Shown here piece after piece: positions 1 to 64,000 of a stretch of DNA of 64,000 nt. This DNA is from a plasmid. The notes under the pieces were generated by a model. The model worked only from the letters and a program-made list of their open reading frames with translations, made no database searches and was not told the origin of the DNA. Numbering within the stretch: position 1 is the stretch's first letter; each line of letters starts with the position of its first letter. The stretch is from the sequence record NZ_CP148139.1. One strand, given 5' to 3'. The translations under genes were made by a program, and so were the position numbers.

Positions 1-1649
1 ACTTGAAATTTGTAGTTGGTATTCTTTCTATTAAATCTTTTTGACCTTGAATATTGATAGTCCGTAATGCAATGTTATGGTTCGCATTTATACTAACTTG
101 TTCTTTTTTCGCTTCAGAGCCAAGGGTAGCAACGTAGTCAGTGGTAGACTGTGAGGCAATGAATAACTTAAACCCTGCCCCTCTCCCTTTATTTTGAAGC
201 CGAATAACCTGATCGTTGATAACTTCAGCAGCTTCATCAATAAGAATATTTGTATCGCGTTTCTTTTCACCGCGCGGTTTTGCATAGTTATAAATATCAG
301 CCGCAACAGCAGTGATATCGCTTAGAAATATTGAGCCAACAGCGTTTCCTTTATCACCATCAGCAAGAGAATTAAGCCCTAAATACATCATCCCGTTTGT
401 ATTGATGATATCTTTCATATTAGTAATGACTCTTTCATCATCAATATTCTCACTGGACGGTGACAATACTTCATCTAACCCATCACTAGTTAACATGCTT
501 AATACAGGTAGTGCCGTTAATATCATCTTTTGGAAATGTTCACGATTATGCTGAAATAGGTCAATTCCACTTTTAATGAATGTATATTCCTTAATTTTTG
601 CAATATCATTCAGATAGATAGTGATTCTTATTCCGGCATGGTTCTCGATAGTTCCTGTCGTTCTAGTCATTGATTGATGTTCTAGTCTACGATCAAGAAG
701 TGAGTCGTATACATCAGGAAATAGCTCATATCCTAATTTGTCGATTGCTTTAACAAGTAATTCAGCAAAATTACCCAAATTAGTACCAAGCTGTGCTTTT
801 ATATTTACAAGAGTAGGCTTTACGTTTGCGAAATTCATCAACTGCACAATAGTTGTCAACGTCATTGTCGCAAATGAAATAAATGGATCAGTTGTGTTAT
901 CAGCCTTCTGGATAACGGAAATAATACGGCTGGCTACTTCAGTTGAGTTGGAATAATTTGATATTGGTGAAATCCGGTTGGATTTATCCAAGTGTGCAAT
1001 GGAAAGATAATAAAAATCATCTTCTCGTTCCATTAGTTTCATGCACTTGTACATATAATCAGCAAGTTCCTCATCATTTTTAGGGTCAATTAGAATAAGA
1101 GGTTGCCGTTTTAAAGCAGCTTGCAGAATAAGTAATTTGTAAAGAGTCGTTTTACCGGAACCCGTAGTACCAGTTAATGACGTATGTAGCGTCATTAAGT
1201 CGTCAGGTACGCTGATCCACTCATTTGAATTCCCTAATTTATGAATCCAACCGTGCCCCATGCTTTCATGATCATTAGGTAAAAACCTGTCAGCAACACC
1301 ACTTTTTAAAATTTCATATGCCCGTTGTCCATGCTCATGCCGCCATGTAAAGCCTTTACCTATCAATGTCGTGTCGCGATTGTTCATCATTTCTTTGACA
1401 ACATCATAGGCTGAAGTAAACGTAGGAGCCGGTCTGGTTTTTAGGTTTTTATGCAAGACTGCAATTTTAATTGCATTTGGTAATGATTTCATAGCGAAAA
1501 TGCTTTGTATCGCAGCAGCAGATAGCGTAGCAGTTAGAGGCATTGATAGATATGTACCAACACCGACCGTAGCTAATACACCGGTTCCCCAACCACAAAC
1601 TTCATACATCTCGTAGTTAGTACGAAATGGCATTAAATGTTTCCAATCA
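1..1649 (-). CDS. traD: Type IV coupling protein (TraD/VirD4-like ATPase), N-terminal ~549 aa only; C-terminus lies beyond window start
   Basis: Continuous minus-strand frame from ATG 1649 (MSDWKHLMPFRTNYEMYEVCGWGTGVLATVGVG...) to position 1 (my own translation); N-terminal TM segment; Walker A LTGTTGSGKTT; ILIDPKND motif; Walker B NILIDEAAE; begins 2 nt after relaxase stop. Confidence 0.6.
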
Positions 1650-1650
1650 C

Positions 1651-4161
1651 TCATTGTTTTTCTCGCATAAATTGAAGTCCAAAATGGCTGTTGTAGCTTT
1701 CAAACCTAACAGCCATGATTTGTTTGAATGTCGTTTGAGACACCCCCAACTTAGCAGATATTTCAATAAGTTCTGTCCGACTCAACTCTATATATTGAAT
1801 CGTTTTAAATTGGTTTTCTGAAATGTCGTTTTCATTGTGAATAGAAAATATGACATCTTCAATTAATGAAGTTGCTAAGTCAGGAATGACTGGATTTAAC
1901 ATTTGTTCAATTTCAGAAAATCCAGTGATGATAAATACATCAATGAGTAATTCTTTTTTCAAAACAAGATAGAAATTTGATCTTAAAAGCACCAGCGCTT
2001 CATCATCTTTAGAACGCGATGCTTGAGGGCTTCTGGCTTTCCATGCCGAGGGTATTTCGAGTTTATCATCAACCAGTAAGTGATTTTGATTTATGTTACT
2101 AATTAACTGCTCTTTTGAAAGCCCTAATAGATATATTTCAAAAGCCTCTCGGATATGCAGATCGGCTGTAATATAGATATCGCTATGCATCCCCTTTTGA
2201 GTTGTAATCTCTACGGAGTCTGTGTCATCAAGTTTCACGTCTGCAAACAATGATTTCTGCTCAGATAATTGAGTAGCTACTGGTATATCAGTCAGTGATT
2301 TCATTGGTAGTGCTACTGACGGTTTACTCATGGCAATAATCCGTTCTTTTAACCCTATGTTGTGTTTATGGGTTATCTCAGGAGCAGGATTGCCTACTGG
2401 CAGTGTACTACCACCCTGTATCATGAGATCACATGCTGCTATAACCTGAACTTCAGGTACTTCAACGGCTTGTTCATTGCATACCGGCTCGATAATGGCT
2501 AGTTCTTCAAGTGTTTCCATTATGCTAGTTACATTATCAGATTCTGGATATGTATCATTTATTATTTTATCTACGATATCAATCGGTTGATGCTTATTAT
2601 CTTTGTTTTCGATAGTAGGTTCAGTTTTTTCGCCTGTGATTTCTACATTAGTTCCTGTTTTTGGTTCAAAACTAACCCAACTCGTTTCGTTTTTGACATA
2701 AACAGATGCATGTGTTGGTTTTATATTCTCGCCAAATAGTAATTCGTCTGAAGCTAGTTTCACGCAGTAAAAGAACGTGTCTGGATCTTTTATAAACGAC
2801 GGAGATTTGAGTAACTTTTTTGGGGCAATCTTCCAATAGAGTGAACCTCTTGGCGCTTCAATGATTACATCATGAGCTAATAGTATCTCACCTAAACTAT
2901 CTGCTGATTGTGGGATAAAAATTCCAAGGTTTTTTATCTCTTTGCATAATTCTTCAGCGGCACTAGCCCAAATAATGTAGACCCCATCTGGCGTTGACCA
3001 AATCGGACTTGGAGGAACGTTTGGGGTCCAACGACCTGATGATATAAATTGGCGCATAGTATCAACCAGACGCTGAATTGTTGATACACCAGAACCGGCA
3101 GCGCGTATCGCATCACCTGATGTCAATTTGAGGTCATTTGCAACAGAGGCTCGGTCTGCGAGTAACAGAATATTAAACAACTGATTGCCATTGATTGCTT
3201 TTTTATCCGCCTGTTCCATGTTATCGCTGTTAGAAATTGCCTCTATGACTTTGAAATATAGGTTTTTACTATTTTGTTGAAGTAGTTCTATCACTTTCGC
3301 AGGAACAATTTTATCAATAAGCGAAGGTGCTATAATTCTATGATTATTATGTCTTTTCTTGTTCCACTGTAAAAAATACCTTTCTATGTCGTGTTCAACA
3401 GCCCAATGAAACAGGTTTTTTCCACTAGGTTTCCACTGATATACACCAGTCTGATCCCAAATTTCATAGTCAGACACTGGTTTACCAATGTCGTGCAGTA
3501 ATGCAGTTACAGCCACTGCAAGACGCCATTTCAAAGCGTTAGCAGACCGTTCTTCAGGGGTTTCATTGCTATCAAAGTCCGTGGTCTTTGTGTGCTTAAC
3601 TGCGATGTAACAGACTTCTAAACTGTGACGTAAAAGCCCTCCTTGAGCTCTGTGGTGATGTGCTTCAGAAGCCGGTAGTAAGTGTATAAAATCAGCAGTA
3701 TTACATAGTAGTGGCATGACCAATTCATCAAATAGCTCACCGATTTGCATTTCTCTTTTGATTTTTGTGATCATTTCCGCTTGGGTTTTAATCAGCAATT
3801 GTTTTCCGCTGATTCTTGCAGGATATCCTTCAATTTTTGGCGGATATCCAATCGGCATTTTGAATGTTTCTATTTGAGATTTAATATCATCCGGAATTTC
3901 AATCTCACCTTTTTGAAGTATGGAATGCTGTGATTCCTGCATATCTGGCGATGTTGACACATCTACTGAGAAGGGATCTTTCCCTGATTTCAGTATGGAT
4001 TTTAACCAGTTTATAAACATTCGGTGAACCTGCTTCTCTAAATTTTTAAGATTATTTGATGCAACAATGTTACCTGTTTTTAAATTTGCAATTTCATAAT
4101 TAGAACCGTTTTGCATTGTTATATCGGGAAAAACTGCACCTAAATAGTTCATACTCACCAC
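1651..4161 (-). CDS. traI: MOBH-family conjugative relaxase (TraI-like, HD-hydrolase / 3H motif)
   Basis: 836 aa ORF; motifs EAHHHRAQGGLLRHSLEV and LLHDIGKP typical of MOBH relaxases of SXT/IncC/IncHI-type elements; followed by coupling protein gene. Confidence 0.75.
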   Translation of the reverse strand: MVSMNYLGAVFPDITMQNGSNYEIANLKTGNIVASNNLKNLEKQVHRMFINWLKSILKSGKDPFSVDVSTSPDMQESQHSILQKGEIEIPDDIKSQIETFKMPIGYPPKIEGYPARISGKQLLIKTQAEMITKIKREMQIGELFDELVMPLLCNTADFIHLLPASEAHHHRAQGGLLRHSLEVCYIAVKHTKTTDFDSNETPEERSANALKWRLAVAVTALLHDIGKPVSDYEIWDQTGVYQWKPSGKNLFHWAVEHDIERYFLQWNKKRHNNHRIIAPSLIDKIVPAKVIELLQQNSKNLYFKVIEAISNSDNMEQADKKAINGNQLFNILLLADRASVANDLKLTSGDAIRAAGSGVSTIQRLVDTMRQFISSGRWTPNVPPSPIWSTPDGVYIIWASAAEELCKEIKNLGIFIPQSADSLGEILLAHDVIIEAPRGSLYWKIAPKKLLKSPSFIKDPDTFFYCVKLASDELLFGENIKPTHASVYVKNETSWVSFEPKTGTNVEITGEKTEPTIENKDNKHQPIDIVDKIINDTYPESDNVTSIMETLEELAIIEPVCNEQAVEVPEVQVIAACDLMIQGGSTLPVGNPAPEITHKHNIGLKERIIAMSKPSVALPMKSLTDIPVATQLSEQKSLFADVKLDDTDSVEITTQKGMHSDIYITADLHIREAFEIYLLGLSKEQLISNINQNHLLVDDKLEIPSAWKARSPQASRSKDDEALVLLRSNFYLVLKKELLIDVFIITGFSEIEQMLNPVIPDLATSLIEDVIFSIHNENDISENQFKTIQYIELSRTELIEISAKLGVSQTTFKQIMAVRFESYNSHFGLQFMREKQ

Positions 4162-4182
4162 GATCTTCAGTGAGGAACTTAG

Positions 4183-4824
4183 ATGAAAAAGTCATTTATA
4201 TTTTGTTGTCTGCTTGCAACATCCTTATCAGGTTGTAGTAGCGCAGATAAGCCCATATTTGGGTGTGGAAATTATGTAAAAACATCCACGATTAGCATTG
4301 AATCGGGTTATGGCAGTACAGCGAATGACGTAATTGATAAGCAAATTGCTCGAAAAGCAGTAACGGCTACTTATCCTGCTGACTATACATATCGCGAAAA
4401 TTGGAAAGATACGAATAGAGGTGGCGCATCATTGCGACAGCAAGGTTACAGGCACGTAATTGCATCACCATACGAGATCTACGACCAAGGTAAAAAACAT
4501 ATTCCTGTGGACCGTAGCTTTCATACAGACCTGTTAATAAGTAGTTTAGCTCGCAGTAGTTCATCGAACGTTTATACCAAACCTGAATTACCATCGTTCT
4601 GTGGTGAAAATTCACGAAATTATTTTCTGAAGGAAACGCCTGAGAATAAAAAATCTCGGAATGAATATATTCGTATCAAAGAAAAATACTGTTCTGATCC
4701 AGAGTATAAATTAACTAATGAAGAATTAGTTATTTTACAAAATGGAGAGCCTGACTCTCTCAAAAACTATCGAATGAAAATCTATATTGATAACCAAAAC
4801 GAACCATCACCTGCAATAAAGTAG
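4183..4824 (+). CDS. Hypothetical lipoprotein
   Basis: 213 aa; signal peptide with lipobox LSGC; no recognisable catalytic motifs. Confidence 0.45.
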   Translation: MKKSFIFCCLLATSLSGCSSADKPIFGCGNYVKTSTISIESGYGSTANDVIDKQIARKAVTATYPADYTYRENWKDTNRGGASLRQQGYRHVIASPYEIYDQGKKHIPVDRSFHTDLLISSLARSSSSNVYTKPELPSFCGENSRNYFLKETPENKKSRNEYIRIKEKYCSDPEYKLTNEELVILQNGEPDSLKNYRMKIYIDNQNEPSPAIK

Positions 4825-4840
4825 AAAGGTATTTTTCATT

Positions 4841-5647
4841 ATGAATAAATTATCAACGTATCAAAAATCAGTGATTGCACTTTTAACTACAATAGTTGGC
4901 GTAGGAATAACCAGTACCTATTTAACCACAAGTGAGCTAAAGCAAACTAATATACTATTGGCTTCGTCAATTACTATTCAAAATGCTACAAAAACAGAAA
5001 GTGCTGGTGTAAACCAGTCTTTAAGAAAAATTTTGTCACTGTCCGAAAATACTGAGCCGGTGCAACAGCCTGAAGCGCAACCTGAAGAACCAGATCTCAA
5101 TCTTTCTCAGGTCCAGCTTGATTCCAACACACTAACTTATGGCAATGAAAATGCAAGATTTTCACTTGTAACATATATGGATTTCCAATGTCCATATTGC
5201 CAACGTTTCGCGTCTACTCCTAAAACATTAGTTGATAAAGCGAACGGTGGCTTAGTCAATTGGAAATGGAAAAACAGCCCTCTGCCATTCCACGAGCCGA
5301 ATGCTACGGATTATGCCGTGAAAATGCTCTGCGCTGGCGCTCAAAACACTGACAATCACTGGAAGATCATATCAATGTGGGGGAATCATGAAATTGATTT
5401 TGCTACCGCAGATATGGTCGGAATGTTTGAGTTAGACCCTGTTGCGTATAACACATGCCTTAAAACCGATTCTGTTAAGTTAATTTTAGATAAAGACAAG
5501 GCAGAAAGTCGTGCTCTTGGTGTTTCAGGCACTCCTACAACTGTAATAGTTGATAACAAAACTGGAGAAAAACGTGTGATCGAAGGTGCTGTGCCTATGG
5601 ATATGTTTGTAAACACCATCGAAGCCATGATGAAAAAATCACAATAA
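4841..5647 (+). CDS. Thioredoxin-fold thiol:disulfide oxidoreductase (DsbA/DsbC-like), membrane-anchored
   Basis: 268 aa; N-terminal TM helix; CPYC active-site motif (FQCPYCQRF); such dsb genes are common in MPF-F type transfer regions. Confidence 0.65.
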   Translation: MNKLSTYQKSVIALLTTIVGVGITSTYLTTSELKQTNILLASSITIQNATKTESAGVNQSLRKILSLSENTEPVQQPEAQPEEPDLNLSQVQLDSNTLTYGNENARFSLVTYMDFQCPYCQRFASTPKTLVDKANGGLVNWKWKNSPLPFHEPNATDYAVKMLCAGAQNTDNHWKIISMWGNHEIDFATADMVGMFELDPVAYNTCLKTDSVKLILDKDKAESRALGVSGTPTTVIVDNKTGEKRVIEGAVPMDMFVNTIEAMMKKSQ

Positions 5648-5759
5648 ACCAATTCGTTTTACCAACCTTATAAAAGATAAATATTAATTAGTAAATGTAA
5701 AATCCACGTTGATAGTAGTTTGCTGTCAATTTAATACTGTAAATATAGAAGGGTTAGAT

Positions 5760-6119
5760 ATGCAATTAGTAAAAACATGTGCCATGCCGAAAATTGATAC
5801 CAAAAAAGTGCTTTTCGTGGTTTTAGCAGTGTTATGTGTAGCGGCACTGGCAGTTATGTTTGCCTATGGCAAAGGAACCGAGCAATCCGGTTTCAAAGAA
5901 GTATGGATGCAAATCACTGCATATATGCAGGGCTCATTAGGTCGTGTGTTAGTGGGGCTGATTGTCGTTGTTGGTATTGCGGCGGCGGTTGTTCGTCAGT
6001 CGTTAATGACCTTTGCTGTGGCTGTTGGTGCGGCAATTGGTCTGTACTATGCTCCGGACATCATCAACGGTATCATGACTTCTTCAGTAGCTGTTACAAC
6101 AGTTCTGCCAGTCTTATAA
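5760..6119 (+). CDS. Small membrane protein, possibly conjugative pilin-like (TraA/TrbC-type)
   Basis: ~119 aa from internal ATG (MQLVKTCAMPK...); hydrophobic leader then two long hydrophobic helices; the ORF track gives an upstream alternative start at 5709. Confidence 0.35.
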   Translation: MQLVKTCAMPKIDTKKVLFVVLAVLCVAALAVMFAYGKGTEQSGFKEVWMQITAYMQGSLGRVLVGLIVVVGIAAAVVRQSLMTFAVAVGAAIGLYYAPDIINGIMTSSVAVTTVLPVL

Positions 6120-6139
6120 TACTTTGGTTGTATTTTTTG

Positions 6140-6175
6140 AAAAATAAAGCCGTATTTTATACGGCTTTATTTCGT
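6140..6175. terminator. Bidirectional rho-independent terminator between convergent genes
   Basis: Hairpin aaagccgtat-tttat-acggcttt flanked by A/T runs on both strands. Confidence 0.5.
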
Positions 6176-6180
6176 TAAGC

Positions 6181-7122
6181 CTATCCTAAACGCTGAATAA
6201 TAATATCATTTATATGATTTTTTAATACTTCAGCCACTTCACTGATTGGTGTGGGATTGAGTTCTTCAGAAATCCCACTTGAATACAAGTCCAGTTGACA
6301 CTCTCCATTTTTAAAGAGAAAGCCAGACTCATATTCTTTGTCACTGTTTAGCACTGCCGTTTGATAGCTTAAAGCACTATCAGCGATTAATAATCTATTT
6401 TTTAATACCGGATAACATATACCGAATTCTTCCATGACTGGCTGTGATTCTTTGCTTACAAAAATTTCAACGCGCCATGCTCCATACTGATATTCTTTAG
6501 GTTTATAAATTCGTACTTGGCAGTATTTTGTTTCCGCATCGTTGTCACGAACAGGGAGAGGCTGAATCCCTTTTAACTCACGAATAGCATTTATATCTTC
6601 CATGTACTCATAATAACGACCCTCAAGTTTAAATTTATTGAAGATCCTATTTTCTGCTTCCTTCACTTGTTCTTGGGTAGTACCAGCTAATTCACAGAAA
6701 AGAGCAAACCAAAGAGAACTGGCAGTAAGAACAGGGACGTTGCTATTGCCAAACATTGTCTGACGCGCTCTATGTAATATGTACTTTCCGTTATTAATCA
6801 GAACACTCTCTAGTTGACGGCTATCCTTTATCTTCAGTATTTCACACATGGCAATTTTTTTAGGTGTTGTCATAAAGTTGTCTATCGGAATACTCTTAAC
6901 AGTTGTACCTAGTTCTCTTGCTAAAATTTCGTCATATGCAGCAACCAGAGAACTTGAGGCGGCATATTGGTCATATCTATTTTGAAATATTTCTTCTAAT
7001 TTATTTCGAATAAAAGTAGATTTTGGTATACCGGCTGCGGCTGCGAGCTGAGTAATCACTTTATCTACTGCCGCAGAGTTGCCACGTATGGTATAGTCGA
7101 TAGTGTCATTTGAAACTGACAT
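6181..7122 (-). CDS. Hypothetical protein
   Basis: 313 aa ORF, no recognisable motifs. Confidence 0.45.
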   Translation of the reverse strand: MSVSNDTIDYTIRGNSAAVDKVITQLAAAAGIPKSTFIRNKLEEIFQNRYDQYAASSSLVAAYDEILARELGTTVKSIPIDNFMTTPKKIAMCEILKIKDSRQLESVLINNGKYILHRARQTMFGNSNVPVLTASSLWFALFCELAGTTQEQVKEAENRIFNKFKLEGRYYEYMEDINAIRELKGIQPLPVRDNDAETKYCQVRIYKPKEYQYGAWRVEIFVSKESQPVMEEFGICYPVLKNRLLIADSALSYQTAVLNSDKEYESGFLFKNGECQLDLYSSGISEELNPTPISEVAEVLKNHINDIIIQRLG

Positions 7123-7387
7123 AGTTGTTCCCCTTTTGTGGGTTTAAATACAGCCGGTTCATATAAACTTTGCGGTAGTTATGAACCGGCTTTCGCAAAA
7201 TCATCAAAACAATACATAGTTGACGATTCTGTAAATCGTATACTATCACTTGGTATGATGATTCGCCAGCTTTGTTTTCTCTAATGCATGTCTAAACCGC
7301 TAACGCATTGAATATATGCAGTATTAATCCATTTTAATGTTTTGGTTCCCCTAGGATTTCATTGCCCTCCAAAGTGATTTAATTTCT

Positions 7388-8965
7388 ATGATATTCTCCA
7401 TTCCAGCTAATAGTAATGGATTAATAGATATGCCAAAAATCACTCTTTCTCAAGAACAAGAAGCCATTTTAGCCTCTGAAGAAAAGTATATTTGCTGTCA
7501 GGCTTATGCAGGTTCAGGAAAAACGTTCATATTGACTCAACTGGCAAAGCGTAATCCGGATAAACGTATTCTGTACTTAGCCTATAACAAGGGCATACAG
7601 ACTGAGGCATCACAAAAATTCCCGTCAAATACCAAAGTGATCACCACTCATGCAATGGCATATCGGTATTTGAAAAACTTGAAGTTCAAAATGAAGTTTA
7701 ATTTCAATGGGTTCGATGTTGCGAGGCTGCTTAATATTACCTCTGTTCAATTACAATTCCTCATAATTGAGACTCTAAATAATTATTATAGGTCCGCTGA
7801 TTATTCGTTACAGATACATCACGTTCCAACAGAGAATACAGGGAATGGTAAAAAACATGCTGAAAATGTTAAGAAAAGCGCACTAGAAAATGCAAAACTC
7901 ATTTTTGAATTACAAGCTGATCCTAAAAGTGACTTTCCTGCTCCCCCTGACTTTTACATAAAATATTTTCAGTTGGTCGCCCCTCCTCTACATACATGGT
8001 TCGACATCATTTTGTTTGATGAAGCTCAGGATGCCAACTTAGTAACAAAGGCATTGCTAGATAAATGTGAATGCAAACGAATCTTTGTAGGTGATACGCA
8101 CCAGATGATCAACCGCTGGCGTGGGGCAAATGATGCCCTAGATGCATCTGTACGTGATGGAGCTCAGATATTGCGTCTAACCACGTCATATCGGTTTGGA
8201 CGATGTGTGGCTGCTATTGCAAATGCCATACTGATGTTAAAAGGAGAGACTGTAAGCCTTAAAACGACAGGTATTATTGATAGGCTCATAAGTAAAGCTG
8301 AAGTCAAGAGTATCTTCCCTAGAACTGTGATTTCACGCACCAATCTATCTGTGTTGATCAATGCAATTGACGCTGGAAGATGCGGTAAAAAAGTGTTCTT
8401 CGTAGGTGGTATTGATAGGTATGCTTTAGACGATATTGCTGATTTTTACTATCTGTATATCGGCAATACTAAAATGATTAAGAGAAAAGCATTTTTATAC
8501 GACTATCCAAATTGGGATCGGGTTGTAAGTGTTGCAGAGAACTCAGGCGACAATACGTTGAAAAGGACGATACACCTAATTGAAAATGAGCCTGATATTC
8601 TAGAGCTGGTAGATAAAATTAAAGAAGCAGCAGTTAATAATTACAATGATGCTGATTTAACGCTTGTAACTGCACATTCATCGAAAGGACTTGAATGGGA
8701 ATATATTGAGATTGATGATGATTATGTTTCATTAGTTGAATATATTGAGAAAACACCAAAACAAAAACAGAATCTAATATTTATTAATGATGAATTAAAT
8801 TTGTTATACGTTGCAGTAACAAGAGCCACGAAAGCCTTGTCTATATCAATGGTAATCATGGAAATAATTTTGTTAATTAAAAAAAGAAAAAATAAAAACA
8901 TTCCGATACCTATAGTCACTCCAATAGAGTTATTTTTATTTATTAATCAGAGGTGTGTTATTTGA
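7388..8965 (+). CDS. Superfamily-1 UvrD/PcrA-like DNA helicase (short form)
   Basis: 525 aa; Walker A AYAGSGKTF; DEAQD Walker B (ILFDEAQDAN); motif VI region TAHSSKGLEWEYIEI and VAVTRATKAL. Confidence 0.7.
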   Translation: MIFSIPANSNGLIDMPKITLSQEQEAILASEEKYICCQAYAGSGKTFILTQLAKRNPDKRILYLAYNKGIQTEASQKFPSNTKVITTHAMAYRYLKNLKFKMKFNFNGFDVARLLNITSVQLQFLIIETLNNYYRSADYSLQIHHVPTENTGNGKKHAENVKKSALENAKLIFELQADPKSDFPAPPDFYIKYFQLVAPPLHTWFDIILFDEAQDANLVTKALLDKCECKRIFVGDTHQMINRWRGANDALDASVRDGAQILRLTTSYRFGRCVAAIANAILMLKGETVSLKTTGIIDRLISKAEVKSIFPRTVISRTNLSVLINAIDAGRCGKKVFFVGGIDRYALDDIADFYYLYIGNTKMIKRKAFLYDYPNWDRVVSVAENSGDNTLKRTIHLIENEPDILELVDKIKEAAVNNYNDADLTLVTAHSSKGLEWEYIEIDDDYVSLVEYIEKTPKQKQNLIFINDELNLLYVAVTRATKALSISMVIMEIILLIKKRKNKNIPIPIVTPIELFLFINQRCVI

Positions 8966-9060
8966 AAAAATATATAAATGCCGATAATAACCATTATTTT
9001 TTAGTCTAAAAATAGTTGTATCGGCAAGGTTAGCTTTTCAAGTTAATGAAGGTATAGTAA

Positions 9061-10137
9061 TTATTCGGTAATTCTATTCTCACCAACTTTAAAATCCGGA
9101 TTTGCTTCAAAAGAGAAACGCCACAGCCCAAGAACGCTTCCTTTATAATCTACAGGGATTTTGACTGAAAAAACGTCAGGTTCTGCTCCAGAGGTAATAG
9201 CTGTTACTTCCTGCTCATAGACGGTATGTTCATTAAATGCTTCAGTTATCATAGAACTTAGATTACCAAGTATTGAAAATCCATTTTTTTCAAAGCCCTC
9301 CATAGATTGGGGGACAAATGAATAACGAACACTCTGTAACGTATTACTCTGAGTCATTACTGCTTCTGGTTCACCACACTCCCACTGACCGAATCTCATA
9401 AGATAGAAAGCTATATTTTTTTCATTGTGATCAATAATTTCTTCTCCATCACAATACATTTTCACATCACCACAGACAAAATGCGCATAATTGTCATCAT
9501 TGATAGAAATCTCTTGTGTATTATCTGCTACTAGTTCGATGATAAGTGGAGGCTTTGTTGCAATCATTACATCACCAAGCATTGCCATTTCACTGTTTCC
9601 TAAAGAATGCAAAGCACATGTTTCATATTTCGTTTTGCGCTCAATAAATGAAGTTACCGGTAGTAAAGTCCACATTCTTAGACAACGGTAGTATATTGCA
9701 AAAAAGAGAGGTATCTGGTTTATTTCACTGTATCGCTGAAGTTTTTCAACATAATTCTTTGTAAGAAAATATGATGCTTTCGGGTTAGAATGATTACAAT
9801 TTTTCACTTCAACAAATACTTGTCTCCCATCTTTCAAAATGAGTCTGTAATCTGGTAACTTAATTTCGTCATCATCATAAATTACGTCACCTATATCTTC
9901 AGTTTTAATCAAACGACAACCATGCAGACCAGCGACTACTTGACCAAAACAAGATTCCATACGCTTGCCGTGAAGCAAAATTGTATTTTCCTGAGATACT
10001 TTGAGAGTATCACGAAAAACTTGCAGGAATTTTTCGGTATCTTCTTGTGATCTAAGTTTATAACCATGTTCACGGCTGAATGCTGTAAATACCTCTAGTG
10101 CTTCAAATTTTTCAGGGTTTCGTTCTAGGCGTTTCAT
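9061..10137 (-). CDS. Hypothetical protein with putative PD-(D/E)xK nuclease core
   Basis: 358 aa; PDYRLILKDGRQVFVEVKNC resembles D...(D/E)xK restriction-endonuclease-fold motif; C-terminal half unassigned. Confidence 0.45.
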   Translation of the reverse strand: MKRLERNPEKFEALEVFTAFSREHGYKLRSQEDTEKFLQVFRDTLKVSQENTILLHGKRMESCFGQVVAGLHGCRLIKTEDIGDVIYDDDEIKLPDYRLILKDGRQVFVEVKNCNHSNPKASYFLTKNYVEKLQRYSEINQIPLFFAIYYRCLRMWTLLPVTSFIERKTKYETCALHSLGNSEMAMLGDVMIATKPPLIIELVADNTQEISINDDNYAHFVCGDVKMYCDGEEIIDHNEKNIAFYLMRFGQWECGEPEAVMTQSNTLQSVRYSFVPQSMEGFEKNGFSILGNLSSMITEAFNEHTVYEQEVTAITSGAEPDVFSVKIPVDYKGSVLGLWRFSFEANPDFKVGENRITE

Positions 10138-10190
10138 AGTTTCTCACTGATGGTAAAACAGACAAAATACGATAAACATTAATTATCAGT

Positions 10191-10745
10191 TTATGTAGCT
10201 AAAAGCATTTCTAAATGATGTTTCACCAGAAATTTGAACATGACTCTATCATAACCGAGATATTGCTCGACTGATAAATTAGCAATGAATGCAGCTTCAG
10301 TCATTGTTATACCATTTGGATTCTGATCTAAACCTAAAATTCGCCTCATAGCCTCTGATTCTGCACCTCTCATGAGTGTAAACACTTCATCAGAGCAACG
10401 ATGTTCTGGAAGTAATTCCTTTGTAATTTTCAAGGGATTTACGCCAGCATGATAATTTGCTGTTTTGTCTCTCTCGATTAGGTTAATTCCTTGGTTTCCC
10501 TCGCGAAAATCAATTAAAGGGTCTATGACGGTATGAGCCTTTGTCTCGATCCATGAGTATTGCAAAATGCTGTTTGTGTAAGCTAAATCTGTCTCCGGAG
10601 TTTGGACCAGTTCTTGCTTATAGATACCAATCACAGCCTCGCCCTCAATGTATCCCTTTTTTAATAATTGTCGGCATAATAGATATGAATATGGGTACAT
10701 CTGAATATCGTCAGCTATTGTTCTCAGACTCGTGTATTTTTCCAT
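10191..10745 (-). CDS. Hypothetical protein (upstream partner of the 9061-10137 gene)
   Basis: 184 aa ORF; same strand, 53-bp gap to downstream gene. Confidence 0.4.
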   Translation of the reverse strand: MEKYTSLRTIADDIQMYPYSYLLCRQLLKKGYIEGEAVIGIYKQELVQTPETDLAYTNSILQYSWIETKAHTVIDPLIDFREGNQGINLIERDKTANYHAGVNPLKITKELLPEHRCSDEVFTLMRGAESEAMRRILGLDQNPNGITMTEAAFIANLSVEQYLGYDRVMFKFLVKHHLEMLLAT

Positions 10746-10755
10746 TTTGAATCCA

Positions 10756-10790
10756 AAAAAGCCCCAAAAAGGGGCTGTAAGGTAGTTTTG
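10756..10790 (-). terminator. Rho-independent terminator for the 11778-10804 gene
   Basis: On the minus strand: gcccctttttggggc hairpin followed by a T-run. Confidence 0.55.
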
Positions 10791-10803
10791 GGAGAGTTAA
10801 CGA

Positions 10804-11778
10804 TCACTTACTGGTTGTGTTTGCGCTTACTTTTTCATAATGAATAGAATCAGTTCTTTCATCAGGGCTTTTCGCACTAAGTAATATAAATGTATAATTT
10901 TGTTTACCATGAGTGATGAATAAGTCTGTGCCGCCCCACACTTCAGAACTTGGCTTTTTAGATAAGAGCAAAATGTTATTTGGTAATAATTTGATATCGA
11001 AATGATCGTCATGGTCTGAGCCATTGATGAAGTAATTGAGCTCTTTAACGGCTTCAGATTGTGCAGGTAGGAAAATTTTCACTGCAAAATTACGGTAGAG
11101 ATAGACTTTAGTTTGTGAATTTGGCGCGTATGGGATCGTTAATTGCCTCCCAACGTAGTCAAGATTTTGGTCATTTTCAGTGCGTTTATTTCTTTCTTCC
11201 AATGCTGCATCAAATACGTTTTTAAAGTCTTGTTGCTGTGTTGGAGCCTGATTGCTGTAATACCCATCACTGAGCTCCTGAGCTGCCGGTGCAGGTGGTT
11301 GACCAGTAAAGTTGGTACTTAATGCCTGAGTGTGTTCCACTACTGAAGTAGCTGCTTCGCTAACATGCTCAAGCATGTCATTAATGCTTTGTTCGCTATC
11401 AGATGGATTCTGTTTTTCTGTATCGCCAGAATGTTCCTCTACTGCTTCTGAAAGCGTTTTAGCTACGTCACCTGTAACAGTGTCGGATTTAGCTTCAGAT
11501 GTCGGAGAATCGGTTTTAGCTACGTTCTCGGCACTGTTCGATTCTGGTTCTGCCTCTTTTGGATTGTTAAAAACAGGAATAGAGGTTTCAACGTCACTAT
11601 AATAATTAACATCAATTTCTGTCGCGTCTGTTGCTGGTTTTAGTAAAACAAATGCTGCTATTGCACCCGCTGAAACTGCAACTGCAATCATGGATTTTTT
11701 ATTCAGAAGAAAACCAAGTCCTTTTTTACTTTCATTTTTTTTAGTATTGGAAGAAACATCCATCATTTTGAGCCTCAA
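10804..11778 (-). CDS. Membrane-anchored protein with acidic low-complexity linker and C-terminal globular domain
   Basis: 324 aa; single TM (IAVAVSAGAIAAFVLL); long D/E/S/T-rich segment. Confidence 0.45.
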   Translation of the reverse strand: MRLKMMDVSSNTKKNESKKGLGFLLNKKSMIAVAVSAGAIAAFVLLKPATDATEIDVNYYSDVETSIPVFNNPKEAEPESNSAENVAKTDSPTSEAKSDTVTGDVAKTLSEAVEEHSGDTEKQNPSDSEQSINDMLEHVSEAATSVVEHTQALSTNFTGQPPAPAAQELSDGYYSNQAPTQQQDFKNVFDAALEERNKRTENDQNLDYVGRQLTIPYAPNSQTKVYLYRNFAVKIFLPAQSEAVKELNYFINGSDHDDHFDIKLLPNNILLLSKKPSSEVWGGTDLFITHGKQNYTFILLSAKSPDERTDSIHYEKVSANTTSK

Positions 11779-11855
11779 TAATCTGTGTTACGTGTATCTG
11801 CTATATGTTATAGAATTACACCCTACGAATAGGGCGCAATGGTTCTAAAAGCGGA

Positions 11856-12791
11856 TTACTTTCTTAACAGCAATAATTTATCGGCTATCATTTTTCCATC
11901 CATGAGTGTCAGACGGTCGGATGTTCTGTGACTGTATAGAACTGCATCGTTAGAAAACTTACCTGATGTGACTAGAAATACATGCTTAAATTCGGGTTCT
12001 GCTTCTAGTACACCAACCATTTCACGGGCGATAGCAACACCTACATTGTCAGATTTCCAGTGTTTGCATTGAGCGAAAACTTTAATTCCATCACGTTCCA
12101 TAATGATATCTTTCCCACCATCTGGACCATAATTAGTGACAGTAGCTCTGTACCCAAGGCTGTTGAATAACTCTCTTATAAATTCCTCAAATTCTCGCCA
12201 TGATAATTCTCGGATAAATTGCAATGCATCTTCATGATAGGTGGCATTAAAAAGTACCTTTTTAAACATAGTTTGTTGTTTATAACGAAAATACACACTT
12301 GCTGAATAAGCCACGAGCAGGAATGCAACGCAAGAGCGTAATATATGGAATGTATAATATGTACAAACTGGGATATTCCTCAGAGAGAATAATTTATTCG
12401 CACTGCTTTGCCCGAAAACATCTGCATATGCTGTTTTTATATCTCCCCATATCAGTTGTATGATTTTCGTTGTTATCACATGGTCATAACGAAGAAAAAA
12501 TACAGTTATTGTGGTAACAGCAATTATCACTAATGCAACTTGAGGGTTTAATAGAGGGGCATTTCTTTTGATTCCCACTGAAGCCCATTCAGGTTTCTTT
12601 TTCTTGTGTAACCGCAATATTTTGCTGCTAGGTGACAATATATAAACAGCAAATAAAGGTATTACTAAAGTTAAAACTCTCGCAATAGAATCAAATCTAA
12701 GAAATACCAGAGTGGTCATATAGAATATAAAAGCAATATTCATATTAGTTACATAGGGATTTCGTTTCTTAAATCTACGCTTTCTTCTCAT
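11856..12791 (-). CDS. Polytopic membrane protein fused to Mrr_cat-like restriction-endonuclease-fold domain
   Basis: 311 aa; 4-5 predicted TM helices; C-terminal GPDGGKDIIMERDGIKVFAQCKHW (D...E.K core of Mrr/NucS-like fold). Confidence 0.5.
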   Translation of the reverse strand: MRRKRRFKKRNPYVTNMNIAFIFYMTTLVFLRFDSIARVLTLVIPLFAVYILSPSSKILRLHKKKKPEWASVGIKRNAPLLNPQVALVIIAVTTITVFFLRYDHVITTKIIQLIWGDIKTAYADVFGQSSANKLFSLRNIPVCTYYTFHILRSCVAFLLVAYSASVYFRYKQQTMFKKVLFNATYHEDALQFIRELSWREFEEFIRELFNSLGYRATVTNYGPDGGKDIIMERDGIKVFAQCKHWKSDNVGVAIAREMVGVLEAEPEFKHVFLVTSGKFSNDAVLYSHRTSDRLTLMDGKMIADKLLLLRK

Positions 12792-12808
12792 TACAACATT
12801 CCAATTTA

Positions 12809-13378
12809 CTAAAATAGTAGCTGTGTCACAGTAAGTAAGGCTCCGTTCGGAGTGATATGTATTCCATCCTTTGTGCGAACTGTTGTCCCATCTATGACAT
12901 CCTTGTATGTTTCACCAAGAACCGTTCGTGTATCTACGGTGGTGATCCCCTCTATCTGCGAAGCCGTCTTTATGGCTTGCCGAGTGTTATCTAATAGTCT
13001 GTTTTTGGCGGGGTCTTTAAGGGTTGGAGGAAGTAACCAGATCACATTTTGGTTTCTGGCTTTTATGGTTTGGATAAAATGCCGAACTTTAGAGGTGTAC
13101 TTTTCTTTTTCTGATATTTGAACATGGTCGTTAGTACCGAGAATCACATAAACGGTATCGTATTTTTCAAAACTGAATTGCTCTGCGTATCTCTGCCAAT
13201 CAAGGATCTTCTTTGTGGATAATCCGCTACCTACTTTGTATCGAGCATCAACAGCTTGGATTGTGCTGTACCCTTTAGCTATCTCATAGGTAAGTGAATC
13301 TCCTATAAAAACAGGTTTGCTGTATGACATAGAAGAAAATAAAAGGGAGCTGATTACTGAGATTTTATAAATATTCAT
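12809..13378 (-). CDS. Secreted SGNH/GDSL-family hydrolase
   Basis: 189 aa; signal peptide; GDSL block FIGDSLT; GTND block; DGIH near C-terminus. Confidence 0.6.
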   Translation of the reverse strand: MNIYKISVISSLLFSSMSYSKPVFIGDSLTYEIAKGYSTIQAVDARYKVGSGLSTKKILDWQRYAEQFSFEKYDTVYVILGTNDHVQISEKEKYTSKVRHFIQTIKARNQNVIWLLPPTLKDPAKNRLLDNTRQAIKTASQIEGITTVDTRTVLGETYKDVIDGTTVRTKDGIHITPNGALLTVTQLLF

Positions 13379-13718
13379 TGCAACCCATATCAGTTATAAG
13401 CCAAATCTCACTACTTTGACTTGTGTTCTTTTTAAGCAATATCGAGCATGGTATAGATGCCATATCAATTTTTATTAATGTGTTGCCACTCCCCTTCACC
13501 TCATAGAGTTGCTTTATTTCGTTGGATTCAAGACCAGTAATCTCTCTTGCCAGTACATAGGTATCAGCTACTCTGTCGAAGCCACCAGAACTGACATGCT
13601 TATCTTGTGCGGCTTGCGTCACAAGATGCTCGTGTGTAGTGATCGCCCCTGTGGTAGAACCACAAGAGGATAAGAAAAAGCAAACTAATGCGATACAGCT
13701 TCTATTTATCCCCATCAT
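13365..13718 (-). CDS. Hypothetical lipoprotein
   Basis: 117 aa; LSSCGS lipobox; overlaps neighbours by a few nt (operon-like). Confidence 0.4.
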   Translation of the reverse strand: MMGINRSCIALVCFFLSSCGSTTGAITTHEHLVTQAAQDKHVSSGGFDRVADTYVLAREITGLESNEIKQLYEVKGSGNTLIKIDMASIPCSILLKKNTSQSSEIWLITDMGCNEYL

Positions 13719-14451
13719 TCCCCTCTGCCGTTTGAGCTTCAGAAATTACTTTTAAGCTATTCTCCCCTATATCAAAATCGCTTTTCATAAACTCAAGTGT
13801 AAAAGCCGTGGCTAAATACCGGCTTATCAAAAGTTCCTTTTTAACAAGCCCTCGCAAATGCCGTGGAGTTCCAACCGCATTTTCAAAAAAACGTGAATCC
13901 CATGAGTGATCCCTGTTATCGCCAAGAACAAAAACATATCCATCAGGGATTACCCATTGTGTATAAATTGGCTTAACGAATGGTTTACGGTTATCAATGA
14001 CGTACTCATATTGTTGCGCATTACGTTCCTGAAGCGCCTGATAGGTACTCGTATGGTCATTATGAAGGTTTAGCTGCCCGATCATCCTTCCGTTGATCTG
14101 GACCGACTTATCATCGGTATAAGTGACAGTATCGCCAGCCAATCCGATAATGCGTTTTACATAAATGAATGAAGGGAATGCAGGAGCTCGGAAAATCACG
14201 ATATCCCCACGCATCAATTGCTCTTTTTGCGCATCAACCGGCTTTGCAAAAATGAGATCACCAGCTTTCAATGTCGGTGCCATAGAGGATGTAGGGATAA
14301 TGTAATAGTCCAATAGGTAGGATTTAACGGACCATACAATAAGTGAAATTATTACCAAACTGACAGTATAAAAACTAGGCTTACGTTTACGATATACGAG
14401 GTAAAGAATTCGTAGGATAAGTGCAATAATAAGGGTACTTATGAAGTTCAT
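13702..14451 (-). CDS. Signal peptidase I (LepB/TraF-like S26 peptidase)
   Basis: 249 aa; SSMAPTL Ser motif, VKRIIGLAGD Lys box, GDNRDHSWDSR box. Confidence 0.75.
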   Translation of the reverse strand: MNFISTLIIALILRILYLVYRKRKPSFYTVSLVIISLIVWSVKSYLLDYYIIPTSSMAPTLKAGDLIFAKPVDAQKEQLMRGDIVIFRAPAFPSFIYVKRIIGLAGDTVTYTDDKSVQINGRMIGQLNLHNDHTSTYQALQERNAQQYEYVIDNRKPFVKPIYTQWVIPDGYVFVLGDNRDHSWDSRFFENAVGTPRHLRGLVKKELLISRYLATAFTLEFMKSDFDIGENSLKVISEAQTAEGNDGDK

Positions 14452-14531
14452 GACCTTCAGCCTTCAGAAATCAAAAAGGCAATGTACCCGTTATGTAGTA
14501 TCTTTTTTCTTAGTAAACAGTCATAAAAGTA

Positions 14532-14954
14532 TCACTTTCTATTTTGATGGTGCATGGTTATGGCTTTCAAATATCCATAAAACCATAACATATTAAAGTG
14601 GCTACTTATTTTTAAAGGCAAGAAATAACATATAGTTTCACTGGAAAAAATAAGATATCCCATCTTATTATCTATTGCTTTAAAACTAATTGAATCAATA
14701 TTGCTTTTAGAGTGCTTAAAATAGATGTGATAGCAATTCACATAAATTGCAATAAGAAAGAATGATGCTAACACCTTAGATAATTCAATTAATGCTATGC
14801 ACTCTATAAAATCTCCAATTACTGAAATTAATACAATAAATATTAATATGGAAATATCAATTATGTTTTTTCTGCGTATTAATAAATACGCTGGATATAC
14901 ACAAGCAACGGTAAAAAAAATAATCTGAATGAAAGAGATGTATTTATTCTTCAT
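14532..14954 (-). CDS. Small polytopic membrane protein
   Basis: 140 aa, 3-4 TM helices; overlaps upstream gene by 11 nt. Confidence 0.4.
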   Translation of the reverse strand: MKNKYISFIQIIFFTVACVYPAYLLIRRKNIIDISILIFIVLISVIGDFIECIALIELSKVLASFFLIAIYVNCYHIYFKHSKSNIDSISFKAIDNKMGYLIFSSETICYFLPLKISSHFNMLWFYGYLKAITMHHQNRK

Positions 14955-15954
14955 TAGACCACCATTCAGGAGCTGCTAATGAATCATCTGAAACTTTCCA
15001 ACCAAAGTTAATCAACATTTTCTTTATATTATAAGGTTTATCCATAAAATAGCTCATGTGGGTTTTATTGTTCTTTGTGACCTGCCCTGCTGCCCTAACT
15101 GAAGTAATACCAATGTAGGTCGTTAAATCTGCAAGTGTATAACCTAAATACGTTACATCTGACAATTCTTCGATACGCTTATTTTCATGAATAGTGTTTA
15201 GTATGCCCTCTAATTCTGATTTAACAAACATATACAATTGTCTGCTATCACTACCGGTTATTTCTTTCCTTTCATCGTAGTGGCTATTATGAACATTCTC
15301 ATTATCCTTGTTATTTTCAAGCCACCAATTAGGTGCAGATAAATTATTGTTGGTAACAACCCATCCATGATTAATAAGAACAAGCGCATTATTAAATGTA
15401 TACTTTGAAAGTTTCAATTCATTAACTTCAGACAAAAAGATTGCTTGTTTATCAATGCATTCTAAAATACCAAGATCTATTAACATTGCGGTAATAGATG
15501 ATTGATTTCTATGTATTTTATCTGCGATTGAGCTTAGGTTCATCTTGTTTTGTATCATGGAGATAACTATATGAATTTCCTCATTAACCCATACTGTTTC
15601 ATTACGATTCAATTCGATAGTGTTGCTCATAGGGAACTGATCATTACTCACCCACCACTTGGGGGATTTAAGAGATTCCTCCCTATTTGATAACTCATAT
15701 ATCCATCCAAGTTCTAGTAATTTAGGAATAAATGATGAATGAGGAATGAGGTAGTTTAAATTAGTACTCCTAGCCGTACATATCTTATTATCCTTGTGAT
15801 TTATTTCACACAATCCCATATTCAATAATTTAGAGAGGACATCATTTACACTACGACCGGTATATTTGCATGTTTTTTCAATGAAGAATGGCTCGTCAAT
15901 CGCCCCAATCAACTTTGTTATTTCGGAACAAGTCCATGTGGTTAGGTTTCGCAT
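14944..15954 (-). CDS. Hypothetical protein with three tandem ~95-aa repeats (HTH-like segment + G-W...P-x-WW motif)
   Basis: 336 aa; repeats end in LLELGWIYELSN..SPKWWVSN / LINHGWVVTNNNLSAPNWWLEN / LINFGWKVSDDSLAAPEWWSNEE. Confidence 0.5.
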   Translation of the reverse strand: MRNLTTWTCSEITKLIGAIDEPFFIEKTCKYTGRSVNDVLSKLLNMGLCEINHKDNKICTARSTNLNYLIPHSSFIPKLLELGWIYELSNREESLKSPKWWVSNDQFPMSNTIELNRNETVWVNEEIHIVISMIQNKMNLSSIADKIHRNQSSITAMLIDLGILECIDKQAIFLSEVNELKLSKYTFNNALVLINHGWVVTNNNLSAPNWWLENNKDNENVHNSHYDERKEITGSDSRQLYMFVKSELEGILNTIHENKRIEELSDVTYLGYTLADLTTYIGITSVRAAGQVTKNNKTHMSYFMDKPYNIKKMLINFGWKVSDDSLAAPEWWSNEE

Positions 15955-15974
15955 AACTATTTAACTCAAATCAT

Positions 15975-16793
15975 TTAAAATGGTATAATATTGGCATGGT
16001 CATAAGCTATTTCATTGAATGTGTCTTTGGATATAATTTCAGTTTTAATACGTTCTAACATTGCCAGTTGATCCCATATTACTGTAAAATCATCTGAGCT
16101 AACATGATTATTAGTATATATATTATGAAATGCGTCTTTAAGGTTAAATATATTAATGTTGCTTCCATGCGAGTGTGTATTTATACCAAGGTAGTTAATC
16201 AACCACTGAATTTTGATAAGTCTAACGCAAAGATCTACACAGTATCGACTAACTTCATATTCTCCAGAAGCGAAAGATTCTGCATGTAATACAAGTTCCT
16301 CATATAACTTTAAAAACTCAAGGCTTTCTATCTTTGCTCTATGTTCTGTCAAAATGTTATAAATTTTAACTGTATTGCTATCTAAGTCATTTTCTTCAGG
16401 AAAATATAGCGTTACCTTTTCTTGTTCACGCCAGTTTGGTTTTTTATTGTTTAATTCTAATTCCACGTATTTTTGAAGCCAAATATACTTAATTGATTTA
16501 CTTGTTATAGATGTGTAGAAAACAAAAAATGGTACATTAAATAACAATGCATATTCTATAGTTTTGACGGGGAAATCTGGCATTTTAACACTACCATTAA
16601 AAATTTTTTCAGTGCCTTTGGCTTGTACAAAAAAACAGTCTCCTGTCGCTTTTTCGTTCTTAAATACTTGAATCATTAAATCGATCCCATAGTCACGTTC
16701 ACCTATGGTATGGACAACCCAATCTTTAGCTGGAACCTTCACATTGATAAGTGCATTTGCTTGAGAGTCGGTTACATGCGATTTACTTCTCAT
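15975..16793 (-). CDS. DUF4365-like restriction-endonuclease-fold protein (N-terminal E-D-GID...QAK core)
   Basis: 272 aa; GERDYGIDLMIQV...FFVQAKGTEK. Confidence 0.45.
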   Translation of the reverse strand: MRSKSHVTDSQANALINVKVPAKDWVVHTIGERDYGIDLMIQVFKNEKATGDCFFVQAKGTEKIFNGSVKMPDFPVKTIEYALLFNVPFFVFYTSITSKSIKYIWLQKYVELELNNKKPNWREQEKVTLYFPEENDLDSNTVKIYNILTEHRAKIESLEFLKLYEELVLHAESFASGEYEVSRYCVDLCVRLIKIQWLINYLGINTHSHGSNINIFNLKDAFHNIYTNNHVSSDDFTVIWDQLAMLERIKTEIISKDTFNEIAYDHANIIPF

Positions 16794-16806
16794 AATTCAT
16801 CCTTTG

Positions 16807-17760
16807 TTAGTATTGAAGGTTACGTGCAGCAGCCTCTAAGCGCGTTACACCTCGTTTATCATATCGCTGTGTAGTAGCGACACTACTGTGTCCCATCGCT
16901 TCTCTGACAGTAAGTAGGTCCTCACCGAGTTCTAACAGCTTAGTAGCATAGGTTCGGCGGCAATCATGGGGTGTGAATGACTCTAATTCTGAATCTTTCA
17001 CCAATTTATCAATAATATACCGTAAACCATCGGTTGTTATTCTATCGCAAGTCACATCATCATTTTTACGAATACGGGTGAAAACTGCACCGGAATGATC
17101 TCCCCTAACAGTTTCAATCCATAAGCGAGTGCGGCGGAGGGTATCACTTGGCATAAAATTAGTTCTTTCTTTGTTACCCTTCCCCATTATTTTTACGGCG
17201 TAGTTATCAAAATTGATATCTTCCATATCTAACAAAGTGACTTCAGCACGGCGCAAACCGCATCCGAGCATCAGTGAAACAATCGCTGCATCACGTATAG
17301 AGACTGCGGTGTTTAGGCTATCAAGATGCTGATAAATTTGCGTTATTTCACTACTACTCAGTGAACGCCCTCTACCAATACGGTTCCCACGAATGCGACG
17401 TATGCTTCTAATATCCTGATATGTATCGCTATCTATGGCTCGTGATGCTCTGGCTTCTTCAGCAACCCCTTTAATCGCGCTCAGGACTAGGTTGATACTA
17501 TTTGGGGTCTTTTTCTCCAGTATTAACTTCTGAAGTACCAATTGGACCGAATCCCGATCCATAATGGACCAGTCAAACGTGAATGGGTCCTTAGAACGAA
17601 ACAGCCTGACCACCGACACGAGGCAGGATCGCATTGTCTTTTGACTTTGTTTGGAACGCAGCCGTAGCAAATAGCTGGTTGCTGGATTGTTGGTGTTTTT
17701 CGTCATGTTATTTACATCAACAATACTTGTTACAGTGTCACGTAATATTAACTCTCCCAT
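16807..17760 (-). CDS. Tyrosine site-specific recombinase (integrase/XerC-D family)
   Basis: 317 aa; C-terminal HDCRRTYATKLLELGEDLLTVREAMGHSSVATTQRY with catalytic R..H..R...Y. Confidence 0.8.
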   Translation of the reverse strand: MGELILRDTVTSIVDVNNMTKNTNNPATSYLLRLRSKQSQKTMRSCLVSVVRLFRSKDPFTFDWSIMDRDSVQLVLQKLILEKKTPNSINLVLSAIKGVAEEARASRAIDSDTYQDIRSIRRIRGNRIGRGRSLSSSEITQIYQHLDSLNTAVSIRDAAIVSLMLGCGLRRAEVTLLDMEDINFDNYAVKIMGKGNKERTNFMPSDTLRRTRLWIETVRGDHSGAVFTRIRKNDDVTCDRITTDGLRYIIDKLVKDSELESFTPHDCRRTYATKLLELGEDLLTVREAMGHSSVATTQRYDKRGVTRLEAAARNLQY

Positions 17761-18054
17761 TACCGCCCTCTTTGGTGTAGAAAATTAGTGTAAAAATTAT
17801 CGTTGATTCTGGTGCGTCAAACAGCAATACCTATCGAAAACCTAAAAAGATTTTACGCTACTACATTAAACGTATATTTAACCGAGTAAAGGGTAGCACA
17901 GGTATTTATCATCGAATAGCTAAAATATCGGTATTAGTACGCATTAAAAGGCTTGCAATCTTTAAATTGTTGTATAATGAAATTACGTTGTAAGTTCATA
18001 AAACTAATAATGATTTTTACATTACTAATTACCTAACTGTTTCGGAGAGGGATA

Positions 18055-18324
18055 ATGTCAGCGGTAAATGACTTGGGCTTTGGTTTGGTTATTACATTTT
18101 GGATCTGTCTAGCATTCGTCATGTTATTAGTTTACATATTCAAATCCGATTTTAATAAGAAAGCCGTGAAAGATGGAAAGCGATATAGCCAGTTAAAAAT
18201 TTATCGAACCATCGAGCGAGATTATAAAATTCTCTACGTACTAGGTGATGAAAGTTACAGTATTGAAGTAGATAAGGATTATTACGATGCGGCTATTGAT
18301 AGATATAATCAGTCGATGAAGTGA
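18055..18324 (+). CDS. Small membrane-anchored protein
   Basis: 89 aa; one TM. Confidence 0.3.
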   Translation: MSAVNDLGFGLVITFWICLAFVMLLVYIFKSDFNKKAVKDGKRYSQLKIYRTIERDYKILYVLGDESYSIEVDKDYYDAAIDRYNQSMK

Positions 18325-18359
18325 TATTCTTGTAAACTCTACAATTAATTAAAGAGGTT

Positions 18360-18617
18360 GTGATGAATTTAAAAAAACTAGAAATGGTAATCAGTCTTGT
18401 ATTTTCAATAATGGTTTTTATTTTATTTGGTATGTTTCTATTTGAAGGTTCAATTCGATTAAATGGATTCTTCTTTGTTCTATTATATATTCTATCTGGT
18501 GCAAATATCTTTTTGATTACCTATAACCAAAATGGAGCAACAAGCAAAGTTATTGCCTACTTAGTAGCTTCAATTTTGTTGTTAATCCTGATTTTTGCTT
18601 TGATATTCGTTCTTTAA
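18360..18617 (+). CDS. Small integral membrane protein
   Basis: 85 aa; 2-3 TM. Confidence 0.3.
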   Translation: MMNLKKLEMVISLVFSIMVFILFGMFLFEGSIRLNGFFFVLLYILSGANIFLITYNQNGATSKVIAYLVASILLLILIFALIFVL

Positions 18618-18715
18618 ATTTCTACAAGTTTGTCATAAGTAACTAAATTTAATGTATTTCGTTTTTTTAGTTTAATTCTGAAATATATTTGAAATTCAAA
18701 GAGAGATAGATATAC

Positions 18716-19174
18716 ATGATTAAACAAATCTTTCGGTTTATAATTGGGGATAGATTTATCCCTTTGAAAAATATAGATAAAAACGATTTTAATCGACTTT
18801 CAGATTTTGAGTCAGTAGAGTGGCGAGTCAGAGTTATCCAAAATGGGGGGATTTATAAAAGGGAATGGCAGAAACGCCTTGATAATGAAAGGGAAGGAAT
18901 AAAAACAAAACCGAAAATCAAACCTGAAAAGATTAAAATATCAAGGAAAGATTACGAGATAATATCTAAAATCACTGATGCAGGATATATTATTTTAAAT
19001 TTTCCGGCAGAGGACAAAATAGGTCGATTATCTAATGTTGATAGGATTCTGTTAGACCATCTTTCAAATGAAATTAAAATTGAATTATTAAATTCAAAAT
19101 TAAGTCTTACTAACCTTGATGAAATCGAATATCTACATTTGGCTGTTTTTTTAGATAATGTGGTAATTCAATAA
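18716..19174 (+). CDS. Hypothetical protein
   Basis: 152 aa soluble ORF following two small membrane ORFs on the same strand. Confidence 0.35.
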   Translation: MIKQIFRFIIGDRFIPLKNIDKNDFNRLSDFESVEWRVRVIQNGGIYKREWQKRLDNEREGIKTKPKIKPEKIKISRKDYEIISKITDAGYIILNFPAEDKIGRLSNVDRILLDHLSNEIKIELLNSKLSLTNLDEIEYLHLAVFLDNVVIQ

Positions 19175-19493
19175 AATATTTTTCCTTAGAGGCTGTTGTT
19201 AATTATAGGTTGATTTGTTTGTTATATTGATATTAATAACCGTTTTATTGGATAAATTCTTTATTAAGAAAGCAAAAAACATAATTAAAATATAGTATTA
19301 TAATTTTCAATTAACAGTATGTCTCTTAATAATAATCTGCTAATATTGCCTTGGGTGCTTGAATCGTTTTGGTTCGAGCATAGCCAAGAGCCAAAAAGAC
19401 GAAAGCCCCGAATTAGGAATATTCCTTAACTCGAGGCAGTCTACAAACGTTGCAATTTGATTCTGTCTCCTTTTACTCAAGGAGTCAAGAGAA

Positions 19494-19634
19494 ATGAGCA
19501 AATTTGCCCTGATAGGGCTGATTACTGTGTGTATCACAGTTCTGTGCTTCTCTTTGTTAATGCGTGATCGTTTATGTTCACTCAATTTTACAAGCGGAGG
19601 TACGGTGGTTCAGGCAACACTATCATGTAATTAG
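19494..19634 (+). CDS. Hok/Gef-family type I toxin (SrnB/PndA-like), not in ORF track (46 aa)
   Basis: aaggag SD then ATG; MSKFALIGLITVCITVLCFSLLMRDRLCSLNFTSGGTVVQATLSCN closely matches the SrnB/PndA pattern (YALIGL..VC.TVLCFSL..R.RLCEL......TVVQ); hairpin terminator follows. Confidence 0.65.
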   Translation: MSKFALIGLITVCITVLCFSLLMRDRLCSLNFTSGGTVVQATLSCN

Positions 19635-19635
19635 T

Positions 19636-19690
19636 AGTGTTGCTTTTGTGGGGGGAAACCCCCACATTTTCTCTTTTACAGATTACGATG
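19636..19690 (+). terminator. Stem-loops/terminator after the hok-like gene
   Basis: caacactatcatgtaattagtagtgttg hairpin and ggggggaaaccccca hairpin followed by T-rich tract. Confidence 0.45.
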
Positions 19691-19722
19691 GGTTGGTGAT
19701 ACAAGCACCCTTTTTCGGTTAG

Positions 19723-20103
19723 CTATGGCTCACTCTTTTTGCTATCAATCATACCACTTTCGTTGAATAGATAGATAAGCCAGTATATTAAATATAATGC
19801 TGTTGTAATCATGCCGATATTGATCATCAATAATCCGAATCGCGGTGTATTATTAATATCAAACAGTAAATCATCCCTGAGAAAATAACTAGAGAGTAAA
19901 AATACAACTGATATACCAGAATAACCAAAAGCCAATTTGAATAGTCTTGACTTCGATTTAGCGAAAATTATTATTAAAATTATAAAAAATAAAACATAAT
20001 CATTTACTGTGAAAATAACATCTAAAATAGAGTTTAATGACGATACGGCATTATCTAAAGGAGTTTGATTACCTGTTGCTGTGTGTAGTGTCTCATTTTC
20101 CAT
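19723..20103 (-). CDS. Small membrane protein
   Basis: 126 aa, 3 TM. Confidence 0.35.
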   Translation of the reverse strand: MENETLHTATGNQTPLDNAVSSLNSILDVIFTVNDYVLFFIILIIIFAKSKSRLFKLAFGYSGISVVFLLSSYFLRDDLLFDINNTPRFGLLMINIGMITTALYLIYWLIYLFNESGMIDSKKSEP

Positions 20104-20133
20104 TCTATCCCATAACCCTTATAAGTATTATAT

Positions 20134-20466
20134 CTATCCTATTAACGCCTTTGCTTTAGCTTTTATCTCTGCCAGTTCTGATGCCTCCACTTTGCCCTTT
20201 TTAGTAACTTTACGAGCTCTCCAGTCAACACATGTAACTTGATCCGCTAATGCGTAGCTGTCTCTTTCGTTCGAGAGTTCGCATTCAAATGGATAGCCTT
20301 TGCCTTTAGTTGTACATGGTACGCATAGTAAGAGCCCTACTTTATTATTGTATGCAAAAGGGCTAAGGACAACTGCTGGACGATGACCGCCCTGCTCATG
20401 TCCTTCAACTGGATCAAAGTCAATCCAAATCAAATCGCCAGAATCAGGTACGTATCGAGATACCAT
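20134..20466 (-). CDS. MazF/PemK-family endoribonuclease toxin
   Basis: 110 aa; LIWIDFDPVEGHEQGGHRPAVVLSP...ALADQV typical of MazF/ChpB. Confidence 0.7.
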   Translation of the reverse strand: MVSRYVPDSGDLIWIDFDPVEGHEQGGHRPAVVLSPFAYNNKVGLLLCVPCTTKGKGYPFECELSNERDSYALADQVTCVDWRARKVTKKGKVEASELAEIKAKAKALIG

Positions 20467-20711
20467 TAAATTAATTCCTTACCTGTTCGAGCTCCGAAGT
20501 CTACTTTCTCATGGATATTCTCCGGTGTGATACCGGCTAACAAATTATCTAATGAGTATTCTACCGCTTTAACTGGCGTAATGATGATACGACCTTCTTC
20601 TACCGCTATTTCAACCGTATCATCAACGCTAAGTGCCGCTTTTTGCATGATTGCAACAGGAAGCCGTACAGACGGGCTATTGCCCCATTTTTTTACTGTG
20701 ACCTGAGCCAT
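20466..20711 (-). CDS. MazE/PemI-family antitoxin (SpoVT/AbrB-type)
   Basis: 81 aa; MAQVTVKKWGNSPSVRLP; stop overlaps toxin start. Confidence 0.65.
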   Translation of the reverse strand: MAQVTVKKWGNSPSVRLPVAIMQKAALSVDDTVEIAVEEGRIIITPVKAVEYSLDNLLAGITPENIHEKVDFGARTGKELI

Positions 20712-20785
20712 TTATCACCTCTACAATTCAACGTCCGAGTTTTAATAGTAGCACCCCTATTTAAATGTATCAACATTGTTGATTA

Positions 20786-20848
20786 CAATAAACACATAAA
20801 CACATAAACACATAAACACATAAACACATAAACGCATAAACATATTAG
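20786..20848. repeat. Tandem 8-bp iterons AAACACAT x ~7
   Basis: aaacacataaacacataaacacataaacacataaacacataaacgcataaacata read directly. Confidence 0.8.
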
Positions 20849-20900
20849 CGCATGTGTAACTAACTGATTTCACAAGTTAGGTATGTTTTTCTTATGATTT

Positions 20901-20945
20901 AATGTGTTTTTGCTTAAATACACATTAACACAAATACACATTGAT
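20901..20945. repeat. Additional ACACAT-type repeats upstream of parA
   Basis: aatgtgtttttgcttaaatacacattaacacaaatacacattga. Confidence 0.6.
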
Positions 20946-21003
20946 TATTTTTTGGCTTCCTTAGATAATGAAAAAAACACAAACAAACATATGAGGTTTT
21001 CCA

Positions 21004-21627
21004 GTGAAAGTAATTTCTTTTTTAAATCCGAAAGGCGGCTCTGGAAAAACAACCACCGTCATAAATGTTGCTACTGCTATGCAGAAAGCAGGTTATTCAT
21101 TAGCAGTTGTAGATACAGATCCTCAAATGAGCCTATCTAACTGGTCTAAAGAAGGGAACTGTGATTATGATGTTTTCACCGCCGCCAGTGAGAAAGACGT
21201 TTATAGTATCCGTAAAGATCTAAGTGATTATGATTTTGTCATCGTAGATGGAGCTGGTTCACTTTCTGTCATTACATCAGCAGCGGTTATGGTTAGTGAT
21301 CTAGTTATAATTCCAGTCTCGCCAAGCCCTCTTGATTTTTCCGCAGCCGGTAGTGTTACATCGGTCCTCGAAGCTCAAGCATACAGCCGTAAAGTAGAAG
21401 CTAGATTTCTGATTACTCGTAAAATTGACCAAACAACTATGTTGCAAGTATTAAAAGACAACCTCAAAGATACTGGCTTGCCTTCTTTCAAAACAGCTAT
21501 TTCTCAACGGCAGAGCTATATCAAATCTATTCTAGATGGTAAGAGTATTTTTGAAACTAATGATGGAAATGCAAAAGGCGAGATAGAAATACTAACCAGA
21601 GAAATTTTGACTATTTTTGAGTCATAA
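21004..21627 (+). CDS. parA: ParA partition ATPase (small type Ib, deviant Walker A)
   Basis: 207 aa; MKVISFLNPKGGSGKTTT. Confidence 0.8.
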   Translation: MKVISFLNPKGGSGKTTTVINVATAMQKAGYSLAVVDTDPQMSLSNWSKEGNCDYDVFTAASEKDVYSIRKDLSDYDFVIVDGAGSLSVITSAAVMVSDLVIIPVSPSPLDFSAAGSVTSVLEAQAYSRKVEARFLITRKIDQTTMLQVLKDNLKDTGLPSFKTAISQRQSYIKSILDGKSIFETNDGNAKGEIEILTREILTIFES

Positions 21628-21715
21628 TGTGTATTAACACATTAACACATTAACACATTAACACGAATATATATTTACACAAATGCGCAAAAACACATAA
21701 GCGTATTTGTGTTTT
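21627..21715. repeat. Tandem 8-bp repeats ACACATTA x4 plus degenerate copies downstream of parA
   Basis: tgtgtattaacacattaacacattaacacattaacacgaatat... Confidence 0.75.
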
Positions 21716-21735
21716 GAAATTAAAAGAGATACTTT

Positions 21736-21963
21736 ATGGCACTTAAAAAAGTAAACGAATCAGCAAATTCACAGAAAATGAAATTCGGTAAAAACAGAGA
21801 CTTAGATAAAATTCTTGATAAAAGTACAAAAACCAAACGCATTAATGTAGATCTTGACGAAGATACTCAAATTCGATTCAAAGCTGCATGTGTCAAACGA
21901 AACACCACAATGAAAGAAGTAATATCAGATTATGTTCATCAGTGGCTAAAGGAAAATGAATAG
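21736..21963 (+). CDS. RHH (ParG-like) centromere-binding protein candidate
   Basis: 75 aa; C-terminal INVDLDEDTQIRFKAACVKRNTTMKEVISDYVHQWL ribbon-helix-helix-like; downstream of parA. Confidence 0.5.
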   Translation: MALKKVNESANSQKMKFGKNRDLDKILDKSTKTKRINVDLDEDTQIRFKAACVKRNTTMKEVISDYVHQWLKENE

Positions 21964-22060
21964 GTAGTGGTTTTATAGGGATGATATTTCATCCCTTTTT
22001 ATTGCACTTTTATCTCAATTTCACTAGGTAACATTCAAAATAAAAGTGCCTCATGCTCAA

Positions 22061-22429
22061 TTATTCGAGCCAATCTGGTAGTTTTGGCAATGGTTGTTTT
22101 TTCCACGGCTCTTGCTCTCCAAGATCCCAAATTTCAGTGTTGTATGTCCCTGTTCCACCAAAATCAAAGCATGGTCGTAACTGCGATATGTAGCAGTATG
22201 CGAGAAAGCCGTTCTCTCTCTTGCGTACCAATTCAGTCCAACCGACCGCGTATATATCTTGCAGATATCCTTCCCAAGCAAACAGTACACCGGTATTGCT
22301 CCAATGTTCTAACTCAGGATAAAACTTTCTTATTTCCTTTATAAAATCAATCACGTCACTATTGAATTCATTATCTGGACATGGATTATTGGGGTTCCGT
22401 TGGAACGTATCTTCTTTAAAAACAAACAT
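22061..22429 (-). CDS. Hypothetical protein
   Basis: 122 aa ORF. Confidence 0.35.
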   Translation of the reverse strand: MFVFKEDTFQRNPNNPCPDNEFNSDVIDFIKEIRKFYPELEHWSNTGVLFAWEGYLQDIYAVGWTELVRKRENGFLAYCYISQLRPCFDFGGTGTYNTEIWDLGEQEPWKKQPLPKLPDWLE

Positions 22430-22544
22430 GATCCGGTCCTCTACTCTAACTGGCAGTGTTTTTGCCTTTCATTATTGTTTGTGTAATTTAATCTTCACCT
22501 AGATATTAGGCTAATGGTCTATAAAAACCTAAAACATCCTCACT

Positions 22545-22640
22545 CGTGTAAATACACATAAACACATACGTGTTTTTGTGATTAACTCCACACAAACACA
22601 CATTATACACATACACACATAGGTGTGTATGTGTATAATT
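22545..22640. repeat. Cluster of ACACAT-type repeats including a 34-bp near-perfect palindrome (22604-22637)
   Basis: tatacacatacacacataggtgtgtatgtgtata (one mismatch from perfect dyad). Confidence 0.7.
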
Positions 22641-22690
22641 GTTTTTGCCATACGTTATATGATTATAATAAGTACCAACACTAGGGTTAT

Positions 22691-22716
22691 AACGCCACAT
22701 TGTGGCGTTTTTTTTA
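22691..22716 (+). terminator. Rho-independent terminator (plus strand)
   Basis: aacgccacattgtggcgtt followed by TTTTTTTT. Confidence 0.55.
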
Positions 22717-22762
22717 TTGGTGTGGTAGAGGGATTTTTGATTTAGATGTAGTGAGATTGTAT

Positions 22763-23239
22763 TCACTTTTGTATTTTAAAACTAAAAGTGTAATCCAGTA
22801 TGTATGCAATGATAGGAATTACAAAAACGAAGTGTAAGATATAAGACGTAAATAAAAAATCAGATATCATTACTGAATTATTTCTGTAATTAATAGCTTG
22901 ATATCCATTAAAATACCAAACAATAATATTAATTATGTAGGGTATTACAAAGTATAAGATAAAACGGTGTTTTTTGTTAAATTTAACATTTTTAATGAAA
23001 AATGTCGTTGCCAATGTAAGAAGAATTAGATAACAAAAAAATGAATATGATAGCAATTTCTGTATTTCAATAACTATTTTAGAATTTACAGAATGGGGGT
23101 AAAGTTTAAAAAAGTATTCATGCACCGTTTCTAAGTAAAAAAGAACAATACTTATAAACAGTGATATTAACGGGATAAAAAAATTAGATTTAATAAGCAC
23201 CTGATATGACCCCCCCGCGTTTTGGGTAATGTAGGTCAA
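22763..23239 (-). CDS. Polytopic membrane protein
   Basis: 158 aa, 4 TM. Confidence 0.35.
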   Translation of the reverse strand: MTYITQNAGGSYQVLIKSNFFIPLISLFISIVLFYLETVHEYFFKLYPHSVNSKIVIEIQKLLSYSFFCYLILLTLATTFFIKNVKFNKKHRFILYFVIPYIINIIVWYFNGYQAINYRNNSVMISDFLFTSYILHFVFVIPIIAYILDYTFSFKIQK

Positions 23240-23774
23240 TTAATTTCTCTCTGAAATTCCAAGGATCTTCGCGGAAGAAAATCTTTTTATCCAAAGAGTT
23301 AAATATACCGCCACTGTCTTTAAGTATATAAAACACTGTTTCTGAACACATAGCCCATCCAGCTCCGCCATGTTCAAATATTAACTCTTTTATTTTTTCT
23401 GCTTGAACTCTAGGCACTACAAATTCAATTATCTGAACGTCTGGACCATCCCACAACTGAAAAGAAAGGTAATCATCCCAATTAAACTCAGGATATTGGA
23501 AAAATTCACCTGAACTACGTGGCGCTCGTAATTCTTCAATATTATTATAGCACTCTCTGGAAGGGCACTCAGAGTATCCCCCTGATGGGTCATACAAAAG
23601 AGCATCTTCACCTTCTCCAACCACTATACCTGTATGCCCAATCCCCCAATTGTAATTAACAACTATAAAGATTTTAACTGGATCATCTATTAATGAATCA
23701 CGGTAAGGGTCTGGTGAACTTACGATGGGAACGTTGAATCGATTAAAGTACACATCATTTATTTTCATTGTCAT
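23190..23774 (-). CDS. Hypothetical protein (possible permuted papain-like fold: His-containing GHTGIVVGE before AMCSE)
   Basis: 194 aa ORF; motif-level guess only. Confidence 0.3.
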   Translation of the reverse strand: MTMKINDVYFNRFNVPIVSSPDPYRDSLIDDPVKIFIVVNYNWGIGHTGIVVGEGEDALLYDPSGGYSECPSRECYNNIEELRAPRSSGEFFQYPEFNWDDYLSFQLWDGPDVQIIEFVVPRVQAEKIKELIFEHGGAGWAMCSETVFYILKDSGGIFNSLDKKIFFREDPWNFREKLIDLHYPKRGGVISGAY

Positions 23775-23960
23775 ACCTACATGACTGATTCATTTCTGAT
23801 GCTATATCCTGAAGTGTTAGCAGTATTATGTGTGCAAGTAATGCTTTCATATATTATTGAAACTTTTTCAAATGGTTGCATTTCATTTTCAGTTAATGAG
23901 TTCGGCGACTCATTTGTAAGACGGATGATTGATGCTTTAGTAAGCAAAATCTTTTTGTAA

Positions 23961-24780
23961 GGCACTGTTGCAAAGTTAGCGATGAGGCAGCCTTTTGTCT
24001 TATTCAAAGGCCTTACATTTCAAAAACTCTGCTTACCAGGCGCATTTCGCCCAGGGGATCACCATAATAAAATGCTGAGGCCTGGCCTTTGCGTAGTGCA
24101 CGCATCACCTCAATACCTTTGATGGTGGCGTAAGCCGTCTTCATGGATTTAAATCCCAGCGTGGCGCCGATTATCCGTTTCAGTTTGCCATGATCGCATT
24201 CAATCACGTTGTTCCGGTACTTAATCTGTCGGTGTTCAACGTCAGACGGGCACCGGCCTTCGCGTTTGAGCAGAGCAAGCGCGCGACCATAGGCGGGCGC
24301 TTTATCCGTGTTGATGAATCGCGGGATCTGCCACTTCTTCACGTTGTTGAGGATTTTACCCAGAAACCGGTATGCAGCTTTGCTGTTACGACGGGAGGAG
24401 AGATAAAAATCGACAGTGCGGCCCCGGCTGTCGACGGCCCGGTACAGATACGCCCAGCGGCCATTGACCTTCACGTAGGTTTCATCCATGTGCCACGGGC
24501 AAAGATCGGAAGGGTTACGCCAGTACCAGCGCAGCCGTTTTTCCATTTCAGGCGCATAACGCTGAACCCAGCGGTAAATCGTGGAGTGATCGACATTCAC
24601 TCCGCGTTCAGCCAGCATCTCCTGCAGCTCACGGTAACTGATGCCGTATTTGCAGTACCAGCGTACGGCCCACAGAATGATGTCACGCTGAAAATGCCGG
24701 CCTTTGAATGGGTTCATGTGCAGCTCCATCAGCAAAAGGGGATGATAAGTTTATCACCACCGACTATTTGCAACAGTGCC
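23961..24780 (-). mobile_element. IS26 copy 1 (820 bp, 14-bp terminal IRs GGCACTGTTGCAAA)
   Basis: IRs read at both ends; encloses tnp26. Confidence 0.95.
24013..24735 (-). CDS. tnpA: IS26 transposase Tnp26 (IS6 family)
   Basis: 240 aa MLMELHMNPFKGRHFQRDIILWAVRWYCKYG... Confidence 0.95.
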   Translation of the reverse strand: MLMELHMNPFKGRHFQRDIILWAVRWYCKYGISYRELQEMLAERGVNVDHSTIYRWVQRYAPEMEKRLRWYWRNPSDLCPWHMDETYVKVNGRWAYLYRAVDSRGRTVDFYLSSRRNSKAAYRFLGKILNNVKKWQIPRFINTDKAPAYGRALALLKREGRCPSDVEHRQIKYRNNVIECDHGKLKRIIGATLGFKSMKTAYATIKGIEVMRALRKGQASAFYYGDPLGEMRLVSRVFEM

Positions 24781-24867
24781 CTCTGATGTTACATTGCACA
24801 AGATAAAAATATATCATCATGAACAATAAAACTGTCTGCTTACATAAACAGTAATACAAGGGGTGTT

Positions 24868-25683
24868 ATGAGCCATATTCAACGGGAAACGTCTTGCTCG
24901 AGGCCGCGATTAAATTCCAACATGGATGCTGATTTATATGGGTATAAATGGGCTCGCGATAATGTCGGGCAATCAGGTGCGACAATCTATCGATTGTATG
25001 GGAAGCCCGATGCGCCAGAGTTGTTTCTGAAACATGGCAAAGGTAGCGTTGCCAATGATGTTACAGATGAGATGGTCAGACTAAACTGGCTGACGGAATT
25101 TATGCCTCTTCCGACCATCAAGCATTTTATCCGTACTCCTGATGATGCATGGTTACTCACCACTGCGATCCCCGGGAAAACAGCATTCCAGGTATTAGAA
25201 GAATATCCTGATTCAGGTGAAAATATTGTTGATGCGCTGGCAGTGTTCCTGCGCCGGTTGCATTCGATTCCTGTTTGTAATTGTCCTTTTAACAGCGATC
25301 GCGTATTTCGTCTCGCTCAGGCGCAATCACGAATGAATAACGGTTTGGTTGATGCGAGTGATTTTGATGACGAGCGTAATGGCTGGCCTGTTGAACAAGT
25401 CTGGAAAGAAATGCATAAGCTTTTGCCATTCTCACCGGATTCAGTCGTCACTCATGGTGATTTCTCACTTGATAACCTTATTTTTGACGAGGGGAAATTA
25501 ATAGGTTGTATTGATGTTGGACGAGTCGGAATCGCAGACCGATACCAGGATCTTGCCATCCTATGGAACTGCCTCGGTGAGTTTTCTCCTTCATTACAGA
25601 AACGGCTTTTTCAAAAATATGGTATTGATAATCCTGATATGAATAAATTGCAGTTTCATTTGATGCTCGATGAGTTTTTCTAA
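24868..25683 (+). CDS. aphA1: Aminoglycoside 3'-phosphotransferase APH(3')-Ia (kanamycin/neomycin resistance)
   Basis: 271 aa MSHIQRETSCSRPRLNSNMDADLYGYKWARDNVGQSGATIYRL...; lies in the 1,040-bp Tn903-derived central segment between two direct IS26 copies (Tn4352, 23961-26640 = 2,680 bp). Confidence 0.95.
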   Translation: MSHIQRETSCSRPRLNSNMDADLYGYKWARDNVGQSGATIYRLYGKPDAPELFLKHGKGSVANDVTDEMVRLNWLTEFMPLPTIKHFIRTPDDAWLLTTAIPGKTAFQVLEEYPDSGENIVDALAVFLRRLHSIPVCNCPFNSDRVFRLAQAQSRMNNGLVDASDFDDERNGWPVEQVWKEMHKLLPFSPDSVVTHGDFSLDNLIFDEGKLIGCIDVGRVGIADRYQDLAILWNCLGEFSPSLQKRLFQKYGIDNPDMNKLQFHLMLDEFF

Positions 25684-25820
25684 TCAGAATTGGTTAATTG
25701 GTTGTAACACTGGCAGAGCATTACGCTGACTTGACGGGACGGCGCTTCCCTACCCTCATGGCCGCCTCCCAGGAATCGACCCAGGTGCTTATCGTGGACA
25801 TAATCCTTTACTCATAAATT

Positions 25821-26640
25821 GGCACTGTTGCAAAGTTAGCGATGAGGCAGCCTTTTGTCTTATTCAAAGGCCTTACATTTCAAAAACTCTGCTTACCAGG
25901 CGCATTTCGCCCAGGGGATCACCATAATAAAATGCTGAGGCCTGGCCTTTGCGTAGTGCACGCATCACCTCAATACCTTTGATGGTGGCGTAAGCCGTCT
26001 TCATGGATTTAAATCCCAGCGTGGCGCCGATTATCCGTTTCAGTTTGCCATGATCGCATTCAATCACGTTGTTCCGGTACTTAATCTGTCGGTGTTCAAC
26101 GTCAGACGGGCACCGGCCTTCGCGTTTGAGCAGAGCAAGCGCGCGACCATAGGCGGGCGCTTTATCCGTGTTGATGAATCGCGGGATCTGCCACTTCTTC
26201 ACGTTGTTGAGGATTTTACCCAGAAACCGGTATGCAGCTTTGCTGTTACGACGGGAGGAGAGATAAAAATCGACAGTGCGGCCCCGGCTGTCGACGGCCC
26301 GGTACAGATACGCCCAGCGGCCATTGACCTTCACGTAGGTTTCATCCATGTGCCACGGGCAAAGATCGGAAGGGTTACGCCAGTACCAGCGCAGCCGTTT
26401 TTCCATTTCAGGCGCATAACGCTGAACCCAGCGGTAAATCGTGGAGTGATCGACATTCACTCCGCGTTCAGCCAGCATCTCCTGCAGCTCACGGTAACTG
26501 ATGCCGTATTTGCAGTACCAGCGTACGGCCCACAGAATGATGTCACGCTGAAAATGCCGGCCTTTGAATGGGTTCATGTGCAGCTCCATCAGCAAAAGGG
26601 GATGATAAGTTTATCACCACCGACTATTTGCAACAGTGCC
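25821..26640 (-). mobile_element. IS26 copy 2 (direct orientation relative to copy 1)
   Basis: 820 bp, identical IRs; tnp26 25873-26595. Confidence 0.95.
25873..26595 (-). CDS. tnpA: IS26 transposase
   Basis: Identical 240-aa product. Confidence 0.95.
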   Translation of the reverse strand: MLMELHMNPFKGRHFQRDIILWAVRWYCKYGISYRELQEMLAERGVNVDHSTIYRWVQRYAPEMEKRLRWYWRNPSDLCPWHMDETYVKVNGRWAYLYRAVDSRGRTVDFYLSSRRNSKAAYRFLGKILNNVKKWQIPRFINTDKAPAYGRALALLKREGRCPSDVEHRQIKYRNNVIECDHGKLKRIIGATLGFKSMKTAYATIKGIEVMRALRKGQASAFYYGDPLGEMRLVSRVFEM

Positions 26641-26995
26641 GGGGTTCCTCAGATGCGGCATACAGCTTCGCCATTAGTTCCGCTGCAATTTCGGTCGCCT
26701 GGTAGTCGCCGTGCTCGGCAACGATGTGAGAGAGCATTCGCTCCCCGGCATATTCGAGCAACATCAGATTGTTCTCACGACCGAGCAACCGGACTGCTCC
26801 CCTCCCATTGCGCCATACCAGATAGTCGGCCCCGCGCAGTTCATCAGCAATGTCTTCTATAGGTTTCAATCCCTTGACGATTGCAGGAGTCCCGTCTGGC
26901 AATGAAACTTTCCAAACGAGGCTGGAAAAGGTGTCCGCAATGAGAACAGGTTGCGAAACGTGCCAATGAGCAGGAAAAACAGGCGGCATGAACAT
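26641..26995 (-). pseudogene. strB: strB (aph(6)-Id) 5' part, 3'-truncated by IS26 after ~codon 118
   Basis: MFMPPVFPAHWHVSQPVLIADTF...AASEEP then reads into IS26 IR; ORF track 26624-27004. Confidence 0.85.
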
Positions 26996-27798
26996 CAACC
27001 CCAAGTCAGAGGGTCCAATCGCAGATAGAAGGCAAGGCGTTCGCGGTCGGGGGCTTCGATCCCCAATACATTGAATAGGACAGCGAAGGCGCGCTCTGCT
27101 TCATCTGGCGCTGCCCAGTTCTCTTCGGCGTTAGCAATCATGAGTGCCAAATCGGCATAGCGATCTGCTGTTCCGAGCCGCCCAAGGTCGATCAGACCCG
27201 TGCATTGAAGAGTTTTAGGGTCCACCATGAAGTTCGGCATGCAGGGATCACCATGGCAAACAACCATATCGGTGCGCTCTTGGTCGAGCCGCACCGGTAG
27301 CTCTCGTTCGACACGAGCCAAAAGATCGAGCTGCGGCGTACTCTTGTCCTCGTCCGGTAAGAAGTCGGGATTGACGGCATTGCGGGACACCACATCAACG
27401 GCGCGTCCGAACATTCGCGACAGCCTGCGCTCAAACGGACATTGATCAACCGATAGGCTGTGAACAGCGCCAAGTTGCTGCCCCATTGACGGCCACGCTT
27501 TGAGCAAATCCGCTCCAGACAGATCAGCCGCCGGTACTCCCGGAATTGCCGTTATCACCAAGCATGCACCCTCCTGTTCCTCCTGCCAGTTGATCACCTC
27601 GGGGCAAGCCACACCTCGACCTTTGAGCCAAATGAGGCGGTCACGCTCTCCAGCGAGCTCACCGCGGCGGGAAGCAGGTGCGATTTTCGCGAAGGCATGC
27701 CCGTCACCACGTCGAAAAACAAAATCACCAGATTCTCCGCCTCTGACAGGCAACCAGTCAGAATGCGATTCACCAAAAAAAATATTAGTTCGATTCAA
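26995..27798 (-). CDS. strA: Aminoglycoside 3''-phosphotransferase APH(3'')-Ib (streptomycin resistance), copy 1
   Basis: 267 aa MNRTNIFFGESHSDWLPVRGGESGDF...LDPLTWG; the ORF track extends the N-terminus to 27981 but the identical copy 2 (30277-31080) begins at MNRTNIFF. Confidence 0.9.
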   Translation of the reverse strand: MNRTNIFFGESHSDWLPVRGGESGDFVFRRGDGHAFAKIAPASRRGELAGERDRLIWLKGRGVACPEVINWQEEQEGACLVITAIPGVPAADLSGADLLKAWPSMGQQLGAVHSLSVDQCPFERRLSRMFGRAVDVVSRNAVNPDFLPDEDKSTPQLDLLARVERELPVRLDQERTDMVVCHGDPCMPNFMVDPKTLQCTGLIDLGRLGTADRYADLALMIANAEENWAAPDEAERAFAVLFNVLGIEAPDRERLAFYLRLDPLTWG

Positions 27799-27852
27799 TG
27801 GAGGTTCCTTCAGTTTTCTGATGAAGCGCGGAGGTGGCTCAACCTGCGAAAA

Positions 27853-28645
27853 GAGGTGGTGTTTCAAAAAGTATGCTGAAACAAAGCAGGTTGAATTTTG
27901 ATAAAATAGAGAAATGCGAATAACTCTAGAAATCAAATGTCCAACCTGCCTCAGTGACAGTATAAAGAAAAATGGCATCAAAGTAGATGGGAAACAAAAC
28001 TATCAGTGCAAAGACTGTAAACGTCAGTTTATTGGTGACCATGCTCTGAGCTATCTAGGATGTCATTCAGGCATTACTCGAAAAATATTACAGTTGATGG
28101 TCAGAGGTAGTGGTATACGAGATATCGCTGAAGTTGAGCGAATCAGTATCGGTAAAGTTTTACGTACTTTAACCGAATCGACCTACCAAATTCAGCCTAA
28201 ACAAAGTCATTATGAGTCTCTTGAAGTTGATGAGTTTTGGACTTTTGTGGGAAATAAAAATAATAAACAATGGCTTATTTACGCCTACCATCGAGAAACA
28301 GGTGAGATTGTTGCTTATGTTTGGGGTAAAAGAGACTTAGCTACAGTTCAACGATTGAAGGCAAAGCTTAAACAATTAGGTATTCACTACACCCGAATTG
28401 CAAGTGATCATTGGGACAGTTTCATAACTGCTTTTAAAAACTGCAAGCAAAGTATTGGTAAATTTTTTACTGTAGGTATTGAAGGTAATAATTGCAAAAT
28501 AAGGCATCGAATTAGGCGCGGTTTTAGAAGGAGTTGTAATTTTTCAAAAAAGATTGAAAACCATTTTAAAGCTTTCGACTTAACCTTTTTTTACATCAAT
28601 AATGGCTTCATTTAATGTCAGCATACTTTTTGAAACACCACCCAA
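27853..28645 (+). mobile_element. IS1-family insertion sequence with single fused InsAB-type transposase (793 bp, 25-bp IRs GGTGGTGTTTCAAAAAGTATGCTGA); ISAba3-like is my guess
   Basis: Inverted repeats read at 27853-27877 and 28621-28645; encodes 233-aa protein with N-terminal Zn-finger CPTC...CKDC like IS1 InsA. Confidence 0.7.
27914..28615 (+). CDS. IS1-family transposase (fused InsA-InsB type)
   Basis: 233 aa MRITLEIKCPTCLSDSIKKNGIKVDGKQNYQCKDCKRQF...; compare IS1 Ins[41 protein letters not shown] at 55182. Confidence 0.75.
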   Translation: MRITLEIKCPTCLSDSIKKNGIKVDGKQNYQCKDCKRQFIGDHALSYLGCHSGITRKILQLMVRGSGIRDIAEVERISIGKVLRTLTESTYQIQPKQSHYESLEVDEFWTFVGNKNNKQWLIYAYHRETGEIVAYVWGKRDLATVQRLKAKLKQLGIHYTRIASDHWDSFITAFKNCKQSIGKFFTVGIEGNNCKIRHRIRRGFRRSCNFSKKIENHFKAFDLTFFYINNGFI

Positions 28646-29269
28646 AAATTATGTTTAAACCTATATAAGAAAACACGTTAGGCTTCTTTTATAAGACATT
28701 TTTAAAATGATAAATCAACATAAAAGCCCCTCATCCTCGCCTTCTTTCAAAGTGAGAAGTCGATTTCAATAGTAATATGAATCACTCATTATAAACATTC
28801 ATTCAGTTTAGAAATAATCTAGAGATATTATGATTAACAGCAGAATTATCGATAAAACCAAATAAGTATTGATATTATTAAAGCTCTTAAGATAATTTAA
28901 CATGCGTCATTTTCCATAAGAATTTAATAAAATACTATATGGCTGACGGATAGATAAAAGACTAGGAAAAGAAAAGCAGACAAAAAAATACCATCGATAA
29001 TAAAATTGGTTAAAAATGTTGCACGATGAAATTTAAATAAACTTGTAAAGCTAATAAATTAACAATTTTATATTCAAAAAAACTTAAATCACAAGTTAAG
29101 CTAATAAACAGCTTTAGCTATTTTAAATAAGTTTATTTTAAAAACCAAAACTTGGATTCATTGGTGATATAAAACTTTAAATCAGTAGCTCCACTAACTT
29201 CTTTCACTTATTTATTTAAAACTTAGCGACTTAAAAAGATAACTAAGTATTTTTAGATATTGCTTGGAA

Positions 29270-30052
29270 TCAATTCAATTCATCAAGTTTTAAAAAATAA
29301 TTCCTTTTGTCAGGCATATCGTTTTTTAAATGCTTTAAAAATATTTTAGCAGTTTCCTCAGATACATCCTCTCTTAGGCAACGTTCAACAAAAGATATAT
29401 CTACAAATTCATCTGCTAATCCAGCACGACCAAGATCTAAAAAGTAAATTTCACCAGATTTATCTATAAAAATATTACTATCCGTGATATCGCCATGAGA
29501 AAAAACCAATCTTTCTTCAACACGAGTCTCATTTAACTCATTCCAAAGACTTATGTAAGTTTTATGGTCTCCCCATAATTCAGCATCAAGATCATCTTGA
29601 TCTATCTCGTCAAGGAGTTGGTTATCAATAAAAAATTTTGACTCTTTTAACCGATGATCAATGCTTGAAATAAATGGGCAATCAATAATAGCAACTGCAT
29701 TTAACTGATTGAGTGTTTCCTTATAGATAGCAAGCAATTCTTGCTCTGTTAAAAAAAGCGCTGAAATTGGTTTTGCATTGATCGCTTTAGTGATCATGAA
29801 TTCAAACTGCTCATCCTGAAAAGTCATGATGAGTTCAGGCACCTTTAATTTATCAGAGAGCCAACTCAACATTTTCGCTTCACGAGAGACACTGTATGTG
29901 GTCTCTGTATATAAAGTGCTAGATCGCTTAAGAAAAAAAGTTTCATTATTTCGATTAAAAGAATAAACATCCGATGGCGACTGACCAATTTTATTTGGCT
30001 CTAAAACGCTGTTTCCAATAAATTGTTGAATAATATTGGGCAATTCCATCAA
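29270..30052 (-). CDS. aphA6: Aminoglycoside 3'-phosphotransferase APH(3')-VIa (amikacin resistance)
   Basis: (M)MELPNIIQQFIGNSVLEPNKIGQSPSDVYSFNRNNETFFLKRSS...FLKLDELN matches my recollection of APH(3')-VI; surrounded by very AT-rich flanks. Confidence 0.85.
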   Translation of the reverse strand: MMELPNIIQQFIGNSVLEPNKIGQSPSDVYSFNRNNETFFLKRSSTLYTETTYSVSREAKMLSWLSDKLKVPELIMTFQDEQFEFMITKAINAKPISALFLTEQELLAIYKETLNQLNAVAIIDCPFISSIDHRLKESKFFIDNQLLDEIDQDDLDAELWGDHKTYISLWNELNETRVEERLVFSHGDITDSNIFIDKSGEIYFLDLGRAGLADEFVDISFVERCLREDVSEETAKIFLKHLKNDMPDKRNYFLKLDELN

Positions 30053-30129
30053 GTTTTCCTTTTATTCAGCATTAAAAACCTCGCAAATGCGAGGCTCAGT
30101 GACAGTATAAAGAAAAATGGCATCAAAAG

Positions 30130-30286
30130 CAATGTCTTCTATAGGTTTCAATCCCTTGACGATTGCAGGAGTCCCGTCTGGCAATGAAACTTTCCAAACG
30201 AGGCTGGAAAAGGTGTCCGCAATGAGAACAGGTTGCGAAACGTGCCAATGAGCAGGAAAAACAGGCGGCATGAACATCAACCCCAA
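30130..30286 (-). pseudogene. strB: strB 5' fragment (first ~52 codons), copy 2
   Basis: MFMPPVFPAHWHVSQPVLIADTFSSLVWKVSLPDGTPAIVKGLKPIEDIA then unrelated sequence; junction at ~30130. Confidence 0.8.
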
Positions 30287-31080
30287 GTCAGAGGGTCCAA
30301 TCGCAGATAGAAGGCAAGGCGTTCGCGGTCGGGGGCTTCGATCCCCAATACATTGAATAGGACAGCGAAGGCGCGCTCTGCTTCATCTGGCGCTGCCCAG
30401 TTCTCTTCGGCGTTAGCAATCATGAGTGCCAAATCGGCATAGCGATCTGCTGTTCCGAGCCGCCCAAGGTCGATCAGACCCGTGCATTGAAGAGTTTTAG
30501 GGTCCACCATGAAGTTCGGCATGCAGGGATCACCATGGCAAACAACCATATCGGTGCGCTCTTGGTCGAGCCGCACCGGTAGCTCTCGTTCGACACGAGC
30601 CAAAAGATCGAGCTGCGGCGTACTCTTGTCCTCGTCCGGTAAGAAGTCGGGATTGACGGCATTGCGGGACACCACATCAACGGCGCGTCCGAACATTCGC
30701 GACAGCCTGCGCTCAAACGGACATTGATCAACCGATAGGCTGTGAACAGCGCCAAGTTGCTGCCCCATTGACGGCCACGCTTTGAGCAAATCCGCTCCAG
30801 ACAGATCAGCCGCCGGTACTCCCGGAATTGCCGTTATCACCAAGCATGCACCCTCCTGTTCCTCCTGCCAGTTGATCACCTCGGGGCAAGCCACACCTCG
30901 ACCTTTGAGCCAAATGAGGCGGTCACGCTCTCCAGCGAGCTCACCGCGGCGGGAAGCAGGTGCGATTTTCGCGAAGGCATGCCCGTCACCACGTCGAAAA
31001 ACAAAATCACCAGATTCTCCGCCTCTGACAGGCAACCAGTCAGAATGCGATTCACCAAAAAAAATATTAGTTCGATTCAA
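30277..31080 (-). CDS. strA: APH(3'')-Ib, copy 2
   Basis: 267 aa identical to copy 1. Confidence 0.9.
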   Translation of the reverse strand: MNRTNIFFGESHSDWLPVRGGESGDFVFRRGDGHAFAKIAPASRRGELAGERDRLIWLKGRGVACPEVINWQEEQEGACLVITAIPGVPAADLSGADLLKAWPSMGQQLGAVHSLSVDQCPFERRLSRMFGRAVDVVSRNAVNPDFLPDEDKSTPQLDLLARVERELPVRLDQERTDMVVCHGDPCMPNFMVDPKTLQCTGLIDLGRLGTADRYADLALMIANAEENWAAPDEAERAFAVLFNVLGIEAPDRERLAFYLRLDPLTWG

Positions 31081-31145
31081 TGGAGGTTCCTTCAGTTTTC
31101 TGATGAAGCGCGGAGGTGGCTCAACCTGCGAAAAGAAACGAGTTG

Positions 31146-31660
31146 CTACGTAAGTCCGAGAACATGCTTTCCATGGTCTCTGAGCTCGCCTTTGGGACCG
31201 ACATATCGGTAGAGAGTGACGCGCTCGATGCCGAGTTCCTTGCAGAGATCGGAAACTGAAGTATCGCGCTGGGCCATGGCGGCTTGCGCGAGACGCACCT
31301 GAGCTTTGGTGAGCGCGAATTTTCGTCCGCCCTTGCGACCGCGCGCTCTCGCGGAGGCGAGACCCGCCATGGTGCGCTCTCGGATCAGATCCCGCTCGAA
31401 CTCGGCCAAGGTGGCGAAGATTCCGAACACCATGCGACCGGACGCAGTCGTGGTGTCGATCTGAGCGCCCTTTCCAGTCAGAACCCGCAGGCCGATCTTG
31501 CGGTCTGACAGCTCCTTCACCGTGTTGACCAGATGGGCAAGCGATCGTCCGAGGCGATCGAGCTTCCAGACCACCAGCACATCGCCGTCACGCAATGACT
31601 TGAGGCAGGCAGTCAAGCCAGGGCGATCATCACGACCGCCGGAAGCAAGATCATCATAGA
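31146..31660 (-). pseudogene. tnpR: Serine resolvase tnpR (Tn5393-type, upstream of strA), 5'-truncated by IS26
   Basis: ...VLVVWKLDRLGRSLAHLVNTVKELSDRKIGLRVLTGKG...ERTMAGLASARARGRKGGR; the N-terminal catalytic-Ser region is missing and the ORF track start at 31733 lies inside IS26. Confidence 0.75.
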
Positions 31661-32480
31661 GGCACTGTTGCAAATAGTCGGTGGTGATAAACTTATCATC
31701 CCCTTTTGCTGATGGAGCTGCACATGAACCCATTCAAAGGCCGGCATTTTCAGCGTGACATCATTCTGTGGGCCGTACGCTGGTACTGCAAATACGGCAT
31801 CAGTTACCGTGAGCTGCAGGAGATGCTGGCTGAACGCGGAGTGAATGTCGATCACTCCACGATTTACCGCTGGGTTCAGCGTTATGCGCCTGAAATGGAA
31901 AAACGGCTGCGCTGGTACTGGCGTAACCCTTCCGATCTTTGCCCGTGGCACATGGATGAAACCTACGTGAAGGTCAATGGCCGCTGGGCGTATCTGTACC
32001 GGGCCGTCGACAGCCGGGGCCGCACTGTCGATTTTTATCTCTCCTCCCGTCGTAACAGCAAAGCTGCATACCGGTTTCTGGGTAAAATCCTCAACAACGT
32101 GAAGAAGTGGCAGATCCCGCGATTCATCAACACGGATAAAGCGCCCGCCTATGGTCGCGCGCTTGCTCTGCTCAAACGCGAAGGCCGGTGCCCGTCTGAC
32201 GTTGAACACCGACAGATTAAGTACCGGAACAACGTGATTGAATGCGATCATGGCAAACTGAAACGGATAATCGGCGCCACGCTGGGATTTAAATCCATGA
32301 AGACGGCTTACGCCACCATCAAAGGTATTGAGGTGATGCGTGCACTACGCAAAGGCCAGGCCTCAGCATTTTATTATGGTGATCCCCTGGGCGAAATGCG
32401 CCTGGTAAGCAGAGTTTTTGAAATGTAAGGCCTTTGAATAAGACAAAAGGCTGCCTCATCGCTAACTTTGCAACAGTGCC
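31661..32480 (+). mobile_element. IS26 copy 3 (inverted relative to copies 1-2)
   Basis: 820 bp with IRs; tnp26 31706-32428 (+). Confidence 0.95.
31706..32428 (+). CDS. tnpA: IS26 transposase
   Basis: Identical 240 aa. Confidence 0.95.
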   Translation: MLMELHMNPFKGRHFQRDIILWAVRWYCKYGISYRELQEMLAERGVNVDHSTIYRWVQRYAPEMEKRLRWYWRNPSDLCPWHMDETYVKVNGRWAYLYRAVDSRGRTVDFYLSSRRNSKAAYRFLGKILNNVKKWQIPRFINTDKAPAYGRALALLKREGRCPSDVEHRQIKYRNNVIECDHGKLKRIIGATLGFKSMKTAYATIKGIEVMRALRKGQASAFYYGDPLGEMRLVSRVFEM

Positions 32481-32616
32481 CAGCAAAGATGAAATCAATG
32501 ATTTATCAAAAATGATTGAAAGGTGGTTGTAAATAATGTTACAATGTGTGAGAAGCAGTCTAAATTCTTCGTGAAATAGTGATTTTTGAAGCTAATAAAA
32601 AACACACGTGGAATTT
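32481..32616 (+). mobile_element. ISEcp1 3'-end remnant (IRR side) supplying the outward promoter for blaCTX-M, truncated by IS26
   Basis: ttgaaaggtggttgtaaataatgttacaatgtgtgagaagcagtctaaattcttcgtgaaatagtgatttttgaagctaataaaaaacacacgtggaatttaggg followed by 42-bp spacer then blaCTX-M ATG, as recalled for ISEcp1-blaCTX-M-9-group contexts. Confidence 0.75.
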
Positions 32617-32643
32617 AGGGAATACTGATGTAACACGGATTGA

Positions 32644-33537
<894 letters not shown>

Positions 33538-33877
33538 CTCTCAATAATGGGGCGCTACGGTGCCCCACTTTCTATTTATATATCCGTAAAAGCTTTTCTT
33601 GATATACATCTTCAGCTTTTTGTATGATTATTAATATCATTCTTTTCGATGGCCTTAAGACCTTTTTAAGTCAAAAGTATTACCTCCCCCAAAAAACAAA
33701 TCCGCAAAGTAATGGAAGTAAATTATTTTATTTTGAATAGTCTTCATTGTGATTAGTCACATGACTCATTCTTTTTATTGTAATTATCTGATTTACATTC
33801 GCAGTTTTCTCATTGTTTCCGCCGGAAGTTATTCTTCCACTGTTTTTCCTCTTTATTTCCGCATGGTTGTTTTTCCA

Positions 33878-33985
33878 TCTTATTCAAAGGCCTTACATTT
33901 CAAAAACTCTGCTTACCAGGCGCATTTCGCCCAGGGGATCACCATAATAAAATGCTGAGGCCTGGCCTTTGCGTAGTGCACGCAT
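33878..33985 (-). mobile_element. Orphan internal IS26 fragment (108 bp of the tnp26 3' end, no terminal IR)
   Basis: Identical to 24013-24120 region (cttattcaaaggccttacatttcaaaaactctgc...gtagtgcacgcat) then diverges. Confidence 0.8.
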
Positions 33986-34094
33986 GTAATTCACTCAATG
34001 CCTTACCTTGTTGCAGATGACGGCGACGAAAAACAAAATGCGAGGCGCAGATACTCAGTATATTTCAGGCCGCAAATGCGGCCTGCCATCTGCA

Positions 34095-34955
34095 TTACAC
34101 GCGAGGGGGTAACATTCCGGGATAGTGACTGGCAACCAGATTATTGATCTTCTCAACCAGCTCCGGGCGTTTAAACGTAATGTGGGCGCTGCCCTTTTTG
34201 TAATATCGCACGCTGAAGTAATCACACTCGAACACCTTACCGTTGAACTGGTTTTCACTGAAAAAGGCATCCAGTTTGGCACCGTCAGAAACGCGGTAAT
34301 CAGGCACGTTACGCCCGTCCAGCACGTAGAACGGCCGCGCCAGATCGTCAATTTTGGTGTGCCCGTCTGAGCTGAAGCGCACCCAGCCACTGCGCCAGAC
34401 ATCGAGCAACGGCGCGATGATGATACGCTTGCCAAACATGCAGGGATTATTGGTTTTATAATCCCACGACAGGGATTTAAAGATATCAATCAGCCCTTGC
34501 GTGAAAGTATCGGCCTTGCTTGCGTTCAGGTGCCGGAACGTACTCATAACGTTCTCCAGCGTTATCGGCGGCATTTCTTCGCCTGCCACCTGCCGATCCC
34601 ATTCCTGACGTTGTTTGTTGCTCATCAGCGTATACATGCCGGTTTCCGACATCAGCCGATCCCAGATTTTTCCGTCGATAACGCGGGAAATAGCCGTTTC
34701 GGCCTGGTCTGGTCTGGTGTCGCTCCATTTGATCGCGCTCTCTACGGCTTTGTCGTAGTCATACAGGTACTGACAGCCTCCGGCCTGCTGCATCAGATCG
34801 CGCGCTTTTCGCAGCTTGTCTATGCCGTCGAGATAGACGCGAATACCTTCATTCCGCAACGAGATAATGCGCTCAATAGCAATAGACGGGATCACTTCAC
34901 CGCCATGCTGGCAGGACATCAGATCGACCGACGGGAGAGTTTTTTCAGATGACAT
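34095..34955 (-). CDS. Hypothetical protein (IncL/M-like backbone)
   Basis: ORF track 34095-35024; start at MSSEKTLPSV (34955) fits the conserved aggagt RBS of the CUP-like element. Confidence 0.45.
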   Translation of the reverse strand: MSSEKTLPSVDLMSCQHGGEVIPSIAIERIISLRNEGIRVYLDGIDKLRKARDLMQQAGGCQYLYDYDKAVESAIKWSDTRPDQAETAISRVIDGKIWDRLMSETGMYTLMSNKQRQEWDRQVAGEEMPPITLENVMSTFRHLNASKADTFTQGLIDIFKSLSWDYKTNNPCMFGKRIIIAPLLDVWRSGWVRFSSDGHTKIDDLARPFYVLDGRNVPDYRVSDGAKLDAFFSENQFNGKVFECDYFSVRYYKKGSAHITFKRPELVEKINNLVASHYPGMLPPRV

Positions 34956-34970
34956 TTCAGACTCCTGCGC

Positions 34971-34997
34971 CATGCGGGGCGCTACCGTAAGGGGTGA
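34971..34997 (-). promoter_or_regulatory. CUP-like conserved 5'UTR element, partial copy A
   Basis: actcctgcgccatgcggggcgctaccg. Confidence 0.5.
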
Positions 34998-35034
34998 ACA
35001 GGGCTGGCAATGCCAGCCCATCAATGATTATTTG

Positions 35035-35211
35035 CAGCGCTGAAGCAGTTTACTGACCTGCTCGGCCAGCGCATACGTGGACGCATACGGGCCACTTAAA
35101 CGACGGTTAGGGATTTCGTTGAGGGCATACAGGCACGCCTTCAGCAGCGCATCTTTCTGCGTTTCCAGTTCAGCTTTAAGCTGGGAGGGGGTCAGTGCTT
35201 TACTCATAATT
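35035..35211 (-). CDS. Small hypothetical protein (58 aa; below the ORF-track threshold)
   Basis: MSKALTPSQLKAELETQKDALLKACLYALNEIPNRRLSGPYASTYALAEQVSKLLQRCK, preceded by a full CUP-like element with aggagt RBS. Confidence 0.35.
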
Positions 35212-35213
35212 TG

Positions 35214-35303
35214 TTACTCCTGCGCCAGTCGGGGCGCTACCGCGAAAAGCCTCATTGCCTTTCGATGTGATTATTATACGTCTAATGAGCCATAACAATC
35301 AAG
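35214..35303 (-). promoter_or_regulatory. CUP-like conserved promoter/5'UTR element copy B
   Basis: Sense strand: cttgat...tggctcattagacgtataataatcacatcgaaaggcaatgaggcttttcgcggtagcgccccgactggcgcaggagtaacaaattATG. Confidence 0.6.
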
Positions 35304-35883
35304 CGTTATCTGATTAATTTTCTTTGTTTTTTCCTGGACTCCTTTCCCTGTAAATTTTGCTTTTCAGATCCCCATCAGCCCGATGAAGGTGCTTTGCCGG
35401 CATGGTGCAGGGGTTCAGGCATCAGACACTAGCGATAGCCCGAAACCCCGCAGGGGGTTCGGCGGAGCTGCCAGGCTTTGCCTGGCTAGCGGAGTGTGGC
35501 TGACGACTGCCCGACGGGCAGGAGCCGAAGGGGCCCAGAGGTGTTTTAGTACGGCAGGCCTGCCAGAAAACGCCGGCAACTGAGCAGAAATGAACAGGGA
35601 AGACACGCTGTGCGGGCGTCAAAATTAAGTAACTGGCAGACACCAGGGCGGGATCACATCAGAAAGAGCCAGAATAGGGGGCAGGACTCGTCAAAGTCAT
35701 AAAAACGATGATGGGTACAGTTTTTTTAAATGCGCGCCCAGAGAGCGGCTCAGCGCGTTTCAGGGCAATACGGGTTCGATGCCCGTATTGCCCTGCAGGC
35801 GGCAACCACCGCGTCAGCCTTCAGCCCCGGCCAGATATCCGATACGTTCAGGAAGCACGTTTGCGCGTCGGTGTTTTGCGCTG

Positions 35884-36150
35884 CTATTTCCAGATCGGCG
35901 GTAAGCCGGCATCGATGCAAAGGACGCACCAGACGGAATACGCGATGTCACTTTCTCCGTTCACCCAGCGGCGCACCGTTCTGCCGTTCACGCCAACATG
36001 TCGCGCCAGCCCCTCCTGACTCAGGTTGAGCACATTTTCCAGCAGATAGCGGAGTTCATCCCCCGTCGGCGGGGTCCATTTATCAGCGGGACGGAAACAG
36101 CTTTCGCGGATCGCGCCCACGTTAAGCGGCACGGTATATTTATTGCCCAT
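35884..36150 (-). CDS. HTH DNA-binding protein (XRE-like)
   Basis: 88 aa from MGNKYTVPLNV...LSQEGLARHVGVNGRTVRRWVNGE; ggagg SD before ATG at 36150. Confidence 0.5.
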   Translation of the reverse strand: MGNKYTVPLNVGAIRESCFRPADKWTPPTGDELRYLLENVLNLSQEGLARHVGVNGRTVRRWVNGESDIAYSVWCVLCIDAGLPPIWK

Positions 36151-36194
36151 AGCAAGCCTCCAGAGCCGGCCGCACCACTGTGCGGCCGCGGTTA

Positions 36195-36605
36195 TCAAAT
36201 CAGACCATGTTCAGCAAAAGAGTAAATATCGCTGCCGCCCACAATCAGGTGATCGAGGACTTTGACATCAACCATCCCCAGCACCTGCGCCAGACGCTCG
36301 GTGATCAGCTTGTCAGCCTGGCTGGGTGCAGTGTTAGCGGAAGGATGGTTATGCGCCAGTACCACGGCGGCGGCATTATGATGCAGGGCGCGTTGCAGGA
36401 CGATACGCGGATGAACGGTGACGCTGCTGATAGTTCCCTTAAACAGTTCTTCAAACGCAATCACGCCGTTGTGGCAGTTAAGAAAGAACGCGCAGAATGA
36501 TTCGCGTGGTTCTGCAGCAAGACGAAACCGCAGTAAGGAACGCGCGGCGTCGGCGCCGGTGATAAAATCCGTTGTGGTAATGTTCCCGGATATAGCGGGC
36601 AACAT
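36195..36605 (-). CDS. radC: RadC-like JAB-domain protein (YeeS/YkfG/YfjY family); the N-terminus may be frameshifted
   Basis: ...FLNCHNGVIAFEELFKGTISSVTVHPRIVLQRALHHNAAAVVLAHNHPSANTAPSQADKLITERL...; the conserved RBS-ATG of the upstream CUP element (36636) is out of frame with this ORF. Confidence 0.7.
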   Translation of the reverse strand: MLPAISGNITTTDFITGADAARSLLRFRLAAEPRESFCAFFLNCHNGVIAFEELFKGTISSVTVHPRIVLQRALHHNAAAVVLAHNHPSANTAPSQADKLITERLAQVLGMVDVKVLDHLIVGGSDIYSFAEHGLI

Positions 36606-36640
36606 CAGCCTGTTGCTGAGAATTGAGAGCAGTCATAAGG

Positions 36641-36733
36641 TGACTCCTGCGCCGGTCGGGGCGCTACCGTCGAAAGACCGGATTGCCTTTCGATGTAATT
36701 ATTATACGTCTAATGAGCCATATAAATCAAGTT
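36641..36733 (-). promoter_or_regulatory. CUP-like element copy C
   Basis: tgactcctgcgccggtcggggcgctaccgtcgaaagaccggattgcctttcgatgtaattattatacgtctaatgagccatataaatcaag. Confidence 0.6.
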
Positions 36734-36753
36734 AATTTTGTTATTTTCCTGAT

Positions 36754-37164
36754 TTAAGGAGACTCTTTCCCCTGTAAATTTTGCATCACAAGCGCACCGT
36801 TCGGGCGCTGCAGGCGAATAATATCGTTCTGGCGTGCGTCTTTTTCCCGGATGATCCGCCAGGTTTCGGTGACGGCGCCGGCTGGCTGATACAGTCTGAC
36901 CTTCACCTCGGAACGCTCTGCAGACAGCACAATGCAGCCTTTCTCATCTTGTGCAGCTGCGTGCCGGGCTTCATCTTTTTCCCGCGGGCAGTCATCAAAT
37001 CCTGATATTCGGACCGGGTGGCCATCGATATCAACCTGATAGCCGGGCGAAATCACGGGCACGGGCTGTGGCACATTCGGGAAATAATCAGCCAGATCAC
37101 ACCCTGTCAGGGCTACGGGCACAAGGCAGGCATACAGCATTAACATTCGGCGTGTGGTGATCAT
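36754..37164 (-). CDS. Lipoprotein
   Basis: MITTRRMLMLYACLVPVALTGCDL lipobox; ORF track 36754-37233 has an upstream alternative start. Confidence 0.45.
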   Translation of the reverse strand: MITTRRMLMLYACLVPVALTGCDLADYFPNVPQPVPVISPGYQVDIDGHPVRISGFDDCPREKDEARHAAAQDEKGCIVLSAERSEVKVRLYQPAGAVTETWRIIREKDARQNDIIRLQRPNGALVMQNLQGKESP

Positions 37165-37192
37165 AAAGGGTCCTCTCTGGTCGCCGCGGGCC

Positions 37193-37672
37193 TTATTTCG
37201 CCTTCTCAACCAGCTGCAGTGACGGATGCTCACCGGCCAGAAGTAACAGGAAATTGAATTCCCCGGTCTTGAGCTTTACGCCGCGCTGAGCAGCCTTTTC
37301 TTTGGTCTGCCATGACGCCGGTTTATAGCCAAACAGCGCTGCAATTTCAGCGTGTTTTAGCCCCAGCGCCTGACGCAGGCGGCGAACGTCTTCGGCCGTG
37401 GCGGGCTCTTTAACCATATCATCCGGGCTGAACGTCCTGTTCAGGCGGTAATCAGGATGCACGCCGGCGATCAGCATCAGCATGTTATATTCGCCTGGGC
37501 GAAGACTGGTCTTGTTGTACTGGCTGAGATCGTCGCTGATAGCTTCCTTACGCTGCCAGGCGCGCAGTTCGTACCCCATGACAGCCCCTAATGCGGTTTC
37601 AGTCATGCCCATTTTTTCACGGAGCGTCTTCACTGTTTCCGGCTGCGGAACGACGCTAACCATCTTAATCAT
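37193..37672 (-). CDS. Protein with two tandem HTH-like repeats (putative regulator)
   Basis: 159 aa; MTETALGAVMGYELRAWQRKE and LKHAEIAALFGYKPASWQTKEK repeats. Confidence 0.4.
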   Translation of the reverse strand: MIKMVSVVPQPETVKTLREKMGMTETALGAVMGYELRAWQRKEAISDDLSQYNKTSLRPGEYNMLMLIAGVHPDYRLNRTFSPDDMVKEPATAEDVRRLRQALGLKHAEIAALFGYKPASWQTKEKAAQRGVKLKTGEFNFLLLLAGEHPSLQLVEKAK

Positions 37673-38171
37673 TACCCTTCTCCCAGAAGTCTGAATTCAG
37701 AAAAATTTTCACCTGGCGCGTGCGGGGATAGTCCTGGTGCTTCAGCCCCTCCCGCGTATCAGACAGGTACTGCGTTTCCTGCTGCACCTTGTTGATTTTG
37801 CCATTCCATTTGCGGGCCAGCGCCCGGTAACGCCCGTTCTCCAGCTGATAAACTTCAAACGTATACTTGTTCGGCCCGCTCCAGCCTTCGTTGTAATAGA
37901 CCTGTTTCATAGGATCTGCCTGATCGATGCGCCCCGTTAACATGACATCCCGGCTGCATTGCCTGAACCAGTAACCGCGGGGCATAGCCGGTGGCCGGTC
38001 GCTTATTTCCCGTCTGGATAGCGTGCCGAAAGGCTGTGAGCGCAGGTGACAACCTGATCTCAGGTCAATCTGGCATGGCGTGTTGTGCAGGGACCAGCGC
38101 CGCTGCCGCAGGCAATGGCTCAGGGTGATCACAGGTACGACACGGGAAACGAACAGGGGGAATGATTGCAT
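37665..38171 (-). CDS. Hypothetical protein driven by CUP-like copy D
   Basis: 168 aa; start ATG 38171 immediately follows the aggagtaaaacc RBS of the repeat. Confidence 0.45.
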   Translation of the reverse strand: MQSFPLFVSRVVPVITLSHCLRQRRWSLHNTPCQIDLRSGCHLRSQPFGTLSRREISDRPPAMPRGYWFRQCSRDVMLTGRIDQADPMKQVYYNEGWSGPNKYTFEVYQLENGRYRALARKWNGKINKVQQETQYLSDTREGLKHQDYPRTRQVKIFLNSDFWEKGND

Positions 38172-38184
38172 GGTTTTACTCCTT

Positions 38185-38265
38185 CGCCAGTCGGGGCGCT
38201 ACCGAAAAATGAGCCTTGATAATACGACGAATGAGCCATATAAATCAAGTTAAAAATCAGGCGGC
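38185..38265 (-). promoter_or_regulatory. CUP-like element copy D
   Basis: ttcgccagtcggggcgctaccgaaaaatgagccttgataatacgacgaatgagccatataaatcaag. Confidence 0.6.
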
Positions 38266-38288
38266 AGAGTTTCTGCCGCTGCTGTAGG

Positions 38289-38852
38289 TCAGTACCGTGG
38301 GGCCACGTCCTTTCCTTCGCCCCATAAACGGGAAAACTCGTTCACGTAGGCTTCAGTTACTGCAGGCGCGCCGCTGATCAGCACCACATTTTCCGCATTA
38401 CGACTGTCTGCACTGGCGCTGAAGTTAAACGATCCGGTCAAGACGGCGCGGCGGTCAAAGACCATGAATTTATCATGCATGGCCTCGTAGTTATCGTTGA
38501 TCCGCACCGCCACGCGGTTATTGGCCAGAAAGTTCACTTCGGTGTACCGGTTGTCGTTCGCTTTGCGATCGGCCACCACCACCACCGATACGCCCCGTTT
38601 TTTTGCGGCACGCAACGCGCCGGCAACAGGACGACTGGTCAGGCTGTACGCGGCAACCAGAATCTCATGCTGCGCGTGGTCGATTGAATCCAGAACCAGA
38701 TTTAATGCGGTCCCGCCGGGTGAAAACCCGGTTTTCACTTCAGTCGCAGCTTGCGCCTGGACATCGCCGGCAATATTGCCGGCCGCTGTTACCGGGTTTG
38801 CTGCCACGGCGCCGGCGATGAGGGTCAGGGTTAACAGCACATATTTTTTCAC
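38289..38852 (-). CDS. nuc: Nuc, phospholipase-D-superfamily periplasmic endonuclease (as on IncN/IncW/IncL/M plasmids)
   Basis: 187 aa; signal peptide; HxK motif MHDKFMVFD; overall similarity to pKM101 Nuc as recalled. Confidence 0.8.
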   Translation of the reverse strand: MKKYVLLTLTLIAGAVAANPVTAAGNIAGDVQAQAATEVKTGFSPGGTALNLVLDSIDHAQHEILVAAYSLTSRPVAGALRAAKKRGVSVVVVADRKANDNRYTEVNFLANNRVAVRINDNYEAMHDKFMVFDRRAVLTGSFNFSASADSRNAENVVLISGAPAVTEAYVNEFSRLWGEGKDVAPRY

Positions 38853-38861
38853 GCTGCCCCC

Positions 38862-39305
38862 TTAATCATCATCCGGGAACAGATGCTGGACGTTCTTACG
38901 GGTTTCTTCCAGATTCCTATCCTCCGGTGCTGCCGGTTCGGGAGTCACGGCGGGACTGTTTTCCGGCGCAGCGCCGCCTGCCGGCGACACCGTATTGCTG
39001 CCACCGCCGGTGGCCTGCAGAAACGCCTCAACCAGACGCGCCATCTCTCCTGTATCCTGCTGCGGCAGCGTACTGCTGATGATCCGCTGAATATCCTGCA
39101 TCGAGGTGCTCTCCGTCAGAAATTCAGCGATCAGGAACGGCAGGCGTTCGTCCTGCTTCATCAACGCAGCACCACAGAGCATCATGGCGCGCATCGCGCG
39201 GCCACGCTCTTTCTGAGGCAGTTTCTCAAGAAAGCCGTCAGCTACCCGGTCCGCCGCATTGCGCTCCGGGTAGATATAAAACGAGCACTTACGGTTATCA
39301 GTCAT
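38862..39305 (-). CDS. parR: ParR/StbB-like centromere-binding adaptor
   Basis: 147 aa; QKERGRAMRAMMLCGAALMKQDERLPFLIAEFLTE resembles R1 ParR core; downstream of parM. Confidence 0.6.
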   Translation of the reverse strand: MTDNRKCSFYIYPERNAADRVADGFLEKLPQKERGRAMRAMMLCGAALMKQDERLPFLIAEFLTESTSMQDIQRIISSTLPQQDTGEMARLVEAFLQATGGGSNTVSPAGGAAPENSPAVTPEPAAPEDRNLEETRKNVQHLFPDDD

Positions 39306-39307
39306 AC

Positions 39308-40282
39308 TCAGCCCTTCATTGCCACCATACCCAGAACCAGATCGAATTGCGGGTTATCACTGACGAAGAAACGATCGTCACTCACCCCCGTGGCCTGCTT
39401 CACTGCGCCGGCGACCAGGCTGGCGCCGCCACCGACAACCATGACGTGCGTGAAACCGGCAAAGCGGCCAACTGAATCGGTGACACGGTGCGTCAGGGCT
39501 TTTTCCCGCTCATGCAGTACCTTCATCACCTGGGCCCGCTGGTCAGCATTCTGGAGGTAACGGGAAAGAAACGTTTCGTCATTTCGCGCCTGGATCAGAC
39601 GGTCGGCAAAATACGAACTGGTACGGGTGCTCACGCTGGTATCCAGTGCATGTTTTACGGCTTCGGTGATGATGGATACACCGGTTTTAGGATCGCAATG
39701 CGTCTTGGTGAAGCCGGACATTTTGCTGCGAACGTGCGCGATATCCAGCGTGGTTCCACCGATATCCACAATCAGCAGGGAGTCCAGATCGTCCAGATCC
39801 TTCAGCACACTGAAGCCTGCAGGGACCGACTCTGGCAGTACGCTGACTTTACGCACGGTAAAGCTCTCACGCCCCTGAACGGCCACCGCGCGCTTCACGT
39901 TCGCTTTTTTCCGCTCGATGTTGGCCATATTAGGCTGATCGTTTTCATCCAGGTACTCGCCCAGCGGCAGCGTCACCACAACATCAACCGGCTGCGGTTC
40001 AATGCCGGACTGCATCAGGGCATGGTGGATAGCGACGACATTCACATCACTGTACTGATAGCGGGTTTCCGTGGTGCGCACGGCATCCGGGCTCAGCTGG
40101 TCAAAGCTGTACTTTTCCCCGTCAATTTCATAGTTGGCGGAAGCCGGCACTGATGAATCTGTCAGCAACGTCATGGACCATTCGGGCTTGAAGCTGTTCG
40201 GACTGATCAACGTTTTGACCGCACCATCTTCCATCCATGCCAGTTTGATGTTGGTGGAACCGTCGTCAACAAAAATACGCAT
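39308..40282 (-). CDS. parM: ParM/StbA actin-like partition ATPase
   Basis: Start at MRIFVDDGSTNIKLAW (the ORF track extends to 40432); DGSTNIKL phosphate-1 motif, SLLIVDIGGTTLDI, THVMVVGGGA as in ParM of R1. Confidence 0.85.
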   Translation of the reverse strand: MRIFVDDGSTNIKLAWMEDGAVKTLISPNSFKPEWSMTLLTDSSVPASANYEIDGEKYSFDQLSPDAVRTTETRYQYSDVNVVAIHHALMQSGIEPQPVDVVVTLPLGEYLDENDQPNMANIERKKANVKRAVAVQGRESFTVRKVSVLPESVPAGFSVLKDLDDLDSLLIVDIGGTTLDIAHVRSKMSGFTKTHCDPKTGVSIITEAVKHALDTSVSTRTSSYFADRLIQARNDETFLSRYLQNADQRAQVMKVLHEREKALTHRVTDSVGRFAGFTHVMVVGGGASLVAGAVKQATGVSDDRFFVSDNPQFDLVLGMVAMKG

Positions 40283-40289
40283 TTTGAAC

Positions 40290-40500
40290 CTCACATTATT
40301 TAGAAAAAAACCGTAGAAATCAGGAAAAATACAGCTTTCAAATGGATTATTACGCATCCCTGCTGACGTGTAAAGACAAAATGATGCACCAATATAGAAA
40401 AATACAGAAAAATACCGAATAAAAATCAACAAAAGACGGTCAGGCCGTCCTCAAAACGGCCTAATATAGAAATATGAGAGATTATTTTAGATTTATAAGG
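40290..40500 (-). promoter_or_regulatory. parC-like centromere/promoter region with GAAAAATACAG-type iterons
   Basis: caggaaaaatacagc ... atagaaaaatacagaaaaataccgaa repeats upstream of parM. Confidence 0.5.
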
Positions 40501-40522
40501 AAATAACAGGGATGAATACGGA

Positions 40523-41263
40523 TTATTCCGGAAGCGTTAGATGACTGTCTGGCAGGCTGAACCGGACGCCATACTGACGGCCGACATCGAGCGCAAACAC
40601 GCGCGTGTAGGTTTCTGTGGTTTCCAGCCGGGAATGCCCGGCATAGGCCTGTACAACTTTCAGCGGAACCCCATGCTGGATCAGGTGCATACAGAAGCTG
40701 TGACGGAACGTGTGGCAGGTAACAGGGATACTAAAAGTGACAGAGTCACGTTTTGCGAGGTCCAGTGCCTTCCTGATCCAGTTACGCGGCGTGTTATCAC
40801 TCTGCACCGGCCAGAGCAGCTGCTGTTTACCAATACGCAGGGTGGTCAGAAATTCACGCACCTTCCTGACATATTGAGGATCGGTCAGAGGAACAAGACG
40901 GAACACCTCTTCATCCTTGCCCGGCCTGCCGCGGCCACGCTGACGCTGTTTAAGCGTCTTCAGCCGGACAAACGGCCGGGAACCGTCAAGCTGAAAGCTG
41001 GCGCCGGTCAGCGCCAGCGCCTCATTAATACGCGCGCCCGTGTTCCAGAGGGTATCGAAAAGGACCTGCTGGCGCAGGTCTGGCACATACCGCAGAAACA
41101 CCGACACCTCCGGGGCCAGCAGGTATTTGGGTAAATCAGCCTGGCTGGCCATCTCCCGCAGCGCCAGCGCATCGGCATAATCGAAGTAGGCATATGTCAC
41201 GCGCCCGGTCCCGATGGCGTCGCTACGTGAATTCTGAGAAATTTGCAGGGGGAAAGTGTTCAA
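40523..41263 (-). CDS. resD: Tyrosine recombinase (plasmid multimer resolvase, ResD/FimB-like)
   Basis: 246 aa; HTFRHSFCMHLIQHGVPLKVVQAYAGHSRLETTETYTRV. Confidence 0.75.
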   Translation of the reverse strand: MNTFPLQISQNSRSDAIGTGRVTYAYFDYADALALREMASQADLPKYLLAPEVSVFLRYVPDLRQQVLFDTLWNTGARINEALALTGASFQLDGSRPFVRLKTLKQRQRGRGRPGKDEEVFRLVPLTDPQYVRKVREFLTTLRIGKQQLLWPVQSDNTPRNWIRKALDLAKRDSVTFSIPVTCHTFRHSFCMHLIQHGVPLKVVQAYAGHSRLETTETYTRVFALDVGRQYGVRFSLPDSHLTLPE

Positions 41264-41526
41264 TTTTTTAAAATCCGCTAATCAGCCGTCAGGCGACTGA
41301 ATTTTATGAAATTTCTCGCTGAAATCGACCGCATCCTGCATATCAAACGTCATACTGCGGGTGGAGGCGGTCGAGCTCCAGCTTTTCCCGCCGCCGATCC
41401 CGTAAGGAGGTAGCGCCTGTCCGTGTAGCGGCTGGTTGTGTCGGGCTGCAAAAACCAGCTCCCCGACAGGTACTTTTAACATCATAGCAAACATATCCGC
41501 GCTGATTCGGCGGCCTTTCAATCCAC

Positions 41527-42012
41527 TCATAACAACCTGTAACTGAATCCTGTACCACGACTTTTGTTGTAAATCTGCTGACCAGACTGACCTTCATCTT
41601 CACTGAATACCACCATACGGCGGCCGTTAGTCAGTGAATCCATTTTACGCTGTGCGCCATTATCGTCATAACGCACAGGCAGGCACGCACCTTTATGGCT
41701 GTTTTCACTCTCGACGCGGAACACCCTTACCCTGACGGCGTTCTTCCGCACCTGGTCAGGATCTTCACCACTGACCACACCCGTCAGTTTCTGAAGCGTA
41801 TCAGCCGGACTGCTGTACTCAGCCTGGCTGAGATAGCGGCCGTTCGGGGTTAACCAGAAATCCTGGCTGTCACTGACACGGTAGGTTTCGCCGTGGCTGG
41901 CGATGCCTGAGACGTTACAGAAGCGGTCATAATCGGTGGGCTGTCCGGGGAGCATGGCGCACCCTGTCAGCAACAGTGCCGGCAGGGCGGCGACGTATCC
42001 TTTGAATTTCAT
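41527..42012 (-). CDS. Lipoprotein
   Basis: 161 aa; LLTGCA lipobox. Confidence 0.45.
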   Translation of the reverse strand: MKFKGYVAALPALLLTGCAMLPGQPTDYDRFCNVSGIASHGETYRVSDSQDFWLTPNGRYLSQAEYSSPADTLQKLTGVVSGEDPDQVRKNAVRVRVFRVESENSHKGACLPVRYDDNGAQRKMDSLTNGRRMVVFSEDEGQSGQQIYNKSRGTGFSYRLL

Positions 42013-42596
42013 GTTGTCTCCTGTTCAGGTTGAACCATTTCGGCCGGTGGCCGGTATCCCGGATACGGGATAAACGGCGCATCGGTGGCAATAAGGTCTA
42101 GCAGCTTCTGGCCACTGACCAGGATCATACGGCTGTCTCCGCGAATGAGCGATTTGGTTCCTTCGCGCGTTTTGCCGGTATGGCAGAAAAAACCGCGGGC
42201 ACCGGTGGCGTTCAGCAGGTCGCTGAAGTCACGGACGTGGCCAACGGCAATATAGCTGGTATAGCGTTTGGCCTGGATAAGCCAGGTCTGGCCATCAATC
42301 TTCACACGGCCATCAATCCCGCCGTCACCGGTATACCGGCGGTTACGGATCACTTCAAAGCCTCGGCGTTCAAAGCCTTCAAGCAGCAGCTCTTCGAACA
42401 CAAACGGGTCAATCTTGCGCAGATAGGCAATTTTCTGCCCGAAATGCGGAAACGTATTAATTTTATCGATCACACGTACCGCGCTGGCCTGTTTCCGTTC
42501 GTGCCGGCGCCGGCGTCGCCGTGTACCCAGCCAGAGGCCATACAGCAGGATACCCGCAAGGATAAAAGAGCCGACAACATGGATGGACTCATTCAT
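42009..42596 (-). CDS. Membrane-anchored Mrr_cat-like restriction-endonuclease-fold protein
   Basis: 195 aa; N-terminal TM + RRRRRRHERK; YTGDGGIDGRVKIDGQTWLIQAKRY core. Confidence 0.5.
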   Translation of the reverse strand: MNESIHVVGSFILAGILLYGLWLGTRRRRRRHERKQASAVRVIDKINTFPHFGQKIAYLRKIDPFVFEELLLEGFERRGFEVIRNRRYTGDGGIDGRVKIDGQTWLIQAKRYTSYIAVGHVRDFSDLLNATGARGFFCHTGKTREGTKSLIRGDSRMILVSGQKLLDLIATDAPFIPYPGYRPPAEMVQPEQETT

Positions 42597-42837
42597 TATC
42601 GATCCTCAGCACTTCATACTTCAGCTGCCGCAGCAGCCTGTCTTTGCTCATGGTTTTCAGGGTGGGCCATTCCGCTTTCAGCGTCAGCGCGACGGTGGCA
42701 AGTTGTATGGTCCGGGGTACTGTCTCACCGTCCTCATATTTTACCAGGCTGGTACGGCTGATACCGAGCTCAGCCGCGGCGCGTTCCTGGGTCCAGTTCA
42801 GGCCCCGTCGCCACAGGATCAAGTCAAAGCCGGTCAA
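42589..42837 (-). CDS. XRE-family HTH regulator (KorC-like candidate)
   Basis: 82 aa; LNWTQERAAAELGISRTSLVKYEDGE. Confidence 0.55.
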   Translation of the reverse strand: MTGFDLILWRRGLNWTQERAAAELGISRTSLVKYEDGETVPRTIQLATVALTLKAEWPTLKTMSKDRLLRQLKYEVLRIDNE

Positions 42838-43295
42838 TCCGCCGCACTCCCATGCTCAGTGCCGGGCTTCGTGCCGGCGGGTACGGCCTCTTTCCCCTGT
42901 GCCTTTTTTTCCGCCGGGGCCGGGTAGGCCGAGGCCAGTTGTGCCCGGAAATCACGCCACGCTGACAGCCAGAGCGCATCAGATACCTGGTCAGACGACA
43001 GATTAAGGACCGCATTGCGGTCACGCCAGTGGCTAAATGTCTGAGCCGGCAGGCCGGCACGCCGGCGCAACTGCTGCTCGTCGAAATAGGCACACTGAAC
43101 CAGGAGGTGTCTGACGTTCTGCGGGACAACTTCATCCCTGGCCCCTTCCGGCACAGCCAGCATCCCGGCGCTGCATATCCCCTGAATGCCCGCCTCGGTA
43201 TAAATCTGCTGCAGATTGGTATCATCACCCTGCGCAGCGCCGGCGGTGTGCGCCACAACCAGCATGATGCCGGCAATAAGTGGTTTCTTTATCAT
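42834..43295 (-). CDS. Secreted hypothetical protein
   Basis: 153 aa with signal peptide. Confidence 0.4.
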   Translation of the reverse strand: MIKKPLIAGIMLVVAHTAGAAQGDDTNLQQIYTEAGIQGICSAGMLAVPEGARDEVVPQNVRHLLVQCAYFDEQQLRRRAGLPAQTFSHWRDRNAVLNLSSDQVSDALWLSAWRDFRAQLASAYPAPAEKKAQGKEAVPAGTKPGTEHGSAAD

Positions 43296-43363
43296 GCGTA
43301 CTCAGCTCCTGGCCGAATCCTAGTGGACTGGCCTGTTATAATCTGCCTGTATTTATAGCCTGA

Positions 43364-43392
43364 AAATGTTCATATTTGAACATTTTTTATGT
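43364..43392. promoter_or_regulatory. Palindromic operator-like site in divergent promoter region
   Basis: aatgttcaTATTtgaacatt inverted repeat. Confidence 0.35.
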
Positions 43393-43435
43393 ATATTAAT
43401 TCCGCAAATTCGCCATAAACACAACAGGAGACACG

Positions 43436-43981
43436 ATGGATATCAACTACTACGATGAACATCAGGAAGAATTTGAGGCGGTTAAACTGGCGCTGAAGGG
43501 CGAAATGGAGAGGATCTGGGGCTCCATGCTGAAAGAACGCGGGGACAATCTGGATGATGAAGCCACGTACCTGAACCTGTTTGAAGAATTGCAGTATAAC
43601 TTCTCTCCGTCCAGTTTCAGTAAGCTCACCCCGGCGCAGGAACTGGATAAAGATAAAATAGCGGCCTTTGTGGCCAGAACCCGCGGCTATAAGCACGGCA
43701 TCACGATCAAATGCCGGCCGGGTCGCCCGCAGAAGTGGCTGAAAGGCCGAATCAAACCACTTGAGGACGCGGAAGGCACAAACCTGTGCTGGATCGACAC
43801 GGCCACCATCGTGCATATCGGTGCCGGTCAGCAGTTTGACGATCAGTATTACCTCACAGTGACCACACAGACCGGGCAGAGTTACCGCGTGAATGAACTC
43901 CGTCTGCCAGGTCGTCTGCTGGAAGCAGCCCAGGACAGCCTGTTCAGGGCACTGGATTCAACCACCGGCGGTTACTTCTGA
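43436..43981 (+). CDS. Hypothetical protein
   Basis: 181 aa; aggag SD. Confidence 0.45.
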   Translation: MDINYYDEHQEEFEAVKLALKGEMERIWGSMLKERGDNLDDEATYLNLFEELQYNFSPSSFSKLTPAQELDKDKIAAFVARTRGYKHGITIKCRPGRPQKWLKGRIKPLEDAEGTNLCWIDTATIVHIGAGQQFDDQYYLTVTTQTGQSYRVNELRLPGRLLEAAQDSLFRALDSTTGGYF

Positions 43982-44133
43982 TAGGGCGTTGCACCACGCT
44001 TATCGGGGATTTATACTCGCAGTGATTAACAGATTAATTTTCCGTTTACTCCGACAGAAAGTTAAGTAATAAAAAGGTCTATAATTAAAAGGCGCCCTTC
44101 CTCACCAGTTGGACGCCTTTTGTGTATGCATCA

Positions 44134-44541
44134 TCAGTTATCTGTAAACCCTGAAAGAAGTGTGATGGACACGTCGTCTTCTTCACGCGCTACCATCACC
44201 GGTACATCCTTCCAGCGTGCCACGTTTTCTCCCCACTTTTGCAGGTCAGCACATGACAGATTGTGCCTCTGACATAACCTCAGAATGGTGTCATTCGAAT
44301 ACCAGTCTATGCGGGACAGGTGTTCACGGATCACCCATTCATCCCACGGCCGGCCGTCAAATGCAGGTTCACGCCGCCGCCATTCCGGATTGTTAATGAC
44401 CAGATAATCGCCAACATAAAGACGGTCGGTCAGCTGATATATATCAACGAAGCCAACCTCACTGTCAGGGATCACTTCCAGGAAGAGATAACCCGCTACG
44501 GGGTGTACCGCGCCCAGAAGCACCATAGGCTGAGTCACCAT
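44134..44541 (-). CDS. Hypothetical protein (3rd gene of a three-gene operon)
   Basis: Start at MVTQPMVLLG overlapping upstream stop (ATGA); ORF track 44134-44610. Confidence 0.4.
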   Translation of the reverse strand: MVTQPMVLLGAVHPVAGYLFLEVIPDSEVGFVDIYQLTDRLYVGDYLVINNPEWRRREPAFDGRPWDEWVIREHLSRIDWYSNDTILRLCQRHNLSCADLQKWGENVARWKDVPVMVAREEDDVSITLLSGFTDN

Positions 44542-44542
44542 G

Positions 44543-45121
44543 TTATTCCCCCTGTTCGTCTTCAGCTGGCCGCCAGGCCCGCTGCCCTTTATAACCCAGT
44601 AGGGCTTCACACATCAGATCGGTTATACGCGCAATCGCGTAATCCGCACTGTCAGCCCGCAGGGAAATCACGGCCGTTTCCCCCCGGTGCGCGGCGTTCC
44701 AGAATCCGGGCAGCAGCGTCTGGAACCGGGCCCGGTCATCCCCCTCCGACAGCAGGGCTGCATCCGGCAGTCGTTCGCGGATCACATCTTCACCGGCCTG
44801 ACGCAGGATATCGTCACGACTCCAGATGCACAGCGTTGCCGGTCCGCTGCGCATGAGGATAGTAGCGGCGTCAGCCATACTCAGAGTATCCAGCTTCAGC
44901 ATCTCCATGCCCGGCCGACGCAGCACGAATCCAATCGGCCGCCGGTACTTGCCCAGCTGCAGCAGATCGTCGTCCGTAAGCAGCTCCAGGCCACGCTGCA
45001 GGACAAGATGCAGTACTTCAGCCTCTTTAATCGGCCGCAGCAGCCCATGCATGGTGTTCGCTTTGACGGTCAGCGCCTCAATGCGATTCCAGAGCTCATC
45101 ATTTATATGTTTGGTGGCCAT
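44543..45121 (-). CDS. Hypothetical protein (2nd gene)
   Basis: ORF track 44543-45157; likely start MATKHINDELW. Confidence 0.4.
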   Translation of the reverse strand: MATKHINDELWNRIEALTVKANTMHGLLRPIKEAEVLHLVLQRGLELLTDDDLLQLGKYRRPIGFVLRRPGMEMLKLDTLSMADAATILMRSGPATLCIWSRDDILRQAGEDVIRERLPDAALLSEGDDRARFQTLLPGFWNAAHRGETAVISLRADSADYAIARITDLMCEALLGYKGQRAWRPAEDEQGE

Positions 45122-45464
45122 CGGAATGCTCCCCGCCAAAATAAAACCGTTTTCCATCCGCTGCTTTGCCCAGGCATACCGTGTGACCCGTGGTTATCTG
45201 GCCGGCATCCATCAGGAACGGCGCGCCCGGACCGCGAAACACGTCCGGAGCGAGGGCAGCAGGTTCGCCGGCAGCGACCGGCCGGACCATGCCCATATCG
45301 TAACTGTCCGGCAGGTTATCCCGCAGGCAGGCCTGCGTGTAGTCGTCCGCGACCTTCTGCGCCTCTTCCTGCGTGGGGTAACGACCCAGCACGCCGGTGA
45401 TCTCTTTCTTCAGTCCGAAGCCGTAGCCGCGAACCTTGTACGCTTCATATTCCATCCCGTTCAC
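45099..45464 (-). CDS. Hypothetical protein (1st gene)
   Basis: 121 aa. Confidence 0.4.
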   Translation of the reverse strand: MNGMEYEAYKVRGYGFGLKKEITGVLGRYPTQEEAQKVADDYTQACLRDNLPDSYDMGMVRPVAAGEPAALAPDVFRGPGAPFLMDAGQITTGHTVCLGKAADGKRFYFGGEHSDGHQTYK

Positions 45465-45982
45465 TCCGCTTGCCGTTGTTTACTGAATAACCATACTCTA
45501 ATAAATTAGGTTTCATGCGTATATTATAAATATTTAGATTTAGCACTAAAAGCTAATTCAATGAAGCGACACACCGGGAATCATCACGCTGCATGACGAC
45601 CGCACGATTTACCCCGCCGGATGATTCGCCCCCTTATCTTTTCACCTTGTGACTTTTACGCCTGCAACCACCGGAAAATACCTTTTCGCCGGTGCCGCCA
45701 TTGCGGAAAAAACGTAAATACCGAAAAAAGCGAAATCAACAGGGAGAGGAAGGCAGGGGGACGGTCGCACGGTTGCCGTGCGCGGGCACCATATCTTGTG
45801 CCGTTCTCAGCTGACGGAGCCACTACATATAGCGTTATCCACAGAAACGGTGGATAAGTGGCGGCGCTGCGGAGAATACCGCTAAACCGCAACGGCGAAA
45901 AAATGTGGTCCCGCGCGCAAAAGTGCGGTACAAATGGCTGTACATTATGTAAAGCCAGATGACTGTACAAAAAGGAAGGAGC

Positions 45983-47170
45983 ATGACCGGTTTTTTTGAA
46001 CGTAAAAAGCGGGCCAAAAACGCCCAGCTGACCGTGCGTCTCGATGAGCAGCTGAAGAAACGCGCCGAACTGCGTCTGGAGGCAATGGGGATGACCGCCA
46101 CGGAAGCGGTGGAGCAGCTTTACCGCTTCATCGCCGATCACGGCCGGATGCCCGTCACGGAGCGTATCGTCACATTTGACATCCAGTCACAGCGCGGCCG
46201 CGCCATCGCCCTCAATCCCGCCGACGCTGTGACCGAAAACACCCGGCGGTTTCTGCAGTCGCTGGGAGCTGTGGAAGTGGTCTGCTGCGATCCCGCTGCA
46301 TTTGAACAGGCGGTACTGGAGTACTTCAGCCTGTATGTGGCCGACCAGGCTGCCTGTTTACTGGCCGGTGTACTGAACGTCACGTTCATGGTTAATGCCG
46401 CCAGTCGCGTGAAAGATGACTGGCATGACAGGCTGCTGTCCCTGTTACAGCGCGACTTTGATTTCAGCGAAGAACAGTCAGTGACGTTCATTAACAGCAT
46501 CGTAGACAGCGAACATGTCGATCCTGCCATCGTCAGTCGAAATAATACGGCCTGGCGGAGCGGAAAAAGCACCGGGTCCGGCGCCGCCGTCCTGCAGCGT
46601 TTCCTGACGTTCCTGGCGGAGCGGGGCGTCAGCTGCAGCGATCCGCAGAGACTGACCGAAAGCGCCGGCCGTGCATGGGGCGTGCGTGAAAATATGATCG
46701 GGAATATGCCCCCGGACATGCAGCAGGCCATAAACGATGGCGTCATTTTTGAGGCCAGCGCTGACACGCCGGACTTTTCCCCTGAGCTGGCGGCGGCGTT
46801 TGGCTTCACACAGGCCCAGGCAGAAGCGGTGCTGAAACCCGCCCTGGCCGCCAGGGATCTCCCCGGTTTCCTGCAGCGCTTTCTGGCGTTCCTGGCCGAC
46901 CGGGGCATCAGCTGCAGCAATCCCCGGCGGTTTACTGAAAAGGTCACTGAACACGCCAGCCATGAGGGGCTGCACCGGCTTATTGCGATGTTGATGTCGC
47001 GCATCAGGGATGAGGGGGTCTGTTTTGTCTTTCACAATGAATCCCCGGACGAACTGCCGCGCCTGGCCGCGTCACTGCCCGGCGAACTGGCCGATACCTT
47101 CGGGTTTACGGGATGGCAGGCAACAACAATACTGCGTCAAATCCAGCCGGCACGGCCGGGGCAGGATTAG
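45983..47170 (+). CDS. Hypothetical protein with N-terminal RHH-like (RelB/ParG-type) segment and an internal ~90-aa tandem duplication
   Basis: aaggaaggag SD; TVRLDEQLKKRAELRLEAMGMTATEAV; duplicated blocks LQRFLTFLAERGVSCSDPQRLTE / LQRFLAFLADRGISCSNPRRFTE each followed by a FGFT(Q/G) motif. Confidence 0.45.
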   Translation: MTGFFERKKRAKNAQLTVRLDEQLKKRAELRLEAMGMTATEAVEQLYRFIADHGRMPVTERIVTFDIQSQRGRAIALNPADAVTENTRRFLQSLGAVEVVCCDPAAFEQAVLEYFSLYVADQAACLLAGVLNVTFMVNAASRVKDDWHDRLLSLLQRDFDFSEEQSVTFINSIVDSEHVDPAIVSRNNTAWRSGKSTGSGAAVLQRFLTFLAERGVSCSDPQRLTESAGRAWGVRENMIGNMPPDMQQAINDGVIFEASADTPDFSPELAAAFGFTQAQAEAVLKPALAARDLPGFLQRFLAFLADRGISCSNPRRFTEKVTEHASHEGLHRLIAMLMSRIRDEGVCFVFHNESPDELPRLAASLPGELADTFGFTGWQATTILRQIQPARPGQD

Positions 47171-47188
47171 GGCCGGGAGCCTCACGCG

Positions 47189-47461
47189 ATGAAAACGACC
47201 TGTTATGCGGACGGCATCACGGCGGCGCCACTTTCCCCGCAGGAGTGGCGGGCACTGCTCAGGGCGAAAGGCTGGAAGCAGAAGGATCTGGCCCGCCGCT
47301 GGAATGTGTCAGAAACCTGGATCAGTAAGCTGGCCAATAACCCCGATCGGGGCACGCACTGGAACGATGCCTGCCGGGGTCTGCCCGATATGCGTGCCCG
47401 GCGGCCCGGCGAACCGCGCGCGGCAGGCACAGACGCACCAGAGCCGGGAGGCCCTGAATGA
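47189..47461 (+). CDS. Hypothetical small protein
   Basis: 90 aa; stop overlaps next start. Confidence 0.35.
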   Translation: MKTTCYADGITAAPLSPQEWRALLRAKGWKQKDLARRWNVSETWISKLANNPDRGTHWNDACRGLPDMRARRPGEPRAAGTDAPEPGGPE

Positions 47462-48141
47462 ACAAACGTCTTCACCTCATCACCACCTGTACCCGGCGCA
47501 AGGCGGGCAGCGTGGAGGATACCGTTTTTCCGGGCGACACTTCCCTTGATGACGCCTTTGACGGCTGGTACAGGCTGATCGCCCAGGCCGCCCGCCGTCC
47601 TGGCAGGGTGCTGGAAACGGGAGAGCTTTACCGGGGCGCACACTGGCTGCGTGCCCGCGGTATCGCGGCGCGGTGGCCGGGCATCGAGCTGTGGGCCATG
47701 TCGGCCGGTCTGGGGCTGCGCCACCATACCGATCCGGCGGTCGCGTATGAGGCAACGTTTCACGCCATGCCCTTCGCGCCGGCGACCGTCTGGGGCTCAC
47801 TGACGGCACGCCCCCCGCTGGCGGGCCGCTGCGCCTCCCTGGCTGAGCTGATGCAACGCTGCCCGGACGATCGCTTTGTGATCGCCGGTTCACCCGTGTA
47901 TATCAGCGCGGCTGAGCAGGATATTCTGGCCGGCGTGCCGGCACTGCATGATGCGGCCGCTCAGCTGATTATCGTGACCTCACAGGGCTATCGTGGTCCG
48001 CTGCAGCCGTTTCTTAAAAGAAGCCGCGCGGACATGATGGCGACCCTGAAATCGAACATGACGTGCCTGAATATTGCCTGCGCCGGCGCCCTGATTGACG
48101 CCATGATGCAGGCAGACGCCCGGCAGGCGGCAACCATTTAA
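47458..48141 (+). CDS. Hypothetical protein
   Basis: 227 aa. Confidence 0.4.
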   Translation: MNKRLHLITTCTRRKAGSVEDTVFPGDTSLDDAFDGWYRLIAQAARRPGRVLETGELYRGAHWLRARGIAARWPGIELWAMSAGLGLRHHTDPAVAYEATFHAMPFAPATVWGSLTARPPLAGRCASLAELMQRCPDDRFVIAGSPVYISAAEQDILAGVPALHDAAAQLIIVTSQGYRGPLQPFLKRSRADMMATLKSNMTCLNIACAGALIDAMMQADARQAATI

Positions 48142-48185
48142 TACAGACAGAGACTGGCGCTACCGTCGCCAGAAGGGGGTTTTAC

Positions 48186-48404
48186 ATGTTCAGCATCATT
48201 TATCACGCCGGCGCAGCCGTCCTTTTCCTGGTCATGAGCCTGGCGGCCGGCGCCGGCCTCCTGCTTCATAGCCATGAATATACGACAGGTCATTTCTGGA
48301 ACATGACGGGGCTGTGCATTGTGTCAACTCTCGTCTGGATCTGGGCTGTAGCTCAGGCAAAAGAAGCCTGGTACATTTCACGAAACATCAAAAAAGGACT
48401 CTGA
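48186..48404 (+). CDS. Small membrane protein
   Basis: 72 aa, 2 TM. Confidence 0.35.
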   Translation: MFSIIYHAGAAVLFLVMSLAAGAGLLLHSHEYTTGHFWNMTGLCIVSTLVWIWAVAQAKEAWYISRNIKKGL

Positions 48405-48406
48405 CC

Positions 48407-48616
48407 ATGAAAGATGAAATTCGCCACGAAAAACCCGTTGAAGTGAATATACAGCTGACACACAGAGAAGCGCAGGCTCTGGCGCAACTGGTTAAGCGTC
48501 TGGGATTCAGTGACTGCCGCGGCCTGGCGACGTCAGATATTGAGGCATATCTGATGATGGATGGAATCAACCAGATCATGAAAGCACTGGCTGAAGAGGG
48601 CTATGCACCACGATAA
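48407..48616 (+). CDS. Small hypothetical protein
   Basis: MKDEIRHEKPVEVNIQL...; ORF track 48314-48616. Confidence 0.3.
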   Translation: MKDEIRHEKPVEVNIQLTHREAQALAQLVKRLGFSDCRGLATSDIEAYLMMDGINQIMKALAEEGYAPR

Positions 48617-48738
48617 GGGCCGGGACTATCTGGAATTAGCCGGAAATACGGCCCTATCACGCGGGCAGTAAGGAGAGGTTTTAATGTTCCCGACACCAGG
48701 GAAAACAAGCCGCCGTCAAGAGCGGCTGCACATCGCTG

Positions 48739-50004
48739 TTATCGCATAAACGCCGCGGGAATATCCTTCCACTGCGTGGTGTAGGCCGGGGACAACATTT
48801 CACGGCGCATGGCATATTCCGGATCAATACCTTCTCCGGCGAAGAAGATCCTTGACCTTCCTTCCCTGTTTATTTTGTCGATGGTGGCCATCAGTTTTTC
48901 GCTGCCCGGCCGCACAGCAGCCGGCGAAAACAGATCCAGCTGGGTTTCATATCCCTGCAGATCGCTGAGCATCACGCCGGCTTTTGCATACCGCACGCCC
49001 TCACGCCAGATACGCGACAGTCCCAGCTGCGCCGCGGCGATGATGTCGCGGGTATCCTGGCTTGGCACGGGAAGCACTTCCGTAGCCTGGTTACTGTAGG
49101 GCACACCGCCGGCGTCATAAGCACTGCTGCGGATAAAGACCGTTACCACCTTCGCCAGACGGTTTTCCTGGCGCAACTTTTCTCCTGCCCGTGTGGCATA
49201 TTTAGTCACCGCCTGCTGCATCTGCGCCAGTTGCGTGACCCGCGATCCAAACGAACGGGATACAACAAGCTGCTGTTTCGCGCCGGTACCTTCTTCCAGG
49301 GCAAAGCAGGCCTCGCCACGCAGCTCACGGATGGTGCGTTCCAGCGTCACACCGTACAGCCGGCGTGCCAGTCGGATATCCATCTCTGCGAGCGCCAGCG
49401 CCGTTTTGATCCCCATTGTCGCCAGCCCTTTTTCGGTACGATGGCCAACCCCCCACACATCGCCGGCCGACACCAGGCTCATCAGCCTTTTCAGTCTTAC
49501 AGGATCACTGAGCGCCACAACCCCCCCGGTGGCAGGCCACGTCTTCGCGGCGTGGTTGCACAGTTTGGCCAGCGTCTTCGTTGGCGCGACGCCGACTCCA
49601 CAGGTGAGCGTTGTCTGGCGCAGCACTTCAGCCCGCAAAAGCTGGCCAAACGCCTGCGGCGTCATCACTCCCTCCATATGAGAGGCATCCGCAAAGAGCT
49701 CATCAATTGAGTAAACAAATGTCCGCGGCGCCAGACTCTCCACCACGGTTGCAAATCTGGCGGAGAATGAGGCGTAAAGGGTGTAGTTGGAACTGAATAC
49801 GGCAACGTTATGCTGTTCCAGCAGGCGGCGGCAGCGGAAATAGGGCTCCCCGCGGCGCACGCCAAGCGCTTTCGCCGCGCGATTGACCGCAACAAGCGCC
49901 CCGTCGTTGTTGCTGAGAACGACCACAGGGCGACCTCGTAAATCAGGGCGGAACGCTTCTTCGCAGCTGCAGTACATCGAATTGACATCGATTAAGGCGT
50001 ACAC
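48739..50004 (-). CDS. mucB: Y-family error-prone DNA polymerase subunit (MucB/UmuC-like)
   Basis: [22 protein letters not shown]...SNNDG...; a GTG start analogous to MFALIDVN of MucB is proposed; the ORF track start 50043 lies inside mucA. Confidence 0.85.
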
Positions 50005-50426
50005 GGGCGGTGTCTCATGACAGTGAACGTAACCACACCCCATATCTGCAGCGCCTCCGGATCAAACCTGATTGGCGGAAAAGCCGGATTCAGCGGCATC
50101 AGGCAGGGGTAAGGGCGGAGCTGCAGCTGCTTGACCGTAAATTCATTATCGATGCTGGCAATCACGATGCTGCCGTGCCGGGGCTCTTCTGCCCGATCGA
50201 CGACCAGCACATCGCCATCATGAATGCGGGCATCACGCATAGAATCGCCGGACACACGCAAGAAGTACGTTGCGGCCGGACGCCGCACGCAGTAATCATG
50301 CAGGTTAAGTTCATTGGCCTCATAGCCTGCGGCCGGGCTGGGAAAGCCGGCCGCAACGGGCTCGGCAAAAAAAGGGAGTGCGTCACCTTCCACTGAAGGC
50401 CGGGGATAAACGAGATCCAGCGCCAT
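49992..50426 (-). CDS. mucA: MucA/UmuD-like S24 peptidase (LexA-like autocleaving)
   Basis: 144 aa; [24 protein letters not shown]...NEFTVKQL. Confidence 0.85.
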
Positions 50427-50518
50427 AATTTAGCCTCCAATAACTGTTTATACATACAGTATATTGCAGGCTTCAGGAAACAGGCAATGCCGGCATATTT
50501 CATGCCGGCACGCTGGGG

Positions 50519-50851
50519 TCAGGTCAGGATGGTGGCCAGACGGCCAAGAACGTCGTCCATGATAGTCTCTGGCACCCGTTCGAGTCGTTTGCCGCCGCGG
50601 GCTTTCATATCGATCGTCCGGGGTTGATCGCAACGCACAACGCCGGTGGTACGTATGCCGGCGCCGTCAAGCGACACAGCAAAGCCTGCTGTGCGGGCAA
50701 AATTGCCTCCGCTGGTCACGGGCACAACAACAGGCAGGCGGGTCACGCGGTTAAAAGCAGCCGGCGTGACAATCAGTACCGGCCGCGTTCCCTGCTGCTC
50801 ATGACCTGCGGTAGGGTCAAGCGAGACAAGCCAGATTTCCCCTCTTTCCAT
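50519..50851 (-). CDS. pemK: PemK/Kid toxin (MazF family)
   Basis: MERGEIWLVSLDPTAGHEQQGTRPVLIVTPAAFNRVTRLPVVVPVTSGGNFARTAGF... (110 aa). Confidence 0.9.
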   Translation of the reverse strand: MERGEIWLVSLDPTAGHEQQGTRPVLIVTPAAFNRVTRLPVVVPVTSGGNFARTAGFAVSLDGAGIRTTGVVRCDQPRTIDMKARGGKRLERVPETIMDDVLGRLATILT

Positions 50852-50852
50852 G

Positions 50853-51110
50853 TCAGATTTCCTCCTGACCAGCCGCCGGCGCATCCAGCCATTCACGTTC
50901 TTCTGCCGAGATTTCAGCGTTCGGATCGCACTGTGCCAACAGCTCAGCCAGTGAATACTGCGGGCGTCTGTGCGGCTCCACAATCAGCCGGCCATTATCA
51001 ATGACCATGCCAACTTCATTATCTGTACCCAGCGACAGCGCATTCAGCAGTGCCGGTGGGACGGTCAGCATGACTGAGCCGCCAACCTTCTTCAGTCGAG
51101 TGGTATGCAT
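50853..51110 (-). CDS. pemI: PemI/Kis antitoxin
   Basis: MHTTRLKKVGGSVMLTVPPALLNALSLGTDNEVGMVIDNGRLIVEP... Confidence 0.9.
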   Translation of the reverse strand: MHTTRLKKVGGSVMLTVPPALLNALSLGTDNEVGMVIDNGRLIVEPHRRPQYSLAELLAQCDPNAEISAEEREWLDAPAAGQEEI

Positions 51111-51201
51111 TTTTCACCTCCATAAAAGTTATATTTAAATATAACATTCACAAAAAAACATACCAGCCTTTAACGCACAATATTTAATAAAAATATAACT
51201 T

Positions 51202-51427
51202 TCAGCCCAACAGTAAACCCAGCGCGGTAGCTTCCATATGCAGCAATACCGGCAGCAGCAGGCCGCCACTTCTGATCCGGGCAGCTGATGTAATCAGCCC
51301 CACCAGGAACATTTCTGCCAGGGTCAGCAGGTTCTGATACTGCATATGCACGGCGGCAAACAGCAAAGACGTTATCAGCGCGCCCAGCCACATCGTCCAG
51401 TTGTACCTCGAACGGAAGACGTTCAGC
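51202..51427 (-). pseudogene. 3' fragment of a CPBP (CAAX/Abi) intramembrane protease-family gene truncated by IS1999; may be the tir remnant of pOXA-48-like plasmids
   Basis: LFAAVHMQY...LVGLITSAARIRSGGLLLPVLLHMEATA; abuts the IS1999 end at 51428. Confidence 0.4.
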
Positions 51428-52755
51428 ACTGAAGGATCCCCTCATAAATCAGCCATAGCATAGCCATATTTGAGCAACTGATTGGCGAATAATACCCAGG
51501 CCGCCAGCAATTCTTTCTCCGTGATTTGATAATCAGGCCGCCTGAGTACCTCCAATCCCAAGCGAATCGTTGAGAGTACCGTTCGATGCCCAATGGTATT
51601 GGCCTGAAAATGCTTATCCCAGCCCTGTTGCTGTGCGTGTAAACCAACTAGCCACAACAGGCATTGAACCATCAACGCTATCAGTAGGATGATGTCGAAT
51701 CGCTCTGGACTGTTGGTACGACTTTGGCGTAAGCCAAAGCCGTATGCCGGGCTTTTGAGGTCACGAAAGGTTTCCTCTATTTGCATACGTTTGGCGTACA
51801 GGTTTACCAGCTGCTTTGGGCTCCGAGATTCTGGTGGTAAATTGCTGGCTAACACCCAAGGCTCTTTCGCCGATGTTGAGTACGTTTTTGCCGATGGATG
51901 GTGGCAATTAGTCCTCGTTGAACGCTGATTTGTACGCCCCTTAGGTTTGCTACGATAAAGCGTGAGATGGCAATTGATAGGGTTAGTTTTGGTCAAAGTC
52001 TTACAACCCAGGCTCTTCGCTTGACCGTTGGCCAAGTCATGTGTACTTCGAACTGCACGCCAATTTTCAGCGCCAATATCTGCAAATTGAACTGTACCGC
52101 GAATACGGCTTAGCCAAAACCAACCATGCGCCTCAACCTCTTTGTACCAAGGCACTTTGAACCCCGCGTCAGTCACGATGAGAGGGGTAACATGCAAAGG
52201 TAAAATCTTGGCTAAGTCCGCTAAAAAACCGTTGTGGGAGGCCTTAGAGCATTGTTCTGATAGGGGATAGGACTTCTCATACAGGGTAATAGAGCGGCCA
52301 TTGAAGGCTATTGAGGCGCGCAGAGCCATGATGCGTTTATGCTCTCGGATGTCTGACCAATCGACGAGCACAATCGGCATAGGGTTACCAGAACAGATGA
52401 GGCTGGCATGCCATTGGTAGACAGCTAACCGTTCTTGATGCAGATGCGTGTTGCCGAGCAAACGATCAATGCGCTTGATGTTGTGCTTGGTTCGGGCCGT
52501 GGTTGGTAAATTTCGACCTAACTCAGTCAAGGTCAGTGTCTTACATTCAATCAGCGCCTTAGAGGCCAGCATCAAGCTGTTTAATCGTTTTAGGTGAAGT
52601 TCTGGGCAGTATTGGTGTAAAGAATGTTGTAGGATATTGGCTTCGCGCATCTTGTTGTCCAAGTGTAGTTTTTGGCGAAACCATTTGATCATGCAACAAG
52701 ATGCGCTTCCACCCTAATTTGATGATTTATTTGTAAATCATCAGGGGATTCTTCA
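51428..52755 (-). mobile_element. IS1999 (IS4 family, IS10-like), 1,328 bp, Tn1999 copy downstream of lysR
   Basis: Terminal IRs CTGAAG(G/A)ATCCCCT...; transposase about 70-80% like the IS10 Tnp as recalled. Confidence 0.8.
51442..52650 (-). CDS. tnpA: IS1999 transposase (IS4 family)
   Basis: MREANILQHSLHQYCPELHLKRLNSLMLASKALIECKTLTLTELGRNLP... (402 aa from the internal start). Confidence 0.85.
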   Translation of the reverse strand: MREANILQHSLHQYCPELHLKRLNSLMLASKALIECKTLTLTELGRNLPTTARTKHNIKRIDRLLGNTHLHQERLAVYQWHASLICSGNPMPIVLVDWSDIREHKRIMALRASIAFNGRSITLYEKSYPLSEQCSKASHNGFLADLAKILPLHVTPLIVTDAGFKVPWYKEVEAHGWFWLSRIRGTVQFADIGAENWRAVRSTHDLANGQAKSLGCKTLTKTNPINCHLTLYRSKPKGRTNQRSTRTNCHHPSAKTYSTSAKEPWVLASNLPPESRSPKQLVNLYAKRMQIEETFRDLKSPAYGFGLRQSRTNSPERFDIILLIALMVQCLLWLVGLHAQQQGWDKHFQANTIGHRTVLSTIRLGLEVLRRPDYQITEKELLAAWVLFANQLLKYGYAMADL

Positions 52756-52952
52756 GTGCTCGGCCTGTAAAAAAAGCGGATCGGGCGTTTGGGCTTGAGT
52801 CATGTGTTTGGGCTGATTATTGCTGGTCATCAAAAGATCCTCTGCTTTAGCCTCTGAAAATTTTTAGCCAATAAATATAACTTTGTTATCCCGCCAAATG
52901 CCATTAAACTGCATAAGACGCTATGTTCCAAATATGAGACAGTGGGAAAAAC

Positions 52953-53864
52953 ATGCCAGATTTAAACGGTATGATGCTATTTGCAGCCGTAGTGAGAGCA
53001 AAGGGATTCTCCCAAGCTGCACGTGAAACCGGCCACCCAAAATCCACCATAAGTCGCAAAATCGCGCAGCTTGAAGAACAACTAGGCGTGCGATTGTTAC
53101 AACGCGACACCCGTAACCTGAGTCTTACCCAAGTCGGGGCACTCTTTTATCAACACTGTGATTCCATTCGCAATGAGGTGGAAGCGGCCAAGGCTGTTAT
53201 CGAGAGTACCCATGATGATGTATCAGGATCATTACGGATAGCCATTCCGGTCTCTTTTAGCCAAGAATTAATTGCTAACCTCTGTAGCGGATTCATGCGT
53301 TTATATCCCAATGTGGAATTAGATGTCCAGTTTACCGACAACGATATAGGTTTGGTGGGTGAAGGATATGACATAGCTATCAAATATGGGCCACTGCAAT
53401 CCTCTGATCTTGTTGCAAGATTACTGTTCGAGCGTCAACCAATTCTGGTAGCAAGCCCTGGCTATTTAAAAGCACGCGGCACCCCCGCAACACCTAAGGA
53501 GCTGAGCGATCATAGTGGTATTCTGCTAGGAACATCCCGCTCAGCACCCATATGGCCCTTAGGCAAAGGTGCTCGCAAAACCATGGTAAACTTTCAGCGT
53601 AAAGTCAGGGTCAATAGCCCGATTATGGTTAAGCAGTTAGCCCTCGATGACTTTGGGATTGCAATGCTATCAAACTCCGCCTGCAAAACCGAACTCGCCA
53701 ACGGCCAGCTAGTGCCAATCTTACAGGAATGGCCGATTGAACCCTTTAAGGTCTACGGGGTGTATTCGAGCCGCAGACAATTAGCCACCAATATCAGCGC
53801 CTTCTTGGACTTTTTCGTCAAACGCTTTAGCAGCCAAGAAAGCCTACAATCCTTGATGGGCTAG
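52953..53864 (+). CDS. lysR: LysR-family transcriptional regulator (Tn1999 lysR)
   Basis: 303 aa; N-terminal HTH MPDLNGMMLFAAVVRAKGFSQAARETGHPKSTISRKIAQLEE. Confidence 0.85.
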   Translation: MPDLNGMMLFAAVVRAKGFSQAARETGHPKSTISRKIAQLEEQLGVRLLQRDTRNLSLTQVGALFYQHCDSIRNEVEAAKAVIESTHDDVSGSLRIAIPVSFSQELIANLCSGFMRLYPNVELDVQFTDNDIGLVGEGYDIAIKYGPLQSSDLVARLLFERQPILVASPGYLKARGTPATPKELSDHSGILLGTSRSAPIWPLGKGARKTMVNFQRKVRVNSPIMVKQLALDDFGIAMLSNSACKTELANGQLVPILQEWPIEPFKVYGVYSSRRQLATNISAFLDFFVKRFSSQESLQSLMG

Positions 53865-54165
53865 GCACTTTATCGCAGCGGCATTCACCTTTACTGACAT
53901 CGCCATTCCTTTATACACATCCCAATGTTGAGTGACCATGACCATTTAGATAACAAAAAAGCCTAGCAAATTGGCTAGGCTTTTTACGTTGAGGAATGTG
54001 ATGCTAATGCTCAGGCTAAAAGTTAACGCGCGGAGCTTAAGTCGATTAGGCCTAACCGATTAAGTATGAGCCATTAACTACAAGCGCATCGAGCATCAGC
54101 ATTTTGTCCATATATCTTTACAGCTTATATGACGGCTATTTCACACAAATACGCGCTAACCACTT

Positions 54166-54963
54166 CTAGGGAATAATTTTTTCCTGTTTGAGCACTTCTT
54201 TTGTGATGGCTTGGCGCAGCCCTAAACCATCCGATGTGGGCATATCCATATTCATCGCAAAAAACCACACATTATCATCAAGTTCAACCCAACCGACCCA
54301 CCAGCCAATCTTAGGTTCGATTCTAGTCGAGTATCCAGTTTTAGCCCGAATAATATAGTCACCATTGGCTTCGGTCAGCATGGCTTGTTTGACAATACGC
54401 TGGCTGCGCTCCGATACGTGTAACTTATTGTGATACAGCTTTCTTAAAAAGCTGATTTGCTCCGTGGCCGAAATTCGAATACCACCGTCGAGCCAGAAAC
54501 TGTCTACATTGCCCGAAATGTCCTCATTACCATAATCGAAAGCATGTAGCATCTTGCTCATACGTGCCTCGCCAATTTGGCGGGCAAATTCTTGATAAAC
54601 AGGCACAACTGAATATTTCATCGCGGTGATTAGATTATGATCGCGATTCCAAGTGGCGATATCGCGCGTCTGTCCATCCCACTTAAAGACTTGGTGTTCA
54701 TCCTTAACCACGCCCAAATCGAGGGCGATCAAGCTATTGGGAATTTTAAAGGTAGATGCGGGTAAAAATGCTTGGTTCGCCCGTTTAAGATTATTGGTAA
54801 ATCCTTGCTGCTTATTCTCATTCCAGAGCACAACTACGCCCTGTGATTTATGTTCAGTAAAGTGAGCATTCCAACTTTTGTTTTCTTGCCATTCCTTTGC
54901 TACCGCAGGCATTCCGATAATCGATGCCACCAAAAACACAGCCGATAAGGCTAATACACGCAT
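54166..54963 (-). CDS. blaOXA-48: Class D carbapenemase OXA-48 (OXA-48-like; residues T104, N110, E168, S171, T213, R214 all as in OXA-48)
   Basis: 265 aa MRVLALSAVFLVASIIGMPAVAKEWQENKSWNAHFTEHKSQGVVVLWNENKQQGFTNNLKRANQAFLPASTFKIPNSLIALDLGVVKDEHQVFKWDGQTRDIATWNRDHNL...YSTRIEPKIGWWVGWVEL... Confidence 0.95.
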   Translation of the reverse strand: MRVLALSAVFLVASIIGMPAVAKEWQENKSWNAHFTEHKSQGVVVLWNENKQQGFTNNLKRANQAFLPASTFKIPNSLIALDLGVVKDEHQVFKWDGQTRDIATWNRDHNLITAMKYSVVPVYQEFARQIGEARMSKMLHAFDYGNEDISGNVDSFWLDGGIRISATEQISFLRKLYHNKLHVSERSQRIVKQAMLTEANGDYIIRAKTGYSTRIEPKIGWWVGWVELDDNVWFFAMNMDMPTSDGLGLRQAITKEVLKQEKIIP

Positions 54964-54989
54964 AACGTCCCCTTGCTTAATGCAATATA

Positions 54990-55127
54990 CTGAAGAATCC
55001 CCTGATGATTTACAAATAAATCATCAAATTAGGGTGGAAGCGCATCTTGTTGCATGATCAAATGGTTTCGCCAAAAACTACACTTGGACAACAAGATGCG
55101 CGAAGCCAATATCCTACAACATTCTTG
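54990..55127 (+). mobile_element. IS1999 remnant (138 bp of the left end, inverted relative to the complete copy), 26 bp upstream of blaOXA-48, truncated by IS1
   Basis: Reverse complement of 52618-52755. Confidence 0.85.
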
Positions 55128-55181
55128 GTGATGCTGCCAACTTACTGATTTAGTGTATGATGGTGTTTTTGAGGTGCTCCA

Positions 55182-55457
55182 GTGGCTTCTGTTTCTATCA
55201 GCTGTCCCTCCTGTTCAGCTACTGACGGGGTGGTGCGTAACGGCAAAAGCACCGCCGGACATCAGCGCTATCTCTGCTCTCACTGCCGTAAAACATGGCA
55301 ACTGCAGTTCACTTACACCGCTTCTCAACCCGGTACGCACCAGAAAATCATTGATATGGCCATGAATGGCGTTGGATGCCGGGCAACCGCCCGCATTATG
55401 GGCGTTGGCCTCAACACGATTTTCCGCCATTTAAAAAACTCAGGCCGCAGTCGGTAA
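55182..55457 (+). CDS. insA: IS1 InsA
   Basis: [40 protein letters not shown]. Confidence 0.9.
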
Positions 55458-55879
55458 CCTCGCGCATACAGCCGGGCAGTGACGTCATCGTCTGCGCGGA
55501 AATGGACGAACAGTGGGGATACGTCGGGGCTAAATCGCGCCAGCGCTGGCTGTTTTACGCGTATGACAGGCTCCGGAAGACGGTTGTTGCGCACGTATTC
55601 GGTGAACGCACTATGGCGACGCTGGGGCGTCTTATGAGCCTGCTGTCACCCTTTGACGTGGTGATATGGATGACGGATGGCTGGCCGCTGTATGAATCCC
55701 GCCTGAAGGGAAAGCTGCACGTAATCAGCAAGCGATATACGCAGCGAATTGAGCGGCATAACCTGAATCTGAGGCAGCACCTGGCACGGCTGGGACGGAA
55801 GTCGCTGTCGTTCTCAAAATCGGTGGAGCTGCATGACAAAGTCATCGGGCATTATCTGAACATAAAACACTATCAATAA
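55376..55879 (+). CDS. insB: IS1 InsB (expressed as the InsAB' fusion by -1 frameshift)
   Basis: ...[47 protein letters not shown]... Confidence 0.9.
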
Positions 55880-55952
55880 GTTGGAGTCATTACCCCCCGG
55901 ACGAGTGGGAATCCATGGTAGGGATTTTTACCGAAATGGAAGAACACTATTA

Positions 55953-55990
55953 GGGGGCACCTCAGAAAACGGAAAATAAAGCACGCTAAG
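55953..55990. repeat. Tn21-family 38-bp terminal inverted repeat at the mer end (IRmer)
   Basis: GGGGGCACCTCAGAAAACGGAAAATAAAGCACGCTAAG. Confidence 0.85.
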
Positions 55991-56420
55991 GCATAGCTGA
56001 CCTTGCCAGGCCTGCTTCGCCCTGTAGTGACGCGATCAACGGGCAGGAAACATTCCCCTTTCGTGCATGGCAGGCGCACACGAGTTCAGACAGCACGGTT
56101 TCCATGCGCGCCAAGTCGGCCATCTTCTCGCGCACGTCCTTGAGCTTGTGTTCGGCCAGGCTGCTGGCCTCCTCGCAGTGGGTGCCATCGTCGAGCCGCA
56201 ACAGCTCGGCAATCTCGTCCAGACTGAACCCCAGCCGCTGTGCCGATTTCACGAATTTCACCCGAACCACGTCCGCCTCCCCATAGCGGCGGATGCTGCC
56301 GTAAGGCTTGTCCGGTTCCCGCAACAGGCCCTTGCGCTGATAGAAGCGGATTGTCTCCACGTTGACCCCGGCCGCCTTGGCAAAAACGCCAATGGTCAGG
56401 TTTTCCAAATTATTTTCCAT
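55986..56420 (-). CDS. merR: MerR mercuric-resistance regulator
   Basis: 144 aa [33 protein letters not shown]... Confidence 0.9.
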
Positions 56421-56491
56421 ATCGCTTGACTCCGTACATGAGTACGGAAGTAAGGTTACGCTATCCAATCCAAATTCAAAAGGGCCAACGT

Positions 56492-56842
56492 ATGTCTGAA
56501 CCACAAAACGGGCGCGGTGCGCTCTTCGCCGGCGGGCTGGCCGCCATTCTTGCATCGACCTGCTGCCTGGGGCCGCTAGTACTGGTCGCCCTGGGCTTCT
56601 CCGGTGCTTGGATCGGCAACCTGACGGTGCTGGAACCCTATCGACCGTTGTTCATCGGCGCGGCGCTAGTGGCGCTGTTCTTCGCCTGGAAGCGGATTTA
56701 CCGGCCCGTGCAGGCATGCAAGCCAGGTGAGGTCTGCGCGATTCCGCAGGTGCGCGCCACCTACAAGCTGATTTTCTGGATCGTGGCCGTGCTGGTCCTG
56801 GTCGCGCTTGGATTTCCCTATGTCGTTCCATTTTTCTATTAA
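56492..56842 (+). CDS. merT: MerT mercuric transport protein
   Basis: [40 protein letters not shown]... Confidence 0.9.
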
Positions 56843-56855
56843 CCAGGAGTTCATC

Positions 56856-57131
56856 ATGAAGAAACTGTTTGCCTCCCTTGCCCTCGCCGCCGCTGTTGCC
56901 CCGGTGTGGGCCGCTACCCAGACCGTCACGCTAGCGGTTCCCGGCATGACTTGCGCCGCCTGCCCGATCACAGTCAAGAAAGCGCTCTCCAAGGTCGAAG
57001 GCGTGAGCAAGGTCGATGTGGGCTTCGAGAAGCGCGAGGCCGTCGTCACTTTTGACGACACCAAGGCCAGCGTACAGAAGCTGACCAAGGCCACCGCAGA
57101 CGCCGGCTATCCGTCCAGCGTCAAGCAGTGA
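56856..57131 (+). CDS. merP: MerP periplasmic Hg(II)-binding protein
   Basis: MKKLFASLALAAAVAPVWAATQTVTLAVPGMTCAACPITVKKAL. Confidence 0.9.
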   Translation: MKKLFASLALAAAVAPVWAATQTVTLAVPGMTCAACPITVKKALSKVEGVSKVDVGFEKREAVVTFDDTKASVQKLTKATADAGYPSSVKQ

Positions 57132-57166
57132 GCCAGCAAGCCAACGACAACAGCGAGAGCCGCTTC

Positions 57167-57589
57167 ATGGGACTGATGACACGCATTGCCGATAAAACCG
57201 GCGCGCTCGGCAGCGTCGTTTCCGCGATGGGCTGCGCCGCCTGCTTTCCAGCCCTCGCCAGCTTCGGCGCGGCCATCGGGCTGGGCTTCTTGAGCCAGTA
57301 CGAGGGACTGTTCATCAGCCGCCAGCTGCCGCTGTTTGCCGCGCTGGCCTTCCTGGCGAACGCGCTGGGTTGGTTCAGTCATCGGCAATGGCTGCGCAGT
57401 CTGCTCGGCATGATCGGCCCGGCCATCGTGTTTGCGGCCACGGTCTGGCTGCTCGGCAACTGGTGGACGGCGAACCTGATGTACGTCGGCCTGGCCTTGA
57501 TGATTGGGGTGTCGATCTGGGACTTCGTGTCGCCGGCGCATCGCCGTTGCGGACCGGACGGCTGCGAACTCCCCGCCAAGCGCTTGTGA
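57167..57589 (+). CDS. merC: MerC
   Basis: MGLMTRIADKTGALGSVVSAMGCAACFPALASFGAAIGL... Confidence 0.85.
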   Translation: MGLMTRIADKTGALGSVVSAMGCAACFPALASFGAAIGLGFLSQYEGLFISRQLPLFAALAFLANALGWFSHRQWLRSLLGMIGPAIVFAATVWLLGNWWTANLMYVGLALMIGVSIWDFVSPAHRRCGPDGCELPAKRL

Positions 57590-59335
<1,746 letters not shown>

Positions 59336-59352
59336 GGACAAGGAGGTGTGCG

Positions 59353-59715
59353 ATGAGCGCCTACACGGTATCGCAACTGGCCCATAACGCTGGGGTGAGC
59401 GTACATATCGTGCGCGACTACCTGGTGCGCGGCTTGTTACGGCCGGTGGCCTGCACCACGGGCGGCTACGGCGTGTTCGACGATGCGGCCTTGCAACGGC
59501 TGTGCTTCGTGCGCGCGGCCTTCGAGGCGGGTATCGGCCTGGATGCCCTGGCGCGGCTGTGCCGTGCGCTCGACGCAGCGGACGGCGCACAAGCCGCAGC
59601 GCAGCTTGCCGTGCTGCGCCAGTTGGTCGAGCGGCGGCGCGCGGCGTTGGCCCATCTGGACGCGCAACTGGCCTCCATGCCAGCCGAGCGGGCGCACGAG
59701 GAGGCATTGCCGTGA
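59353..59715 (+). CDS. merD: MerD co-regulator
   Basis: [35 protein letters not shown]... Confidence 0.85.
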
Positions 59716-59948
59716 ACGCCCCTGACAAACTGCCGCCCGAGACGCGCCAACCCGTTTCCGGCTACCTGTGGGGTGCGCTGGCCGTGTTGACCTGCCCCTG
59801 CCATCTGCCGATTCTCGCCGCCGTGCTGGCCGGGACGACCGCCGGTGCCTTCCTTGGCGAGCATTGGGGTGTTGCCGCGCTCGCGCTGACCGGCTTGTTC
59901 GTTCTGGCCGTAACGCGGCTGCTGCGCGCCTTCCGGGGCGGATCATGA
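59712..59948 (+). CDS. merE: MerE (GTG start)
   Basis: (V)[48 protein letters not shown]... 78 aa. Confidence 0.8.
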
Positions 59949-60652
59949 CGAGTTCGCAGCCCGCCGGATGGACGGCGGCCGAGTTGGCGCAGGCGGCGGC
60001 GCGCGGACAGCTTGACCTGCATTACCAGCCGCTGGTCGATCTGCGCGATCACCGGATCGCTGGCGCGGAAGCGTTGATGCGCTGGCGGCATCCGAGGCTT
60101 GGCCTGTTGCCGCCCGGCCAGTTCCTGCCGCTGGCCGAGTCGTTCGGCCTGATGCCGGAAATAGGCGCGTGGGTGCTGGGCGAGGCCTGTCGCCAGATGC
60201 ACAAGTGGCAAGGACCGGCATGGCAACCGTTCCGTCTTGCCATCAATGTGTCCGCCAGCCAGGTTGGGCCAACGTTCGACGACGAGGTAAAGCGGGTGCT
60301 GGCCGATATGGCCCTGCCCGCCGAGCTTCTGGAGATCGAACTGACCGAATCGGTCGCATTCGGCAATCCAGCCCTGTTCGCCAGTTTCGACGCCTTGCGC
60401 GCCATCGGCGTGCGCTTCGCCGCCGACGACTTCGGCACCGGCTATTCCTGCCTGCAACATCTGAAATGCTGCCCCATCACCACATTGAAAATCGACCAAT
60501 CCTTTGTCGCCAGGCTCCCGGATGATGCCCGTGACCAAACTATCGTGCGGGCGGTGATCCAGCTCGCGCACGGGCTGGGCATGGATGTCATTTTCAGAAG
60601 ACGACTGCACCAGTTGATTGGGCGTAATGGCTGTTGTGCAGCCAGCTCCTGA
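59945..60652 (+). CDS. urf2: urf2 (EAL-domain protein of Tn21-family mer modules)
   Basis: [50 protein letters not shown]...; the ORF track gives a longer upstream alternative start. Confidence 0.75.
   Translation: MTSSQPAGWTAAELAQAAARGQLDLHYQPLVDLRDHRIAGAEALMRWRHPRLGLLPPGQFLPLAESFGLMPEIGAWVLGEACRQMHKWQGPAWQPFRLAINVSASQVGPTFDDEVKRVLADMALPAELLEIELTESVAFGNPALFASFDALRAIGVRFAADDFGTGYSCLQHLKCCPITTLKIDQSFVARLPDDARDQTIVRAVIQLAHGLGMDVIFRRRLHQLIGRNGCCAASS
60587..60611. repeat. IRt-like 25-bp inverted repeat of a Tn402/In2 tni module
   Basis: TGTCATTTTCAGAAGACGACTGCAC. Confidence 0.7.
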
Positions 60653-60726
60653 CAGTTCAATATCAGAAGTGATCTGCACCAATCTCGACTATGCTCAATA
60701 CTCGTGTGCACCAAAGCGAGGTGAGC

Positions 60727-61978
60727 ATGGCGACGGACACCCCACGGATTCCAGAACAAGGCGTGGCCACTCTGCCTGATGAGGCTTGGGAGCGTGCGCG
60801 CCGTCGTGCGGAGATCATCAGTCCGTTGGCGCAGTCGGAGACGGTCGGGCACGAAGCGGCCGATATGGCGGCTCAGGCGCTGGGCTTGTCTCGGCGCCAG
60901 GTATACGTTCTGATCCGGCGTGCCCGGCAAGGCAGCGGCCTCGTGACGGATCTGGTGCCCGGCCAGTCCGGTGGAGGTAAAGGTAAGGGGCGCTTGCCGG
61001 AACCGGTCGAGCGCGTCATCCACGAGCTACTGCAAAAGCGGTTCCTGACCAAGCAGAAGCGCAGCCTAGCGGCCTTTCACCGCGAAGTCACTCAGGTGTG
61101 CAAGGCTCAAAAACTGCGAGTGCCGGCGCGCAATACCGTGGCCTTACGGATCGCTAGCCTTGACCCGCGCAAGGTCATCCGCCGGCGGGAAGGCCAGGAT
61201 GCCGCTCGTGACCTACAAGGTGTGGGCGGCGAGCCTCCTGCCGTGACCGCGCCGCTGGAGCAGGTGCAGATAGACCATACGGTCATCGACCTGATCGTGG
61301 TCGATGACCGCGACCGGCAACCTATTGGCCGCCCGTACCTGACCCTCGCCATCGACGTGTTCACCCGCTGCGTGCTCGGCATGGTCGTCACGCTGGAAGC
61401 GCCGTCTGCCGTTTCGGTTGGCCTGTGCCTCGTGCATGTCGCCTGCGACAAGCGCCCTTGGCTGGAAGGACTGAACGTGGAAATGGATTGGCAGATGAGC
61501 GGCAAGCCCTTGCTGCTCTACCTAGACAACGCGGCCGAGTTCAAGAGCGAGGCCCTGCGCCGGGGTTGCGAGCAGCATGGCATCCGGCTGGACTATCGCC
61601 CGCTGGGACAGCCGCACTATGGCGGCATCGTGGAACGGATCATCGGCACGGCGATGCAGATGATTCACGACGAACTGCCGGGAACGACCTTCTCCAACCC
61701 TGACCAGCGCGGCGACTACGATTCCGAAAACAAGGCCGCCCTGACGCTGCGCGAGCTAGAGCGCTGGCTCACATTGGCGGTCGGCACCTACCACGGTTCG
61801 GTGCACAACGGCCTGCTCCAACCGCCGGCCGCGCGCTGGGCCGAGGCCGTGGCGCGTGTCGGCGTACCGGCCGTCGTCACACGCGCTACTTCGTTCCTGG
61901 TCGATTTTCTGCCGATCCTCCGGCGCACGCTGACCCGCACCGGCTTTGTCATCGACCACATCCACTACTACGCCGATG
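60727..61978 (+). pseudogene. tniA: tniA (Tn402-family DDE transposase), 3'-truncated by IS26
   Basis: MATDTPRIPEQGVATLPDEAWERARRRAEIISPLAQSETVGHEAADMAAQALGLSRRQVYVLIRRARQG...; 417 aa then the IS26 IR. Confidence 0.85.
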
Positions 61979-62798
61979 GGCACTGTTGCAAATAGTCGGT
62001 GGTGATAAACTTATCATCCCCTTTTGCTGATGGAGCTGCACATGAACCCATTCAAAGGCCGGCATTTTCAGCGTGACATCATTCTGTGGGCCGTACGCTG
62101 GTACTGCAAATACGGCATCAGTTACCGTGAGCTGCAGGAGATGCTGGCTGAACGCGGAGTGAATGTCGATCACTCCACGATTTACCGCTGGGTTCAGCGT
62201 TATGCGCCTGAAATGGAAAAACGGCTGCGCTGGTACTGGCGTAACCCTTCCGATCTTTGCCCGTGGCACATGGATGAAACCTACGTGAAGGTCAATGGCC
62301 GCTGGGCGTATCTGTACCGGGCCGTCGACAGCCGGGGCCGCACTGTCGATTTTTATCTCTCCTCCCGTCGTAACAGCAAAGCTGCATACCGGTTTCTGGG
62401 TAAAATCCTCAACAACGTGAAGAAGTGGCAGATCCCGCGATTCATCAACACGGATAAAGCGCCCGCCTATGGTCGCGCGCTTGCTCTGCTCAAACGCGAA
62501 GGCCGGTGCCCGTCTGACGTTGAACACCGACAGATTAAGTACCGGAACAACGTGATTGAATGCGATCATGGCAAACTGAAACGGATAATCGGCGCCACGC
62601 TGGGATTTAAATCCATGAAGACGGCTTACGCCACCATCAAAGGTATTGAGGTGATGCGTGCACTACGCAAAGGCCAGGCCTCAGCATTTTATTATGGTGA
62701 TCCCCTGGGCGAAATGCGCCTGGTAAGCAGAGTTTTTGAAATGTAAGGCCTTTGAATAAGACAAAAGGCTGCCTCATCGCTAACTTTGCAACAGTGCC
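61979..62798 (+). mobile_element. IS26 copy 4
   Basis: 820 bp with IRs; tnp26 62024-62746. Confidence 0.95.
62024..62746 (+). CDS. tnpA: IS26 transposase
   Basis: Identical 240 aa. Confidence 0.95.
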   Translation: MLMELHMNPFKGRHFQRDIILWAVRWYCKYGISYRELQEMLAERGVNVDHSTIYRWVQRYAPEMEKRLRWYWRNPSDLCPWHMDETYVKVNGRWAYLYRAVDSRGRTVDFYLSSRRNSKAAYRFLGKILNNVKKWQIPRFINTDKAPAYGRALALLKREGRCPSDVEHRQIKYRNNVIECDHGKLKRIIGATLGFKSMKTAYATIKGIEVMRALRKGQASAFYYGDPLGEMRLVSRVFEM

Positions 62799-62845
62799 AC
62801 AATGCGCGTCCTAAAAGGCTTGGATACTACGCATCATGGCTCTGG

Positions 62846-63412
62846 ATGATGTTTGTATTCCTCTTTCTGTTCGTTAGCGCTTTCGTGTTTCTGAGCGGCT
62901 TATACTGGACGATTAGAGACGGTTCAATTCAGGAGCACTGGTTTAGTACAGTCGGTATCTTTGTGATCGATTCAGTGCTGATCTGGATGTTGAAAAAGGA
63001 CTTCAGGAGCCGCAAGCTCTACCAGGTAACTGCTTCAATGAAAAACTCTGGTTTCTTTGAACCTCATAAGGACTGCGAGCACTATGACTTGGCCCGGAGG
63101 ACTTACATAGGCTTTGACTTCAGTACTGGAATCATAGGAGTAGCATCCCTGTATGCCACATCCAGTATTAAACGTGAGCGGCTATTTTTTGAAGCCGAAA
63201 CAGTCGAGTCATGGGAGTCAGTCGGCAGGGAGTTAATCATAAACCTGCGAAATACGGGGCTTACGACGATAACGATCACAGCTCCAAATATCAATAAAGC
63301 GTACAGGGATATGGAAATCATCTGCAGAACGCATAAAAATAGGGATGAAAACTATCAGCATCTGAAGAGTAAACTGACAGACGCTGGATGGTTCATAAAC
63401 AGCAATTATTGA
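62846..63412 (+). CDS. Hypothetical membrane protein; the 5' end may have been removed by IS26
   Basis: ORF track 62786-63412 begins with TTG inside the IS26 IR; first ATG at 62846 (MMFVFLFLFVSAFVFL...). Confidence 0.4.
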   Translation: MMFVFLFLFVSAFVFLSGLYWTIRDGSIQEHWFSTVGIFVIDSVLIWMLKKDFRSRKLYQVTASMKNSGFFEPHKDCEHYDLARRTYIGFDFSTGIIGVASLYATSSIKRERLFFEAETVESWESVGRELIINLRNTGLTTITITAPNINKAYRDMEIICRTHKNRDENYQHLKSKLTDAGWFINSNY

Positions 63413-63416
63413 GTTT

Positions 63417-63445
63417 AACCCGCCGAATATGGCGGGTTTTTTGTG
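63417..63445 (+). terminator. Rho-independent terminator
   Basis: aacccgccgaatatggcgggtttttt. Confidence 0.7.
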
Positions 63446-63485
63446 TATACTCAGGTGGTTATAGTCGTTTGTAGTCGGAGGGCTT

Positions 63486-63716
63486 GTGAGCAGAGTAGTT
63501 GAGCGGCAGGTGCATAAGAGTAACCTGGATAAGCAGAAGGATTACAGGAATCGCATCAGAGATACTCATGACCAGCTAAATCTTTATCTGCCCAAAGATG
63601 CAAAAAGAATGTTGATAGAGATCACAAAAGTAAAAAAGCTCACTCAGGCGGAGGTTATTGAATTTCTTGTGAAAAGTTATTACGACGGCTTAAAATTTGA
63701 CGATTCTGAAGAGTGA
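63486..63716 (+). CDS. Small RHH/CopG-like protein
   Basis: 76 aa; LNLYLPKDAKRMLIEITKVKKLTQAEVIEFLVKSY ribbon-helix-helix-like. Confidence 0.4.
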   Translation: MSRVVERQVHKSNLDKQKDYRNRIRDTHDQLNLYLPKDAKRMLIEITKVKKLTQAEVIEFLVKSYYDGLKFDDSEE

Positions 63717-63729
63717 GGTTACTCTGTAA

Positions 63730-64000
63730 CTGCGGGATCGCAGGTATTGCCCCGCTTAGAAACGCATGATATGTTAAGCGGCGTTTACATAACCTTACGG
63801 GGTTATTACAGAATTTAGCACGGGAAGAGCGGCCCGGAGATGTACCGCTTAGGAGTGGCAGGAGCCACAAAAAGTAAAACCCCCTGATCCTATCTCAGAA
63901 CTTTGGCCGGCTCAGAATAGAATCAGGGGGTGCAAACTGCCCACTGGCAGAAAGGATTATAGCAAATGCGTACCCTATTGCAATACAGCCCGGCCAATAT
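63730..64000 (+). ncRNA. Candidate structured non-coding RNA region (long inverted repeats); function unknown
   Basis: No ORF; accccctgatcctatctcagaactttggccggctcagaatagaatcagggggtg forms a ~14-bp stem; additional complementary segments upstream. Confidence 0.3.

Follow-up and report, generated by a model that had tools for sequence, protein, structure and literature searches.

A presumptive recombinant IS1 joins a Tn1999.2-type blaOXA-48 module to a Tn2670-derived Tn21 end on a pPrY2001-like plasmid

In the 64,000-nucleotide stretch of plasmid record NZ_CP148139.1 that was analysed here (the window), a Tn1999.2-type blaOXA-48 module is joined to the mer end of Tn21 by one IS1 element (IS1R, 768 bp, positions 55127-55894, plus strand, both terminal repeats exact). 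Judged from its flanks, this IS1 is a presumptive recombinant copy, with its left flank from Tn1999.2 and its right flank from Tn2670. The hybrid very probably arose when two identical 768-bp IS1R elements underwent homologous recombination, because both junctions pre-exist widely and the IS1 is identical over its full length to both parental types. The resulting blaOXA-48/Tn21 mosaic represents a usual outcome of exchange between identical IS copies in a multiresistance plasmid rather than a new kind of element.

The blaOXA-48 module begins beside a truncated CAAX/Rce1-like protease gene (51202..51428, minus strand, a 75-aa ORF), a backbone gene split by Tn1999; the same 75-aa ORF adjoins IS1999 at other blaOXA-48 loci. 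Next comes a complete IS1999 of 1,328 bp (51429-52756, minus strand), whose terminal repeats were read directly and located by pattern search, whose transposase ORF (51442-52692, minus strand) matched the IS4-family transposase model and which showed 100% identity to the pKP112 copy. The lysR-family regulator gene of Tn1999 (52953-53864, plus strand) was taken from the ORF list and supported by LysR-family matches and by the LysR annotation at the equivalent place in pKP112, while blaOXA-48 (54166-54963, minus strand) was identified by the NCBIfam OXA-48 family model (629 bits for the protein; cut-off 580) and by identity to the pKP112 gene. A 26-bp spacer (54964-54989), as initially annotated, separates blaOXA-48 from the outer end of the upstream IS1999, which is inverted relative to the complete copy (54990-55126, plus strand). 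Every element listed in the initial annotation was present, although its coordinates were displaced by one base (IS1999 at 51428-52755) and the inverted IS1999 end measures 137 bp, not 138 bp, the extra base in the BLAST alignment being a fortuitous match. Across positions 49000 to 55894 the DNA is 100% identical to pKP112, a Tn1999.2 plasmid in which the gene is annotated OXA-48.

To the left of IS1 the sequence terminates in AACATTCTT, which in Tn1999.2 is the left-hand copy of the IS1 target duplication, and the junction between AACATTCTT and IS1 is the Tn1999.2 site base for base, in agreement with the earlier reading that IS1 is inserted as in Tn1999.2. The right flank is CCCCGGACG and does not repeat AACATTCTT; the 9-bp IS1 duplication sought at the two IS1 flanks was thus absent as a pair, and its single copy lies on the IS1999 side only, as had been anticipated. 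This is the only IS1 in the window, where its exact terminal repeats were found nowhere else. All 768 positions are identical to the Tn1999.2 IS1 of pKP112 and to both IS1a and IS1b of R100, making these copies a perfect recombination substrate; since they carry no distinguishing bases, the crossover point within IS1 cannot be mapped. A consensus scan placed a promoter-like site directed toward blaOXA-48 across the IS1/IS1999 junction (55111..55140, minus strand), with a -35 box (TTGGCA) in the IS1 left repeat, a -10 box (TAGGAT) in the IS1999 remnant and a spacer of 18 nt. Tn1999.2 carries a strong hybrid promoter (PMC9807924), and the putative promoter appears to be kept here because the junction between the IS1999 remnant and IS1 is identical to that of Tn1999.2. 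The sequence therefore bears out the suggestion that IS1 may supply the hybrid promoter, and the expression signals of blaOXA-48 should not differ from those of Tn1999.2.

On the other side of IS1, the initial annotation had described 58 bp of DNA unrelated to IS1999 followed by the 38-bp Tn21 IRmer, and both observations hold: the linker (55895-55952, plus strand) gave no match to IS1999, and the IRmer (55953-55990) is an exact match where none is expected by chance. The linker is the stretch of the Tn9/Tn2670 GNAT gene (ybjA) that lies nearest to IS1b. Its last 5 bp, TATTA, are the Tn21 target duplication, which recurs after IRtnp in R100 and is followed there by the remainder of the GNAT gene. 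The proposed comparison with the IS1b-Tn21 junction of R100/NR1 returned 100% identity of the linker to R100 positions 1-58, identity at 126/126 positions for linker plus IRmer (R100 positions 1-126, directly after IS1b) and a single mismatch between window positions 55895-61978 and R100/NR1 positions 1-6084. Given that R100/NR1 is matched from the right IS1 junction through the linker and 6 kb into Tn21, the linker is the IS1b-ybjA'-Tn21 junction of Tn2670. The IS1-linker-IRmer junction is shared by at least 359 PLSDB plasmids and also occurs in several long, chromosome-sized contigs. The left part of Tn21 (55953..61978, plus strand) comprises IRmer, merR (55986-56420, minus strand), merTPCADE, urf2 and tniA, the last truncated by IS26; the mer module downstream of IRmer was recognised by profile matches for MerR and MerA. 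The truncated-TniA/IS26 fusion product occurs in 4,327 collection blocks, and the whole block from IS1 to IS26 (55127-62798, 7,672 bp) has colinear counterparts (99.97-99.99%) among the IS1-Tn21-IS26 blocks of several other genomes. The IS26 in question (61979-62798, minus strand) links truncated tniA to a truncated excA.

The surroundings are themselves composite. Positions 1..23960 form a pPrY2001-like MOBH/MPF_F conjugative plasmid backbone (traD, mobH, integrase, parAG, mazEF), which ends in an hcp gene interrupted by IS26. Over positions 1-23962, identity is 99.9% to 104.8-kb MOBH plasmids and 98.8% to P. rettgeri NC_022589, and the backbone/IS26 junction is shared with P. mirabilis pNUITM-VP1_1. 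A Tn4352-like IS26 - aph(3')-Ia - IS26 unit follows (23961..26640), in which the two IS26 copies (23961-24780 and 25821-26640, terminal repeats located) are mutually identical and in the same orientation, opposite to that of the IS26 at tniA, and the aph(3')-Ia ORF (24868-25683) scored above the NCBIfam APH(3')-Ia cut-off. The segment 25821..51428 is derived from an IncL plasmid like pOXA-48-PM or pKp_Goe_208-2 and carries strA, a strB remnant, aph(3')-VI, the IS1-family ISPa14, IncL backbone genes, umuDC, pemIK, a further IS26 (31661-32480) and blaCTX-M-14 (32662-33537, by NCBIfam); its resistance genes were confirmed by NCBIfam matches, and it is colinear with CP018449 (pKp_Goe_208-2) at 99.97% over 20.8 kb and 99.5% over the following 5.4 kb. 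Beyond the IS26 at tniA lies a segment of the IncL replication region (62799..64000, plus strand) with excA minus its first 40 bp, repC (63486-63716, RepC_IncLM match) and the repA leader region, which is 100% identical to positions 64222-65423 of CP018449 and inverted relative to the blaOXA-48 segment compared with that plasmid. The window thus spans four IS26 copies, and no matching pairs of 8-bp duplications were found at their junctions in the window.

In comparison with Tn1999.2, the window shares the downstream IS1999, lysR, blaOXA-48, the 26-bp spacer, the IS1999 remnant and the insertion point and orientation of IS1, but lacks the 1.2-kb remainder of the upstream IS1999 together with the right-hand AACATTCTT copy, and the right end of its IS1 adjoins Tn2670 DNA instead. 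The initial annotation had the Tn21 mer end replacing the rest of IS1999, which is probably not what occurred, as this remainder is already gone in pKp_Goe_208-2, the closest IncL relative, where the same IS1 abuts a truncated trbC-like backbone gene. The arrangement around blaOXA-48, which the initial annotation did not recognise as a named Tn1999 variant, does have a name: Tn1999.2 truncated at a bounding IS1R is a known configuration, described as 'truncated Tn1999.2' (IS1R-blaOXA-48-lysR-IS1999) on IncC, IncHI1B and IncFIA/IncR plasmids (PMC9807924). These elements and the pOXA-48-PM segments of Proteus mirabilis PmGRI1 resemble the window in the blaOXA-48-proximal IS1R boundary, the foreign replicon or island and the lack of target duplications (PMC9807924; PMC11123474), and pOXA-48-PM has the same cargo (blaCTX-M-14, aph(3')-VI, strAB); the window differs in the Tn2670 ybjA'-Tn21 junction past IS1R and in the pPrY2001-like backbone. 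The r-determinant of R100 (NR1), Tn2670, has the architecture IS1a-catA1-ybjA::Tn21-IS1b, and its IS1, 58-bp ybjA' linker ending in TATTA, IRmer and mer-urf2-tniA are all retained with the one mismatch in 6,084 bp. However, Tn21 in the window is cut in tniA by IS26 (a common derivative), In2, tnpAR, IRtnp, catA1 and IS1a are absent from the window, and the outer IS1 flank is IS1999/blaOXA-48 where that of R100 is R100 backbone.

The most economical route to this structure, we infer, is fusion followed by inversion. One parent would be the blaOXA-48-proximal IS1 of the truncated Tn1999.2 on an IncL plasmid like pOXA-48-PM or pKp_Goe_208-2, with the IS1999 remnant and blaOXA-48 at its left repeat and the truncated trbC-like gene at its right repeat; the other would be the IS1b-equivalent of the widespread Tn2670-derived block (IS1 - ybjA' - Tn21 mer to truncated tniA - IS26). 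The IS26 at truncated tniA would have joined the replicon carrying Tn2670 to the IncL plasmid at a point within excA, leaving two IS1 copies in inverted orientation, and recombination between them, assumed to be RecA-dependent, would then have inverted the intervening segment of about 11.2 kb (the Tn21 piece, IS26 and IncL excA-repC-repA-dqlB-trbC'). In the product, one side of IS1 would keep blaOXA-48 with its IS1999 remnant and the -35 box contributed by IS1, and the opposite side would carry ybjA'-IRmer-mer. Precedents are an inverted 4.5-kb blaOXA-48 region with proposed recombination between IS1999 copies (PMC11096173) and the integration of pOXA-48-PM segments that begin at the IS1R beside blaOXA-48 without target duplications (PMC11123474). 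Inverted Tn1999.2 and the IS-repeat-mediated inversions of pOXA-48 plasmids likewise stem from recombination of inverted identical IS copies around blaOXA-48 (PMC11096173; PMC11123474), but the published cases flip the blaOXA-48 module, whereas here the Tn21 piece, IS26 and the IncL replication region would have been flipped. The inversion predicts the truncated trbC-like gene and then an inverted IS1 at about 67.1 kb, some 3 kb past the window end, so that the reciprocal junction would also lie outside the window. An independent contig of 4,455 bp, JAPZYA010000036.1, present in 4 samples, suggests such a second IS1: it runs from an IS26 end through the identical excA junction, a 4.3-kb IncL replication segment and the truncated trbC-like gene to the right-repeat end of IS1, its two ends lying 77 bp inside IS26 and IS1, respectively. 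The junction of IS1 with the truncated backbone gene therefore co-occurs with the IS26/excA junction of this lineage in an independent assembly, though the contig fits the un-inverted isomer equally well; the IS26/excA junction is present in GCA_030336015.1.

The same IS1 recombination could have been reached in another order, through an intermolecular IS1 crossover giving a cointegrate and a later intramolecular transposition of IS26 into excA in inversion mode, flipping the IncL replication segment, or through two crossovers, one in IS1 and the other in IS26. We regard this as a possible but tentative account. It would yield exactly the IS26/truncated excA junction and inverted replication segment that are seen, and the IS26 junctions without matching 8-bp duplications imply that several IS26 events occurred; yet the window content fits inversion through IS1 equally, and the predicted reverse-complement duplication CGCATTGT beside another IS26 is absent within the window. 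Under IS26 inversion, an IS26 would be expected next to CGCATTGT and the 5' part of excA; cointegration first would instead leave ACAATGCG duplicated in direct orientation and no such IS26. An assembly artefact or unresolved isomer is improbable. Identical inverted IS1 copies would flank about 11 kb, so that a wrong path could have been taken and the true or dominant molecule could be blaOXA-48-IS1-truncated trbC with a separate flank-IS1-ybjA'-Tn21; short-read assemblies do break at these very repeats, as the ends of JAPZYA010000036.1 illustrate, the inversion is the sole difference between the isomers, and the hybrid was not found in the other public records searched (neither PLSDB nor the complete E. 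coli genomes contained the exact hybrid). Against this, the sequence runs unbroken through four IS26 copies, IS1 and one-and-a-bit IS1999 copies, which implies a long-read or hybrid assembly that would easily span a 768-bp repeat, and the flanks are otherwise error-free (100% and 99.98% identity).

Explanations in which IS1 acted by transposition fare worse. The initial annotation had offered an IS1-mediated deletion as an alternative to recombination with an IS1 flanking Tn21 in a Tn2670/NR1-type r-determinant. By adjacent deletion or intramolecular replicative transposition, the Tn1999.2 IS1 would have attacked a site 58 bp outside a nearby Tn21 in a pOXA-48 plasmid, removing the rest of IS1999 and the intervening backbone. 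Such a deletion would leave the one-sided loss of the target duplication, Tn21 lies only 3.3 kb from Tn1999.2 in the pOXA-48 backbone of pKP112, and an IS1-associated deletion seems to have happened in the lineage, given the truncated trbC-like gene beside IS1 in pKp_Goe_208-2. The Tn21 of pKP112, however, occupies another target, its flank ending in ...GGACTAAAGA before GGGGG and not in the 58-bp linker; the linker is Tn9/Tn2670 ybjA sequence, not IncL backbone; no record was found in which a pOXA-48-type plasmid has an intact Tn1999.2 followed downstream by ybjA::Tn21 without adjacent IS1; and a new end-point would have to hit the exact IS1b nucleotide of R100 and the PLSDB plasmids, recreating a junction that already exists, so that deletion is highly unlikely, whereas the 126/126 and 6,084-bp R100 matches and the identity of IS1 uphold recombination. 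Fresh transposition is, if anything, more remote, whether as a Tn6237-like IS1 composite or single-ended IS1 unit with blaOXA-48 inserting beside Tn21, or as Tn2670 IS1b entering IS1999. Tn6237 is an IS1R-bounded composite transposon of 21.5-21.9 kb with blaOXA-48, its boundary IS1R is the same blaOXA-48-proximal copy, and this active end inserts at many sites (PMC11096173); such insertions were seen at chromosomal loci L008-L015. Tn6237 nevertheless leaves 9-bp duplications at its new targets, and the junction in the window appears, by contrast, to be recombinational because the 64 kb contain a single IS1, its flanks show no duplication and its right flank pre-exists elsewhere. Both junctions match long-established ones found independently in thousands of records, and it is implausible that two separate insertions hit the same nucleotide in the same orientation.

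Through recombination between identical IS1 copies, a carbapenemase module would thus have been joined to the end of a mercury-resistance transposon via one shared IS1. blaOXA-48 now shares a pPrY2001-like (Morganellaceae-type) conjugative backbone with blaCTX-M-14, several aph genes and mer, to which it is linked, and the same MOBH plasmid also keeps the IncL repC and the start of the repA region.

Direct reading, ORF listing and pattern searches recovered every element of the blaOXA-48 module listed in the initial annotation, with two boundaries moved by one base: a complete IS1999 (51429-52756; 1,328 bp, with an IS4-family transposase ORF at 51442-52692 on the minus strand), lysR (52953-53864, plus strand, from the ORF listing), blaOXA-48 (54166-54963, minus strand; scoring 629 bits with the NCBIfam model for the OXA-48 family, above its cut-off of 580), a 26-bp spacer (54964-54989), an inverted outer end of IS1999 of 137 bp (54990-55126) and IS1 (55127-55894; 768 bp), which has both terminal repeats exact and is the sole IS1 within the window. 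Positions 49000-55894 showed 100.000% identity with pKP112, a Lebanese IncL plasmid with an intact, annotated Tn1999.2; as in Tn1999.2, IS1R occupies the canonical site and orientation in the upstream IS1999, and the junction (...CCTACAACATTCTT|GGTGATGCTGCC) is the same as that of pKP112. However, where two IS1999 copies bracket blaOXA-48-lysR in Tn1999.2, here only the downstream copy is complete and the upstream copy is reduced to its 137 bp, the other 1.2 kb being absent from the window. In pKP112, AACATTCTT is found at both IS1 flanks, and beyond it comes the 1.2 kb of IS1999 that the window lacks, whereas the flanks of the window IS1 are AACATTCTT on the left and CCCCGGACG on the right. 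The 9-bp target duplication is thus absent, its single copy lying on the IS1999 side, where the initial annotation had proposed to look for it. The arrangement of IS1R, IS1999 remnant, blaOXA-48, lysR and intact IS1999, with unrelated DNA past IS1R, is that of truncated Tn1999.2, given in PMC9807924 as IS1R-blaOXA-48-lysR-IS1999 and recorded there from IncFIA(HI1)/IncR, IncC and IncHI1B plasmids.

The unrelated DNA past IS1 consists of a 58-bp linker (55895-55952) followed by the Tn21 IRmer (55953-55990; a 38-bp exact match, with 0 expected by chance), then merR and the remainder of the mer module, in which MerR and MerA scored above their NCBIfam cut-offs. The linker had no similarity to IS1999, but linker and IRmer were identical (126/126) to positions 1-126 of R100 (NR1), which start directly past IS1b, one of the two IS1 copies of its Tn2670, and the match to R100 extended as far as position 6084, one base differing in 6,084 bp. 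In R100 the far end of Tn21 has IRtnp, then TATTA, the remaining part of a GNAT acetyltransferase gene, catA1 and IS1a (the second copy). On sequence identity, the linker is therefore the part of the Tn9/Tn2670 ybjA (the GNAT gene interrupted by Tn21) closest to IS1b, with the 5-bp target duplication of Tn21, TATTA, as its last bases, and the NR1-type junction suspected in the initial annotation is borne out by both the 126/126 match and the TATTA at the far end of Tn21. As in Tn2670, IS1b, the 58-bp ybjA fragment ending in TATTA and the Tn21 IRmer stand in direct succession, and the 38-bp IRmer and merRTPCADE-urf2 module are those of Tn21. In contrast to Tn2670, the window does not continue through Tn21 to IRtnp, the rest of ybjA, catA1 and IS1a, and neither catA1 nor a second IS1 was found in the 64 kb. 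Tn21 ends inside tniA at 61978, with IS26 from 61979 and then IncL DNA; unlike intact Tn21, it thus lacks the tni remnant, In2, tnpM/R/A and IRtnp. The IS1-linker-IRmer junction was present at approximately 100% identity in at least 359 PLSDB plasmids, and the 7,672-bp block from IS1 to the tniA-truncating IS26 (55127-62798) was 99.97–99.99% colinear with matching stretches of several unrelated chromosome-sized contigs and of plasmids.

The window IS1 was identical over 768/768 positions to the IS1 of the pKP112 Tn1999.2 and to the two R100 copies, IS1a and IS1b, and because these copies have no differences the crossover point within IS1 cannot be mapped. Fresh transposition of IS1, or an IS1-mediated deletion, would give rise to a new junction at whatever nucleotide it happened to hit and not to one that is decades old. 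Each of the two IS1 junctions pre-exists independently in many records, one in Tn1999.2 plasmids and the other in Tn2670 derivatives, so that the hybrid must be the product of a crossover inside IS1. Homologous recombination between the IS1 of Tn1999.2 and a Tn2670/NR1-type IS1, the mechanism preferred in the initial annotation, thus accords with both the IS1 identity and the pre-existing junctions, while the IS1-mediated deletion offered as its alternative would not reproduce a pre-existing junction and is rejected. A deletion had a seeming precursor in pKP112, since Tn21 lies only 3.3 kb from Tn1999.2 in that plasmid, which was also the only PLSDB record with coverage of both sides in an 8-kb BLAST search; its Tn21, however, is inserted in the IncL backbone at a different target and without the linker, and descent from pKP112 by deletion was discarded on that ground. 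The pKP112 arrangement (NZ_LN864819, 14494-15261 onward) is an independent Tn21 insertion that resembles the window in BLAST summaries and is unrelated to the junction studied here. Neither does the locus correspond to Tn6237, in which two IS1R surround blaOXA-48 and approximately 20 kb of pOXA-48 backbone: one left and one right IS1 repeat only were found in the 64-kb window, the other side of the IncL segment is bounded by IS26, and the window IS1 has no 9-bp target duplication, its right flank being the pre-existing Tn2670 junction. PMC11096173 describes the blaOXA-48-proximal IS1 as the active end of Tn6237 and documents inversions of the blaOXA-48 region mediated by repeats.

The junction lies within a wider mosaic. 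Positions 1-23960 represent a pPrY2001-like MOBH conjugative plasmid backbone, 99.9% identical to 104.8-kb plasmids and 98.8% to P. rettgeri NC_022589 (which we take to be pPrY2001); across 1-23962 the identity to MOBH/MPF_F plasmids of rep_cluster_1506 was 99.9%, and the MOBH relaxase, TraD and F-type mating-pair backbone are shared with the pPrY2001-like plasmids, the replication gene of this family lying outside the window. This MOBH/MPF_F backbone is typical of Proteus, Providencia and Moellerella. IS26 interrupts the backbone hcp at the very position where it does so in pNUITM-VP1_1, a P. mirabilis plasmid bearing tet(X), and an IS26 - aph(3')-Ia - IS26 unit (23961-26640) follows. From 25821 to 55894 runs a 30-kb IncL segment, colinear with the pOXA-48-PM-like plasmid pKp_Goe_208-2, whose cargo comprises strAB, aph(3')-VI, IS26, blaCTX-M-14, umuDC, pemIK and the blaOXA-48 module. 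A direct duplication of approximately 1 kb (26846-27854 and 30128-31136) of the strA/strB-remnant segment flanks aph(3')-VI and the IS1-family ISPa14, in the arrangement that pKp_Goe_208-2 shows; ISPa14 has diverged so far from IS1R that it gives no IS1 terminal-repeat match within 3 mismatches. Identity with pKp_Goe_208-2 fell to 99.5% over positions 46579-51999 (27 mismatches, plus a gap of approximately 80 bp near 46586), against 100% with pKP112 over 49000-55894, and the IncL segment may itself be a recombinant between pOXA-48 sublineages. A second IncL fragment at 62799-64000 comprises a truncated excA that has lost 40 bp from its start, together with repC and the repA leader; it matches pKp_Goe_208-2 64222-65423 at 100% identity and lies in the opposite orientation to the blaOXA-48 segment; because of it, the molecule probably carries an IncL replicon besides that of the MOBH plasmid, as a possible multi-replicon fusion. 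The four IS26 copies (23961-24780, 25821-26640, 31661-32480 and 61979-62798) are identical, two in each orientation, and since none of them has matching 8-bp target duplications every IS26 junction within the window is recombinant, consistent with repeated IS26-mediated reshuffling.

In pKp_Goe_208-2, the closest IncL relative, the blaOXA-48-proximal IS1 is followed not by IS1999 but by a truncated trbC-like gene. The absence of the rest of IS1999 from this relative suggests that its loss preceded the formation of the Tn21 junction; contrary to the initial annotation, the Tn21 mer end thus probably did not replace the rest of IS1999. An exact-product look-up of the truncated ExcA led to a 4,455-bp contig (JAPZYA010000036.1 of GCA_030336015.1) present in 4 samples. 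The contig starts with 77 bp of IS26 and an IS26|ACAATGCG excA junction identical to that of the window, continues with an IncL replication segment of 4.3 kb and the truncated trbC-like gene, and closes on 77 bp from the right-repeat end of IS1. It is an independent short-read contig, and the lineage-specific IS26/excA junction thus occurs in at least 4 other samples. Such a continuation would be expected if a second, inverted IS1 lay approximately 3.1 kb past the window end. An inversion model would place repA, dqlB, the truncated trbC-like gene and an inverted IS1 (at approximately 67.1 kb) beyond 64000, with a second IS1 junction of ...GTTCGCGCCGCG|GGTAATGACTCC; the outer left-repeat flank of this second IS1 would equal the outer flank of the IS1b-type copy in the Tn2670-bearing replicon, which in R100 reads ...TTTTAAACAGGGA|GGTGATGC. 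The hybrid could have arisen if IS26 first brought about a fusion at excA and the two inverted IS1 then recombined to invert the DNA between them, or if IS1 copies on separate molecules crossed over first and an IS26 inversion came second; the two routes are equally economical, with two steps each, and either one needs IS1 × IS1 homologous recombination. The order of events is inferred. An assembler could also mis-route across two identical inverted IS1 copies, which places in doubt whether the junction is the only or the dominant isomer. A more speculative reading, held with rather low confidence, is that the window comes from an undescribed molecule in which a Morganellaceae conjugative plasmid of the pPrY2001-like type has been fused to the replication region and 30 kb of the cargo carried by an IncL plasmid of the pOXA-48-PM type, and in which two inverted IS1R would flank an invertible cassette of approximately 11 kb (Tn21 mer - IS26 - IncL repA/repC), the blaOXA-48/Tn21 junction then being one of a pair of isomers that interconvert and a lineage marker for blaOXA-48 and blaCTX-M-14 spreading into Proteus and Providencia.

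The junction between the IS1999 remnant and IS1 upstream of blaOXA-48 is unaltered. On the blaOXA-48 strand, a sigma-70-like site spans it, with a predicted -35 element (TTGGCA) within the IS1 left repeat, a predicted -10 element (TAGGAT; 55116-55111) within the IS1999 remnant and an 18-nt spacer. PMC9807924, citing Carrër 2008, ascribes to this IS1R insertion a hybrid promoter that is strong, as well as raised enzymatic activity. Because of the sequence identity, blaOXA-48 expression is presumed to be unchanged from Tn1999.2.

The exact blaOXA-48-IS1-ybjA'-Tn21 hybrid was found in none of 72,556 PLSDB plasmids (8-kb BLAST) and in none of 5,426 complete E. coli genomes. Both junctions occurred together in 0 of the 45 loci examined; exact protein matches to OXA-48, the truncated-TniA/IS26 fusion and one backbone protein yielded comparators, and none of these contigs had the two junctions together. 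Among GTDB representative genomes the IS26/excA junction was missing, as was even the Tn1999.2 junction. The R100-like IncFII plasmid pS21EC_A, considered as a possible source, has no room for an IS1 beside merR. In PMC11123474, one of the P. mirabilis cases described also has parts of an R100-like IncFII plasmid, and a related ‘IncM’ plasmid, pOXA-P10, is described; the window may belong to this set or to a relative of it.

Mechanistically the hybrid is routine, a further junction of a familiar kind mediated by IS elements, in which identical IS copies act as portable homology joining resistance modules; truncated Tn1999.2 bounded by IS1R is already known from several plasmid types and from Proteus genomic islands. 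Its practical value is epidemiological. Short-read assemblies will break at the junction and will not distinguish the two isomers. The junction ties blaOXA-48, which retains an intact promoter region of the Tn1999.2 type, to blaCTX-M-14, to mercury resistance and to three aph genes, and this linkage sits on a Morganellaceae-type backbone, in species of which PMC11123474 states that OXA-48 is easily missed phenotypically. The blaOXA-48-IS1-merR junction would serve as a simple PCR marker (approximately 1.0–1.3 kb) for tracking the lineage.
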